From: Candidatus Vogelbacteria bacterium CG10_big_fil_rev_8_21_14_0_10_51_16
GTDB lineage: Bacteria; Patescibacteriota; Minisyncoccia; Phycocordibacterales; JACRKE01
DNA: 42,811 nucleotides
Direction: 5' to 3'
Assembly: GCA_002774795.1 (NCBI GenBank)
Contig: PCYI01000019.1
Location: forward strand, 65,480-108,290
The position numbers and the translations under genes are program-made. How positions within the stretch are numbered: the stretch's first letter is position 1; every line of letters begins with the position of its first letter. Positions 1 to 42,811 of the stretch are shown one piece after another. The notes below the pieces were generated by a model. That model saw only the letters and a program-made list of their open reading frames with translations, ran no database searches and was not told where the DNA came from.

Positions 1-104
1 TAAACCGAAGCAATCCAGAATTCATGGTGGCTAAGAATAAACCTAGATTGCTTCGCGCAGAGCGCTCGCAAAGACGAAAACAGTGTTTTGCGTAAGTCCT
101 ATAA

Positions 105-255
105 AAGTATGTCTCATCCAGGCCCCGCATCAGGCATGGGGTAAACTCCCGGCCGAGATCCAGGCCATGGTTGAACCTGGATCCCTGCCTACCGCAGGCG
201 GGCCGTTCTGCAACGGGATGACACTCGAGATGCGCGAGAGGTGTGAGCGGTTACC
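105..255. repeat. Nested palindromic (MITE-like) element, copy A, inverted relative to copies B and C; left end diverged or truncated
   Basis: Core GATCCAGG..CCTGGATC hairpin, flanking CGTTCTGCAACGGGATGACA module and terminal GGTGTGAGCGGTTACC. The reverse complement aligns module by module with 16612-16815 and 37161-37282. Confidence 0.6.
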
Positions 256-332
256 TTTCCCAAAAGAGGCCAGCTGGCCTATTTTGGGAAATTGGAGAAG
301 GGAAAAAATACGAACTTTGTAGCTCAAAGAGT

Positions 333-1655
333 TTAGAGTCGTGGCAGGTACTCCATCGGGTCGAGGTAGCTCTCTAGGGAAGCCAGGGGCATGGTGTAGG
401 TGCCACAGCCAGGAACCTTACTCTTTAATTGCCCGATTTGTACTCCTTCGGTGGCATAGACAGTAAAGTGAAGATGTGGCCCGGTGGCGTATCCGGTCCG
501 GCCCAGGTAGCCGACGAGGTCACCCGTGGCCACCACTTGGCCCCGGACGGCCTTCACAAGCGAGAGGTGGGCGTAGAGGGTGGAGAGGCCGTTATCGTGG
601 TCGATAAGCACCCATTTGCCGTATGAGGCCCCTTTGCAGGTGAGGTCGGTATCCCCCACCCCCCGTACGGTGCCTCTGCGGGCGCTCCATAGCTCGGTCC
701 CGACGCTTCCCCCAAAGTCTGTACCATTGTGGCCCTTGCCACTGTAGACCTGGCTATGAGTGCGGGAGAATTCTGTATCTCCAAATGGCTGGGTGATGCG
801 CACGGGCTTTAATGGCCAGGCAAGGGAGCCTGTCGCCACCTCTTCCCCTGGAAGCTTGCTTCTGTCGATAATGGTGCGGAGCTCCGTCTCAAAGGCGCGA
901 ATCTCCGCTTCCACGGCGGCTATTTCACGTTCTTTGGTTGCCAGTAAGTTGCGATAGGTGCCCTCTTCGTTTTTGGTAGTAGCAAGGAGCGTCGCCTGTT
1001 CTTTTCTGGCATTATCGGCAATCTTTTTTTGGTCGGCTACTTTTTTACGTAATGCCTCTAGCTTTTGTTTTTCCGCACTTACTTCCGCTTGGTTATCGAC
1101 AAGGGTTGCTCTGGTCTTGCGCAACTCGGCGAGACTGGCGTCTATTGCTCCTGTAAAACTAAGCAACTCTACGTGGGCTCTCATGACGCTACTCATTCTC
1201 TCGGAGGTAAATAGTATTTCCATCAACGAGCGGTCATCCTCGCGTGCGAGCGCTTGCGTGGCGGCGCCTAGCGCCTCGCGATTTTTACGAATGTGCTCCT
1301 CCTTACCCCCGATTTCATCTCCGAGCGAGCGCACTGTGAGCTCCGCTTTGTCTATTTTTGCTTGGGTGGCGTTGACTTCTAGCTGGAGCTTTTTGCGGGT
1401 GGTGTCCAGAACGGCAATCTCGCGCTCTAGAGTCGTCGCCTCGGCGCCAATGGAAAGGAGCTCTTTGTTGTATTTCGCGATCTCTCTTTCGAGCTCGCTG
1501 ATGGAGGCGCTCTTCGCGCCGATCTTTTGTTGAAGCTCAAGGGCAGTCTCACCCAAAACAGCACCCGGCCTTAGGAGAAAGATTAGAAACACTATAATTC
1601 CAGTGGCATACAGAAAAAAAGAGTTAGAGCGCAAGAGTGAACCTAGGTGATTCAT
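333..1655 (-). CDS. M23 family metallopeptidase with N-terminal TM segment and long coiled coil (EnvC-like murein hydrolase or activator)
   Basis: 440 aa ORF. The C-terminal domain has HNGTDF (HxxxD) and GPHLHFTVY (HxH) M23 motifs. The N-terminal 250 aa are heptad-like and rich in E, K and L. Confidence 0.85.
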   Translation of the reverse strand: MNHLGSLLRSNSFFLYATGIIVFLIFLLRPGAVLGETALELQQKIGAKSASISELEREIAKYNKELLSIGAEATTLEREIAVLDTTRKKLQLEVNATQAKIDKAELTVRSLGDEIGGKEEHIRKNREALGAATQALAREDDRSLMEILFTSERMSSVMRAHVELLSFTGAIDASLAELRKTRATLVDNQAEVSAEKQKLEALRKKVADQKKIADNARKEQATLLATTKNEEGTYRNLLATKEREIAAVEAEIRAFETELRTIIDRSKLPGEEVATGSLAWPLKPVRITQPFGDTEFSRTHSQVYSGKGHNGTDFGGSVGTELWSARRGTVRGVGDTDLTCKGASYGKWVLIDHDNGLSTLYAHLSLVKAVRGQVVATGDLVGYLGRTGYATGPHLHFTVYATEGVQIGQLKSKVPGCGTYTMPLASLESYLDPMEYLPRL

Positions 1656-1658
1656 ACT

Positions 1659-2789
1659 CTATTCATGCTCTAGGCCTATGTTTAATAGCGCTTCTGCAAT
1701 TATTTTGGCCGCGTCTGGTTTAAAGAACTTTCTTGCTCCCAGGCGCATCTCCTCTTGAATGGCCACGCTCCCGAGAATGCGGTCAATTTCTGAAGCGAGT
1801 AAGTGTGGGCCAAGATTCTTTTCTTCTATCACTATCGCCGCTCCAGAATGCGCATAGTTATAGGCGTTTGCGCGCTGGTGGTCACCGTGGGCTATTTCAC
1901 CTGAAAGAGGGATAAGAATTGATGGAGTCCCCCACGCCGCAATTTCAAATATTGTAGAGCCAGCCCTGGATATAATGATGTTTGCGCATGCACCGATCAT
2001 TCTAGTGGCAGACATGTCTAGATAACCAAACGGCTTGTAACGATCTTTGTTGCTAGACTGTCCAAGAACCAAGGCGGCTCGGCTTTTGACATCCCCTAGA
2101 TTTAACGCACCAATCTGGTGTACCACGGTGTATTTTTCCACAAGTTGTGGAAGCATGTCCACGATCATATTGTTTATCGTCATGGCACCTTGAGAGCCAC
2201 CTGTGATGTAAATAATCGGCACTCCGGCTTCGGCTCCAAAGAACTCACGCGCACCAGAGGCAGACAGGTCTATAAGAGCGGAGCGCACCGGGTTTCCCGT
2301 GACTGCGACCTTTTCTTTAGGAAAAAAAGTTTCCGCTTCCGCGTAGGAGACGGCCACATAGCGGGCAAACTTTCCGGCCCAGCGATTTACCCGACCGGGC
2401 ACAGAATCAGATTCGTGAATGACAACCGGAATCTGAAGTAGTTTTGCGGCAAAAAGGGCAGGGAAACTCGCGTAGCCACCCTTAGCAAAAATAACGTCCG
2501 GGAAAAGCGTATAGAGTTTCCATGTTGAGGTGATGAGACCAAAAACCGTTTTCAGGGAGTCCGATATATTGCGAATAGATAGATAGGTGCGCGACCTACC
2601 TGCCGTGGTATGAATATAGGTAAGATGTGCTTCAAACAAAGCCCGTTTGTTATAGGGTGAATCGGACATGTAGTAGAGCTCAATGCCCACATACTTTTCC
2701 TCCTCTGCTTTTTCCTGTAAGGCTTCGGCCACGGCAATTATGGGATAAAAGTGACCCCCACTACCTCCACCGGTGAATAGAATCTTCAT
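1659..2789 (-). CDS. murG: UDP-GlcNAc:lipid I N-acetylglucosaminyltransferase MurG
   Basis: 376 aa. N-terminal MKILFTGGGSGGHFYPIIAV G-loop, GGSQGA motif, and a position in the dcw cluster next to ftsW. Confidence 0.9.
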   Translation of the reverse strand: MKILFTGGGSGGHFYPIIAVAEALQEKAEEEKYVGIELYYMSDSPYNKRALFEAHLTYIHTTAGRSRTYLSIRNISDSLKTVFGLITSTWKLYTLFPDVIFAKGGYASFPALFAAKLLQIPVVIHESDSVPGRVNRWAGKFARYVAVSYAEAETFFPKEKVAVTGNPVRSALIDLSASGAREFFGAEAGVPIIYITGGSQGAMTINNMIVDMLPQLVEKYTVVHQIGALNLGDVKSRAALVLGQSSNKDRYKPFGYLDMSATRMIGACANIIISRAGSTIFEIAAWGTPSILIPLSGEIAHGDHQRANAYNYAHSGAAIVIEEKNLGPHLLASEIDRILGSVAIQEEMRLGARKFFKPDAAKIIAEALLNIGLEHE

Positions 2790-2793
2790 ATTC

Positions 2794-2878
2794 TAGTTTT
2801 TAGTTTGTAGTTTGTAGCTTGTAGTTTGTAGAGAATGCGTGGATTTTGTATTTCCTACTCACTAATAGCTACGCTCTA
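2794..2878. repeat. Intergenic imperfect hairpin built from tandem TAGTTTG/GTAG words (left arm) and CTAC words (right arm)
   Basis: TAGTTTTTAGTTTGTAGTTTGTAGCTTGTAGTTTGTAG at 2794-2831, opposed by CCTACTCACTAATAGCTACGCTCTAG at 2853-2878. Confidence 0.5.
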
Positions 2879-2888
2879 GACCCTGTAA

Positions 2889-3992
2889 TTATGTCGTCAC
2901 TCTGTGTCTTGACACATTCAATATTATGCCGACTTCTACTAAAGTAAAAACCAGGGCTGTTCCTCCGTGACTAACAAAAAGCAGAGGGACTCCTGTAAGA
3001 GGAATAATGCCAAGCATGGCCCCGATATTGATAAACGACTGACCTGTGATGAGTATAACAATTCCAGCCACCGTCAGTCTACCAAAACTATTTGGAGCAT
3101 CGGCCGCTATCTTCATGCCACGCAGTCCAAAACCCAGAAAAAGGAGAATAAGAAGACTGCTCCCAACAAAACCAAACTCCTCGGCGGCGACGGCAAAGAT
3201 CGAGTCACCAATCGCTTCTGGAAGATAGTTAAACTTTTGAACGCTCTGGCCGAATCCACGCCCCACGACTCCCCCAGAACCAATGGCTAAAATAGACTGA
3301 CGGAGCTGGTATGAGGCGCCTAGCTGATCCCGACCGGGGTCCATAAAAGTGAGGAGGCGCTCTCGGACGTACGGTCGAAAACTGGCAAGCAGGACGACTC
3401 CCAGAATGGCGGCACTTAAAAGCACCCCAATATGTTTCCAGGAAGCTCCGGCAATAGCAAAGATTCCTATGGAAGATGCGAATATAACTAGAAAAGTCCC
3501 CGTGTCTGGCTGGGTGAGAACAAGAAGCGTGGCAATTGCAAGGACGCCACAAAAAGGGAGAAGGCCATATTGAAATGTGTGAGCTCTATCTTGATAGCGA
3601 GAATACCACCAGGCAAGAGCAAGCACCGTCCCCAGTTTTAAAAATTCAGAAGGTTGAAATGTAATGGGTCCGACGGCTATCCAACGCATCGCTCCTCCCG
3701 AAGAGAATCCGACACCTGGAATAAAAAGAATTGCGCTTACAAGCACCGAGCATAGAAAGAGCGGCAATGCCCATTTTTGCCAATATTTATATGGCATCTT
3801 TGAAATAGCAAAAAGAGCAACGGTTCCCATCACAACCCCTATTATAAGCTGTTTTAAAATAACAAACTGGAAGCCCGCTCCGCTCCTGGCTAAAAGTCCG
3901 AAAGCGGCAGAAGTAAATATAAAGAAGCCAACCATAAGTAGGATTACCACAATGACAAAGAGAAGTCGGTCTGGCCTGTTTTTGTGCTTCAT
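2889..3992 (-). CDS. ftsW: SEDS-family peptidoglycan glycosyltransferase (FtsW/RodA), called FtsW from its dcw position
   Basis: 367 aa polytopic membrane protein. Conserved PDTGT-like QPDTGTF and C-terminal GGTALVF motifs. Lies between murG and mraY. Confidence 0.8.
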   Translation of the reverse strand: MKHKNRPDRLLFVIVVILLMVGFFIFTSAAFGLLARSGAGFQFVILKQLIIGVVMGTVALFAISKMPYKYWQKWALPLFLCSVLVSAILFIPGVGFSSGGAMRWIAVGPITFQPSEFLKLGTVLALAWWYSRYQDRAHTFQYGLLPFCGVLAIATLLVLTQPDTGTFLVIFASSIGIFAIAGASWKHIGVLLSAAILGVVLLASFRPYVRERLLTFMDPGRDQLGASYQLRQSILAIGSGGVVGRGFGQSVQKFNYLPEAIGDSIFAVAAEEFGFVGSSLLILLFLGFGLRGMKIAADAPNSFGRLTVAGIVILITGQSFINIGAMLGIIPLTGVPLLFVSHGGTALVFTLVEVGIILNVSRHRVTT

Positions 3993-4005
3993 GAGTGGCT
4001 GTTAC

Positions 4006-4998
4006 TTACTCCATGTCTTCAATGATAAGACGATAGAGTGCTTTGACCCGATTGCGGGCATCTTTACCGATAGCGCTATAGTGTTCAAGTCCCGGGTGGT
4101 CATTCACTTCAAGGACTGTGTATTGGCTAATGGGACCAGTGACGCTTTCTTTGGTCATAATGTCAATGCCGGCGAATGTTAGCCCCGCGTCCCTCGCTAT
4201 CTGAATAGCCGTATTTCTGAGACTCTGGTGAACTTCAGTGCTCAAGTCTACTGCGTCTCCTCCGGCAGAGAGGTTGGCGTTATCAAGAAGTCGAAGCAGT
4301 TGCCCGCTCCGAGGGCGACTATCTAAATCAAGACCATAGTTCCGTGTTAGGCAGTTGCTTATGCGTGTATCGTTTGGGACAATCTTTACCCCTCTCCCCC
4401 CTTTTTTTAAATGTGAGAGTTTTGCTTCCAGAAGCTCGCGCACCGTTTTGTTGCCGTCACCAACCACCGAAAGAGGGGTGCGTTCATAGAAGATGGGAGC
4501 GCTGTCCTTGTATACAATCGCGCGGTAGTCTCGCCCGTGAATGACCTTCTGAACAAGCACAATGTTGTTGTCGTAGAAAAGCTCTCCCAGTGCCTGTTCT
4601 AAAAAGTTGCGGTCTTCGACCAAGCTTACGCCGTTTCCTTGAGCTCGCGCGTTTGGTTTTACTATTACAGGATAGCCAATTGTGGTAGCGTAATCTAGCG
4701 CTGCGCTCAGGTTGTTGCTGGTGTTATTTATAAGACACCATTGGTCCGAGAAAAAAGCCTCTCCTTCAGGAACAGAATAGCCTAAAGATTTAAGAAAAAA
4801 ACTGGTGTAATCTTTGTCGGACGCTATGCGAGCCGCCGCCGCGCCGTTGCAGTCCATCGTGGCTAAATGAAAAAATCGACGACTGCCGGACGGGTATGTA
4901 ACTCTTCCGGCATAGCCGAACTTTGGCTCTAAAAATAGCTCAATACCAAGCTCGCGAGCTGTCTCGGCAATCAAGGAGCTGGTGAAGGGAGGAGACAT
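4006..4998 (-). CDS. ATP-grasp amino-acid ligase (RimK / cyanophycin-synthetase-like fold), substrate unknown
   Basis: 330 aa. Motifs VIVKPNARAQGNGV, LVQKVIHGRDYRAIV, NLSAGGDAVD, AGIDIM and LEVNDHPGL are typical ATP-grasp elements. Confidence 0.75.
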   Translation of the reverse strand: MSPPFTSSLIAETARELGIELFLEPKFGYAGRVTYPSGSRRFFHLATMDCNGAAAARIASDKDYTSFFLKSLGYSVPEGEAFFSDQWCLINNTSNNLSAALDYATTIGYPVIVKPNARAQGNGVSLVEDRNFLEQALGELFYDNNIVLVQKVIHGRDYRAIVYKDSAPIFYERTPLSVVGDGNKTVRELLEAKLSHLKKGGRGVKIVPNDTRISNCLTRNYGLDLDSRPRSGQLLRLLDNANLSAGGDAVDLSTEVHQSLRNTAIQIARDAGLTFAGIDIMTKESVTGPISQYTVLEVNDHPGLEHYSAIGKDARNRVKALYRLIIEDME

Positions 4999-5005
4999 AA
5001 AAAAT

Positions 5006-5072
5006 GAATCTGGAATGAAGAATCTTGAATTTGGATTTACGCATCATTCTAGATTCCAGATTCAAGATTTCA
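5006..5072. repeat. Intergenic hairpin made of GAATCT/GGAAT words
   Basis: Left arm GAATCTGGAATGAAGAATCTTGAATTTGGA. Right arm TCTAGATTCCAGATTCAAGATTTC is its imperfect reverse complement. Confidence 0.5.
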
Positions 5073-5083
5073 GCTTCTTGAGT

Positions 5084-6145
5084 TTAGAGCTTTCCCACTA
5101 TGGCAACCACCATGCCTGCCACTGATGTCACTACGCCTACTATCCAGTAGCGCATTACCACTTTTGTAGCGGGCCAGCCAAGGGCTTGAAAATGATGATG
5201 AAGGGGGGCGACAAGGAAAACTTTTCTTCCCCCGCGAAAACGCTTGGAAAGCATTTGAATGATGCTCGATGCTGATGTTATCCACAATGGAAAAGCTATT
5301 ATCACAAGGGCGAGAACGGCGTCAGTAAGAAAGGCAACAACGGCCAGGGTGACAGTAAGAGCCAGAGCCCCGGTTTCCGAAAGGAAGAAGCGCGCGGGCG
5401 GTATATTGTACCACAGAAAGGCAAGCACGGCTCCCACCACAACGGCGCAAAAGGCCGCGATATCTATTTGTTGTTGCGCGAATGCTATACCTGAATAAGC
5501 GGCAAACATCGAAGCAAAGATGCCACCAGATAATCCATCTAATCCGTCTATTACGCCACCAGAAAAAAGGGCAAGCATTACTATCATAAAAAATGGAACG
5601 AAGAAAAAACCTAGAGAAATTGGATCTAAAAAAGGCACAGAGACCGTGCTCACTCCAAGTTTTAAATAAAACCACAAGGCACCAACAAGACCGATGAAAA
5701 GAACAGCTACTATTCTCTTTGTGGCCGAAAGTCCCCCACCGACACCAGCGCCCTGTTCGCGCACTTGCAAGAGGTCGTCTACCAGACCAACCAGGGCCGC
5801 CACCACTAAGCTAAACAGGGGTAACCAAGTCTGGTTTCTACTTAAAAAAGAGAGCTTTTCTGTTGCGGTGGTTGGAAATAGCGCCGCCAACATCCAGAAA
5901 AGTAATGTTGTCAAAAGGACGCTTCCCCATACCACTATGCCGCCCATGCGTGGTGTTTTCCTCTCTTCGTCATTGTGGAGCTTGGCTGTGATAGTGGCAG
6001 AGTGGCCGTCCATGGCCCTTGGGACGTTCTTTTTTTTCCACATCTTATTGCGGTAAAGATAGTCGGCTAGAGCCGGAGTAATTGCCATACCTACCAAAAA
6101 AGCAATAGTTAATGGTACGAATATTTTAATGATGTCTAGAAACAT
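5084..6145 (-). CDS. mraY: Phospho-N-acetylmuramoyl-pentapeptide transferase MraY
   Basis: 353 aa polytopic membrane protein. Motifs KTPRMGG, VGLVDD, DGLDGL and PLHHHF are typical of MraY. Confidence 0.9.
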   Translation of the reverse strand: MFLDIIKIFVPLTIAFLVGMAITPALADYLYRNKMWKKKNVPRAMDGHSATITAKLHNDEERKTPRMGGIVVWGSVLLTTLLFWMLAALFPTTATEKLSFLSRNQTWLPLFSLVVAALVGLVDDLLQVREQGAGVGGGLSATKRIVAVLFIGLVGALWFYLKLGVSTVSVPFLDPISLGFFFVPFFMIVMLALFSGGVIDGLDGLSGGIFASMFAAYSGIAFAQQQIDIAAFCAVVVGAVLAFLWYNIPPARFFLSETGALALTVTLAVVAFLTDAVLALVIIAFPLWITSASSIIQMLSKRFRGGRKVFLVAPLHHHFQALGWPATKVVMRYWIVGVVTSVAGMVVAIVGKL

Positions 6146-6235
6146 GGGCCTGGATATCGGTATTTTTTAAAAATCAACAAATAGAATGAGACCCGATTTA
6201 TGCGCAATAAAGAGTTTATTGTGCTGGAAGCAATC

Positions 6236-7162
6236 TTAGCGCGTCTTGTCTTTGCTGTCGACCGCTTTGCTTAGGTCTCCTATGTCTGAGGCAAAGTACT
6301 GCAAGGTGGCTCTCGAAAGTCTCTCTACGTCACTAAATCTCTCAGCTTCTCCAGAGCCCATAACTACAATTACAATAGGATGATTAATGCCAGCATCTGT
6401 GATAATAGCGAGATTACCGCCAGCCAGGTCTGTGAATCCTGTTTTAGAAGCAAGAACGGCCGGCAAACGCTCGACGATGATATTTGTATTTTCCGTATCA
6501 GTGAGTGCTCCTTCGCGACTTTTAAGGTTAACAATAGCGTTAGAGGTCGCTCTAAATATTTCAGGTTGACTGCTTGCGCCGTACCAAAGAAGTGTCGCTG
6601 TTTCGCGAGCTGTCCCGTACGCGCCAGCTGTTGTGTCATCGATGTCTAAGCCACTGGTGTTTAAGTATAGGGTGTTTCTGAGTCCAAGAGTATCTGCGGT
6701 TGCATTCATTGCCTCCACAAAGATTGATTCTCCGGACCATCGGTTGCTGTCGTAAGTGTCGTTTGCGAGGGCTGTCACGGCTTGCGCGGCATAGTTTGAG
6801 GACGAGACAAGCATCTTTTCAAGGAATGTGATAAGTGTCCATGTATGTTGACCTTGCGCGTCCGCGAAACTCTTAGGGCTGTTATTGCCGTATTGCTCCA
6901 CTGCAACTATTGCCGTCATTATCTTCGTGAGTGAGGCAAGCGGTAGGGGGAGGTCCGCTTCTTTGTCGTAGAGTACTTTTTGGGTAATTGGATCGTATAC
7001 TATGGCGGCACGCGCAGTCAGCTCCACTTCTGGAAAGGAACGCTTAAGAGATGTCAAGGGCGCCTCTTTTTGGGTGATTGTTGAAGAATGCCTTAAGATG
7101 CCCATGTACCCAAGCATGGATATTACTACGAAGCTTAATATAAGTGGCGCGCTTAACTTCAT
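6236..7162 (-). CDS. Serine-type D-Ala-D-Ala carboxypeptidase (peptidase S11, PBP5-like), membrane anchored
   Basis: 308 aa. SLTK (SxxK), SSN (SxN) and KTGFT (KTG) motifs occur in the correct order. N-terminal hydrophobic anchor. Confidence 0.8.
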   Translation of the reverse strand: MKLSAPLILSFVVISMLGYMGILRHSSTITQKEAPLTSLKRSFPEVELTARAAIVYDPITQKVLYDKEADLPLPLASLTKIMTAIVAVEQYGNNSPKSFADAQGQHTWTLITFLEKMLVSSSNYAAQAVTALANDTYDSNRWSGESIFVEAMNATADTLGLRNTLYLNTSGLDIDDTTAGAYGTARETATLLWYGASSQPEIFRATSNAIVNLKSREGALTDTENTNIIVERLPAVLASKTGFTDLAGGNLAIITDAGINHPIVIVVMGSGEAERFSDVERLSRATLQYFASDIGDLSKAVDSKDKTR

Positions 7163-7740
7163 ATCTTTTGGTCAAGTTCCGCTTCTGTTTGAGCATCACC
7201 TCTTGTCGACCTTTCTAAATAGTTTACGAGAGCGGCAACAACCGTGTCGCAGTCAGGCAGTTCCTCTAAAGATTTTAATCCTAGGTGGGCCAAGGTCTCT
7301 ATGGTCGGCACATATCGGGCTTGGCGTTTATCTGAACCATCTGCATTGCGTTCGATCAGGCCTCTAAGTGTAAGGTGTCTAATAATATGACTTGAATCAA
7401 CTCCGCGAATCGTGTTTATCTCACTTCGAGAAATCGGATTTCTGTAGAGCACAAGCGCGAGCACCTCTAATCCCGCTCGGCCAATATCTTTTTCGCGCTC
7501 CTCGATAAGGTTGGTCTCAAGAAAGGCCGACAGCTCCGGAGCTGTTCCAAGGGCAACGGAATCTTGCGTCTGGAGAATGGCGAGACCACTTTCTTGCTCT
7601 TTGTAGCGTGCGGCTAGGGCGACAACAGCCTCCTTAACCTCTTCGGGTGAGCTTTCACATATTCTTGTTAATTTAGTTAGGGATGACGGCTCACCTGTTT
7701 GCAAAAGAAATCCTTCAATTTTAGCTGAAAGTGAAAACAT
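7159..7740 (-). CDS. scpB: Segregation and condensation protein B
   Basis: 193 aa. LEVLALVLYRNPISRSEINTIRGVDSSHIIRHLTLRGLIE matches the ScpB winged-helix signature. Overlaps the downstream gene by 4 nt. Confidence 0.85.
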   Translation of the reverse strand: MFSLSAKIEGFLLQTGEPSSLTKLTRICESSPEEVKEAVVALAARYKEQESGLAILQTQDSVALGTAPELSAFLETNLIEEREKDIGRAGLEVLALVLYRNPISRSEINTIRGVDSSHIIRHLTLRGLIERNADGSDKRQARYVPTIETLAHLGLKSLEELPDCDTVVAALVNYLERSTRGDAQTEAELDQKI

Positions 7741-7815
7741 GGAATTTTAGCTTAAGTATATTGGAATCTTGCCTAGACGTTCTGGGTATAGATGCTATCT
7801 ATTGGTTTCTAATTT

Positions 7816-7933
7816 GAGACTGTAGAAAAACTATTTTTCTACAGTCTCACCCCGTCGAATGACGGGGTCACCCTGATTTTTTCTTGATAAGTGTTGGTAC
7901 AAAAACTCACTTTTTTTGTTTTTCTACAGTCTC
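7816..7933. repeat. Repeat-rich spacer between scpA and scpB: a perfect 33-nt palindrome, a 20-nt GC palindrome and a third half-site copy
   Basis: GAGACTGTAGAAAAACTATTTTTCTACAGTCTC (7816-7848), ACCCCGTCGAATGACGGGGT (7849-7868) and TTTTTCTACAGTCTC again at 7919-7933. Confidence 0.7.
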
Positions 7934-7947
7934 AATTTACGCGGTAC

Positions 7948-8712
7948 CTACGTGTAGTTAGGCAACGTGGAGTGTGCCGTCGCCACCTCTATGTCATTAA
8001 AATGGTCTTTCTGACTAAGGGCCACAAGGCCGCGTCTGGCTAATTCTAGAAGCGCAAGGAAGCTAACAATAATTCGTTTCTTCTCAACCGTATCTAGTGG
8101 AGCAACTCCTTTCGACCGTCGGTGCGCGTTGAAGCGCATTGAAAGAGCGCTTTGCAGTCTTGCGAGGGTATCTTCCATTACGTCGTTTAGGTTAGCTATC
8201 TTTTCAATAGCCGCTTCAGGAATACTGCGAAGATTGGGTAGCTCGTTAATTAGTCTTACGATAATCTCTCTAATTTCACCAAGACCACACGTAAGGTGGT
8301 CTCCAATCTTTTTTGGAGGAGAGAATCTCACCATCTGCGGAAGAGGTGCTCCCACATAGATTCGCGCACTCTTTTGGAGGTGGTCAAGCGTAATGGCCGC
8401 GTCGCGCACTATTTGATAGACAGCAAGACGGTTTTCTAGGTCTACCACGTCTTGTTCCTCTTCCTTGGTTAGTGAAAATTCCGGAATAAGTGAACGTGAC
8501 TTTATGAGGAGTAGGGTCGACGCTACCAGTATGAAATTAGCAGTGGTGGCTAATGGTAAGTCAGAGTGCGCTTCCAAGTGTTCTATAAAACTGTCGGCGA
8601 TGGCGGCGAGGGAAAGATCATTTACGAGCATCTTTCTTTCCTGGACAAGTTTTAGCACCAGGTCAAGAGGGCCAGAAAAATCTCCAACAGTGACGTTAAA
8701 CTCTTCCTCCAT
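7948..8712 (-). CDS. scpA: Segregation and condensation protein A (kleisin)
   Basis: 254 aa. N-terminal FSGPLDLVLKLVQERKMLVNDLSLAAIADSF matches the ScpA signature. Adjacent to scpB. Confidence 0.85.
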   Translation of the reverse strand: MEEEFNVTVGDFSGPLDLVLKLVQERKMLVNDLSLAAIADSFIEHLEAHSDLPLATTANFILVASTLLLIKSRSLIPEFSLTKEEEQDVVDLENRLAVYQIVRDAAITLDHLQKSARIYVGAPLPQMVRFSPPKKIGDHLTCGLGEIREIIVRLINELPNLRSIPEAAIEKIANLNDVMEDTLARLQSALSMRFNAHRRSKGVAPLDTVEKKRIIVSFLALLELARRGLVALSQKDHFNDIEVATAHSTLPNYT

Positions 8713-8776
8713 GCATAACAGTATACCTCAATCTTAGCCAGTTGCCTTGTTGAAAATCTAAAGGAAGCGCACCCTC

Positions 8777-10216
8777 TTAGATGGCATTGGGAAGTTCCTT
8801 GTTCTTCTTAATGGCTATGATACCGAGTTCCTGAAGCTGTTCGAAAGAGGCACTTGTGGGCACTCCCATAGTGGCCAGCCTACCATTTCCTGTCATCGGG
8901 AAGGCGATCACCTCTCTCACCGATTGTTCTCCAAGAAGTGCCATCAGAAATCTGTCTATACCCGGCGCGATGCCACCGTGGGGCGGCACTCCGTACGAGA
9001 AGGCATCAAGCATGTGATTAAACTCGGCTTTTTGCGTTTCGTTAAAACCAATGAGATCAAACACCTTTTTTTGTATTTTGGCATCATGGATACGGATACT
9101 GCCCCCGCCCACCTCAAAGCCATTTAACACCATGTCGTGTTGAAGTCCGCGTACCAAGGTTGGATCAGTGTCTAGAAGCGTCACGTCTTCCGGGTGGGGT
9201 GAAGTAAACATATGGTGCGATGGGGCAAAGGTTGCCTTTCCGGACCCATGGAAGAAATCGTCTTCGGACTGTTCGGTAAATAAGGGGAAATCCAGAGTCC
9301 AGGCGAAGGCAAGCTCGTTTGGGTCTTCTTTGTTTTTACGCAGGTCTGGTTTGTCTGTACCGTACTTCACTACGGCATCTCTGTGAGTAAGTCTCGGCCA
9401 AGGCTTTTCCGAAATATGCTTCTCCGGGAAAAGAGCTTCCACCATATCGGTAAAAAGCCCTTCCGCGAGCACCAAGATGTCTTCTTGTTCAACGAAAGAC
9501 ATCTCAATATCTAATTGGGTAAACTCGCCGTATGCTCTATCGGCTCTCGGGTCTTCATCCCTAAAACATCTTGCGAGTTGAAAGTACCTCTCAATACCTG
9601 CGACCATCAGCAGTTGTTTGTACTGTTGAGGGCTTTGGGGAAGGGCGTAAAAACTACCCGGGACTTTTCTTGCTGGCACCAAAAAGTCTCGCGCACCTTC
9701 AGGTGTGGTTTTTGTAAGTATAGGAGTGGATACTTCTGTAAATCTTCGGGCGGTGAGATACTCTCTCACGAACTTGCCGACCATCGCCTGCGCGCGCATA
9801 TTTCGAAGCATCCTCGGCCTCCTTAAGTCTAGATGTCTATGTTTCAGTCTTAACTCTTCGTTTATATCCATGCCGTCTCCTCGCAGGTCGAATGGCGGAG
9901 TGAGAGAGGGGTTTATTACTGTAAGACTGGTGGCCTCTATTTCTATGTCGCCATTTGGCTCGTCTTTGTTTACGAGTTTCTCTGGTCGGGCATGCACCAA
10001 CCCTTCTATCTCCACTACCCACTCACTGCGTATCTCTTCGGCGCTACTTTTCAAATCTTTATGGCTAGGTAGGAGCACGGTCTGCACATGGCCGGAAACA
10101 TCTCGTATGTCAAAAAAAACAAGCTTGCCGTGGTCGCGTCTCACGCTCACCCATCCTTTAATTAGAACGGGTTTCTCTATATATTGATGCAGTTCGTCGA
10201 TAAATACTCTTTTCAT
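8777..10216 (-). CDS. aspS: Aspartyl-tRNA synthetase, short archaeal/eukaryal-type architecture (no GAD insertion)
   Basis: OB-fold N-terminus, class II motifs (FRDEDPRADR, GGGSIRIHD, GIAPGIDR). Start moved to the ATG at 10216 (MKRVFIDEL); the track ORF begins at an upstream GTG. Confidence 0.9.
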   Translation of the reverse strand: MKRVFIDELHQYIEKPVLIKGWVSVRRDHGKLVFFDIRDVSGHVQTVLLPSHKDLKSSAEEIRSEWVVEIEGLVHARPEKLVNKDEPNGDIEIEATSLTVINPSLTPPFDLRGDGMDINEELRLKHRHLDLRRPRMLRNMRAQAMVGKFVREYLTARRFTEVSTPILTKTTPEGARDFLVPARKVPGSFYALPQSPQQYKQLLMVAGIERYFQLARCFRDEDPRADRAYGEFTQLDIEMSFVEQEDILVLAEGLFTDMVEALFPEKHISEKPWPRLTHRDAVVKYGTDKPDLRKNKEDPNELAFAWTLDFPLFTEQSEDDFFHGSGKATFAPSHHMFTSPHPEDVTLLDTDPTLVRGLQHDMVLNGFEVGGGSIRIHDAKIQKKVFDLIGFNETQKAEFNHMLDAFSYGVPPHGGIAPGIDRFLMALLGEQSVREVIAFPMTGNGRLATMGVPTSASFEQLQELGIIAIKKNKELPNAI

Positions 10217-10390
10217 AATCGGTCCGGAAAAAACACGAAACCCAAACCTCACAAAACTCCAAAGAACGCAAACGCATTTACTTGTATTGGTCTATGCAAA
10301 ATGACATCTTGTAAACCTTAAGCGTGAATCATGTTTGCGTAGGTCCTACGACATTTACTTTTGGAGCTTTGTGCTTTGTGCTTTGTGTTT

Positions 10391-11446
10391 TTAAAAATAG
10401 TCTATCTTCATCGCTCTTTTAACTTCCGCGAGAGTTTTGGTCGCCACCTCTCTTACCTGCTCGGTCCCCGCCTTCAAGATTCCCAGGACATGGTCGGGAT
10501 TCTTGGCCAGGTAGTTGCGTTGCTCACGGATGGGTGCGACCACCTCCTCTATGACTCCCGTAAGGCGGCGTTTTATTTCCATGTCGCCTAGTCCCCCAGC
10601 TCGGTAGCGGGCCTTAAGGTCTTCTACTGCTGTTTGGTTTGGGTCGAATACATCGAGATAGTCAAACACCACATTACCTTCAACTTTGCCAGGTTGCTCG
10701 ACATGAATGTGGTCTGGGTCAGTGTACATTGCCATCACCTTTTCCTCAATCTGCTCGCGACTGTCCGAGAGATAGATGCAATTGCCGAGACTTTTACCCA
10801 TTTTGGCCCCTCCATCGGTGCCGGATAGACGGGCCTTTGGGGGGATGACGGCCGTGACCCGCGGGAACACTTCCCCATAGAGAGCGTTAAACTTGTCCAC
10901 AATCTCATTGGTCTGCTCAATCATCGGCTTTTGGTCTTCGCCCACCGGCACCACGTTCGCCTTCACAAAAAGAATATCGGCCGCCTGCGAGACCGGATAG
11001 CATAGAAAGCCGGCCGGCACGCTCGCACGGGAGACTAGCTCACCGGGGGTGGCTTTGTCGGCCGCGGCGCGGTCAAATTCAAAGCCCTTGTCACGCATTT
11101 CGGCGCGGACAGTGGGGTTTTGGGTTAAACGAGAAACGGTCACTAGGTTCAAAAAGAAAATAGTGAGCTCGGCAATCTCCGGAATCATGGACTGTACGAA
11201 GAAAGTGGTCTTTGTCGGGTCCACGCCGGCGGCGATGTTGTCGATGGTGGTCTCGAGGATATTGTTACGCACCTTTTCCGGTTTATCGGCATTGTCTGTT
11301 AGGGCCTGAACGTCGGCCACCATCACGTACTGCTTGTACTCGTCTTGAAGTTTGACGCGGTTCTTTAGCGAGCCCACAAAGTGGCCCAAATGAAGCCGGC
11401 CCGTCGGTCGGTCACCCGTCAGTGCTATTTTTCGCTGTTCCGCCAT
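10391..11446 (-). CDS. trpS: Tryptophanyl-tRNA synthetase
   Basis: GRLHLGHFVG (HIGH-type) and KMGKS (KMSKS-type) motifs, and class Ic length (351 aa). Start placed at the ATG at 11446 (MAEQRKIALTGD); the upstream extension looks non-coding. Confidence 0.9.
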   Translation of the reverse strand: MAEQRKIALTGDRPTGRLHLGHFVGSLKNRVKLQDEYKQYVMVADVQALTDNADKPEKVRNNILETTIDNIAAGVDPTKTTFFVQSMIPEIAELTIFFLNLVTVSRLTQNPTVRAEMRDKGFEFDRAAADKATPGELVSRASVPAGFLCYPVSQAADILFVKANVVPVGEDQKPMIEQTNEIVDKFNALYGEVFPRVTAVIPPKARLSGTDGGAKMGKSLGNCIYLSDSREQIEEKVMAMYTDPDHIHVEQPGKVEGNVVFDYLDVFDPNQTAVEDLKARYRAGGLGDMEIKRRLTGVIEEVVAPIREQRNYLAKNPDHVLGILKAGTEQVREVATKTLAEVKRAMKIDYF

Positions 11447-11513
11447 GTTGCATGTATCATAGCAGGCATTATGAGTAAAGGTAAAGGCCGGGATGAGGCT
11501 CAATAATCGTCCG

Positions 11514-11547
11514 GTAAAGTTCAACTTTGCGTAAAGTTGAACTTTAC
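11514..11547. repeat. Perfect palindrome, 15-bp arms with a 4-nt loop, in the trpS 5' flank
   Basis: GTAAAGTTCAACTTT GCGT AAAGTTGAACTTTAC, read directly from the sequence. Confidence 0.8.
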
Positions 11548-11694
11548 ATCGCCCCGACCAAGCCTAAACAAAAAAAACACCAGTTGCCTGATGTGCTTTT
11601 TGTGTGAGTCGATTGAAGGGGGTACCTCCTTTCGCGTATCGACTCGGGACGCGCCACCGGTGGGGTGGACTTGATTCACGGCTGACCGGCCGAC

Positions 11695-12018
11695 TTAGTC
11701 GTTGCCGTGGGCGATAGTGTTCAGGCGGCGGCGCATGGCTTTCTCTTCGAGTTTGAGAGCTGCTTCCTTGATTGCGTCGCTGTTGCAGGACTCGGCGAGG
11801 AGACAGAGTTCGTGGTTGTAGGTGAATTCGCCGAGGATCTTGCTCAGGAACGCACATGCTACACCGATTGCCTGTATTCGGCTGATACCAGTTTCCGTTT
11901 CGAGTTCTCTTGCCCCGTCACCTACGGCCTTGTTGAGCGTGAGCAAGGCAGGGGCACTCACTCTCTCGACGATCACCTTGATGGCCTCTTGCTTGTATTG
12001 GGTGTCCTCCGATATCAT
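11695..12018 (-). CDS. Hypothetical protein, 107 aa, predicted soluble and helical (cassette 1, gene 4)
   Basis: AAAGGAG lies 4 nt upstream of the ATG. The start overlaps the upstream stop as ATGA. The longer 202-aa track ORF is an out-of-frame overlap with the upstream gene and was trimmed. Confidence 0.55.
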   Translation of the reverse strand: MISEDTQYKQEAIKVIVERVSAPALLTLNKAVGDGARELETETGISRIQAIGVACAFLSKILGEFTYNHELCLLAESCNSDAIKEAALKLEEKAMRRRLNTIAHGND

Positions 12019-12377
12019 TTCACTCCTTTCCGCCAGAGGCGGGGGTAAGGGTACTTGTCCGGCGGCGGGACCAGCGACCCGAAGTCGCACAGGAATCCCT
12101 TCTTCCAGAAGGTGAGCCGATGCCACACCGGCCGGTCTTCGCCCTGGAGCGACTTCGCATATGCCCACCTGTAGTAGTTTTCGTAGCCGAATGTGACCGG
12201 GCCGCCGCTCGAATGGATGAAGTCCATCAGGTCGAGCGAGCGGACGACAGTCTCCGCGAACTCGGAGCATTGGCCCCAAGCGCGCAGTTGGTCGTTTCCC
12301 CACGAACTCGCGAGGAACAGCGCCACGATGATGGGGGTTATGGCGGCTATGCTCGCCGTCCGTTTCAGCTCGTACAT
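12015..12377 (-). CDS. Hypothetical protein, 120 aa, with N-terminal hydrophobic anchor or signal (cassette 1, gene 3)
   Basis: GGAAGGAG lies 5 nt upstream of the ATG. The N-terminus IAAITPIIVALFLASSW is hydrophobic. The rest is rich in W, Y and P. Confidence 0.6.
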   Translation of the reverse strand: MYELKRTASIAAITPIIVALFLASSWGNDQLRAWGQCSEFAETVVRSLDLMDFIHSSGGPVTFGYENYYRWAYAKSLQGEDRPVWHRLTFWKKGFLCDFGSLVPPPDKYPYPRLWRKGVK

Positions 12378-12447
12378 CTTTTCTCCTTCCGTCAGCCGGG
12401 CGGTCTGGCCTCCCGGCGGGTTGGGGTAGTGGCTGTGGGGCGTGCGA

Positions 12448-13065
12448 CTACTCGCTCCCGTCGACTGTGCGGCGGCTGATGTCTACGAACGCACCCGAGA
12501 ATGTAATCCCTGTCATAGAACTGATTTCGCCGTAGTACTTAACTTGCCCTTCAAGCGGACCGAGCTCTGTTTCCTGCTCCGCTTTGGCGACGAGCACCTT
12601 CACGAATGCGACAAGACGAGCCAGCTCGATGGGAGTTATGGAGTACCCATCTCCCTTGTATACCACGAAGACTCCGGAGCCGACGCCTTTGAATTTCCAC
12701 GGGCCGAGTTCGAAGTTGCACTGGGGCTTGGAGATGTCGGACGCCATCTCCTTCATGTTCTCGGCGATGGCGCCGAGGGCACGCGGGAGAGTCTCCTTGT
12801 CGTTCAGTGCCTTGGCCACGGCCTCGTGGCCGTGAGGGGTGGCGGGTTGTGCGGTGCCCGCCGTTCCGTCCTGATTGCCGGAGCCGACAGTCATGAGGAA
12901 TGCCAAGGTTCCTGCAAGAACTAATAGCAGGAAGACCAGCCCTATGGCTAGATACGCGATGTCTCCAATCCTGTTTCGATACTTTCTCACGAGTGCTCCT
13001 TTCTGTTTCCGCCAGGGGCGGGTGTTTGGGTTCTCGTCGCGGGAGTTTTCACACATGCTGAACAT
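12448..13065 (-). CDS. Hypothetical single-pass membrane protein, about 205 aa (cassette 1, gene 2)
   Basis: Basic N-terminus, then TM segment IAYLAIGLVFLLLVLAGTLAFLMTV, then a 130-aa domain. Start placed at the ATG at 13065. AAAGGAGAGG lies upstream, but the 16-nt spacing is long, so the start is uncertain. Confidence 0.5.
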   Translation of the reverse strand: MFSMCENSRDENPNTRPWRKQKGALVRKYRNRIGDIAYLAIGLVFLLLVLAGTLAFLMTVGSGNQDGTAGTAQPATPHGHEAVAKALNDKETLPRALGAIAENMKEMASDISKPQCNFELGPWKFKGVGSGVFVVYKGDGYSITPIELARLVAFVKVLVAKAEQETELGPLEGQVKYYGEISSMTGITFSGAFVDISRRTVDGSE

Positions 13066-13468
13066 CCCGTGGTCGAAGTTTCCTCTCCTTTTCTCGCGGC
13101 GGGTAGGTGGCGTCGCCCGGGGCGGCGCCAATGAAGCGCACTCGGCCCTCGACCTCTTTTGGTGAGGGTATGGCTACGCTTAGGTTACTCTTCAGTAAGT
13201 CATCGAGTACTTTACCGATGGCCGTGGCCAGCAGTTCCGTGGCTTTGGCGTCAGACCTCGTGTCGGAATAGAAGAGGTCATCCACCTCGAATAGCACCGG
13301 CTCGGTAGGAAAAGGATAGACCTCGGAGACGAAGCGCACGGTGACCTGCTCTTCGGTAACCTGGAGGACCTCTACATTCGCGACCGCCCGCTTGATATTC
13401 TTTTGCGCGAGGTATACCTCTGTTCGGTTCAGGAATTGCGTGAGTCCATACACCTTCACCGTGAACAT
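13049..13468 (-). CDS. Hypothetical protein, 139 aa, soluble (cassette 1, gene 1)
   Basis: AAAGGAGAG lies 6 nt upstream of the ATG at 13468 (MFTVKVYGL). Third codon positions are rich in G and C. Confidence 0.55.
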   Translation of the reverse strand: MFTVKVYGLTQFLNRTEVYLAQKNIKRAVANVEVLQVTEEQVTVRFVSEVYPFPTEPVLFEVDDLFYSDTRSDAKATELLATAIGKVLDDLLKSNLSVAIPSPKEVEGRVRFIGAAPGDATYPPREKERKLRPRDVQHV

Positions 13469-13725
13469 GTTGTGCTCTCCTTTCGGCCGTATGGGCCGGT
13501 TCCGGTTGAGTTTCCAGTCCAACTAAATTGTCAAGGCCAGACCGTCAAGAAACAGGCATCGAGGCCTTGCCTCTAAATGCAACAGGAAGGAGGGCTTCTT
13601 TTTTCTGACAGTCTAGTGTGGCTAAGCTAGTAATATTAAATCACATTAGTAGCACACATGCAAAGGGTGTAGCGCCACTACTTATGAGGCCGAAATATGG
13701 TTTTTCGTCGTGGAGATGAAATGTC

Positions 13726-14625
13726 CTACCTTCTATAAAACGAAAGGATGGTTTTGAAGTCGTCGGGCGGGAGGGTGAAGGCGGCCGCAGCCGGGTGGCC
13801 GCCACCCCCGAAGCTCTCGGCTATTTTGGCCACGTTGACCGTGCCGTCGGAGCGCAGGGAGACCACGAGTTTCCCGGGCCGTTTCCACCAGATGATGGCC
13901 ACGGGGGCACGTGGACCTACCTCACCCCCCGCCCTCTCCTGACTAGGAGAGGGGGCAATACCCGAATACATCTTATGGCCGAGCTCGGACTGCCAGAGAG
14001 GGGCGTTTATGATGAGGGCTTCGTGGCCATCTATCTTGCCTCGCTCGGCAATTTTAAAAAGGTCGTCTATTTTGTTTGCCCGATAGGCGAGCAGAAGCTT
14101 ACCTTGCGCGATAAGCTCTCTTTGCTTAGTTTTATTCTCGAGCTTAAGCATAAATCTGCCCCAGGCTCCAAAGTCCATTTCTATAAGACCAAGAGCGGCG
14201 AGAATTGCTTTACTGTTAGCTAGCTTCCAGCGCCATAGGTCACCGTCCTCGATGTGGCGCAAAAGCTTAGGTACAGGTTTGTCCGGGTGGAAGAACTGCC
14301 ACGCGAGGAAGGCACCAGAGTGCCCGAGGTTAAAGACGCGCGTGTTCGCGAGCTTGCTCGCCTCTTCGCCTGTGCCGTGGTGATCGATAACGGTGATGCT
14401 TGATGCCTTGCGCTTAAGGGTGTGCATGGAGGCTTCTGGTAGGGCAAGGTCGAGAAGGTAGACATCCGCACCTGTGACGACGTTGGGGATGTTGTCTTTG
14501 TGGTAGTAGGCAATATAGTCGGCCTTGGCGCCAAACTTCTTCCAGGCCGCCCACGCGGCTCCAAAGCCGTCATCACAGTGTTTGTGGTAGAAGATCACTG
14601 TCCTCTTTTTGGAGTTTTGTGTCAT
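13726..14625 (-). CDS. DHH/DHHA1 family phosphoesterase (NrnA-like)
   Basis: 299 aa. HCDDGFGAAWA, VIDHHGTG (DHH motif) and FGGGGHPAAAAF (DHHA1 GGGH motif). Confidence 0.85.
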   Translation of the reverse strand: MTQNSKKRTVIFYHKHCDDGFGAAWAAWKKFGAKADYIAYYHKDNIPNVVTGADVYLLDLALPEASMHTLKRKASSITVIDHHGTGEEASKLANTRVFNLGHSGAFLAWQFFHPDKPVPKLLRHIEDGDLWRWKLANSKAILAALGLIEMDFGAWGRFMLKLENKTKQRELIAQGKLLLAYRANKIDDLFKIAERGKIDGHEALIINAPLWQSELGHKMYSGIAPSPSQERAGGEVGPRAPVAIIWWKRPGKLVVSLRSDGTVNVAKIAESFGGGGHPAAAAFTLPPDDFKTILSFYRR

Positions 14626-14645
14626 TTGTGTTTTGTGTCTTTTTG

Positions 14646-15683
14646 CTATAACACCGGTTGGAGAATATCTATGAGTTTGCCAAGAGCCTTATGGTACCAT
14701 TTAGGATGCCAGTCCAGCTTTTCGTAAGGGATGGATTGAAGTTTCCATCTCGCGACTATGCGCTCAAGGTCTGCAACCAGTCTTTTTTGCCGGAAGACGG
14801 CCCCCATTTCCACGTTATGGTCAAAAGAGAGCGCGTCAATGTTTTGTGAGCCGATCATTCCCTCTATGTCATCCACAAGAAGAGCTTTGGCGTGGATCAT
14901 CTCTTTTGTAAAAAAGAAGTGCAGGCCTTTTCGATATAAGCGCTCCGCTTGGATATAATTTACCACAGAACCTATCTTTGGGTCAGTGTCGCGTGGCAGG
15001 ATAACCTCCACACTCACCCCGCGTCGCTTTGCTCGCAACAAGGCATCGATGAGCCACCGATGCGGAATAAAGTATGGGCTTACAATGACGAGTCTTTGCT
15101 TGGCCGTCCGGATACGCGCTTCATAATGCTTGCGCAGACCAAGTTTTCCCAGAAGAGGCCAATGTTCGACTAGGCGCATTTTCAATCTTTTTACTGGGCC
15201 GTCCGCTTGTTTCATTTCAAGTAGGCGTTTGTCTAGGCCTCCACAGAGCGCGTACGACTTCGCAAAGCTACGCAAGAGAGTATTCACAAAGCGGCCCGAA
15301 ACGCGCATTTGTAAATCGAGCCAGCGAATGTACTGCTTTCCTACGTTTACCCCTCCAAAGAAGGCTACTCTTTCATCAATAATCAAGAGCTTTCGATGGA
15401 TGCGGCGAAACCAAGAGGAAAAAAAGAGAAGCTCGACACCAGCTGAGATGAGCTTTGCGCGCTCCTCTCTAGGAAGATCGGCTGACCCGAATCCGTCTAG
15501 AATGATGACTACACGCAGACCTTCTCGCGCTTTACGGGCGAAGATCTCTATGAAATCGTGCGCGGGAAGGACGTCGTTGCGAAAGATGTATGACTCCCAA
15601 TAAATGGAGTGCCGCGCGGCTTCCGTTGCCTTATACATGGCATCGATGGCACTGCCGGAGAGATGGTATATCTTTGAGGACAT
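14646..15683 (-). CDS. Phospholipase D superfamily enzyme with two HKD motifs (cardiolipin/phosphatidylserine synthase-like)
   Basis: HRKLLIIDERVAFFGGVN and HAKALLVDDIEGMIGSQN. Start moved to the ATG at 15683 (MSSKIYHL). The 42-codon upstream extension in the track translates CACAAA-type repeat DNA. Confidence 0.85.
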   Translation of the reverse strand: MSSKIYHLSGSAIDAMYKATEAARHSIYWESYIFRNDVLPAHDFIEIFARKAREGLRVVIILDGFGSADLPREERAKLISAGVELLFFSSWFRRIHRKLLIIDERVAFFGGVNVGKQYIRWLDLQMRVSGRFVNTLLRSFAKSYALCGGLDKRLLEMKQADGPVKRLKMRLVEHWPLLGKLGLRKHYEARIRTAKQRLVIVSPYFIPHRWLIDALLRAKRRGVSVEVILPRDTDPKIGSVVNYIQAERLYRKGLHFFFTKEMIHAKALLVDDIEGMIGSQNIDALSFDHNVEMGAVFRQKRLVADLERIVARWKLQSIPYEKLDWHPKWYHKALGKLIDILQPVL

Positions 15684-15687
15684 AATG

Positions 15688-15886
15688 CTACAAAAGCACA
15701 AAACACAAATCGCACAAAACTCTAAAGGTAGCAGAATACAAGAGGGGCACAAAGCACAAAAAGCAAACAAAATACCAAAACACAAATCACAGATGTAACT
15801 AAACTCCAAGGAGTACTAGCCGGTGTCTGCTTCAGATACTTTTGCTAATTTTTGGAGTTTTGTGTCATTTGTGTTTTGTGCTTTGA
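15688..15886. repeat. Inverted copies of the CACAAAG/TTTGTGC word repeat, forming a long intergenic hairpin
   Basis: CACAAA-rich arm at 15688-15795. Opposing TTTGGAGTTTTGTGTCATTTGTGTTTTGTGCTTTGA at 15851-15886 shares TTTTTGGAGTTTTGTGTCATTTGTGTTTTGTG (32 nt, identical) with 14606-14637. Confidence 0.7.
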
Positions 15887-15891
15887 CTTAA

Positions 15892-16566
15892 TCATAGGTC
15901 TCTTATCTTTTCCATCAGTCGATGGGCGACCAGGCGATGGTCTTCGAGGGTGTAGACAGTTTTCTCTTGAATTAGGTCACAAAGGGCAAGAGGCTTTCCA
16001 AATGTGAGACTCATGCTGAGGCGCCAGGTAAAAAACTTGCCTGCGCTAAATGGTCCAGAGTGTCTTAGGCGCACAGGAATGATAGTCGCTCCCGCCTCTG
16101 CCGCCAGGTATGAAACGCCTGGCTTTGGTGGTGGATAAAGAGCGGCCCTCCGAAGCATTCCCTCTGGAAAGATGCACACGTTTTTTCTTTTTTGTAAAAG
16201 ACGAAGGTGGTGAGCGAGTGTTTTTGATAAGTCTTGCTGTCCGATTAGCGCGGGGTACGCACCCCACGCCTTAAAGATAGAGCCCCCGGCGATAAACGCC
16301 CATGGTCCAAGGTGCTTGTATTCAGAAGCGGGTAAGGAGACAAAGAAAAGTGGCAAAACATTCGAAAAAAAAGGCAAGGCAGAAGCAATGAAAATAGGAT
16401 CTAACTCCCACGCGTGGTTACTCGCAAATATAATCCCCGCCTTCCTCCGCTTTAGGAGAAGAACATTGCCTACCCCACTTACTCGATAGTGTAGAAATAT
16501 AAAAAACAGGACCCTTATTGGAAGCCACACAAGACGCTGAAGAAGTTCGGTGATATAGATCAGCAT
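15892..16566 (-). CDS. plsC: 1-acyl-sn-glycerol-3-phosphate acyltransferase family protein
   Basis: 224 aa. NHAWELDP (HX4D-type block) and IFPEG motif, with an N-terminal hydrophobic segment. Confidence 0.75.
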   Translation of the reverse strand: MLIYITELLQRLVWLPIRVLFFIFLHYRVSGVGNVLLLKRRKAGIIFASNHAWELDPIFIASALPFFSNVLPLFFVSLPASEYKHLGPWAFIAGGSIFKAWGAYPALIGQQDLSKTLAHHLRLLQKRKNVCIFPEGMLRRAALYPPPKPGVSYLAAEAGATIIPVRLRHSGPFSAGKFFTWRLSMSLTFGKPLALCDLIQEKTVYTLEDHRLVAHRLMEKIRDL

Positions 16567-16611
16567 CTTTTAATTATACCACAACAACGCTATCTTGTGA
16601 ATGTCTAAGCA

Positions 16612-16815
16612 GTTAACCCCTCACACCTCTCACGACTCGCAAGTGTTATCCCGTTGGAGAACGGCCCGCCGGCCATTGCCTAAGCACAGCGATGGCGGGC
16701 AGGGATCCAGGTTCAACCAGGGGCTGGATCCCTGCCCGCCGCAGGCACGCCGGCCGGAGCTTACCCCGTACCGGATACGGGGCCAGGATGACATACTTGG
16801 GGTGTGATGGGTTAC
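16612..16815. repeat. Nested palindromic (MITE-like) element, copy B, the longest version
   Basis: Terminal inverted repeats GTTAACCCCTCACACC and GGTGTGATGGGTTAC. Central GGGATCCAGGTTCAACC..GGATCCC hairpin plus extra GC-rich nested palindromes. Confidence 0.7.
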
Positions 16816-16906
16816 TCTATGAAAAAGCTGTGGAGGCAGCTCTCACCTGTCGTATTCTCTACGCCCTATTACGCCCTATGCTCTACGCGCCCTATGCCCT
16901 ATTTAA

Positions 16907-17989
16907 TTACAGTCCCTCTGCGCGCAACTCTTCCACAAGAGCGTGGGCCTTTTTTGATAGCTTGCTTGGCATCTTTACCACTACCTTTATCATTAAATCT
17001 CCTCGATTGCCACCATGAGACGGCACACCGTAGCCTTTTACCCTCAGTATTTCCCCTGGAGTAACCCCTTCCGGCACCTTCACCTTGAGGTCACCATCAA
17101 GAGTTTGTACGCTGTACGTGCTTCCCGTTAGGGCGTCGGTAAGCTTTACCTCCAGGTCCATGTTTAAATTGAGTCCGGCCCGACGAAATGTTTTATGGGC
17201 CTCTACGTGAAGTTTTACATAAAGATCACCTGCTCTTCCGTGAGGCACCGCTTCACCCATGCCAGAAAGACGGATCATCTCACCCTGTTGGATGCCTGAT
17301 GGTATGGCAACCGAGACCTCCTCGGCTCTCCTGGACACACCAGCGCCACCACAGGTGGTACAATTTTCCTCAGGCACTTCCCCCGCGCCAAAGCATTTAT
17401 CACAAACTGTCTCTGATGTAATGTTTCCCAATATGGAACGTCGTGTTTGTCGCAAGCGACCCTTGCCTCCGCAGGAGGCGCATTTTTTTGTGGCACTACC
17501 AACCTTGGCACCACTTCCTTTACACGTGGTACAGTGGCTAACTTTAGTGATAAGCACGTTTCTGGTGGTACCAAATATTGAGTCAGCAAAACTCACCTCT
17601 ATGTCGATAGAGATGTCTCTCCCGCGAGACTGTTGTTGAGTGCGTCCCCCACCAAAAAATTCGGCAAAAATATCTCCCAAGTCTCCCGCCTCGAACCCCA
17701 TGCCATTTCCAGCAAAGTCCGTGAAATCAAATCCGGCAAAAGGCCCGCCCTGAGCCGACCCCCCGGATGGTCCACCTTGGGAAAATGTTTGCCCATAAGT
17801 GTCGTACTCCTTCCGCCTATGCTCGTCGGACAGTATTTGGTAAGCTTCGTTTATTTCCTTAAACTTATTTTCATCTCCTCCCGACTTGTCTGGGTGATAC
17901 TTTTGAGCAAGCCTTCGAAAGGCTTTTTTAATGTCATCTTTACTGGCTTTTTTATCAACGCCGAGTGTTTGGTAGTAGTTCTTTGTCAT
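16907..17989 (-). CDS. dnaJ: Chaperone DnaJ
   Basis: J domain with HPD (YHPDKS), G/F-rich linker and four CxxCxGxG zinc-finger repeats. Confidence 0.95.
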   Translation of the reverse strand: MTKNYYQTLGVDKKASKDDIKKAFRRLAQKYHPDKSGGDENKFKEINEAYQILSDEHRRKEYDTYGQTFSQGGPSGGSAQGGPFAGFDFTDFAGNGMGFEAGDLGDIFAEFFGGGRTQQQSRGRDISIDIEVSFADSIFGTTRNVLITKVSHCTTCKGSGAKVGSATKKCASCGGKGRLRQTRRSILGNITSETVCDKCFGAGEVPEENCTTCGGAGVSRRAEEVSVAIPSGIQQGEMIRLSGMGEAVPHGRAGDLYVKLHVEAHKTFRRAGLNLNMDLEVKLTDALTGSTYSVQTLDGDLKVKVPEGVTPGEILRVKGYGVPSHGGNRGDLMIKVVVKMPSKLSKKAHALVEELRAEGL

Positions 17990-18113
17990 GGGTTTTGTAG
18001 TTTATGGATTGAGTCAGGTGGAGTACGTAATAGCTTACGAGCACCTTGCCCGTAGAATGACCACCACAAACATACTACGCCTATGCGATAATTTCCGCAA
18101 ACGTTCTCTGTGG

Positions 18114-20042
18114 TTACTTATTCTCCCCACCTTCTACTTCTGCGTCACGAATCTTTTCATCTGTATCATTTGCATCTTTTTTGTCTGAGTCACTGGATTT
18201 TTCTGCATCATCTCCAGTTTTCGCGCCCGCCTCGTTCTCTTTAACATGCTTCATCATCTCTTCGCCAATCTTTTGCATTGACTCGGAAAGGGCTTCGCTC
18301 GCTGACTTGACCGCTAATATGTCCCCATTATCCTTAACCGTGCGCAGTGCCTCCATCTTTTCCAAGACAGCTTTTTTAACCTCTTCTGACACCTTTCCTT
18401 CCGCGTCTTTTAAGGCGCGATCGGCTGTGTGCAACATGTGGTCAGCCGTATTGCGAACATCCGCCTCCTCCTTTCTTTTTTTATCATCATCTGCGTGCAC
18501 CTCCGCATCTTTTCGCATCTTTTCGATCTCTGTCTCTGAAAGACCTCCAGAAGCTTCTATGCGGATCGACTGCTCCTTGCCGGAAGCCTTGTCGCGCGCC
18601 TTAACAGATAAGATACCGTTCGCGTCGATATCGAAAGACACTTCCACTTGAGGCATTCCGCGCGGTGCCGGCGGGATGCCTTCAAGAGTAAACTTGCCTA
18701 AAGTCTTGTTGTCGGCCGCCATCTGTCGCTCCCCCTGCACAACATGAATCTCGACGGAGGTCTGATTATCGGCAGCTGTGGAGAACACCTGTTGTTTAGA
18801 GGCCGGAATGGTTGTGTTTTTTTCTATAAGCTTGGTTGCCACGCCCCCCAATGTTTCTATGCCCAAAGCCAAAGGAATAACGTCGAGGAGAAGTACGTCC
18901 TTTACGTCTCCCTGAAGAATACCGGCCTGAATGGCGGCCCCAACAGCAACTACTTCATCGGGGTTGATGGTGCGATTTGGTTCCTTGCCAAAAAGTTTTT
19001 TTACCTCCTCTACAATGGCGGGCATGCGGGTTTGGCCTCCGACAAGAATAATCTCGTCAATCTCGTTCATTTTAAAACCGGAGGCTTCCACTGCCCTCTT
19101 TGTGATCTCAATAGAGCGGTCTATAAAAGAACTGGCAAGTTCAACCAACTTTGCGCGAGTGAGCTTCAGTAGAAGGTGTTGAGGGCCTTCCGACGTTGAG
19201 GTGATGAATGGAATGTTAATCTCCGATTCGGTAGTTGTGGAGAGCTCGTGTTTAGCTTTCTCGGCCGCCTCTTTTAATCGTTGAAGGGCGAGCGGATCCT
19301 TCGAAACGTCAATGCCGGACTCTTTCTTGTACTCGTTTGTTATCCAGGCAATCACTTCTCTGTCAATGTCTTCGCCGCCCATATGAGAGTCGCCATCCGT
19401 CGATTTCACCTCTATAACGTCGTCACCTATCTCGAGCACGGACACATCAAATGTCCCGCCTCCAAAGTCGTAGACTGCTATCTGCTCGTCCTTTTTTTTA
19501 TTGAAACCGTAGGCCAGAGCGGCCGCCGTAGGCTCGTTGATAATACGCTTTACCTTAAATCCAGCAATCTCACCGGCGTCTTTGGTGGCTTTGCGTTGGG
19601 TGTCGTTGAAGTAAGCTGGAACAGTGATAACCGCTTCTTCAATCTTTTCACCTAATTTCGCCTCGGCATCCGCCTTAAGCTTACCTAAAATCATGGCCGA
19701 GATTTCTTCGGGCCGATACTCTTTTTCACCCATTGTAACCACAACGCCATCCCCTTTCCCGTCTATACTAAAAGGGGCGGAAGCCTTGTCTTTCTTTACG
19801 GCTTCGTCGGCAATGGAGTGACCCATTAGGCGCTTGATGCCATAGATGGTGTTCTTTGGATTGGTAATAGCTTGACGTTTGGCAAGGAGGCCCACCAGAC
19901 GTTCGCCACTTTTTGCCATTGTCACAATCGAGGGAGTGGTGCGAACCCCTTCAACGTTCTCGATAATACGAGGCTCGCCACCCTCGACAATTGCCATAGC
20001 GCAGTTTGTGGTTCCTAGATCTATCCCGAGTATCTTGGACAT
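18114..20042 (-). CDS. dnaK: Chaperone DnaK (Hsp70)
   Basis: 642 aa. [19 protein letters not shown] and [10 protein letters not shown] signatures. Confidence 0.97.
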
Positions 20043-20098
20043 AGTGTGTTATGAAAAGTTATTGATTAATAAAAACTAAAGACTGATGTTTTTAATGC

Positions 20099-20692
20099 TT
20101 ACTCCTGAGCTTGTCCCCCACCCTTTCCTGAGTAATGAGCCACTGTCACCTTAGCCGGACGAACGATGTGTTCGTGCAAGGAGTAGCCCTTTTCGAGGAC
20201 TGAAAAAATTATGTCATCCTCGTTGGGGTCGTCTGTCGAGACTGCTTCCACGGGTTGGTGCAGACGAGCGTCGAATCGCTCTCCCGGCATTCCAATTGGT
20301 TTCACTTCGTGGTTCTCTAGAACCTGCTGAAGTTGACTGTATATATACTCGATTCCCTTTCTCCAGTTTTCATCTACCTTGTGCCAAGCTTCTGCGTTCG
20401 CCATTGCTCGCTCGAAGTTGTCGGCAATGGGAAGAATCTCGGTGATGAGGTCCGCTTTTGCGTATTTTCGGATACTGCTCCGACTCTGCTCCTCCTCACG
20501 TCTTGCGTTTACAAAATCCGCCTTGGAGCGTTGCCAGCCATCAAGGTACTCCCTCTTCTCCTTTTCGCAGGCCTCAATTTTTCCACGTAACCTCTTTATG
20601 AGTTCTTCGGGGTTACCGGACTCATCTGTCTCTATATCTACATCGTCTACTTCCATCGCTACTTCCTCGTCAGTGTTTTTTTTCTTTGTCAT
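20099..20692 (-). CDS. grpE: Nucleotide exchange factor GrpE
   Basis: 197 aa. Acidic N-terminus, coiled coil, conserved FDARLHQPV and RPAKV blocks. Adjacent to dnaK. Confidence 0.9.
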   Translation of the reverse strand: MTKKKNTDEEVAMEVDDVDIETDESGNPEELIKRLRGKIEACEKEKREYLDGWQRSKADFVNARREEEQSRSSIRKYAKADLITEILPIADNFERAMANAEAWHKVDENWRKGIEYIYSQLQQVLENHEVKPIGMPGERFDARLHQPVEAVSTDDPNEDDIIFSVLEKGYSLHEHIVRPAKVTVAHYSGKGGGQAQE

Positions 20693-20794
20693 TGGCGAGT
20701 ACTGATGATATTAATAATCGAAACATTTTATTATACACAAATAAAATCTTTTTGCAAAAAAATGAAAAGAGCAAGCTAAAATAACCCACGAGCC

Positions 20795-20996
20795 GACGAA
20801 ACATCGCTCCGGCCGAGCAAGCGTCTAATAAACGCAAAGCAGTTTGCGTTTATTAGCGCTTGCGTCACAACTCTCGGCTCGTCGACACTCGCCTCGGTCG
20901 CGACCCCGCCTCGCGGTTTCGTCTGCTGACGAAATATCGCTCCGGCCGAGCAAGCGTCTAATGAACGCAAAGCAGTTTGCGTTTATTAGCGCTTGC
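20795..20996. repeat. Two direct copies of a 69-bp unit (20795-20863 and 20928-20996), each folding into a hairpin with a stem of about 20 bp
   Basis: GACGAAA(C/T)ATCGCTCCGGCCGAGCAAGCGTCTAAT(A/G)AACGCAAAGCAGTTTGCGTTTATTAGCGCTTGC occurs twice. The second copy overlaps the last codons of rpsI. Confidence 0.8.
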
Positions 20997-21432
20997 TCCA
21001 CTGGGGGGCCTTTCTGGCTTTTTTAAGTCCAAACTTACGTCTCTCTTTAGCTCTCGCGTCACGAGTCAATAATTTTGCCGACTTAAGACTCTTTCTTAGG
21101 TCTCCATCTGAGATGGTTAGTGCCCGCGCAATACCATGTCGGATAGCTTCAGCTTGAGCTCTCATTCCTCCACCCCTGACTCGTACGGTAACCTCATACT
21201 TATGATCTTCTGTTAGTTTTTCAAAAGGCGCGTTTATGGAACGACGGAGCTCTTCTGCGGGAAAGTAAGAGTCAAGAGTGCGGTCGTTTACTGTATAGGC
21301 CGTACTTTTGGCATCATACAGGCGCACTCTTGCGGTGGCGGTCTTTCTTCGTCCAACCGCCTCGAAGTATTTACCGGTTCTCTTTTCGACTTGTGTTTTC
21401 TTCACCTTATTTGTTTTTGTTGGTGTTGGCAT
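20986..21432 (-). CDS. rpsI: 30S ribosomal protein S9
   Basis: 148 aa. GGGMRAQAEAIRHGIARAL and the C-terminal KKARKAPQWSKR signature. Confidence 0.95.
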   Translation of the reverse strand: MPTPTKTNKVKKTQVEKRTGKYFEAVGRRKTATARVRLYDAKSTAYTVNDRTLDSYFPAEELRRSINAPFEKLTEDHKYEVTVRVRGGGMRAQAEAIRHGIARALTISDGDLRKSLKSAKLLTRDARAKERRKFGLKKARKAPQWSKR

Positions 21433-21493
21433 GTTTTTAAGTGTTGCTTCTAAGCTTTCGCTAAGCAGACATCAGCGCATAAGCATTTCAAGC

Positions 21494-21859
21494 TCATTCT
21501 GTGATCGATACTTTCTTGAGCATTATCGGACGAAGTTTATTGGCAGGCAACATTCCTTGGATCGCCTTAAACAGAGCTTCTTTGTGGCCCTTTTTTGAAA
21601 TAAGTTGTTTCATTGTTAGAGACCTCTGCCCGCCAGGATAACCGGTATGCCGCATATAGACCTTTTCTACCAGTTTGTTACCGGTGACCCTAATTTTTCT
21701 CGCATTTATAATGAGAACATCGGTGTCTCCCACTTTATTGCGGGCAAAAGCGGGACTGTCTTTGCCCATTAGGGTTAAGGCTGCTTCAGAGGCAATACGG
21801 CCGACGCTTCTTCCGGAGGCATCTATGGTGCGTTTTTTTTCTGTTTGTGCGGAATTCAT
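21494..21859 (-). CDS. rplM: 50S ribosomal protein L13
   Basis: 121 aa. GRIASEAALTLMGK and HTGYPGG signatures. Upstream of rpsI, as in the conserved rplM-rpsI pair. Confidence 0.93.
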   Translation of the reverse strand: MNSAQTEKKRTIDASGRSVGRIASEAALTLMGKDSPAFARNKVGDTDVLIINARKIRVTGNKLVEKVYMRHTGYPGGQRSLTMKQLISKKGHKEALFKAIQGMLPANKLRPIMLKKVSITE

Positions 21860-21888
21860 GGAGTGCTATAGACCTAAAAATAGCTTAA

Positions 21889-22239
21889 CTATACCAATTC
21901 TATAATCGCCATCGGGCTCGCGTCAGAAAGTCGCGGATTAAGCTTGATTATGCGCGTGTAGCCACCAGCTCGTTCCCGATAATCGGGCGCAACCTTCTTC
22001 ATTAAAAGTTGCATCCTTGCCACTGTTCCCAATCTGGATGCCAGTAAGCGTCGAGAGGCCACGGTGTCTCGTTTGCTGATGGTAATCAGTTTTTCTACAT
22101 ATGGACGCAACTCTTTAGCTTTTGCCTCTGTCGTTTTTATTTTTCTGTTTTTCAGCAATCCTTCGGCAAGTGAACGCAATAAAGCCAGACGTTGATTTGC
22201 TGGTCTCCCGAATTTTCTATTGGCGTTATGGTGTCTCAT
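21889..22239 (-). CDS. rplQ: 50S ribosomal protein L17
   Basis: 116 aa. The MRHHNANRKFGRPANQRLALLRSL N-terminus is diagnostic. Follows rpoA. Confidence 0.95.
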   Translation of the reverse strand: MRHHNANRKFGRPANQRLALLRSLAEGLLKNRKIKTTEAKAKELRPYVEKLITISKRDTVASRRLLASRLGTVARMQLLMKKVAPDYRERAGGYTRIIKLNPRLSDASPMAIIELV

Positions 22240-22344
22240 AAATAGGCTCTGGGAAACTTAGGCGCTAGGCACTAGGATTGTCTAGGATAGACTATAATTA
22301 ATGCATTGGCAATCCCTAGGGCTTAAATCCTGGGGCATTCTGGC

Positions 22345-23322
22345 TTACTTCAGTACTATGCCGAAATTTGAAAGAGCGCGCTTAATCTCACTGATGCCCT
22401 TTTCACCCAGACCAGCTATCTCTAGTAGATCTTCCTCTCTTTTGCGAGCCAAACCACCTATAGTGCGAATACTTGCCTGTGTAAGTGCGTGCATGGTCCG
22501 TGCGGATAGACTTACATCCTCTATGCGGGTTTTGAGAACATCCTCTTCGGTCTCTTGCTTTGCCGGCTCGCTTTCCTTCTTTAATTCCGTTGCCTCCTCA
22601 TCTGAGATCGTTTGTTCTACCTCGGCGGGTTGTTGAAAGCCGACTATGGCCGAAAGTTGATGGATCATGACCACAATAGATCTTTCCAGCGCTTCACGGG
22701 GAGAGATAACACCATCAGTTTCTATGAATATGCGCAAACGATTGTAGTCAGTACGATTACCGACGCGCATGTGGTCAACCTCGTAATTAACTCGACGGAT
22801 GGGGCTAAATATGGCGTCTAAAACAATAGTGCCCACCTCCACTTTTTCACGATGTAGCATTTCTTTGCTCACGTAACCTATGCCACTTTCCACGGTGAGT
22901 TCCGCTGAGAGGGCCACACTCTTGTCTGTGATGGTGCAAATATGTTCATCCGGATTGCACAGCTCAACCTGACCTGGAAGCTTTAAATCGCCCGCTTTAA
23001 TTTCCTTGGCCCCCTTAACATCAAGAAATATCTTTTGAGGCTCTTCGGTAGACATCTTAAATCGAGCCCTCTTGAGATTTAGAAGTATCGATATAACATC
23101 TTCTTTGATTCCTTCCAGCGTGGAAAACTCATGCGCTACCCCCTTGATAGAAATAGCCGTAATTGCGGATCCGGGAAGAGAAGAAAGAATTACACGGCGT
23201 AGAGAATTACCTAGCGTGTGTCCATAGCCTGGATACAAGCCATCTATTTCATACACTCCCTTGAACTCATCCTCTGAAATGATCTTCGGCTTTGAGGGCA
23301 ATATAATATTTTGGTCTGTCAT
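22345..23322 (-). CDS. rpoA: DNA-directed RNA polymerase alpha subunit
   Basis: 325 aa. GNSLRRVILSSLPG N-terminal-domain signature, C-terminal-domain helix-hairpin-helix (LSARTMHALTQASIRTIGGL), and position between rpsD and rplQ. Confidence 0.95.
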   Translation of the reverse strand: MTDQNIILPSKPKIISEDEFKGVYEIDGLYPGYGHTLGNSLRRVILSSLPGSAITAISIKGVAHEFSTLEGIKEDVISILLNLKRARFKMSTEEPQKIFLDVKGAKEIKAGDLKLPGQVELCNPDEHICTITDKSVALSAELTVESGIGYVSKEMLHREKVEVGTIVLDAIFSPIRRVNYEVDHMRVGNRTDYNRLRIFIETDGVISPREALERSIVVMIHQLSAIVGFQQPAEVEQTISDEEATELKKESEPAKQETEEDVLKTRIEDVSLSARTMHALTQASIRTIGGLARKREEDLLEIAGLGEKGISEIKRALSNFGIVLK

Positions 23323-23361
23323 TGTTTTGAGTGGGTTTGGTGAGTAAATAGCAAAAAAATG

Positions 23362-23976
23362 TTACGCGCGGCTGTAAAGCTCTAGCACGGCTTCGAAATT
23401 CAGAGACGGCTCTTCTTTGTGATTTGTGGGAATAGAGGCAATCATTGCCAAAACCTTCTCATTGTTTACCTGAAGCCACACCGGGGCCTTATTGTTTTTA
23501 AGACGCTGACTTATCTCCTGAAACTGTGTCTTTTGCTTACTGCTGTTGTGGAGCTCGATGGTGTCGCCCATCTCTACATTGTACGAAGGGGTAGAAACTT
23601 TATGTCCATTTACCACAATATGTCCATGACCCACCATTTGACGAGCGGCGGCCCGTGAGGGCGCAAGGCCTGTCCTGAAAACTACATTGTCTAGACGTGT
23701 CTCGAGTCTGGTAAAAAGATTTGCAACCGGATTAAGCCGATCGCGTTCGCGTGCCTCGGACACATATCGCGCAAACTGCTTTTCAAGCACACCGTAGGTA
23801 AGCTTTACCCGTTGTTTAGCCAGGAGCTGTTCGCCGTACTCCGTTTTCTGGGAGCGTCTCCGTCCGCGTTTTATGGATTTACGGCCCATGCGCACGGCAA
23901 ACTTCTGTGTTTGTGTTTTCGGAAATATGGCTTCACCAAACTTTCGCGCTGTTTTGTATTGTGGTTTTCGTATCAT
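23362..23976 (-). CDS. rpsD: 30S ribosomal protein S4
   Basis: 204 aa. YGEQLLAKQRVKLTYGV and the S4 domain LDNVVFRTGLAPSRAAARQMVGHGHIVVNG. Confidence 0.95.
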   Translation of the reverse strand: MIRKPQYKTARKFGEAIFPKTQTQKFAVRMGRKSIKRGRRRSQKTEYGEQLLAKQRVKLTYGVLEKQFARYVSEARERDRLNPVANLFTRLETRLDNVVFRTGLAPSRAAARQMVGHGHIVVNGHKVSTPSYNVEMGDTIELHNSSKQKTQFQEISQRLKNNKAPVWLQVNNEKVLAMIASIPTNHKEEPSLNFEAVLELYSRA

Positions 23977-23982
23977 AAATTA

Positions 23983-24067
23983 GGCCATAGGGCGTAGGTC
24001 ATAGTGCGTAGGATTCGAGGCGATTAGAATTTTAATTCCCTACGCCCTGTGCCCTATGCTCTACGCC
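23983..24067. repeat. Intergenic hairpin built from GGCGTAG words
   Basis: GGCCATAGGGCGTAGGTCATAGTGCGTAGGA, opposed by TCCCTACGCCCTGTGCCCTATGCTCTACGCC. Confidence 0.65.
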
Positions 24068-24072
24068 CCGGG

Positions 24073-24507
24073 TTAGACTCTCCTTGGTTTTTTGGGCTTG
24101 GGGCCGTTGTGTGGGATTGGGGTAGTGTCTGTGATGTTCGCGATGGCAATACCACGACTTGTAAACGCTCTGATAGCAGACTCTCTCCCAGAGCCTATGC
24201 CCTTTACCACCACGCGCACCTCCTTCATGCCAGCCTGCTCTGCCTTTTCTGCAAGCACCTCACCGACCTTGGCGGCCGCAAACGGGGTACCCTTCTTGGC
24301 TCCCTTAAAACCGAGAGCACCAGAAGATGAGGCCATGACAGCATTTCCAGATGGGTCCGTAACCAAAAGCTTGGTGTTATTAAAAGTAGACTGCACATGC
24401 AAAACCCCCACAGGAACTTTGGTTTTAGATCCACGACTTAGGGCTCTCGCTCTGCGTCCGGGGTCAAGCCCTTGCCCTCCTTTTTTTATTACACGTTTTT
24501 TTCCCAT
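24073..24507 (-). CDS. rpsK: 30S ribosomal protein S11
   Basis: 144 aa. GFKGAKKGTPFAA and VKGIGSGRESAIRA signatures. Confidence 0.95.
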   Translation of the reverse strand: MGKKRVIKKGGQGLDPGRRARALSRGSKTKVPVGVLHVQSTFNNTKLLVTDPSGNAVMASSSGALGFKGAKKGTPFAAAKVGEVLAEKAEQAGMKEVRVVVKGIGSGRESAIRAFTSRGIAIANITDTTPIPHNGPKPKKPRRV

Positions 24508-24512
24508 AAAAT

Positions 24513-24587
24513 TAGGCTCTAGGATTTAGGCTCTAGGCTCAGGCTTTCGGTTTCCCTAATGCCTAGTGCCTAATTCCCAAAGCCTAG
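24513..24587. repeat. Intergenic hairpin built from CTAGG/TAGGC words
   Basis: TAGGCTCTAGGATTTAGGCTCTAGGCTCAGGC, opposed by CCCTAATGCCTAGTGCCTAATTCCCAAAGCCTAG. Confidence 0.6.
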
Positions 24588-24590
24588 TTT

Positions 24591-24971
24591 TTACTTTTTA
24601 TCTAGTTTCTTCTTACCAGAACCCATGGTCTTACGAACATTACCATGTCGGGTCCGGGAGTTCGTCTTAGTACGTTGTCCGCGCACGGGTAGGCTGCGGG
24701 TGTGGCGTTCTCCTCGGTAGCTACCTATTTCCTTCAATCTTTTTATAGAAGAACCGATCTCTCTTCGCAGGTCACCTTCTATCTTGTGTCCCTCACACTC
24801 CTTGCGCACACGCTCGCCTTCGTCAGTGGTTAGCTCTGGAGGTTTTTTGCCATAAGGAATGTTGGCGGCGTCTAGAATCGAGTGTGCTCGACTACGGCCA
24901 ATACCGTATATCGCAGTAAGAGCGATTTCCATTCTTTTGCTATCCGGCAGTGTAATGGCTGATATGCGCAT
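24591..24971 (-). CDS. rpsM: 30S ribosomal protein S13
   Basis: 126 aa. ALTAIYGIGRSRA and SYRGERHTRSLPVRGQRTKTN signatures. Confidence 0.95.
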   Translation of the reverse strand: MRISAITLPDSKRMEIALTAIYGIGRSRAHSILDAANIPYGKKPPELTTDEGERVRKECEGHKIEGDLRREIGSSIKRLKEIGSYRGERHTRSLPVRGQRTKTNSRTRHGNVRKTMGSGKKKLDKK

Positions 24972-24982
24972 AAGTTATGAAA

Positions 24983-25056
24983 GCACAAAGCCCAAATCAC
25001 AAAAGACCAAATCTGAATTCGTTTGGAGTTTTGTGGTGTTTGTGTTTTGTGTTTTG
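24983..25056. repeat. Intergenic hairpin of the CACAAAG/TTTGTGC word family
   Basis: GCACAAAGCCCAAATCACAAAAGACCAAA, opposed by TTTGGAGTTTTGTGGTGTTTGTGTTTTGTGTTTTG. Confidence 0.65.
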
Positions 25057-25063
25057 ATTACCA

Positions 25064-25177
25064 TCATCCTTGTCTCTGTTTATGTTTTGGGGTAGAACAG
25101 ATAATATACAAAACTCCGCGGCGTTTGACCAGCTTACATTTCGCACACAGTTTTTTTAATGACGCCTTTACTTTCAT
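25064..25177 (-). CDS. rpmJ: 50S ribosomal protein L36
   Basis: Absent from the ORF track (37 aa). Hand translation of the minus strand gives [37 protein letters not shown] then a stop. This is the canonical L36 zinc-ribbon pattern in the canonical slot between infA and rpsM. Confidence 0.9.
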
Positions 25178-25209
25178 GTTTACTCTGCATCCTCTCTATT
25201 TACACACCC

Positions 25210-25440
25210 TTACAATCTGCGTGTTATCCTTCCTCGCTCACCATATGCGTCAAGTTGTACGAGAACTTTGTCTCCGATCATAACCCGTATGCGATGTAGA
25301 CGCATCTTACCTGCAAGTGGACACGGCATAGAACGTCCGTCAAATTCGACGCGATACATTGTGTTTGGCAAGGTTTCAGTGACTTGCCCCACAACCTCTT
25401 TTCCTTTAGTGGAGTTTTCGCTTGTAGTAGAATCTGACAT
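25210..25440 (-). CDS. infA: Translation initiation factor IF-1
   Basis: 76 aa. S1-like core GQVTETLPNTMYRVEFDG...GKMRLHRIRVMIGDKVLVQLDAYG..GRITRRL. Confidence 0.93.
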   Translation of the reverse strand: MSDSTTSENSTKGKEVVGQVTETLPNTMYRVEFDGRSMPCPLAGKMRLHRIRVMIGDKVLVQLDAYGERGRITRRL

Positions 25441-25640
25441 TGAGCATTAGCATTGGCCTCACTCGTAATACACCATTAGCTGAGTCTGTGTTTGATTTCT
25501 CCCTGCAAAAATGATTGACGTTTTCGAGGGCACTCGACTAGATCTCAGTAATAATAACTATTTTAGTATGAATTTCTGGGTCATCTTTGAAAAACTACCC
25601 AATATGACAAATACCAAATACCCACCAAGTGAGTTAGAGC

Positions 25641-25670
25641 ATTGTAGCAGATGTTTGAATAATAAGTCAA
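25641..25670 (-). promoter_or_regulatory. Candidate sigma-70-type promoter for the infA-rpmJ-rpsM-rpsK-rpsD-rpoA-rplQ block
   Basis: Minus strand reads TTGACT, an 18-nt spacer, then TACAAT, inside a 290-nt AT-rich non-coding gap about 200 nt upstream of infA. Confidence 0.5.
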
Positions 25671-25733
25671 TATTAACTATGGCCAGATAAAAATATTGAA
25701 CTTTTTGGACCATTTTCCCAAAAACCGCCGTCT

Positions 25734-27023
25734 TTATTCACTTGACGTGCCAACGGTGGGCAGGCGCCTTATTTTAATGCGCTCAGGCCGTGTCGGGAAA
25801 GTAGACAGCCAGCTTGGACTAAAATCAATATCAGCTCTTACTATGGCCGGAAAACTATTTAAAACTTGTACATAATCAGCCTTTGGTATACCAGCAAGAG
25901 AAGCTTGAAGGTAAGATTGATCTAGATTGTAAGCAATATTAAGAGGGCCTTCTAAGCGGAAAAGCAAACTTTTTGCGCTCGCTATATCCTCTACCTGGCT
26001 TAAAAGAGAAAACCGCAAGGATGCAAGGTCTGCTGATTCTAATTGCTCGCCCTTATAATCTGGAATCTTTTTTTCCGCGATGTTTTTAAGTAGTTCGGCT
26101 TTATTAATTAGAATGGCCGTTAAGGTGCCGCCTCTACTCACCTTGACCGAGTTCGCTCCCGGGGTGTGTCTGGCGTCTTGGTCAACCGAAACAAATATTC
26201 CTTGCTCATATGTTAAGTAGCCTTCCGGGAGCTGTGCTTCTGCTTGTGTTAGTAGGGCATTTTTAAGCTTCTCTTCGAGTTTGGTTTCGGCACTTAAAAT
26301 TTCGACTTCTCCCGCGACAAGCTCTTCACCAATAAAACCCCCGCTAAACTCCGTTTTTGATCTAGCAAATATGGTTGATTGTCTGGGGGTCCCCTTGAAG
26401 CCCGGTATTGTAAGATCGCGCAAACCAAGATTGTACTCTTCTCCGGGAAGGTCTGCGAAGACGCGCACTGTAAGCGCCCCGGGAACCAGCTTGCCTTCTG
26501 TGACAGTGGCGCCTGGCACATTAACATCGCGGTCAAGGCGATATATCTTCCCCTCCGGTGTTTCAAAGCGCGTTCGGGCTATTAGTTGCTGAGGCTTCTC
26601 GTCGTGTTTGTTGTAAATTATAATCTCTCCTGAGGCTTTTCTAGATACCTGCTTTTTTTCGGTGGCGGGCACATCCGTGTTTTCCTCAACCCGAATAGTC
26701 ATTGTTTTCAGTGGTATGGTGCCGGCTGTCTGCTCTTTTGAAAGGGTAAAAGTGTCTTTGAGAGTTATGTTGGCGTCATGGACGACAATTCCTACTGTTG
26801 CATAAGAAAAAAATGACATGCCATAACCAACAGTAACCAGTAAAAAAAAGATCGCAGTGACCCAAATCCAAATACGTCGTTTTACGCGCAGGGGCGCGTG
26901 TTTAAGGGGTGGCGTACCTGAGTCTGTGTGGTCGCTCTGATTTTTGTGGGAACGATTATGGAGAGAAGCGATGAGCTCCTCCTTTCTTTTTGGGATGATG
27001 ATGTCTTGGCCCACGTGTTTCAT
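25734..27023 (-). CDS. Hypothetical single-pass membrane protein, 429 aa, with a large extracytoplasmic domain
   Basis: Long ORF with one TM segment (IWIWVTAIFFLLVTVGYGMSFF) after a 60-aa basic N-terminus. I recognise no motif. Confidence 0.6.
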   Translation of the reverse strand: MKHVGQDIIIPKRKEELIASLHNRSHKNQSDHTDSGTPPLKHAPLRVKRRIWIWVTAIFFLLVTVGYGMSFFSYATVGIVVHDANITLKDTFTLSKEQTAGTIPLKTMTIRVEENTDVPATEKKQVSRKASGEIIIYNKHDEKPQQLIARTRFETPEGKIYRLDRDVNVPGATVTEGKLVPGALTVRVFADLPGEEYNLGLRDLTIPGFKGTPRQSTIFARSKTEFSGGFIGEELVAGEVEILSAETKLEEKLKNALLTQAEAQLPEGYLTYEQGIFVSVDQDARHTPGANSVKVSRGGTLTAILINKAELLKNIAEKKIPDYKGEQLESADLASLRFSLLSQVEDIASAKSLLFRLEGPLNIAYNLDQSYLQASLAGIPKADYVQVLNSFPAIVRADIDFSPSWLSTFPTRPERIKIRRLPTVGTSSE

Positions 27024-27130
27024 AGGTGAAAGAAGTAGAAGGGAGTAAATAGTAAGTAGTAAGTAGGCATGACTAGTTAGGAAGTAGGTTCTATGAGTTC
27101 TGGGAGAATTGAATCAGAGTTTCCTAATTC

Positions 27131-28249
27131 CTACTGCCTAGCTTTCATTATACCAGAAAATATGCTTGCAAGCATGATGTAGGGGTCTCTTGTCGCGTCT
27201 CCGTTGTGTCGACAGAATGTAGACATTGCTTCAGAGGTTAGGAAGCGTACGTCGAAACCAAGGGATTGGTTTGCTTGCATTGACGCAAAAAGCGTTCTAA
27301 GGACCGGATCGGCGAGGACAAGAAGGGGGATGCGTGATAAATCTGGCACCCCTTCTCTTTTCGTCAGGAAGTTATGCAGGCTCTTTTTTACATGGGCAAT
27401 GGGACGATCAGAGTTTCGCAATATATCTTTGTCCCAGTCTACAGCTAAACGTTCCAGTTTGGTCTTTGCTAGTCCGGGACTAAGCGCGAGTTCCCTTCCA
27501 ATGGCGCGAATGAGATGGTTGCCCCCAAGCGGAGCAGACTCTACGCAACGTATTGCCCCGTCGTACACAGAGACCATCTCTGCCACTTCCCCACCCCACT
27601 CTAAGTAACGAAAGTTCTCCAGATTCATTGCGTGCCTAATTGCGGTTGTGGCAGCAAAAGGAAAGGTGTGGAAAAGTACGGGGCGTTCGTGAAAAACCGG
27701 CTCTAGAGCGGCCCGCAAGGCCTCGTCTGTTTGCTGATCTATAAGGCTGACAAATACCGTACCAGAGATAGTGTCCGCACGTTTTCCTAGGGGATACTGG
27801 ACGCGATATCCATTTATGCGAACATCGTCTAGTGTCGCTTCGAGAACAATGCCCCTCTTTTGCTCAATTACAAAAAGCTTCTTGGCCTCTTCAAGCAAGC
27901 TGTCTATTAACTTCTTTGTGACAATGGTGCTATCTAGATTCTCTCGGGTGATGGTTTTCGCACTGCTCACCGCAAGAAGTGGAGAGATGGTGGCAATGAT
28001 GCGGTCTGGTGGGGGCAAACCTAAGCGCACCAAGCTCTCTGCGGAGGTACGCAGTGATTTCGTAGCGGATTTAAGGTAGCGTTTGGGCTCAAAAGAGTCT
28101 TGAAAAACAATAGCTTCGCGGGCTGTGTGTAGGATGACCGGTAAATTATCAGCCGGATGCGTGACGCGCGCGCCAATTACACGCGAACTACCTATGTCTA
28201 AAAGAAGTGTGCTTCGAGGGCTTGTTTGCTTGCGTGAAAAGAGCGACAT
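27131..28249 (-). CDS. Actin-fold ATPase-like protein (PilM/FtsA-like)
   Basis: 372 aa. N-terminal LLLDIGSSRVIGARV phosphate-1-like motif, later WGGEVAEMVSVYDG and PLGGNHLIRAIG blocks in actin-fold order. Confidence 0.55.
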   Translation of the reverse strand: MSLFSRKQTSPRSTLLLDIGSSRVIGARVTHPADNLPVILHTAREAIVFQDSFEPKRYLKSATKSLRTSAESLVRLGLPPPDRIIATISPLLAVSSAKTITRENLDSTIVTKKLIDSLLEEAKKLFVIEQKRGIVLEATLDDVRINGYRVQYPLGKRADTISGTVFVSLIDQQTDEALRAALEPVFHERPVLFHTFPFAATTAIRHAMNLENFRYLEWGGEVAEMVSVYDGAIRCVESAPLGGNHLIRAIGRELALSPGLAKTKLERLAVDWDKDILRNSDRPIAHVKKSLHNFLTKREGVPDLSRIPLLVLADPVLRTLFASMQANQSLGFDVRFLTSEAMSTFCRHNGDATRDPYIMLASIFSGIMKARQ

Positions 28250-28299
28250 GATAGAGGTATTATATCATGCGCAAATAGTAGATAACTAGCCACTACGGC

Positions 28300-30207
28300 C
28301 TAATGAGTGTCAGTCACTTTTGCAAGACTTGCTTTTATGCGACGAACTCCTGCCGCTACCGCCTCTTCTTTGATTATTTTAAATACGCCACCTCGCTCAA
28401 TCTCCTCGGTGTTGGTTACATGTGGGCCACCACAGTACTCAATGGAAAAGGCCTTCGCGATCTTCGGGTCGTCGGCTGTTGCGTCTTTGGGTCCGACCGA
28501 ATAGACAGACACCATGTCTGGGTAGTCGGCGTTAAACTCATGCTCTGCGCCAAATTGCTCCGCCTCCTCTTTTTTCATTATCGTCTTTGTTACCGGTAAG
28601 CGGGCACTTATCTGCTCGTTCACGATCTCCTCCACTCGCCTTTTTTCTTCATCAGTCATCTTATGTGGACTTGCGAAATCGATGCGGAGGCGCTCGGCCG
28701 TGATATTTGAGCCACGCTGGTGTACTTCCGGCCCCAAGACCATCTGCAAGGCCTTCAAGAGGATGTGGTGGGTGGTGTGGTAGCGCACCGTTTGCTCGGA
28801 GTGGTCGGCCAGTCCCCCCTTAAACTTCTGCCCAGCACCGGCCCGCGAAAGATCCTGGTGCGCTTTCATGGCTTCCTCATACCCTGTCCTATCGACAGTC
28901 ATGTCCTGTTCACGAGCAAGCTCTTCGGTAATCTCCACAGGGAAACCGTATGTTGTAAACAAAACAAAGGCATCTTGCCCAGAAACGGTTGTGCCCGAAA
29001 GTTGCTGAAAGTGCTTTAGGCCCCGAGCGATCGTCTCGCGGAATTTTGTTTCCTCATCAGCGATTGTGCTGACGATGCTATCTTGCTTGGCAAGAACATA
29101 ATCGTACACACCAGCAAACGGCGCGAGTGCAAAGGGAGCAATCTCGTGTAGCGTTCCAGCCGGGAGCCCAAGGACATCTGCGTAGCGCACCGCGCGACGA
29201 ATGAGGCGACGGACAAAGTAGCCCTGTTCGCTATTGCTTGGGAGGATCGAGTCACCGATCATTTGCGTCGCACCACGAAGATGGTCGGCAATAATGCGCA
29301 TTGCCTTTTCGTTCCCAACATAGGGCTTACCTGAGCGACGTTCAAGTTCTTGCATGACGCCCTGGAAAAGATCGGTACGAAAGACATCCGGAGAATCTAG
29401 CGCGGCTGCGTAAATGCGTTCAAGACCGCCACCGAAGTCGATGTTTGCTTTTGGAAGTTTTACAAAACCATGTGCGGTTTTGCGATACTCCATAAACACA
29501 TTGTTGCCGATTTCCATAAAGCGCCCACAATCGCAGTTAACGTGGCAGTTCGCTCCCCACTTTGGGTCGTGTGGTGTGCTGAAGTCATAAAACATTTCGG
29601 AGTCGGGTCCCCCAGGCTCACCGACGGGCATGTTGGCGGGGACACCCGCGCGACTCCACCAATTTTTCTTTGCTTCGTAGGAAAAGATGCGAGCATCACC
29701 CATGCCTTTTGTGTACCCATCCGCATCGTTGCCGACGTCCATGAACTTTGCCTCAATCCCCTTTTTTTTAAAAAGATCCTGCCAGAGAATAACGGCTGTC
29801 TCGTCTTTGGGCACACCGATGGTAGGGTCGCCAATAAAGACGCTGACATACAGACGCTCTGGATCGATACCAAGCACATCAATCAAGAACTCGAACATCC
29901 ATTCGACCTGCTCCTTACGTCCATAGTCGCCGAGCGACCAGTTTCCCAGCATTTCGAAAAACGTCGTGTGGCGATTGTCGCCGATCTCTTCAATATCCTC
30001 AGCACGAAAACATCGCTGGCTGTCCACGAGACGTGTTCCTTTAGGGTGCGCCTCACCCAGAAGGTAAGGAATCATCGGCTGCATGCCCGATCCAGTAAAA
30101 AGCGTGGTCGGGTCGTTTTCCGGCACGATAGGGGCAGACGGAATAACCGCGTGGCCGCGCTCGCGGAAAAAGTCTAGGTACTTTTGGCGTATTTCTTTGG
30201 AGGTCAT
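28300..30207 (-). CDS. alaS: Alanyl-tRNA synthetase, short form lacking the C-terminal C-Ala domain
   Basis: 635 aa. N-terminus MTSKEIRQKYLDFFRERGHAVIPSAPIVPENDPTTLFTGSGMQ. Editing-domain HTTHHIL (HxxxH) and CGGPHV (CxxxH) motifs. Confidence 0.93.
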   Translation of the reverse strand: MTSKEIRQKYLDFFRERGHAVIPSAPIVPENDPTTLFTGSGMQPMIPYLLGEAHPKGTRLVDSQRCFRAEDIEEIGDNRHTTFFEMLGNWSLGDYGRKEQVEWMFEFLIDVLGIDPERLYVSVFIGDPTIGVPKDETAVILWQDLFKKKGIEAKFMDVGNDADGYTKGMGDARIFSYEAKKNWWSRAGVPANMPVGEPGGPDSEMFYDFSTPHDPKWGANCHVNCDCGRFMEIGNNVFMEYRKTAHGFVKLPKANIDFGGGLERIYAAALDSPDVFRTDLFQGVMQELERRSGKPYVGNEKAMRIIADHLRGATQMIGDSILPSNSEQGYFVRRLIRRAVRYADVLGLPAGTLHEIAPFALAPFAGVYDYVLAKQDSIVSTIADEETKFRETIARGLKHFQQLSGTTVSGQDAFVLFTTYGFPVEITEELAREQDMTVDRTGYEEAMKAHQDLSRAGAGQKFKGGLADHSEQTVRYHTTHHILLKALQMVLGPEVHQRGSNITAERLRIDFASPHKMTDEEKRRVEEIVNEQISARLPVTKTIMKKEEAEQFGAEHEFNADYPDMVSVYSVGPKDATADDPKIAKAFSIEYCGGPHVTNTEEIERGGVFKIIKEEAVAAGVRRIKASLAKVTDTH

Positions 30208-30312
30208 GTGATTATCCTAGCGTACTTGCTCTTAAAAATGAAGTATAATTTGATTGCGGGCAGTTATTTTTTAATGCTTCCGCTACGTTTTGGTCCTCGC
30301 TGGTATCCTCTA

Positions 30313-30350
30313 CCCAACGGCTCAACGACGAGAGCCGTTGAGCCGTTGGG
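30313..30350. repeat. Near-perfect palindrome with 14-bp arms between alaS and cassette 2
   Basis: CCCAACGGCTCAAC gacgagagcc GTTGAGCCGTTGGG. Confidence 0.75.
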
Positions 30351-30502
30351 TAATGAGACAAGCCTCCCACGATATTCCGCTTGACTTGCTTCAAGCCACA
30401 CCTCACTCCTTGATTCCTTTGGTTACGGTGGAAGCAAAAGTATGGTTTTATGGAAATCGGCTACAGGTCTATCACAAATTACGAATTGGAAGGAGGAAGG
30501 CA

Positions 30503-30826
30503 GTGGCTGGTGAAATTGTCGTAACTTTGAACGAGGGAGCTAGGATGCCCTCTCTTCGAGTGATTCAGCGCCTTCTTGGTGATTATTACAAGGAGTTAGC
30601 CAAGGTGACTCGCCCGAAGAAGAGAAAAGGAGTGGTGTCGTGTAAGCTCCACAAGACCCCTTCGATGCCAATCGTTAGGGCTTCGGCGATCGACCTGTCC
30701 AGATGGCTTACTCGTGGCTATGAGATTTTGTTGAATAACCACGAGAGGTACATCCTATTCTCCACCGAGGTAAGCGACCCATGCACGAGGGCGACCGCCC
30801 TTGGTTTTGCTCGTTTTCTATGCTAG
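30503..30826 (+). CDS. Hypothetical protein, about 107 aa (cassette 2, gene 1); alternative start ATG at 30545
   Basis: GGAAGGAGGAAGG lies just upstream of the GTG at 30503. GAGGGAG lies 5 nt upstream of the ATG at 30545. The 5' part of the 178-aa track ORF crosses a palindrome and looks non-coding. Confidence 0.45.
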   Translation: MAGEIVVTLNEGARMPSLRVIQRLLGDYYKELAKVTRPKKRKGVVSCKLHKTPSMPIVRASAIDLSRWLTRGYEILLNNHERYILFSTEVSDPCTRATALGFARFLC

Positions 30827-30864
30827 TGTGTTTTCGCAGGAAATGCGACACTGGAGGAGTGTAG

Positions 30865-31074
30865 ATGAGGCGAACGACGGGAAGCTGTCTAATAACGCTC
30901 GTGGCCGGGGTGCTCGGAGGAGCGAGCTTTTTGCTCCTTCTCCTTGCGCTCTTGTCTCGGGCACCGAACCAAGAACCGTTCACAAACCTGATTGTCGCGC
31001 TCCGCTCTTGGGGCGTGTTCTGGGGCAGCCTCGGCTGTGTGAGCGCCACGGCGCTCGCGTTCGTCGAACTGTGA
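30865..31074 (+). CDS. Hypothetical small membrane protein, 69 aa, two predicted TM helices (cassette 2, gene 2)
   Basis: GGAGGAG lies 5 nt upstream of the ATG. Hydrophobic stretches are LITLVAGVLGGASFLLLLLALL and WGVFWGSLGCVSATALAFV. Confidence 0.6.
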   Translation: MRRTTGSCLITLVAGVLGGASFLLLLLALLSRAPNQEPFTNLIVALRSWGVFWGSLGCVSATALAFVEL

Positions 31075-31087
31075 TGAGGAGGCAGGA

Positions 31088-31312
31088 ATGATTCCGAAAA
31101 GGTGCTTCATGGTCTCAATGGCCTATTTCATTTTCAACGCATGGTTCGGCCTCTACGCACACGATGTCATCGGACACCCTGCGCCTGGGGTCTGCCCGAA
31201 ACTGCTCGATGGCCACTGCGATTTCTCGTACTTGGCAATGGTCGGAATGATGATGGCGGCCCTTTGGATGCTCATGGACATCAGGCTACTTGGCCGGGAG
31301 GTGAAGTCGTGA
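31088..31312 (+). CDS. Hypothetical small membrane protein, 74 aa, two predicted TM helices (cassette 2, gene 3)
   Basis: GAGGAGG lies 5 nt upstream of the ATG. Hydrophobic stretches are FMVSMAYFIFNAWFGLYA and YLAMVGMMMAALWMLM. The loop is rich in Cys and His. Confidence 0.6.
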   Translation: MIPKRCFMVSMAYFIFNAWFGLYAHDVIGHPAPGVCPKLLDGHCDFSYLAMVGMMMAALWMLMDIRLLGREVKS

Positions 31313-31341
31313 TGACTGATGTTCGCTGAAGGCTGACGAGG

Positions 31342-31542
31342 TTGCGCTTGCGCTACATGGCTGTACGTTGGATCGGGGATGAGCCCGCCAACATGAGCCT
31401 GTCGGAACTGTCGGCGAAGCTGGCCGAAATCGGCCGGCGGCCACTTGCGAACTTCACCGCAGGGCGAGGTGTTGCTTCGGTCGAGCTGGCCTACTACATG
31501 CTCGAGAACGAGCTCAAGGTGCGACGCATACTCGCGCTTTAG
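31342..31542 (+). CDS. Hypothetical protein, 66 aa (cassette 2, gene 4), start uncertain (TTG at 31342 or ATG at 31357)
   Basis: Open frame in the cassette orientation. There is only a weak GAAGG 9 nt upstream of the TTG. Confidence 0.4.
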   Translation: MRLRYMAVRWIGDEPANMSLSELSAKLAEIGRRPLANFTAGRGVASVELAYYMLENELKVRRILAL

Positions 31543-31560
31543 CGAAAGGACGGAGGAACA

Positions 31561-31962
31561 ATGAAGGAGAAGGTTGAGATTTCGGACGCCTCAGAACTTT
31601 ACAGCCAGCTGGTGGAGGCCCTCTACTATCATCTGGTGGATAGAGTCGGGTTCAGGGCCCGGACAGGGCCCAATAGATACAGACAGGAAAATGTGTGGAA
31701 TAGCTTTGACGAAGCAGTCGCACTAGTGGTCAGTTCGGCCACTGAGGAATACGGAAAGAATCGTTTTGCGGAACCGTTGGCACGCAACTCGCGATTTCAG
31801 GTTCTCGGAACACAGAAGTGCGCCGAGGTCATGAACGACGCCATGCGCTCACTGGATTTTCTGGTCGGTACAGCGACACTCATCCGCAACGCCTCGCCCC
31901 ACAGGGCGGTGGCAATCGCCAAGGCCGTCGAAGGTGTACTCGGGATGCGAGTGGTGCGCTAG
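31561..31962 (+). CDS. Hypothetical protein, 133 aa, soluble (cassette 2, gene 5)
   Basis: GGAGG lies 4 nt upstream of the ATG. The gene is followed by a strong terminator. Confidence 0.6.
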   Translation: MKEKVEISDASELYSQLVEALYYHLVDRVGFRARTGPNRYRQENVWNSFDEAVALVVSSATEEYGKNRFAEPLARNSRFQVLGTQKCAEVMNDAMRSLDFLVGTATLIRNASPHRAVAIAKAVEGVLGMRVVR

Positions 31963-32017
31963 TAGCCACTGGGTTGTGTACCCAGCTTCCAACCAGATTC
32001 GATTTTTCAAGGTCGCG

Positions 32018-32082
32018 CGAAAGGCCGTGGTACAAGGTATACCACAAGGCCGACTACCGCGGCCTTTCGTATTTTCTTTTTT
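32018..32082 (+). terminator. Intrinsic terminator closing cassette 2
   Basis: CGAAAGGCCGTGGTA...TACCGCGGCCTTTCG gives a stem of about 15 bp, followed by TATTTTCTTTTTT. Confidence 0.7.
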
Positions 32083-32128
32083 GAATTCACAACTTAGCTG
32101 CGATAGCAGGTAAGTTGTGAATTAGTTT

Positions 32129-33430
32129 TTATGTGATAATGCCACCACCGAGGCACTCGTCACCCTTCTCGTTGTAAAGGACGAGCGACTGGCCAGAGGC
32201 CACCGATTCTTGCGGGTGGTCAAAAAGCACACGGAAACTGGAAGTTGGAAACTGGCTACTGGAGTAAGCACCTTGATTATCCGAGTTTCCGGTTTCCAGT
32301 TTCGAGATTCGGCATTTCTGAAGAGCTTGGCGGTAGCGGATTCTGGCTTGGTAAGTTTTTTTTGAATCTGGCGCTTCGCCCCGAGACCAGTTTGTCTGCT
32401 CAAGTACACAAGCCAGACTTGTGTACTCACTTGGACGCGCCGCGTCCAAGTGAGTTGCCGCATACTGGGTATGAGTGTCGGATGTTGGATGTTCGGCACT
32501 TTCCCTGTGTGCGACAACTAATTGATTCTTTTCTAGGTCTTTAGCTACTACATAGTAGGGACTGTCTGTTGGGGTTTTCTTGGTGATAGTAAAGCCGCGG
32601 CGCTCGCCGATGGTGTAGAAAGTGACGCCTTCGTGGTGGCCTATTACCTCTCCTTTCTCGTTCACCACTTCACCGGGCACTTCTTTGATGTAATGTTTCA
32701 AAAACTCCTTCATGTCGAGCTTGCCTAGAAAGCACACTCCTTGCGAGTCTTTCTTTTCAGCCACCGACAGGCCAAATCGCCGCGCCTCGTCGCGCACTTG
32801 CGGCTTAGTGAGATGCCCGATGGGAAAGAGGGTACGGGAGAGTTGTGCTTGGGTGAGCGTCCAGAGGAAGTAGGATTGGTCTTTTGCGGCGTCTACACCA
32901 CAAAGGAGGGCGTAGGGCGTAGGGCGTAGGGCGTAGGAACTCTGAGTCTGGATCCCGGCCTGCGCCGGGATGACAGAATTCCTGAATTCTGAGTCATTTG
33001 GAGTTTTGTGTTCTTTGTGATTTGTGTTTTGCCGTACTCGGCTGTAGTGTCCCGTGGCGATAAAATCGGCTTCCATTGCGACGGACCTTTTCAAGAACGC
33101 GTCAAACTTCACAAACTTGTTACACATGACGTCTGGGTTCGGGACTCGGCCTCGGCGGTACTCATCGATCATGTAGTCGACCACGTGCTGTTTGTACTCT
33201 TGGGTAAAGTCGAAGGTGTGGAAAGGAATCCCCAAGTGGGCGGCCACGCGTATAGCATCGCGCCTTTCTTCCGGCCACGCGCAAGGCAACCAGTCTGGCG
33301 ACCAGACCTTCATAAAGATGCCTGTCACTTCATAGCCCACTTCTTTAAGCAGGGCAGCCGAGACGGCGGAGTCCACTCCCCCAGACAAAGCCACGAAAAC
33401 ACGTGGCTTTGTCTGGGGGACAATTGACAT
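32129..33430 (-). CDS. mnmA: tRNA 2-thiouridine(34) synthase MnmA carrying several in-frame repeat-derived insertions
   Basis: PP-loop VALSGGVDSAV, ATGHYSR, KDQSYFLW, RIRYRQ and C-terminal SGQSLVLY..CLGGGII blocks. Start moved to the ATG at 33430 (MSIVPQTKPRVF); the upstream track codons translate CAATTGACA repeat DNA. Confidence 0.88.
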   Translation of the reverse strand: MSIVPQTKPRVFVALSGGVDSAVSAALLKEVGYEVTGIFMKVWSPDWLPCAWPEERRDAIRVAAHLGIPFHTFDFTQEYKQHVVDYMIDEYRRGRVPNPDVMCNKFVKFDAFLKRSVAMEADFIATGHYSRVRQNTNHKEHKTPNDSEFRNSVIPAQAGIQTQSSYALRPTPYALLCGVDAAKDQSYFLWTLTQAQLSRTLFPIGHLTKPQVRDEARRFGLSVAEKKDSQGVCFLGKLDMKEFLKHYIKEVPGEVVNEKGEVIGHHEGVTFYTIGERRGFTITKKTPTDSPYYVVAKDLEKNQLVVAHRESAEHPTSDTHTQYAATHLDAARPSEYTSLACVLEQTNWSRGEAPDSKKTYQARIRYRQALQKCRISKLETGNSDNQGAYSSSQFPTSSFRVLFDHPQESVASGQSLVLYNEKGDECLGGGIIT

Positions 33431-33570
33431 TTGACAATTGACATTTGACTTTATGTTCATAACTCATAGAGTCTACACGTGGAACTGTTTTTGTCCATTT
33501 GGCATCCGTGAACAAATTACGAAACTGGATTGAGCCCTCGGTCAATTGTCAGTTGTTAGTTGTCAATTGT
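33419..33570. repeat. Inverted CAATTGACA-word repeats flanking the mnmA 5' region
   Basis: GACAATTGACATTTGACAATTGACATTTGAC (33419-33449), opposed by GTCAATTGTCAGTTGTTAGTTGTCAATTGT (33541-33570). Confidence 0.7.
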
Positions 33571-33588
33571 GCGCAACAAACAACCTCA

Positions 33589-34662
33589 CTAAAGGTGAAG
33601 TTGTTTGTTGCGCTTGTGTTCATCAAAGTCGATGGCATAGTGGAAGCCGCCATCCTTGTCGGAAAGATAGAACAGATACGGCGACTTTTCGGGGCGTAGA
33701 GCCGATTCGATGGCTGCAAGTCCGGGATTGCCTATTGGACCTGCCGGCAGTCCCGCATAACGATAGGTGTTGTATGGTGAGTCTGTGTTAAGGTCGTCTT
33801 CGGTGAGCTCATCAGAACGCTTGCCGAGAAGGTATAAAAAGACGGCGTCTACCTGAAGAGGTATATCTTGGTCGAGTCGCTTCCAAAGAATGCCGGAAAC
33901 AAGGGTGCGAGAGTCGGCATCACCCGCCTCTTTTTCTATAAGCGAAGCCATGGTGACGACATCTCCAAGGTCATGACCGGAGGCTTCAATTTCACGCGCG
34001 AGGGCGCTTAAGCGCCCCGTAAAATTTTGACGCATGCGCTTGATAACATCCTCGGGAGTCTCTCTGGGTGAGAGAAAGTAGGTATCGGGAAAGAGGTACC
34101 CTTCGTGCTCGCGAGCGAGCGAGAAGAAAAGTGCGCGGTTAAAGTCAGGGAGCTTTTCTTCGAGAATGTCCGCAATCTCCCTGTTGCTACTTCCCTCCGG
34201 TATGGTAACTCGCACTGCGGTGATTCCCGAGACGCCATTCACTAGACGAGAGATAACGGTGGGTGTCCGAATGGGCTCAGTAAAAATGTAGTCACCGGAG
34301 AGGAGGCGGGTGTCGTTCCTGGATAGGCGAAGAACGGCGCGAAAAAACATCGATGAGCGGATGAATCCCTCATCATGAAGACGCTCACCTATTTGGCGGA
34401 CACTCTCCCCCTCATGGACTCGAAAAATGTTATTGACGGCGAACCCTTTTGGTGGGGATATAAGGAGTACCAGAAAAAGTGTGCCACCCGCCACGAGCGC
34501 CATAAAGATAGCAACAACGACATTTATCTTCTGCAACGGGCCAGTTCGTCTAGATAAATCACTTTCTTGCTCGATCTGCCCAAGCTCATTCTCCTCTATG
34601 GTCATCGGCCCGTCGTCTAGGCCGCCGCCCTCTTCTTCTTTGTTTGTAAGGTGTTTAATCAT
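33589..34662 (-). CDS. mltG: Endolytic murein transglycosylase MltG (YceG-like)
   Basis: 357 aa. N-terminal TM segment, then the YceG pattern FTEPIRTP...IPEG...EHEGYLFPDTY...ASLIEKEA...PYNTY...GLPAGPIGNPG. Confidence 0.88.
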   Translation of the reverse strand: MIKHLTNKEEEGGGLDDGPMTIEENELGQIEQESDLSRRTGPLQKINVVVAIFMALVAGGTLFLVLLISPPKGFAVNNIFRVHEGESVRQIGERLHDEGFIRSSMFFRAVLRLSRNDTRLLSGDYIFTEPIRTPTVISRLVNGVSGITAVRVTIPEGSSNREIADILEEKLPDFNRALFFSLAREHEGYLFPDTYFLSPRETPEDVIKRMRQNFTGRLSALAREIEASGHDLGDVVTMASLIEKEAGDADSRTLVSGILWKRLDQDIPLQVDAVFLYLLGKRSDELTEDDLNTDSPYNTYRYAGLPAGPIGNPGLAAIESALRPEKSPYLFYLSDKDGGFHYAIDFDEHKRNKQLHL

Positions 34663-34675
34663 TTAAACTTCATTT

Positions 34676-35881
34676 TCAGATAGGCAAGTCGAGCGGTGGC
34701 TCAGCCGCCTTCGACTCTATGCGGTCGATGGCCGGGCTTGCCGCCACCTGGCCAGGTAAATGCCAAATGGTAGCAAGTTCCTCCGTGTTCATCACAAATG
34801 TTGCCCTATCGTGGGGCGGGTAAAACCAGCCTCGAGCTCGGTAGGCGGCGAAGTACTCTTTCTTTGCCTTAGCCACCTTGGTGCCAAAGTTCTCTTGGTA
34901 CTTCTCCAAGATAAAATTTTTCTCATCTACTCCGGTGACTTTCGGTTTAAAACTGTTTAAGTGGACCGTGCCATAGTGTTTTAGAAGGCCTCCGGCCGCT
35001 CCGCCGATGCCCATGCTGAACTTATCCTTACGAGCTGTGTAGATGGCGCGTATACCCACGTCGAAAGCGGGCTTGGAAACGGCGCGAGTAATTGCCTCTG
35101 TAGACTCGCGGTCAGTAGGAGCTACCAGTTTAAAATTCTCCACCGGCTCGTACACTTTGGCTATGTACTCGTCAGCCTCTTTTTTCCAGAGGGGATTGCC
35201 GTCTTTGTCTGTCTTAGCCGACATTATGAGAATCTGCAACCAAATCTGATGGTCTGGCGGAAGCGAGCCCATGGCTTCAAGAGTGGCCGTGATGGGGTCT
35301 GTCTTAAGTTCCTCCTTGAGATTTTTTTCCGAACCAAGACCGTAGTCAAAATAAGTCTTAATCGGGTAGTACGATTCTTTACGAGCCTTTTTAAACTCTA
35401 CCCCGAAAATTTCCCAGTCGGTCGCCGGGTCGAGATAGTTTATCGAAGCGGTGTAGTCTTCAATCTCATTAATCTCCACACCGGGATACTGGGCGTAAAA
35501 TTGTGCCTCAATGCCGTTTCTGAATTTCTCTGGTGCGTGCACGACGAAGTTCACTTTGCCGTTACGAGCCACAAGCTCAAGCGAAGACCAAAGACGCACG
35601 CTCCCTTTAAAACGCTTGCTGTAGTTGTCGCCCGCGCTGGGCTGATTAAAAGCATTTAGGACCACCTCCATGGCGGTGGGAGATTTAAAAATGTCACGAG
35701 GCAAGCGAATCTCAAGGGTGACCCACTTTACCGAGGCGAGAAATTCCATGAGAAGATACGAGCGCCACGCTCTGTAGCTAAAAAAGATAAGAATTATGGG
35801 CACCGAAATAGGCGCCATGCGTAGCGCGGAAACGAGAGCGCCCAGAAGGCCTCCAAAGATAATCTCAATAACCAAGTCCAT
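34676..35881 (-). CDS. Hypothetical membrane protein, about 401 aa, two N-terminal TM helices and a large soluble domain
   Basis: Long ORF. Start placed at the ATG at 35881 (MDLVIEIIFGG); the track start is an upstream TTG. I cannot assign any motif with confidence. Confidence 0.6.
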   Translation of the reverse strand: MDLVIEIIFGGLLGALVSALRMAPISVPIILIFFSYRAWRSYLLMEFLASVKWVTLEIRLPRDIFKSPTAMEVVLNAFNQPSAGDNYSKRFKGSVRLWSSLELVARNGKVNFVVHAPEKFRNGIEAQFYAQYPGVEINEIEDYTASINYLDPATDWEIFGVEFKKARKESYYPIKTYFDYGLGSEKNLKEELKTDPITATLEAMGSLPPDHQIWLQILIMSAKTDKDGNPLWKKEADEYIAKVYEPVENFKLVAPTDRESTEAITRAVSKPAFDVGIRAIYTARKDKFSMGIGGAAGGLLKHYGTVHLNSFKPKVTGVDEKNFILEKYQENFGTKVAKAKKEYFAAYRARGWFYPPHDRATFVMNTEELATIWHLPGQVAASPAIDRIESKAAEPPLDLPI

Positions 35882-35988
35882 ACTTCTATTGTACTGTAAC
35901 TTGAGCAATCAAGAAAGTTGAAAGGTCGCCTTGCGGGCGACCCTCGACGATGTTGTCAGTTTCAACAAAACTCAATCAGAACTCACTA

Positions 35989-37044
35989 TTATTTGCTCGC
36001 AAGCCCAAAACGTCCCTCCTTCTCCTTTTTAAAGTAGTTGTGATTTTGAAGATTTACAACAATGGTGTTTTCTTTAACGTAGCGCTCTTTGAGGACCTTG
36101 GCAATAATTTCGTTTTTTGTCAGAGGTCCGTTTTTCTCGAGAATCTCGCGAACGATCTCTTTGACCGTCCCCTTTTTATAGCCCCACTCCTGCAGGGCGT
36201 AGAGGCCACGCCCAACAAGAACAAAACGTCCGTCCTTAATGAGTTCATTGTGGCAGGTGGCCACATGCGCGCTCCGACCAAAGGTGCTTGCAATCTCTTT
36301 GGCCACTTCCCGGAAGTGCATGGGCGAGCCATGCTTTCTCAAAATCAGATAAGCGTAGTCACGGATACCACGAGCCTTAATATTCGGTGACTGACTAGCG
36401 CCCCACTCTCCTAGTGGGTTTGCCCCAATACGTTTTGAAATTCGCATCCATCTCCGCGCGATCTCTTCGTTGTCGTTTGCGTTCGGCCGGCACTCTTTCA
36501 GCTTGTTTATAAATCGAAGGATCATGTCTGCCTCTGAAATCAACTCTTCTTCCTTGATATCTTTGTGAACAGCGTGTAGAGCCTGGCGAACAGCATCGCT
36601 CATGGCCGGGTCTACAACCCAGGTGTGGTGAAAGTCCGAGTCCTCCTTCACTTTCACAAAAGGTTCTCCTAGGACAAGGAAAAAATGAATATGGTTTTGA
36701 ACATGCTTGTCATCGGAAATTGTTTGAAAAAAATCACGCTCATGAACCACTCCGCCATATTTTGTGATTAGTTCGCTTAACTCATCGAACACTCCCGCAA
36801 TCTCAGTAAAACTTCTTGATTTGCGTATTTGGGCAAGAGAAAAGTTCTCGATCTGACGGACGCGCTCGCGCGTAATGCCGTACTCTTGGCCGATAGCTTC
36901 GAGAGTGAGCCTTTCGACTTGTTCGCCAAGTCCGTAGCGCTTTTTAATAACATCAGCCCCTCGTACATTAAGGGTGGCCAAAAGAGCCTTGGTTATCTTT
37001 TTGGGATTAAAACTTACTTTTGCGGTCACTTTGTCTTTTGTCAT
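35989..37044 (-). CDS. DNA-binding protein with a sigma-70 region-4-like HTH followed by HARE-HTH-like domain(s)
   Basis: RYGLGEQVERLTLEAIGQEYGITRERVRQIENFSLAQIRK is a region 4.2-type HTH. The later FREVAKEI...LIKDGRFVLVGRGLYALQEWGY resembles the HARE-HTH of RNAP delta. Confidence 0.6.
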   Translation of the reverse strand: MTKDKVTAKVSFNPKKITKALLATLNVRGADVIKKRYGLGEQVERLTLEAIGQEYGITRERVRQIENFSLAQIRKSRSFTEIAGVFDELSELITKYGGVVHERDFFQTISDDKHVQNHIHFFLVLGEPFVKVKEDSDFHHTWVVDPAMSDAVRQALHAVHKDIKEEELISEADMILRFINKLKECRPNANDNEEIARRWMRISKRIGANPLGEWGASQSPNIKARGIRDYAYLILRKHGSPMHFREVAKEIASTFGRSAHVATCHNELIKDGRFVLVGRGLYALQEWGYKKGTVKEIVREILEKNGPLTKNEIIAKVLKERYVKENTIVVNLQNHNYFKKEKEGRFGLASK

Positions 37045-37160
37045 GGAAGTGGCAAATCTAAGCCTTTTGGCAATTTAGAAGTAATTCTTAAAATAGTTAA
37101 CAACACAGGTGTAATCTATTATTATCAGTTTATACCATTTCCGTCAAGTATATGCAAGAT

Positions 37161-37282
37161 AACCCCCCCAAACCTCTGACGTCTCTAGAGTATCATTCCG
37201 TTGCAGAACGGGATCCAGGTTCAACCCTAGCCTGGATCCCGTTCTGCAACGGAATGACATACTTAGGGTGTGAGGGGTTACC
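37161..37282. mobile_element. Nested palindromic MITE-like element, copy C (minimal version), flanked by a 7-bp direct repeat
   Basis: Near-perfect palindrome CATTCCGTTGCAGAACGGGATCCAGG..CCTGGATCCCGTTCTGCAACGGAATG inside the termini AACCCCCCCAAACC and GGTGTGAGGGGTTACC. ATGCAAG occurs at 37152-37158 and again at 37283-37289. Confidence 0.5.
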
Positions 37283-37294
37283 ATGCAAGTCTTG

Positions 37295-40165
37295 TCAACC
37301 TGTCACTATGTTTATTAGCTTATTTGGGATGTAGATTACTTTTGTGACAGTACGTCCCTCAAGCCACTTCTGCATCTTTGGGCGAGCGAGGGCCTGCTCC
37401 CTAGCGGACGTTTCATCCAGCTCTTCTTTGGTGATAAAGGTGTCGCGGCTTTTGCCGTCTATCTGCACCGCGATCACATGCTCGTCCGACACCAGTTTGG
37501 CGGGGTCGTAGACGGGCCAGGAAGACCGGTGAACAGAGTCCGTATTCCCAAGCGCCTGCCACAACTCTTCAGCCATATGAGGGGCGAAAGGTGCCAGCAC
37601 TCTCAATAAAGCCATATAGGTTGACCTGGAAATAGTGCCCATTTTTTCGACTCCATTTACCAAAATCATCATGGCAGAGACCGCTGTGTTGAATTTGAAT
37701 TCAGCAATGTCCTCCCCCGCCTTCTTTATTGTCTGATGGAGAAGGCGCTCTTCCTCTGGCGGAGTCTCGACATTCTTGACCTTCTCTCGCAGACTCCAGA
37801 TGCGTTCCAAAAATCTGCGCACTCCAATGATGCTTTTCGTTTGCCAAGCGATGGCGTTTTCAAATGGGCCCATAAACATCTCGTAGAGTCTCAAGCTGTC
37901 CGCTCCATAAGTAGAGACAATATCGTCGGGATTGATGACATTTCCCCAGCGCTTAGCCATCTTTCGTCCGTCCTCGGCGAGGATAAATCCAAGAAATTCC
38001 AGACGAGCAAACGGCTCGGAGGTGCTCACTACTCCTATGTCGTGCAGAAATTTGTGCCAAAAACGGGCATAAATCAGATGTCGAACGGCGTGGTCTCCAC
38101 CAACATATACATCGACGGGGCTCCAGTATTTCTCTGCTTGTGGCGATACAAGCTGCCTGTCGTTATGAGGATCCATAAAGCGTAGGTAGTACCAGCTGGA
38201 GCCCGCCCACTGCGGCATCGTGTTGGTCTCTCGCTTCCCTGCGCCTCCGCAACTCGGGCAGACGGTATTTACCCACTCATCAATATTGGCCAAGGGTGAC
38301 TCCCCTGTTCCAGTCGGTGCATACTGTTCCACCGGGGGCAAGGTGATGGGCAAGTCGTCTTCGCTCACGGGCACAACACCACAGAGTAAGCAATGAATGA
38401 CGGGAATGGGCTCACCCCAATAACGCTGGCGGGAAAACACCCAATCGCGAAGTTTGTAAGTCGTTTTTGGCGCGGCTTTGATTTTCTTGGCTATTGTCTC
38501 CCGCCCCTCCGCACTGGTAAGACCACTGAACTCGCCGGAATCACTCAACACTCCTTCTCCAGTATAGGCAACATCGCCTGATAGCATCATGCGTTCAATC
38601 CAGAGCGGCATTTCGGTGTTGACCATTGTACCGGGGACAAAATGGTTCGCGTCGACCCAGAGCACTTCATTGTCGTCGGCGATTTCGTCAGTGATGGGTA
38701 CCCTCTTGTGACCCACAAGCTCAAAGTACACCCCGGTAGTAACTGCCACCCGATTCTCGTCTTTGTGCTTGGCGAAGTACGAGGCCTGAACCGGCGCCCC
38801 CAGGGTGCGCTTGTAGATTAGATTAGTGTAGCCACTTTCTTCCTCCACCTCCCGTCTGGCGGCTGCGACCGGGTCTTCCCCATCTTCAATCCCGCCTATG
38901 ATAATTGTGTCCCAGCCCTGCTTTTCATTCCTCAAGATGAGGTATTTATTTTCTTTGGGGTCAAAGACTATCGCGTGGACATTTCTGCGTGTTTTTGATG
39001 GTTTGTCCACCCGAGGTGGATTTACCTTGTAATCAACAAGGTGGGGCATGACAACATGCTTTATGGGCAGACCATACTTTTTGGCAAAAGCGTGGTCTCG
39101 CTCGTCGTGGGCCGGTACTGCCATCACTGCCCCGGTGCCGTAGTGTCCAAGTACGTAGTCGGCCACCCAGACGGAAATCTCCTCGCCCGTGGCGGGATTA
39201 ATCGCCTTTATTCCCTTGAGCTCCACCCCTGTCTTCTCCTTATCCACGGATGTCCGCTCTATCTCTGTTTTCTTTTTGCAGTCATCCAGATATTGTTGCA
39301 CCTCTTTGGAGTTTTGTGCTTTGTGCTTTGTGCTTTCTACAAAGGGGTTCTCCGGCGCCACAACCAGATAGGTGGCCCCATAAATGGTATCAAGGCGCGT
39401 TGTGAACACCTTTATGCTTTTGTGCTCCGCGCTTTGTGCTTTGTGCTTTGTGGAGTTTGCCAGAGTAAATTCCACTTCGTGTCCTTCGCTCCTCCCTATC
39501 CAATTCCGTTGAGCCGTCTTGATGGAGTCCGGCCAGTCAAGGAGGTCTAAATCCTTAATCAAACGGTCTGCATAGTCGGTAATCTTGAGCACCCACTGGC
39601 GCATGGGCTTCTTCTCCGCTTCGCTGTCACATCTCTCGCACCGGCCTCCGTCGAGGTCTTCATTTGCGAGGCCCGTCTGGCACGATGGGCACCAGTTTAT
39701 CGGCTCGTGTGATTCGAATGCCAGACCTTTCTCAAGCAGTTTTAGGAAAATCCACTGGGTCCATTTATAGTACGCTGGGTCTGTCGTATTTATCTCCCGT
39801 GACCAATCGTAGTCAAAGCCGATGATAGAAAGTTGTTCTTTGAAGCGAGCGATATTCTTTTTCACAGCGGCGCTTGGATGCACTTTATTTTTGATGGCGA
39901 AGTTTTCGGCGGGCAGGCCAAAGGCGTCCCAACCCATGGGGTGCAAGACGTTAAATCCGTTCATCCGCTTAAAGCGCGAGTAGATGTCTGAGGCTATGTA
40001 CCCCTTTGGATGCCCCACATGGAGGCCTTCGCCGGAAGGGTACGGAAACATATCGAGTACATAGTGTTTTGGCTTGGAAGATGTGTCTTCAGTTTTGTAG
40101 ACCTGATCCTTTTCCCACTGCTCCTGCCACTTCTCTTCTATTTTTTTATGGTCGTATGCTTCCAT
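37295..40165 (-). CDS. leuS: Leucyl-tRNA synthetase with a Nudix-box-containing insertion and short repeat-derived insertions
   Basis: 956 aa. PYPSGEGLHVGHPKGY (HIGH), editing-domain TTRLDTIYGATYLVVAPE and GTGAVMAVPAHDERD, KMAKR (KMSKS-type), plus an internal GGIEDGEDPVAAARREVEEESGY. Confidence 0.93.
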   Translation of the reverse strand: MEAYDHKKIEEKWQEQWEKDQVYKTEDTSSKPKHYVLDMFPYPSGEGLHVGHPKGYIASDIYSRFKRMNGFNVLHPMGWDAFGLPAENFAIKNKVHPSAAVKKNIARFKEQLSIIGFDYDWSREINTTDPAYYKWTQWIFLKLLEKGLAFESHEPINWCPSCQTGLANEDLDGGRCERCDSEAEKKPMRQWVLKITDYADRLIKDLDLLDWPDSIKTAQRNWIGRSEGHEVEFTLANSTKHKAQSAEHKSIKVFTTRLDTIYGATYLVVAPENPFVESTKHKAQNSKEVQQYLDDCKKKTEIERTSVDKEKTGVELKGIKAINPATGEEISVWVADYVLGHYGTGAVMAVPAHDERDHAFAKKYGLPIKHVVMPHLVDYKVNPPRVDKPSKTRRNVHAIVFDPKENKYLILRNEKQGWDTIIIGGIEDGEDPVAAARREVEEESGYTNLIYKRTLGAPVQASYFAKHKDENRVAVTTGVYFELVGHKRVPITDEIADDNEVLWVDANHFVPGTMVNTEMPLWIERMMLSGDVAYTGEGVLSDSGEFSGLTSAEGRETIAKKIKAAPKTTYKLRDWVFSRQRYWGEPIPVIHCLLCGVVPVSEDDLPITLPPVEQYAPTGTGESPLANIDEWVNTVCPSCGGAGKRETNTMPQWAGSSWYYLRFMDPHNDRQLVSPQAEKYWSPVDVYVGGDHAVRHLIYARFWHKFLHDIGVVSTSEPFARLEFLGFILAEDGRKMAKRWGNVINPDDIVSTYGADSLRLYEMFMGPFENAIAWQTKSIIGVRRFLERIWSLREKVKNVETPPEEERLLHQTIKKAGEDIAEFKFNTAVSAMMILVNGVEKMGTISRSTYMALLRVLAPFAPHMAEELWQALGNTDSVHRSSWPVYDPAKLVSDEHVIAVQIDGKSRDTFITKEELDETSAREQALARPKMQKWLEGRTVTKVIYIPNKLINIVTG

Positions 40166-40286
40166 TGATATTATAACTTATCTAGTCTCTCCACAATACA
40201 ATTTTATGCTTGAATAGGCAAACCTTTTGTTGGTGGTTGTGCTATGCTGTCCATAGGATAGTAGCGCAATTGAAAGGATGTGCGAA

Positions 40287-40619
40287 ATGCGCAAAGAAGA
40301 TTTTAGAGTCGTCACGACTCCGTATGTTGAGGTTGTGGTCCGAAGAGGAGTGGGATCGGGTCTCCTGCTGGAGCTCGAGCCGAACCGCCCTGACATCGTC
40401 GGCTTCTTTACAGAGATCCTCAGAGAGCGTCGTGGGGAAAGTACGGAAAACTCCGAGCACGTGTTGATGCCCGGGTGCCAACACGGTACATTTAGAATCT
40501 TCCGAGATGGCACTGTCCAGTGCGACCCGGAAGTCAGGCACGACTTCGTGGTCGCCCTGGCACGGCGCTGGAGGCGATCTCGAGAAGAGTTAGACAGACG
40601 CAACGGGACGTCAGGGTAA
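40287..40619 (+). CDS. Hypothetical protein, about 110 aa (cassette 3); alternative start ATG at 40278
   Basis: GAAAGGA lies 8 nt upstream of the ATG at 40287 (MRKEDFRVV). The frame is GC-rich and divergent from leuS. The opposite-strand ORF has a poorer composition, rich in S, R and T. Confidence 0.45.
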   Translation: MRKEDFRVVTTPYVEVVVRRGVGSGLLLELEPNRPDIVGFFTEILRERRGESTENSEHVLMPGCQHGTFRIFRDGTVQCDPEVRHDFVVALARRWRRSREELDRRNGTSG

Positions 40620-40662
40620 GAAAGGAGGTGGCTATGGCCTTACCATGGTGTAGCCTCCTGTA

Positions 40663-40692
40663 CAAAAAGGGCCGAGCGCAAAGCGCCGGCCC
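40663..40692 (-). terminator. Intrinsic terminator, most likely for hppA, shared with the convergent cassette 3 gene
   Basis: Minus strand reads GGGCCGGCGC TTT GCGCTCGGCCC followed by TTTTTG. Confidence 0.65.
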
Positions 40693-40704
40693 AATCTGTT
40701 TATG

Positions 40705-40806
40705 CCGTTTAGTAAACTAACGGCACTATTTCAATGACTCGATTCCGCGACCTTCCGCGTTAAGTCCGCGTGTGTCTGCGAGATCCGTTTAGTAAACTAA
40801 TGGAAC
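40705..40806. repeat. Two direct copies of a 22-nt hairpin-forming unit, 80 bp apart, just downstream of hppA
   Basis: CCGTTTAGTAAACTAACGGCAC (40705-40726) and CCGTTTAGTAAACTAATGGAAC (40785-40806). Each contains CCGTT.TAGT/ACTA.AACGG self-complementarity. Confidence 0.75.
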
Positions 40807-42811
40807 TAAAGCATAATCAGCACCAGCAGAATGGCCACGATATTTGCGATTTTTATCATGGGATTGATGGCTGGCCCGGCGGTATCTTTGTATGGGTCAC
40901 CCACTGTGTCGCCCGTGACGGCCGCCGCGTGCGCGGGGCTTCCCTTGCCTCCATGATTTCCTGACTCAATGTGTTTCTTCGCGTTATCCCAAGCGGCTCC
41001 GCCTTTAGTCATAGAGAGAGCCAGGAATAGACCGGTCACAATGGTGCCTATTAAAAGCCCGCCGAGCGCCTCAAAACCAAGGAAGAAACCGACCAAAAGC
41101 GGCACCACAATAGGTATTAGAGCGGGTGCGATCATTTTTCGTAGAGACGCTTTGGTAACAATGTCTACGCAGGTTCCATATTCCGGTTTAGCCGTTCCCT
41201 CCATAATACCCGGAATCTCTCGGAACTGACGACGCACCTCTTCCACCACGCTTCCCGCTGTTTTTCCCACCGCCTCCATGGCCATGGCCGCGAATATGTA
41301 GGTGATGAGGCCTCCCAAAAAGAGACCGACGATAACAGAAGGATTAGAGAGGTCAAAAAAGATAGCTCCCTTTTGCAGGGCAATCTCCTGAGTATATGCG
41401 GAAAAGAGGACAAGCGAAGCTAATCCAGCCGAGGCAATGGCGTAACCCTTAGTGACCGCTTTAGTGGTGTTGCCGACAGCATCCAGTGGGTCTGTAATAG
41501 CGCGGACATCTTCTGAAAGCCCTGCCATTTCGGCAATCCCACCAGCGTTATCAGTGATAGGACCATAGGCGTCTATGGTGACAATCATGCCAGCGAGTGA
41601 AAGCATTGCCACCGAGGCGAGGGCGATACCATACAGCTCAGCAATGTTATAGGCACCAATGATAGCAATAACTATTACCAAAACAGGGAGTGCGGTGGCC
41701 CGCATCGAGAGAGCAAGACCGGCAATGATGTTTGTGCCGTGGCCGGTCTCTGATGCCTTGGCCAGATTACGTACCGGAGCATATTCGGTACCTGTGTAGT
41801 ATTCCGTGATTTTAATAATGAGGAAGGTGACTACAAAGCCAAGAATTACAGAGGACAGTATTTGGTTCTGGGTAAGCGGAAGGAAAAGCTCCGGATACCA
41901 TTGTGTCATAACCGCAAAACCGATGAGAGCAAACATGCCCGTAGCGGCCGCACCTTTATAGAGCGCCCCCATAATTCTTTTTGGGTTCTTGAGGGCGATA
42001 AACCAAGAGCCCACAATTGTGGCGACAAGGGAGATGGCTCCTATAACAAGAGGAAGTAAAACAATATTTTGTAGTGCGAGCTCGCTTATCCCGGCACCAA
42101 AGGTAAGCTCACCCAATACCATAGCCGAGATGATAGTGACCACGTAAGTCTCAAAAAGGTCTGCCGCCATGCCCGCGCAGTCACCGACGTTGTCGCCTAC
42201 GTTATCAGCAATGACCGCCGGGTTGCGGGGGTCATCTTCGGGGATACCGGCCTCCACTTTGCCCACAAGGTCCGCCCCGACGTCCGCGGCCTTGGTGTAA
42301 ATGCCACCCCCGAGGCGAGCGAAGACGGAAAGAAGGCTACCTCCAAACGCGAGGCCGATTAGGGCTGACAGGTCGTTTGTGATGCCATAGAAGCCGGCTA
42401 CGGCCAAAAGCGATAGAGATGCCACAAATATACCCGTCACTCCCCCGCCCCGGGTGGCGACCGCGAACGCTTCTCTCATCCCCACTGTGGCCGCTTGGGT
42501 GGTACGCACGTTTGCTCGTACAGATACCATCATGCCAATGTATCCAGCTAGAGCGGAAAGCATGGCGCCAACCAGAAAACCAATTGCGGTATTCAAGCCG
42601 AGTAGATACCAGAGGATAAGGGCGAGCCCGACTCCGACAGGCAAAAGCACGACGTATTGACGGTGAAGAAAGGCGGCCGCCCCTTCTTGGATGGCCTTTG
42701 CGATCTCGTTCATTTTTTCGTTACCGGCCGGCTGTTTCATGACCCAGTAAATCATGTAGATGCCGTAAACTACGCCAATACCGGAACACGCGAGCACAAA
42801 AGTGATTAAAT
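40806..42811 (-). CDS. hppA: Membrane-bound proton- or sodium-translocating pyrophosphatase, N-terminus truncated by the window edge
   Basis: Polytopic protein with [29 protein letters not shown] and [14 protein letters not shown] signatures. The frame stays open upstream of the track start to position 42811. Confidence 0.93.

Follow-up and report, generated by a model that had tools for sequence, protein, structure and literature searches.

Four minus-strand ORFs (G1–G4) lie between the gene of a DHH phosphoesterase and trpS in the window, that is, the whole stretch of 42,811 nucleotides that was analysed. The locus raises the question of whether these ORFs are genes, whether they are foreign to the genome that carries them, and what their products might do. 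The preliminary description had presented them as a tight operon with Shine-Dalgarno (SD) sites and as a candidate accessory system of foreign origin.

Coding potential and layout of the operon

The tight, SD-led operon of that description, with a soluble, a membrane, a signal-or-anchor and a helical product in this order, is supported by our analysis. All four ORFs were found on the minus strand where it had placed them (Table 1), and the ATGA stop-start overlap at the G3/G4 junction is present. The 17-nt overlap between G1 and G2 exists only if G2 starts at ATG 13065. This longer form is less likely, and GTG 12990 is most likely the G2 start, because AAAGGAG lies 5 nt upstream and the sole homolog of G2 aligns from exactly that residue. 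With the GTG start, G1 and G2 are separated by 58 nt; the gap between G2 and G3 is 70 nt.

Table 1. Coordinates of the genes and non-coding features of the G1–G4 locus.
Feature	Coordinates	Strand	Description
TTGACA box	13529..13534	-	head of promoter-like region; read from the sequence and the L180 alignment
G1	13468-13049	-	139 aa, soluble
Hairpin-plus-SD module before G2	12991..13021	-	CCGCCCCTGGCGGAA (13021-13007), AAAGGAG (13002-12996), 5 nt, GTG
G2	12990/13065-12448	-	180 aa from GTG 12990 (most likely start), 205 aa from ATG 13065
G3	12377-12015	-	120 aa, N-terminal signal peptide or anchor
G4	12018-11695	-	107 aa, soluble, helical
Conserved 3′ element	11566..11672	-	107 nt, after G4; three parts
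Palindrome	11514..11547	.	perfect, 15-bp arms; GTAAAGTTCAACTTT / AAAGTTGAACTTTAC

AAGGAG motifs precede all four genes, at 8 nt from the start in G1, 5 nt in G2 (GTG start), 5 nt in G3 and 4 nt in G4. The spacing of 4–6 nt given earlier was thus slightly wrong for G1. The called frames of G1–G4 follow the order GC1 > GC2 < GC3, with GC3 between 0.67 (G1, where GC1/2/3 are 0.64/0.37/0.67) and 0.82 (G3), and the alternative frames that overlap them have a shifted GC pattern, as expected of non-coding frames. When G2 was compared with its homolog P0123, dN/dS was 0.30 over 113 codons. Because of the coding-type GC periodicity, the SD spacing, the ATGA coupling and the dN/dS of G2, we conclude that G1–G4 are true protein-coding genes. 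Long overlapping ORFs also occur in other frames, e.g., 11695–12303 (minus strand) and 12442–12924 (plus strand).

The junctions DHH-G1-G2-G3-G4-trpS are unchanged across at least 8 independent assemblies (ENA, JGI and Logan). The cassette comes from groundwater, with ERZ27293412 and its sibling runs, JGI 3300004208/9 and SRR6240784/9 as source samples. Both flanks agree between these assemblies, so the join is not chimeric.

The SD sites set the cassette apart from its surroundings. Not one of ~30 backbone starts in the window has a placed SD site, as had been stated before, and there is none among the backbone genes of the nearest relative (L178) either. AAAGGAG occurs 17 times in the window, with 5 copies on the minus strand within 11626–13483; shuffled sequence gives 8.4 copies per whole window. 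The anti-SD motif was found in just 48% of Parcubacteria 16S rRNAs (PMC9297842).

Upstream of G1, a stretch of ~45 nt from the TTGACA box to a CGGCC..GGCCG hairpin is common to the window and a second cassette copy (L180, described below). Ahead of G1, this hairpin (CGGCC-cata-cGGCCG) precedes AAAGGAG at 13483–13477. The TTGACA region is a putative promoter of the operon, to judge from its sequence; no good −10 box was seen upstream of G1, and the sigma-70 scan called no promoter there. The hairpin-plus-SD module found ahead of G2 recurs, as CCGCCTCTGGCGGAA and AAAGGAG, before G4 and also before G2′ in L180.

The slot between the DHH gene and trpS

The nearest relative, L178, was reached by a search with the trpS protein and then through its contig. 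Its TrpS is 70% identical, and its gene order is the same from L17 to murG. The window, L178 and L021 (Vogelbacteria) share the order trpS-aspS-scpA-scpB-...-murG, and the window and L178 also share L17-...-PLD-DHH. Within this conserved block of ~20 genes, the slot between the DHH gene and trpS is the one variable position, with different contents in all three. In L178, it holds an SD-led 332-aa orphan gene (GC3 0.74), unrelated to G1–G4, and a PaaX-like gene. In L021, an orphan cassette of 55% GC lies directly upstream of trpS in a backbone of 41% GC, and encodes a small soluble protein, a TM-anchored protein and then a helical protein that ends in GND. The orphan genes in both slots are GC3-rich and mostly SD-led. 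BLASTP, phmmer and hhalign detected no homology of G1–G4 to the proteins of L021, L178 or cassette 2, except for the terminal GND that G4 shares with the last ORF of L021. These observations agree with the earlier description of a foreign-looking operon, since relatives with the same synteny hold other genes in the slot. The direct trpS–DHH junction that was to be sought in relatives was not found, as no genome had an empty slot. The comparison spans only genus- or family-level relatives (40–80% amino-acid identity), so some turnover of gene content would be expected anyway. No close siblings were found among species-representative genomes or metagenome contigs, and every contig with the exact DHH or TrpS protein carries the G1–G4 cassette, so that no presence/absence polymorphism was seen among these contigs.

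A second, degraded copy of the cassette was found on separate contigs from the same samples (L180–L183). It lacks G1 and G3, and its G2′ and G4′ contain frameshifts that are identical in 4 assemblies. This copy argues that the cassette is dispensable. It also gives no support to the earlier view of the four genes as a single system in which all are obligate, as the sole related copy consists of G2 and G4 relics. The contig L014 joins both copies inside G2 and may be an assembly chimera.

Downstream of G4, the 3′ element consists of a hairpin CCACC-loop-GGTGG, a second hairpin at 11645–11606 (GAGTCGAT-[ACGCGAAAGGAGGTACCCCCTTCA]-ATCGACTC) in which the SD-like AAGGAGG pairs with CCCCCTT, and an intrinsic terminator with a GNRA loop and a T-run (11594–11569). 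The folding z-score of the whole intergenic region that holds the element is −4.4. The element is 87% identical to its counterpart in L021 and 90% to that in L180, whereas the DNA of trpS and aspS is only 63% and 69% identical. The counterparts lie at 1866–1975 in L021, 1236–1322 in L180 and 9134–9239 in L178. It has no Rfam match. A T-box, riboswitch or attenuator of trpS was considered for this element and rejected. No Rfam family is matched in the window at the gathering score, and 11380–11780 has no relevant match at E ≤ 10; the promoter-like site of trpS (11485–11456) lies downstream of the element's terminator; and in L021 and L178 another gene stands between the 3′ element and trpS.

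The perfect palindrome is situated between this terminator and the trpS promoter-like site, i.e., outside the transcription unit. In L021, the same palindrome with 3 compensated changes is present in two copies (1986–2025 and 2729–2770), which flank an IS200-like Y1 transposase gene (Y1_Tnp, E 7e-7). The palindrome of the window therefore probably belongs to a REP/IS200-type element and not to the operon.

Could G1–G4 instead be native genes, vertically inherited, lineage-specific and very fast-evolving, with a regional GC3 and with SD sites that serve special translational control? They would then resemble the small membrane proteins of ultra-small bacteria, many of which evolve fast. We consider this unlikely, although composition fits it in part. 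GC3 of G1–G4 (0.67–0.82) exceeds that of the backbone (0.40–0.54), which agrees with the GC-rich third positions noted before, but it is also raised in trpS (0.64) and the DHH gene (0.66), and the GC3-rich block drops sharply only at PLD and aspS. Therefore, composition does not delimit the cassette. Since trpS and the DHH gene are in ancestral position and have no SD sites, the GC3 signal may stem from a local effect or from recombination over a longer tract rather than from the cassette as such. The DHH–trpS block may also have come from a GC-richer relative. Native origin is also favoured by the lack of a mobility gene close by, by the fixation of the cassette in every contig of the species that spans the locus, and by the similar order of soluble, TM-anchored and helical (GND-ending) products before trpS in L021. 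However, the 55% GC cassette of L021 stands next to a trpS with GC3 of only 0.38, so that in L021 the high GC is a property of the cassette rather than of the surrounding DNA. The 3′ element far outdoes housekeeping DNA in conservation, and its L021 version resembles that of the window more than the L178 version does, even though L178 is the closer relative. The degraded copy on separate contigs from the same samples and the unrelated 332-aa gene in the L178 slot also speak against native origin.

Protein features and database searches

The statement that none of the four proteins belongs to a recognised family was confirmed: G1–G4 matched nothing in Pfam, NCBIfam, PADLOC, PHROGs, PDB, phages or plasmids. 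No homolog of G1 other than itself was found among 5.8 billion proteins, nor any family or PDB match. Its predicted secondary structure is mixed alpha/beta, it has no hydrophobic TM segment (Kyte-Doolittle), and its single-sequence AF2 model (pLDDT 47.6) was unusable.

G2 has a basic N-terminus and one strong TM segment (residues 14–32, Kyte-Doolittle 2.78). From hydropathy, it is predicted to span the membrane once with its N-terminus inside (type II) and to expose an external domain of ~145 aa. An exhaustive HMMER search of 1.84 billion representatives gave P0123 as its single homolog (49% identity). P0123 belongs to the degraded cassette copy L180, which also contains the G4 relic.

G3 begins with a hydrophobic segment (Kyte-Doolittle 1.91) and has an ASS/W cleavage-like site, 2 Cys and many Trp and Tyr residues. 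It has no lipobox, and no family or PDB match was found for it in Pfam, NCBIfam, PADLOC, PHROGs or PDB. G4 ends in GND and has no TM segment (Kyte-Doolittle); its single-sequence AF2 model is all-helical with five helices (pLDDT 63.4). In L180, a frameshifted relative shares 30% identity with it over 50 aa (E 2e-4 against a small local database). When the AF2 models of G1 and G4 were compared with PDB by Foldseek, no match was below E 0.29, and G4 had none. With regard to conservation, G2 and G4 have a diverged homolog under purifying selection, and G1–G4 are not core genes of the related genomes. Together with the agreement of both flanks between assemblies, none of the findings that the preliminary description had named as grounds for giving up its proposal was made.

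Type IV pilins or pseudopilins were rejected for G2 and G3, since inspection of the sequences revealed no class III signal peptide and Pfam gave no pilin family. G2 (...RNRIG|DIAYL) has no Glu at +5, and P0123 (...NRSG|NVVVD) is inconsistent with G2. In G3, no Gly precedes the hydrophobic segment.

An anti-phage defence, abortive-infection, toxin-immunity or phage-derived exclusion system, with G2 and G3 as effector or sensor and G1 and G4 as regulator or antidote, is a doubtful explanation, and we rate its probability as low. Defence islands and phage accessory genes typically have such features as a variable slot, small size, orphan status and decay. G4 also matches a TetR-type HTH region, though weakly and not significantly (E 0.89), and G1 has a weak match to PADLOC PbeC (E 0.0036, 13.9 bits), which covers an internal stretch of 90 residues in the 673-position profile. 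However, 13.9 bits is at noise level, PbeC is part of PbeABCD, a module that depends on phosphorothioate, and neither its partner genes nor dnd genes are present, so that defence of the PbeC type was rejected. No significant match was found in PADLOC-DB v2 for any of the four proteins, and no PHROG match was better than E 0.07. Searches of 50,697 phage records (tblastn) and 72,556 plasmids gave no match to G1–G4, and scans of IMG/VR for G1, G2 and the 3′ element gave nothing. None of the four proteins showed a nuclease, ATPase or protease domain or any other enzymatic one. There was no support for phage-derived genes or a prophage, with no match to a phage family or genome and no phage gene nearby, and a diversity-generating retroelement was rejected because the window contains no reverse transcriptase. 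Among the roles proposed earlier (surface, host interaction, toxin-immunity and defence), none was favoured by the PADLOC, PHROGs, phage, plasmid, PDB and fold searches, which were all negative. DNA-pattern scans for the 3′ element in IMG/VR and JGI metagenome contigs also found nothing; the metagenome set evidently does not contain the species (best trpS match 65%).

That the ORFs are partly or wholly spurious, i.e., chance ORFs of GC-rich DNA in a structured non-coding region or a decaying remnant, is very improbable: such DNA also yields long ORFs in other frames, G1 and G3 have no homolog in the searches above, the related copy is frameshifted and the intergenic RNA folds unusually well, but only the called frames have GC1 > GC2 < GC3 with a high GC3, all four starts have an SD site at working distance, G2 is under purifying selection, and Rfam gave no match.

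Proposed origin and significance of the cassette

Taken as a whole, the evidence leads us to lean towards G1–G4 being a real, horizontally exchanged and dispensable accessory cassette that probably acts at the envelope of a Parcubacteria/Paceibacteria-type bacterium, whose own genes do without SD sites. On this explanation, which we hold with moderate confidence, the four genes would form one transcription unit, which extends from the region headed by TTGACA before G1 as far as the terminator at 11594–11569. The cassette would belong to a pool of orphan genes that are rich in GC3 and led by SD sites; the cassettes of this pool would have homologous 5′ and 3′ ends and variable cargo. They would probably be swapped by recombination through the shared ends or the flanking genes. 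The large ORFs of the 42.8-kb window, all scanned with Pfam, gave housekeeping families only and no integrase, transposase or recombinase. Neither a donor nor a mobility gene was found, and this speaks against exchange.

G1–G4 probably act at the cell envelope. This role is read from hydropathy only, as the structure models are too poor to use. From topology, G2 would be anchored in the membrane, with its N-terminus inside and a domain outside, and G3 would be a secreted or anchored protein; both might act at the cell surface, facing a host cell or a phage, with G1 and G4 as cytoplasmic partners. G2 and G4 may be the core pair, because only these two have recognisable relics in the related copy.

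Among known systems, genomic islets, which are small strain-variable blocks of accessory genes found between core genes at hot spots of recombination, are similar in that conserved flanks enclose different contents in related genomes: here, the DHH gene and trpS are syntenic flanks, and the content differs in each relative. Atypical composition and translation signals, orphan genes, signs of decay and the absence of mobility genes are also shared with islets. In contrast to islets, cassettes from different genomes have homologous non-coding 5′ and 3′ ends, with a 3′ element that is much better conserved than core genes are. The cassette is also richer in GC than the host, although acquired DNA tends to be AT-richer, and it brings SD-using genes into an otherwise SD-less genome.

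Integron gene cassettes likewise combine short, co-oriented ORFs that have their own ribosome-binding sites with variable cargo between conserved elements, and the array is followed by a palindromic element that is structured. However, the 42.8-kb window contains no intI, the conserved element follows the whole operon and not each gene, and 13-nt hairpins before the SD sites take the place of the attC-type imperfect palindromes of 50–150 nt between genes. An integron array was therefore rejected: there is no intI-type tyrosine recombinase, an inverted-repeat scan of 11.7–13.5 kb gave no attC-like pairs, G3 and G4 overlap, and the G1–G2 gap holds only a 13-nt hairpin and the SD site.

REP/RAYT and IS200-IS605 elements, whose Y1 HUH transposases act on hairpins in DNA, resemble the locus in the 15-bp-arm palindrome just downstream of the operon, whose L021 version flanks the transposase gene on both sides. 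In contrast to L021, the window has a single palindrome copy and no transposase, and nothing suggests that the transposase moves the four genes. Phage lysis or membrane cassettes (holin, spanin-like) and morons are similar in their small overlapping genes, in the order of a type II membrane protein before a signal-peptide protein, and as autonomous units with their own terminator. They differ from G1–G4 in that the latter have no PHROG, phage-genome or IMG/VR match, no endolysin, and no lipobox in G3.

As a bolder and rather improbable proposal, SD-led, GC3-rich orphan arrays with a conserved 3′ end and a conserved 5′ end headed by TTGACA could constitute an undescribed class of cassette-like mobile units in SD-less Parcubacteria hosts. 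Each cargo gene may be led by a small hairpin and a strong SD site, and the 3′ element may carry a near-perfect SD (AAAGGAGGU) paired with CCCCCUU and followed by a terminator. This element may be the place at which recombination acts or is targeted when cassettes are exchanged at fixed slots of the chromosome. Alternatively, it may control the translation of SD-dependent genes where bulk translation is SD-independent. A second array of this kind at 30.86–31.96 kb of the window and analogous ones in two other genera may be further examples.

Ultra-small Patescibacteria rely on other cells, and their variable genes are mostly uncharacterised. The locus represents a chromosomal slot in which orphan genes, including predicted surface-exposed ones, turn over between genera. 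The SD sites, which are absent from the host's own genes, provide an internal marker of imported versus native genes, and the 107-nt 3′ element is a handle for finding more cassettes in metagenomes. If the pattern is general, it would become testable by what route streamlined symbionts take up and try out new genes for the surface or for interaction, and whether SD-independent translation still reads SD-led foreign genes.

Gene starts, translation signals and composition

The minus strand of 11400-13800 was read directly and compared with the ORF list, and the four minus-strand ORFs of the preliminary description (G1-G4, between the DHH phosphoesterase gene and trpS) were present at their coordinates (see table). 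The ATGA stop-start overlap claimed for the last junction was seen at G3/G4. An AAGGAG motif precedes the start by 8 nt in G1, 5 nt in G3 and 4 nt in G4. The ATG of G2 (13065) has a Shine-Dalgarno (SD) site only at a distance, and AAAGGAG stands 5 nt ahead of an in-frame GTG at 12990. The alignment of G2 to its sole homolog, P0123, begins exactly at the residue of this GTG, and the P0123 copy has an in-frame stop just upstream. On these grounds, GTG 12990 was taken as the putative G2 start. The previously reported 17-nt overlap of G1 and G2 is therefore replaced by a 58-nt gap; apart from these two corrections, the four-gene, SD-led operon stands as described. Downstream of G4 lies a hairpin plus T-run resembling a terminator, and trpS has a separate promoter-like site of its own. 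A hairpin-plus-SD module (CCGCCYCTGGCGGAA, then AAAGGAG) lies ahead of G2, of G4, and of the G2 relative on contig L180 (G2').

All four cassette genes carry a placed SD. In agreement with the earlier reading of the backbone, a placed SD core was absent from all of ~30 starts of backbone genes in the window, and the leaders of these genes are A/C-rich. The window has 17 copies of AAAGGAG, compared to 8.4 in shuffles, and five of the 17 are minus-strand copies within 11626-13483. Clearly, the native genes of the host are independent of SD here, which fits the report that an anti-SD motif could be detected in no more than 48% of 16S rRNAs from Parcubacteria (PMC9297842); this is why the contrast between cassette and backbone matters. 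The SD-less genes with A/C-rich leaders in the window and in L178, a relative's locus, include those for ribosomal proteins and dnaK. The trpS gene appears nearly leaderless: its ATG comes 9 nt after TATGAT.

In the called frames of G1-G4, GC1 > GC2 < GC3, with GC3 of 0.67-0.82 (0.40-0.54 in backbone genes). Long overlapping ORFs in alternative frames had a displaced GC pattern, as expected for non-coding frames. GC3 is also high over the entire trpS and DHH genes, falling sharply only in aspS and PLD. Since trpS and the DHH gene occupy their ancestral position and have no SD sites, composition gives no cassette borders in this genome; the borders are marked by the SD sites. Hydropathy revealed one strong transmembrane segment in G2, at residues 14-32 when counted from GTG 12990, behind a basic N-terminus, and in G3 a hydrophobic N-terminal segment with an ASS/W cleavage-like site. 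No hydrophobic segment was found in G1 or G4.

Coordinates of the features in the window and in related loci
Feature	Locus	Coordinates	Strand	Remarks
G1	window	13468-13049	-	139 aa
G2	window	13065-12448	-	205 aa as ORF; 180 aa from preferred start GTG 12990
G3	window	12377-12015	-	120 aa
G4	window	12018-11695	-	107 aa
Terminator-like hairpin	window	11594-11569		3' of G4
Promoter-like site	window	11485-11456		trpS
Perfect palindrome	window	11514-11547		upstream of trpS
Related palindromes	L021	1986-2025, 2729-2770
3' element	window	11672-11566	-	107-nt core
3' element	L021	1866-1975
3' element	L180	1236-1322
3' element	L178	9134-9239		weak
PaaX_M gene	L178	9280-9960		184 aa
aspS	window	8777-10216
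aspS	L178	11300-12631
Second cassette	window	30865-32123	+
Its ORFs	window	30865-31074, 31088-31312, 31342-31542, 31561-31962	+
Its hairpin terminator	window	32018-32069
Its palindrome	window	32084-32123		18-bp arms, perfect
Inverted repeats	window	37171-37279, 16694-16740		intergenic
Inverted repeats	L178	7725-8071		intergenic
Leucyl-tRNA synthetase	window	37295-40165	-	956 aa
Sigma-70 region 4/HARE-HTH protein	window	35989-37044	-	351 aa

Homologs and a second, degraded copy

The absence of a recognised family was upheld: G1-G4 had no meaningful match in Pfam, NCBIfam, PADLOC or PHROGs and none among PDB sequences. Neither tblastn of the cassette proteins against 50,697 phage and 72,556 plasmid records nor IMG/VR scans (G1, G2) gave a match, and Foldseek with AlphaFold models of G1 and G4 built without alignments (poor models) found none. 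A set of 5.8 billion proteins contained no homolog of G1 other than G1 itself, and for G2, exhaustive HMMER searching of 1.84 billion representatives returned only P0123. By these family and structure-database comparisons, the proteins would constitute new families to which the searches assign no function.

P0123 is carried by short, low-coverage contigs (L180-L183) whose sequence is identical across four assemblies; these derive from the samples that also yielded the organism of the window. Both the 5' region headed by TTGACAATTTAG and the 3' element of the window cassette recur in the L180 copy, which lacks G1 and G3. Its G2 relative is 50% identical once a frameshift at a G-run is corrected, and its G4 relative is frameshifted too; such cassettes therefore decay. 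Over the 113 codons ahead of the frameshift, dN/dS of G2 and G2' is 0.30, and thus G2 has evolved as a protein. At a JGI 3300025850 contig end (L014, 1-85), the 5' part of the degraded copy (L180-type G2') is fused to a window-type G2 at a common 23-nt stretch. This junction may have arisen by chimeric assembly or by natural recombination of both copies.

Exact G1, G4, DHH and trpS proteins were present on contigs of independent ENA, JGI and Logan assemblies. Every sufficiently long contig had the order DHH-G1-G2-G3-G4-trpS, with DNA identical except for one SNP, which rules out an assembly artefact.

The variable slot and its conserved 3' element

The window carries housekeeping genes (ribosomal proteins, rpoA, grpE-dnaK-dnaJ, aspS, trpS, leuS, alaS, scpAB, mraY-ddl-ftsW-murG), and no tRNA genes, Rfam matches, integrase or transposase were found in it. 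The nearest trpS genes belong to Parcubacteria/Paceibacteria-type MAGs, e.g., Nomurabacteria and Vogelbacteria (61-70% identity). L178, found via its trpS protein P0003 (70% identical), has ~20 genes in window order, covering L17 to PLD-DHH on one side and trpS to murG on the other. Its DHH-trpS slot holds a different 332-aa orphan (SD GAAAGGAG, GC3 0.74), after which comes a hairpin-plus-terminator that weakly resembles the one downstream of G4. Between this orphan and trpS lies a low-GC PaaX_M (Cas2-like domain) gene, flanked on either side by a copy of the palindrome ACGGTATAyyTACGTACGTAGATATACCGT. L021, a Candidatus Vogelbacteria MAG with the same trpS-to-murG order, has four orphan ORFs directly upstream of trpS, with 55% GC (GC3 0.63-0.67) against a 41% GC backbone; here, the composition step falls at the cassette itself. 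Two of these four ORFs have AAGGAGG sites. No similarity of their proteins to G1-G4 could be detected, apart from the terminal GND that the last of them shares with G4.

DNA is strongly conserved from the last G4 codons through the terminator in the window, L021 and L180. Over the 107-nt core, the window shares 87% identity with L021 and 90% with L180; for comparison, trpS and aspS DNA of the window and L021 are 63% and 69% identical. This 3' element consists of a small hairpin (CCACC-loop-GGTGG, loop variable), an 8-bp hairpin (GAGTCGAT...ATCGACTC) and a terminator with a GNRA loop. In the loop of the second hairpin, AAAGGAGGUA, a near-perfect SD, pairs with CCCCCUU and is thereby predicted to be sequestered; no start codon follows it. 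The element has no Rfam match.

The aspS genes of the window and L178 are only ~33-38% identical, although L178 is otherwise the closest relative, and the window's aspS shares 71% identity with that of L021, a more distant genome. Judged by these identities, aspS was likely replaced in one lineage.

The palindrome upstream of trpS is a solo copy in the window. In L021 it occurs twice, with three compensated changes, on either side of an IS200-like Y1 transposase gene, an arrangement resembling REP/RAYT. On this likeness it was assigned to a putative REP/IS200-type element and not to the operon. Inverted repeats around GGGATCCAGG / CCTGGATCCC may form another REP-like family.

A second cassette of like style comprises four tightly packed, small SD-led ORFs that run opposite to the backbone (GC3 0.65-0.75; transmembrane segments in two of four), followed by a hairpin terminator and a palindrome. 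Its ORFs have no Pfam match, and no sequence similarity links it to cassette 1. Elsewhere in the window, a NUDIX domain is matched at residues 392-509 of leucyl-tRNA synthetase (E 1e-11), just past the editing domain, an insertion unusual for LeuRS, and a 351-aa protein pairs sigma-70 region 4 with a HARE-HTH domain, an uncommon combination.

Origin of the cassette

The best supported reading is that G1-G4 are orphan genes forming a genuine operon in a hypervariable slot of the chromosome, drawn from a pool of GC3-rich, SD-led cassettes that have common ends and variable cargo and are horizontally exchanged among related Parcubacteria. The window's 3' element is nearer to that of L021 than to that of L178, the closer genome overall, and for this reason horizontal movement fits better than vertical descent. 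Fast-evolving native genes have less support. The same holds for a defence or toxin-immunity module (no PADLOC system fits) and for spurious ORFs. The earlier view of a foreign-looking accessory operon is thus partly supported, by orphan content, SD-led genes and the variable slot; GC3 is raised in trpS and the DHH gene too.

A genomic islet at a recombination hot spot is the most similar known system. Unlike ordinary islets, the cassette has conserved non-coding ends, GC above that of the host, and SD-led genes within an SD-less genome. An integron was rejected (no intI, no attC), as were an IS200/REP unit (no transposase in the window) and a phage origin (no PHROG, phage-record or IMG/VR match).

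Cassettes would be exchanged by recombination via their conserved ends or flanks. G2 and G3 could act as a surface pair, with G1 and G4 as cytoplasmic partners. If the 3' element marks a widespread cassette family, the cassette could gain interest.

Follow-up and report, generated by a model that had tools for sequence, protein, structure and literature searches.

The 1.8-kb block between alaS and mnmA, in which five small open reading frames (ORFs A to E) occupy the plus strand at 30503-31962, is probably a foreign five-gene operon, acquired horizontally, accessory and tied to no known system. Horizontal acquisition is regarded as the likeliest origin because the ribosome-binding sites, the terminator and the base composition of the block are alien to the host. 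Since no donor or homolog has been found, the transfer is read from composition and signals only. An earlier note had described a discrete, insertion-like cassette of SD-led small genes, a description that is strengthened by the contrast with the host in SD sites, terminator and composition.

Within the window, i.e., the whole stretch of 42,811 nucleotides that was analysed, the block is flanked by two host genes on the minus strand, alaS (28300-30207), which encodes an AlaRS of 635 aa, and mnmA (32129-33460). The former looks leaderless, because it has no SD and carries GATAAT 3 nt before its ATG. Apart from the block, the window is almost uniformly minus-strand, and the block is indeed its sole multi-gene run on the plus strand, as had been claimed. 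The five plus-strand ORFs listed previously were all recovered at the same coordinates; they are separated by spacers of only 13-38 nt, and a terminator lies directly past the last of them. With GGAGG-type motifs inside the usual range of 4-9 nt before the starts, short spacers and a hairpin followed by a U-tract, the block has the make-up of an SD-led operon closed by an intrinsic terminator. GGAGG-type SD sites had been proposed for four of the five ORFs, and both the strings and the spacings are correct, at 4-7 nt from the start, while the fifth ORF, D, has an SD-like GAGG instead.

ORF A (30503-30826) is an ORFan whose product has 107 aa when read from GTG 30503, with the SD GGAAGGAGG 6 nt upstream, or 93 aa when read from ATG 30545, with GAGGGAG 5 nt upstream; extensions to 157 aa and 178 aa look over-called, since the GC3 signal begins only near 30545. 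The product is soluble and basic, with a computed pI of 9.95 for the 107-aa form. ORF B (30865-31074; 69 aa), led by GGAGGAG 5 nt before ATG 30865, encodes a putative N-in/C-in membrane hairpin, and ORF C (31088-31312; 74 aa), an ORFan led by GAGGAGG 5 nt before ATG 31088, has a His/Cys-containing loop between two hydrophobic segments. On the Kyte-Doolittle scale, the hydrophobic 17-residue segments reach 2.42 and 1.75 in B and 1.57 and 1.89 in C, which fits the two-TM hairpins suggested earlier for both proteins, the second segment of each being only moderately hydrophobic. The N-termini of B and C are basic, as is the C-terminus of C. The two are not paralogs, a relationship that the earlier note had wished to see checked, as BLASTP gives no alignment between them at E ≤ 100. 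ORF D (31348-31542), also an ORFan, has possible starts at TTG 31342, TTG 31348 (with GAGG 7 nt upstream) and ATG 31357, giving 61-66 aa; the starts chosen by gene callers lead to 61-aa or 64-aa products, and the 66-aa form is basic, with a computed pI of 9.8. The last ORFan, ORF E (31561-31962; 133 aa), has GGAGG 4 nt before ATG 31561, and an all-helical fold is predicted for it in a model of low confidence. AlphaFold2 run without an alignment reached a pLDDT of 52.9 for E and 40.6 for the 93-aa form of A, and both models were discarded as unusable; a Foldseek search with the discarded E model gave a best match at E = 1.1.

The DNA of the block looks coding, because in 23 of 30 windows the GC-richest phase coincides with codon position 3, and this phase changes at every ORF border. 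GC3 of the five ORFs ranges from 0.59 to 0.74, compared with 0.52 in host genes, and a GC count reported earlier for 31381-31440 (41/60) is exact. GGAGG is clustered in the block, which holds seven of the 37 plus-strand copies, and in 2000 dinucleotide shuffles the GGAGG-led ORFs of at least 60 aa that share a strand without overlap never numbered more than three, compared with four in the block. All five genes were called by independent gene callers in 7 of 8 assemblies; in the one other assembly, the caller chose a minus-strand ORF of 73 aa over A and B in identical cassette DNA. The earlier note had allowed for ORFs having neither homologs nor coding potential: homologs are in fact absent, and coding potential is present, as judged from the GC3 phase.

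The intrinsic terminator at 32018-32082 on the plus strand, noted before as a strong one with a 15-bp stem and a T-tract, was borne out by hairpin analysis. Its stem of 15-16 bp, formed by 15-nt arms (32018-32032 and 32055-32069) that are 93% complementary and 22 nt apart, has z = -5.1 and is followed by TATTTTCTTTTTT. A second hairpin at 32084-32123, with 18-nt arms, lies directly 3' of the mnmA stop codon and carries no U-tract on the minus strand. At the other end, between the alaS promoter region and ORF A, there is a palindrome on both strands at 30311-30352, with perfect 17-nt arms (30311-30327 and 30336-30352) and an 8-nt loop; its z values are -7.6 on the plus strand and -9.8 on the minus strand, and neither strand has a U-tract. 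The earlier note was right to place a palindrome upstream of the block and understated it as 14-bp arms at 30313-30350. Its use as a cassette-specific boundary has to be given up, since many host genes are followed by long hairpins of this very style, likewise lacking a U-tract. The palindrome was also considered as a dispersed repeat, of which no second copy exists in the window, and as a member of an Rfam family, for which the palindrome and leader gave a single sub-threshold miRNA match that was taken as chance. The cassette transcript has a candidate -10 element in a host-type TATAAT hexamer at 30244-30249 on the plus strand, where the window contains just one further intergenic copy; a full sigma-70 consensus promoter was not found on the plus strand.

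The signals of the host genes are of another kind. Among 33 host genes, not one carries an SD-type motif of 5 nt at a distance of up to 25 nt from its start, and GGAG at a usable spacing occurs in a single one. Likewise, a U-tract on the host (minus) strand is missing from all ten intergenic hairpins checked, the two terminators being excluded. The trinucleotide delta* between block and host is 0.209, whereas 1.5-kb windows of the host average 0.122 (sd 0.020) with a maximum of 0.182. The RSCU correlation between host and cassette is 0.30, compared with a mean of 0.62 for subsets of host genes against the remaining host genes, and B and C have codon-usage scores of nearly zero relative to the host. 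Both composition and codon usage thus lie beyond the host range, as in an acquired islet. A second island in the window, at 11577-13481 on the minus strand, consists of four AGGAG-led ORFans of 139, 180, 120 and 107 aa; it is GC-rich and ends in a hairpin followed by T8, so that both islands close with a hairpin and a T-run. The two have codon usage in common (RSCU correlation 0.63, compared with 0.25 between the second island and the host) and no sequence similarity; a search for boundary sequences common to both found none, and IMG/VR scans with two proteins of the second island gave no match.

The content of the mnmA-alaS junction differs among relatives. In the closest relative, L089, whose AlaRS is 72% identical, the gap is about 500 bp and holds a different SD-led ORFan of 125 aa, led by AAAGGAGG; in Saccharibacteria loci, mnmA and alaS are adjacent, and in other relatives they are separated by nuclease, UDG and peptidase genes that take up 2.6-8 kb. 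The short gap and the adjacency support the insertion-like reading of the earlier note. ORFs A to E are not encoded at the alaS loci of any of 160 relatives, and the block is accordingly missing from the same position in close relatives, as expected of an acquired islet, and is not conserved core DNA as far as the related alaS loci compared are concerned. A derivation of the cassette from the nuclease, UDG and peptidase genes of relatives, as a decayed remnant, was rejected, as tblastn returned noise only. The junctions are identical across 8 independent assemblies (JGI, ENA, Logan), which excludes a chimera. Identity among the 8 sibling contigs is 99.95% or higher, pointing to an almost clonal population, and the ORFs contain no substitution; the only polymorphism in the block is A/G at 30341, in the right arm of the palindrome. 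Within the strain, no contig with an empty site turned up, the cassette adjoining every copy of the exact AlaRS, and the block has been seen in this one strain only.

The five products had been said to match no recognised family, and nothing above noise was found for them in Pfam, PHROGs, PADLOC or NCBIfam. At E ≤ 1, B and C gave only a sub-threshold DUF2561 match, for C, in PHROGs, Pfam and NCBIfam, and no family of the PADLOC defence catalogue was matched by any of the five proteins. Searches of large libraries, of up to 5.8 billion proteins, covered A, C, D and E and gave no believable relative: a word-seeded search of 5.8 billion proteins with E, C and D returned self matches only, and a full HMMER search against 1.84 billion representatives, for which A was taken in its 157-aa form, returned only two internally repetitive proteins, which were rejected on reading as repeat-driven noise. 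IMG/VR scans with A, C and E yielded nothing, nor did blastn and tblastn against phage and plasmid collections, including 50,697 phage records, for the proteins tried; PDB sequence searches gave no match below E = 0.35. No donor lineage or homolog appeared in any library searched. As for mobile elements, there is no integrase or recombinase in the block or among the genes called between 21.5 and 42 kb, no transposase was found with the block, no tRNA genes occur in the window, and no att-type direct repeats bracket the block, the longest repeat near its borders being a 12-nt pair with a single mismatch, whose copies lie in the alaS promoter region (30209) and within mnmA (32274). A was considered as an integrase fragment on account of a weak NCBIfam tyrosine-recombinase match (E = 0.17), which had no Pfam or HMMER support. 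An IS200/IS605-type element with hairpin ends was likewise discarded, because the five proteins have no Pfam match to Y1_Tnp and E, by inspection, has no HUH motif.

Several other readings of the block have to be weighed against these observations. Several frames of GC-rich DNA can stay open over a long distance, and ORFs of 75-113 aa do overlap here; homologs are absent, the AlphaFold models are poor and the gene calls for A and B are inconsistent, all of which would suit spurious ORFs in a GC-rich non-coding spacer. This is nevertheless very improbable, as the SD-start-ORF arrangement did not arise in any shuffle, the GC3 phase keeps to each ORF and changes at the borders, and the spacers are tight with a terminator right past the last ORF. 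Somewhat less remote, though still improbable, is the proposal that the genes are native, fast-evolving and lineage-specific, their SD sites being kept as a special translation class. Small hypothetical proteins are abundant in CPR genomes, an SD-led ORFan occupies the same junction in the closest relative too, and no donor was found; however, composition and codon usage fall outside every host window and gene subset tested, the terminator is of a type unlike the host hairpins, and the block runs against the almost uniform minus-strand direction of the window.

A remnant of phage lysis or superinfection functions, with B and C as holin and antiholin or as membrane toxin and immunity protein and with A and D as small regulators, is hardly to be expected either. 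In its favour, B and C are small neighbours that each have two hydrophobic segments and a basic N-terminus, C being basic at its C-terminus too, A and D are small basic proteins, and an autonomous, terminator-closed unit of deviant composition recalls a phage moron. On the other hand, the proteins have no PHROGs, Pfam or PADLOC match, the block has no endolysin-type domain, the 10 kb on each side contain no further phage gene, no integrase and no att site, the phage records and IMG/VR returned zero matches for the proteins tried, and B and C are not paralogs; the holin/antiholin, small-toxin and immunity ideas of the earlier note therefore found no backing in family matches or in an accompanying endolysin. 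More weight, while still on the unlikely side, is given to dead passenger DNA, that is, an operon that was real in its donor and is an unexpressed fossil here, with no working promoter and with SD sites that are unreadable for SD-independent translation machinery. Such a fate would agree with the SD-less host genes, with the missing consensus promoter, with a composition that has not drifted towards that of the host, and with the lack of the anti-SD motif in many Parcubacteria, of whose 16S rRNAs only 48% were found to contain it (PMC9297842). It is opposed by the intactness of all five reading frames, the SD sites and the terminator, by the zero substitutions in the ORFs of 8 assemblies, although the population is almost clonal, by the host-type TATAAT upstream, and by the expectation that a reduced genome loses useless DNA.

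Under the favoured reading of a horizontally acquired operon, the region of about 30353-32083 would be a self-contained operon, A to E, that entered the genome of a Kaiserbacteria-like Patescibacterium between mnmA and alaS, a junction of varying content across the clade. The operon would have brought its own signals, namely GGAGG-type sites, a hairpin and U-tract terminator and GC-rich codon usage, and its products would be two unrelated small membrane-hairpin proteins (B and C) and three small, mostly basic soluble ones (A, D and E). Transcription might start from the host-type TATAAT at 30244 and run through the hairpin at 30311-30352. The donor was possibly of the same kind as that of the second island at 11.6-13.5 kb. 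It is a speculative extension that both islands came as fragments from one donor, either the bacterial host of the episymbiont or a mobile element of that host, into a recipient that has abandoned SD initiation and U-tract terminators. A membrane-directed accessory role of the type carried as mobile-element cargo (exclusion, immunity or small-toxin control) is doubtful at best.

By itself, the block adds one more to the strain-specific ORFan islets of CPR genomes; what makes it valuable is a clean internal contrast inside one 43-kb window. On the host side there are SD-less genes, TATAAT-proximal starts that look leaderless and U-tract-less hairpins, and on the other side two islands with canonical SD sites and terminators and with foreign codon usage in common. 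Through this contrast, recent gene flow into the reduced genome of a symbiont can be seen directly, and an SD in an SD-less background may serve as a simple flag by which acquired DNA is recognised in MAGs of Parcubacteria. Together with expression data, the contrast would also provide a test of foreign translation signals in a lineage that possibly has no anti-SD; in a host without one, the SD sites of the block would have no effect. Should a single donor be true, the islands would constitute a molecular fingerprint for finding the host of the symbiont, and a natural case of an expression-signal 'dialect' that the recipient may not read.

Known systems resemble the block to different extents. 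Like holin/antiholin cassettes, the block contains a pair of neighbouring small membrane proteins, B (69 aa) and C (74 aa), each of which has two hydrophobic segments and a charged N-terminus, C having a charged C-terminus as well; unlike such cassettes, the block has no endolysin, as A, D and E contain no such domain and the neighbours are alaS and mnmA, and B and C match no holin family, are mutually unrelated and have no phage context. Type I/II toxin-antitoxin and bacteriocin-immunity modules likewise place small membrane proteins beside small basic soluble proteins in one operon, whereas the block matches no toxin, antitoxin or immunity model in PADLOC, Pfam or NCBIfam, and its five products include, by inspection, no leader-peptide or bacteriocin-like sequence. 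In integron gene cassettes, small same-strand ORFans also have their own SD, and the 3' end likewise carries an imperfect inverted repeat, but the genes of the block are 13-38 nt apart with no attC between them, its 3' hairpins have, by inspection, no RYYYAAC and GTTRRRY cores, and no intI-like match occurs in the block and no integrase among the genes called at 21.5-42 kb. Phage morons are typically one or two genes; the block differs in comprising five, in residing in a cellular chromosome with no surrounding prophage, and in having a candidate promoter only. With morons and flexible genomic islets it shares a compact form with its own translation signals and terminator, a GC content and codon usage that differ from those of the surrounding genome, small ORFan cargo, and a position between two housekeeping genes at a junction whose content varies among relatives.

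The five plus-strand ORFs that fill the 1.9 kb separating alaS (28300-30207, minus strand) from mnmA (32129-33460, minus strand) constitute a real, well-delimited ORFan operon that was probably acquired horizontally. The ORFs described in the earlier note all exist, namely A (30503-30826), B (30865-31074), C (31088-31312), D (31348-31542) and E (31561-31962), and its Shine-Dalgarno (SD) strings and spacings, as well as the GC count of 41/60 for 31381-31440, were reproduced. In 2000 dinucleotide shuffles of the region, no strand ever carried four GGAGG-led ORFs that were non-overlapping and 60 aa or longer (shuffle maximum 3), and of the 37 GGAGG copies on the plus strand of the 42.8-kb window, 7 lie inside 1.1 kb of the cassette. 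In addition, ORF D has GAGG 7 nt upstream of TTG 31348, and ORF A has an alternative candidate start, ATG 30545, with GAGGGAG upstream. When GC was scored in 30 windows of 120 nt, the richest phase coincided with the third codon position of the ORF there in 23, and this phase shifts at the A/B, B/C and C/D borders. GC3 exceeds GC1, and GC1 exceeds GC2, in 5/5 ORFs, with GC3 of 0.59-0.74 versus 0.52 in host genes. Because the GC3 signal of A begins only near 30545, its 157-aa (NCBI) and 178-aa extensions over the upstream palindrome are probably over-calls. The same five genes were called in 7 of 8 independent assemblies; A and B are the weakest calls, because in the eighth, with the same cassette DNA, the gene caller took a minus-strand 73-aa ORF instead of both.

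The block is bounded exactly by two host-style hairpins, 30311-30352 and 32084-32123, the latter abutting the mnmA stop codon. The former is the palindrome reported previously upstream of A, whose arm size had been underestimated; its perfect 17-nt arms occupy 30311-30327 and 30336-30352. The proposed terminator is real, comprising 32018-32069 followed by TATTTTCTTTTTT (z = -5.1). Among 8 sibling contigs, the only polymorphism of the alaS-mnmA interval is A/G at 30341 (G in 4), in the right arm of the palindrome, where a U-G pair is kept in plus-strand RNA and lost in minus-strand RNA. A serious, if improbable, rival to a live operon is that the block is unexpressed passenger DNA, and no consensus promoter was detected for the cassette. 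A candidate is the host-type TATAAT at 30244-30249, which has just one other intergenic copy on the plus strand; a transcript initiated there could pass the 30311-30352 hairpin, cover A-E and stop at 32082.

The host genome belongs to the Patescibacteria (CPR) and is of Kaiserbacteria/Paceibacterota type, with AlaRS identities of 62-63% to the best species representatives and 72% to the best metagenome contig, L089, and nearly all genes in the window lie on the minus strand. Between leuS and the H+-PPase gene, two opposite-strand ORFs overlap, 40278-40619 (+; 110-113 aa) and 40178-40603 (-); gene callers choose the former, and neither has a Pfam match.

The main result is that the block is foreign to this host, as indicated by three independent signals: ribosome-binding sites, terminators and composition. 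None of the 33 minus-strand host genes of the window has an SD-type motif of 5 nt at a distance of 25 nt or less from its start, and TATAAT lies 5-10 nt before the start codon of three of them (15892-16566, 27131-28249 and 37295-40165), which suggests leaderless mRNAs. Published work that found the anti-SD motif in no more than 48% of Parcubacteria 16S rRNAs (PMC9297842) fits an SD-independent host, whose own 16S rRNA gene lies outside the window. Ten long intergenic hairpins, most of which immediately follow host genes, lack a U-tract when read on the host (minus) strand, and look like a way of marking gene ends that is particular to this host; long and often perfect examples 3' of minus-strand genes lie at 256-291, 5021-5069, 7815-7849, 16694-16740, 20825-20856, 32084-32123, 33571-33613 and 37171-37279. 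The cassette, in contrast, is closed by a canonical hairpin with a T-run behind it. Its trinucleotide delta* to the host (0.209) exceeds that of every 1.5-kb host window (mean 0.122, sd 0.020, maximum 0.182), and its RSCU values correlate with those of host genes at 0.30, versus 0.62 for host gene subsets.

Three palindromes (16694-16740, 37171-37279 and ~32950-32975) share the core GGGATCCAG / CTGGATCCC and may form a small dispersed palindromic repeat family. The third falls in mnmA, whose product carries three insertions relative to two relatives (32234-32310, 32425-32455 and ~32900-32990), every one coinciding with palindromic or repeat DNA; in one, GTCATCCCGGCGCAGGCCGGGATCCAG encodes '...VIPAQAGIQ...'. 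These insertions are reminiscent of palindromic elements that enter genes without breaking the reading frame. Towards its 5' end, mnmA contains another palindrome, perfect over 19 bp (33377-33420). Within the reading frame, a 7-nt tandem repeat (AGGGCGT) is present 4.4 times at 32907-32937; one unit fewer in the sibling assembly ERZ27293400 splits mnmA by frameshift into ORFs of 186 and 222 aa, so that either this housekeeping gene varies by strand slippage or the assembly is wrong here.

The cassette's three foreign properties, SD-led ORFs, a canonical terminator and deviant composition, recur in a second, minus-strand island at 11577-13481, where GC reaches 0.60. It encodes four AGGAG-led ORFans, 13468-13049 (139 aa), 12990-12448 (180 aa, N-terminal TM), 12377-12015 (120 aa, N-terminal TM) and 12018-11695 (107 aa), and ends in a hairpin plus T8 at 11594-11577. 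Its ORFans have no Pfam or PHROGs match and 1-2 members per 90% cluster. No protein or DNA similarity to the cassette was found, but codon usage of the two correlates at 0.63, the level of host genes among themselves, versus 0.25 between island and host, a hint of one donor.

A chimeric contig is ruled out because three pipelines yielded 8 assemblies with the same alaS-cassette-mnmA context, their identity being 99.95% or higher. None of 160 related alaS loci encodes any of the five proteins. Synteny is conserved on both sides (sig70-DUF8128-yceG-mnmA ... alaS-g429-S13-S11-S4-rpoA), and the mnmA-alaS interval is variable. An uninterrupted junction, which the earlier note suggested looking for in sibling genomes, occurs in loci labelled Saccharibacteria, where the two genes are adjacent. 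Most Kaiserbacteria-like genomes have 2.6-8 kb there; the set that recurs in L001, L003, L014 and other relatives comprises an ATP-cone and Mrr-type endonuclease fusion, a PD-(D/E)XK (Cas4-like) nuclease, UDG, and M13 or M16 peptidases. The whole window is free of such genes, and the cassette as their decayed copy was ruled out. In L089, the closest relative, the interval is only ~500 bp and holds a different ORFan (9539-9916, alaS strand, 125 aa), which is AAAGGAGG-led beside neighbours without SD motifs, lacks a Pfam match and belongs to a 90% cluster of 3 members. No integrase, transposase, tRNA, att-like direct repeats or terminal inverted repeats were found; the simplest inference is insertion by recombination within a variable intergenic spot.

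All five products are ORFans, and none could be placed in a Pfam, PHROGs, PADLOC or NCBIfam family. A 15-billion-protein collection holds the exact proteins only as the same sequences with other start calls, and a search of 5.8 billion clusters yielded no relative of C, D or E. A full HMMER pass with A over 1.84 billion representatives returned only two repeat proteins, taken as noise. The cassette proteins tried had no match in IMG/VR, phage and plasmid collections or PDB sequences, and AlphaFold models built without alignment were too poor for use (Foldseek E > 1). B and C, each with two hydrophobic segments, are not paralogs, contrary to one possibility raised earlier. The data support no more than a pair of small putative membrane hairpins together with three soluble proteins, also small, all having pI > 8.8, probably co-transcribed and mobile-element-like in style. 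Holin/antiholin, toxin and immunity roles, previously offered as speculation, are without positive evidence, and a lysis reading is without an endolysin; any conflict-related membrane role of this kind is unlikely.

More interesting than the probably acquired operon itself is that the expression signals of both islands clash with those of a CPR host lacking SD sites, together with a possible common donor. In kind, the cassette is a familiar one, a flexible genomic islet or moron-like unit.
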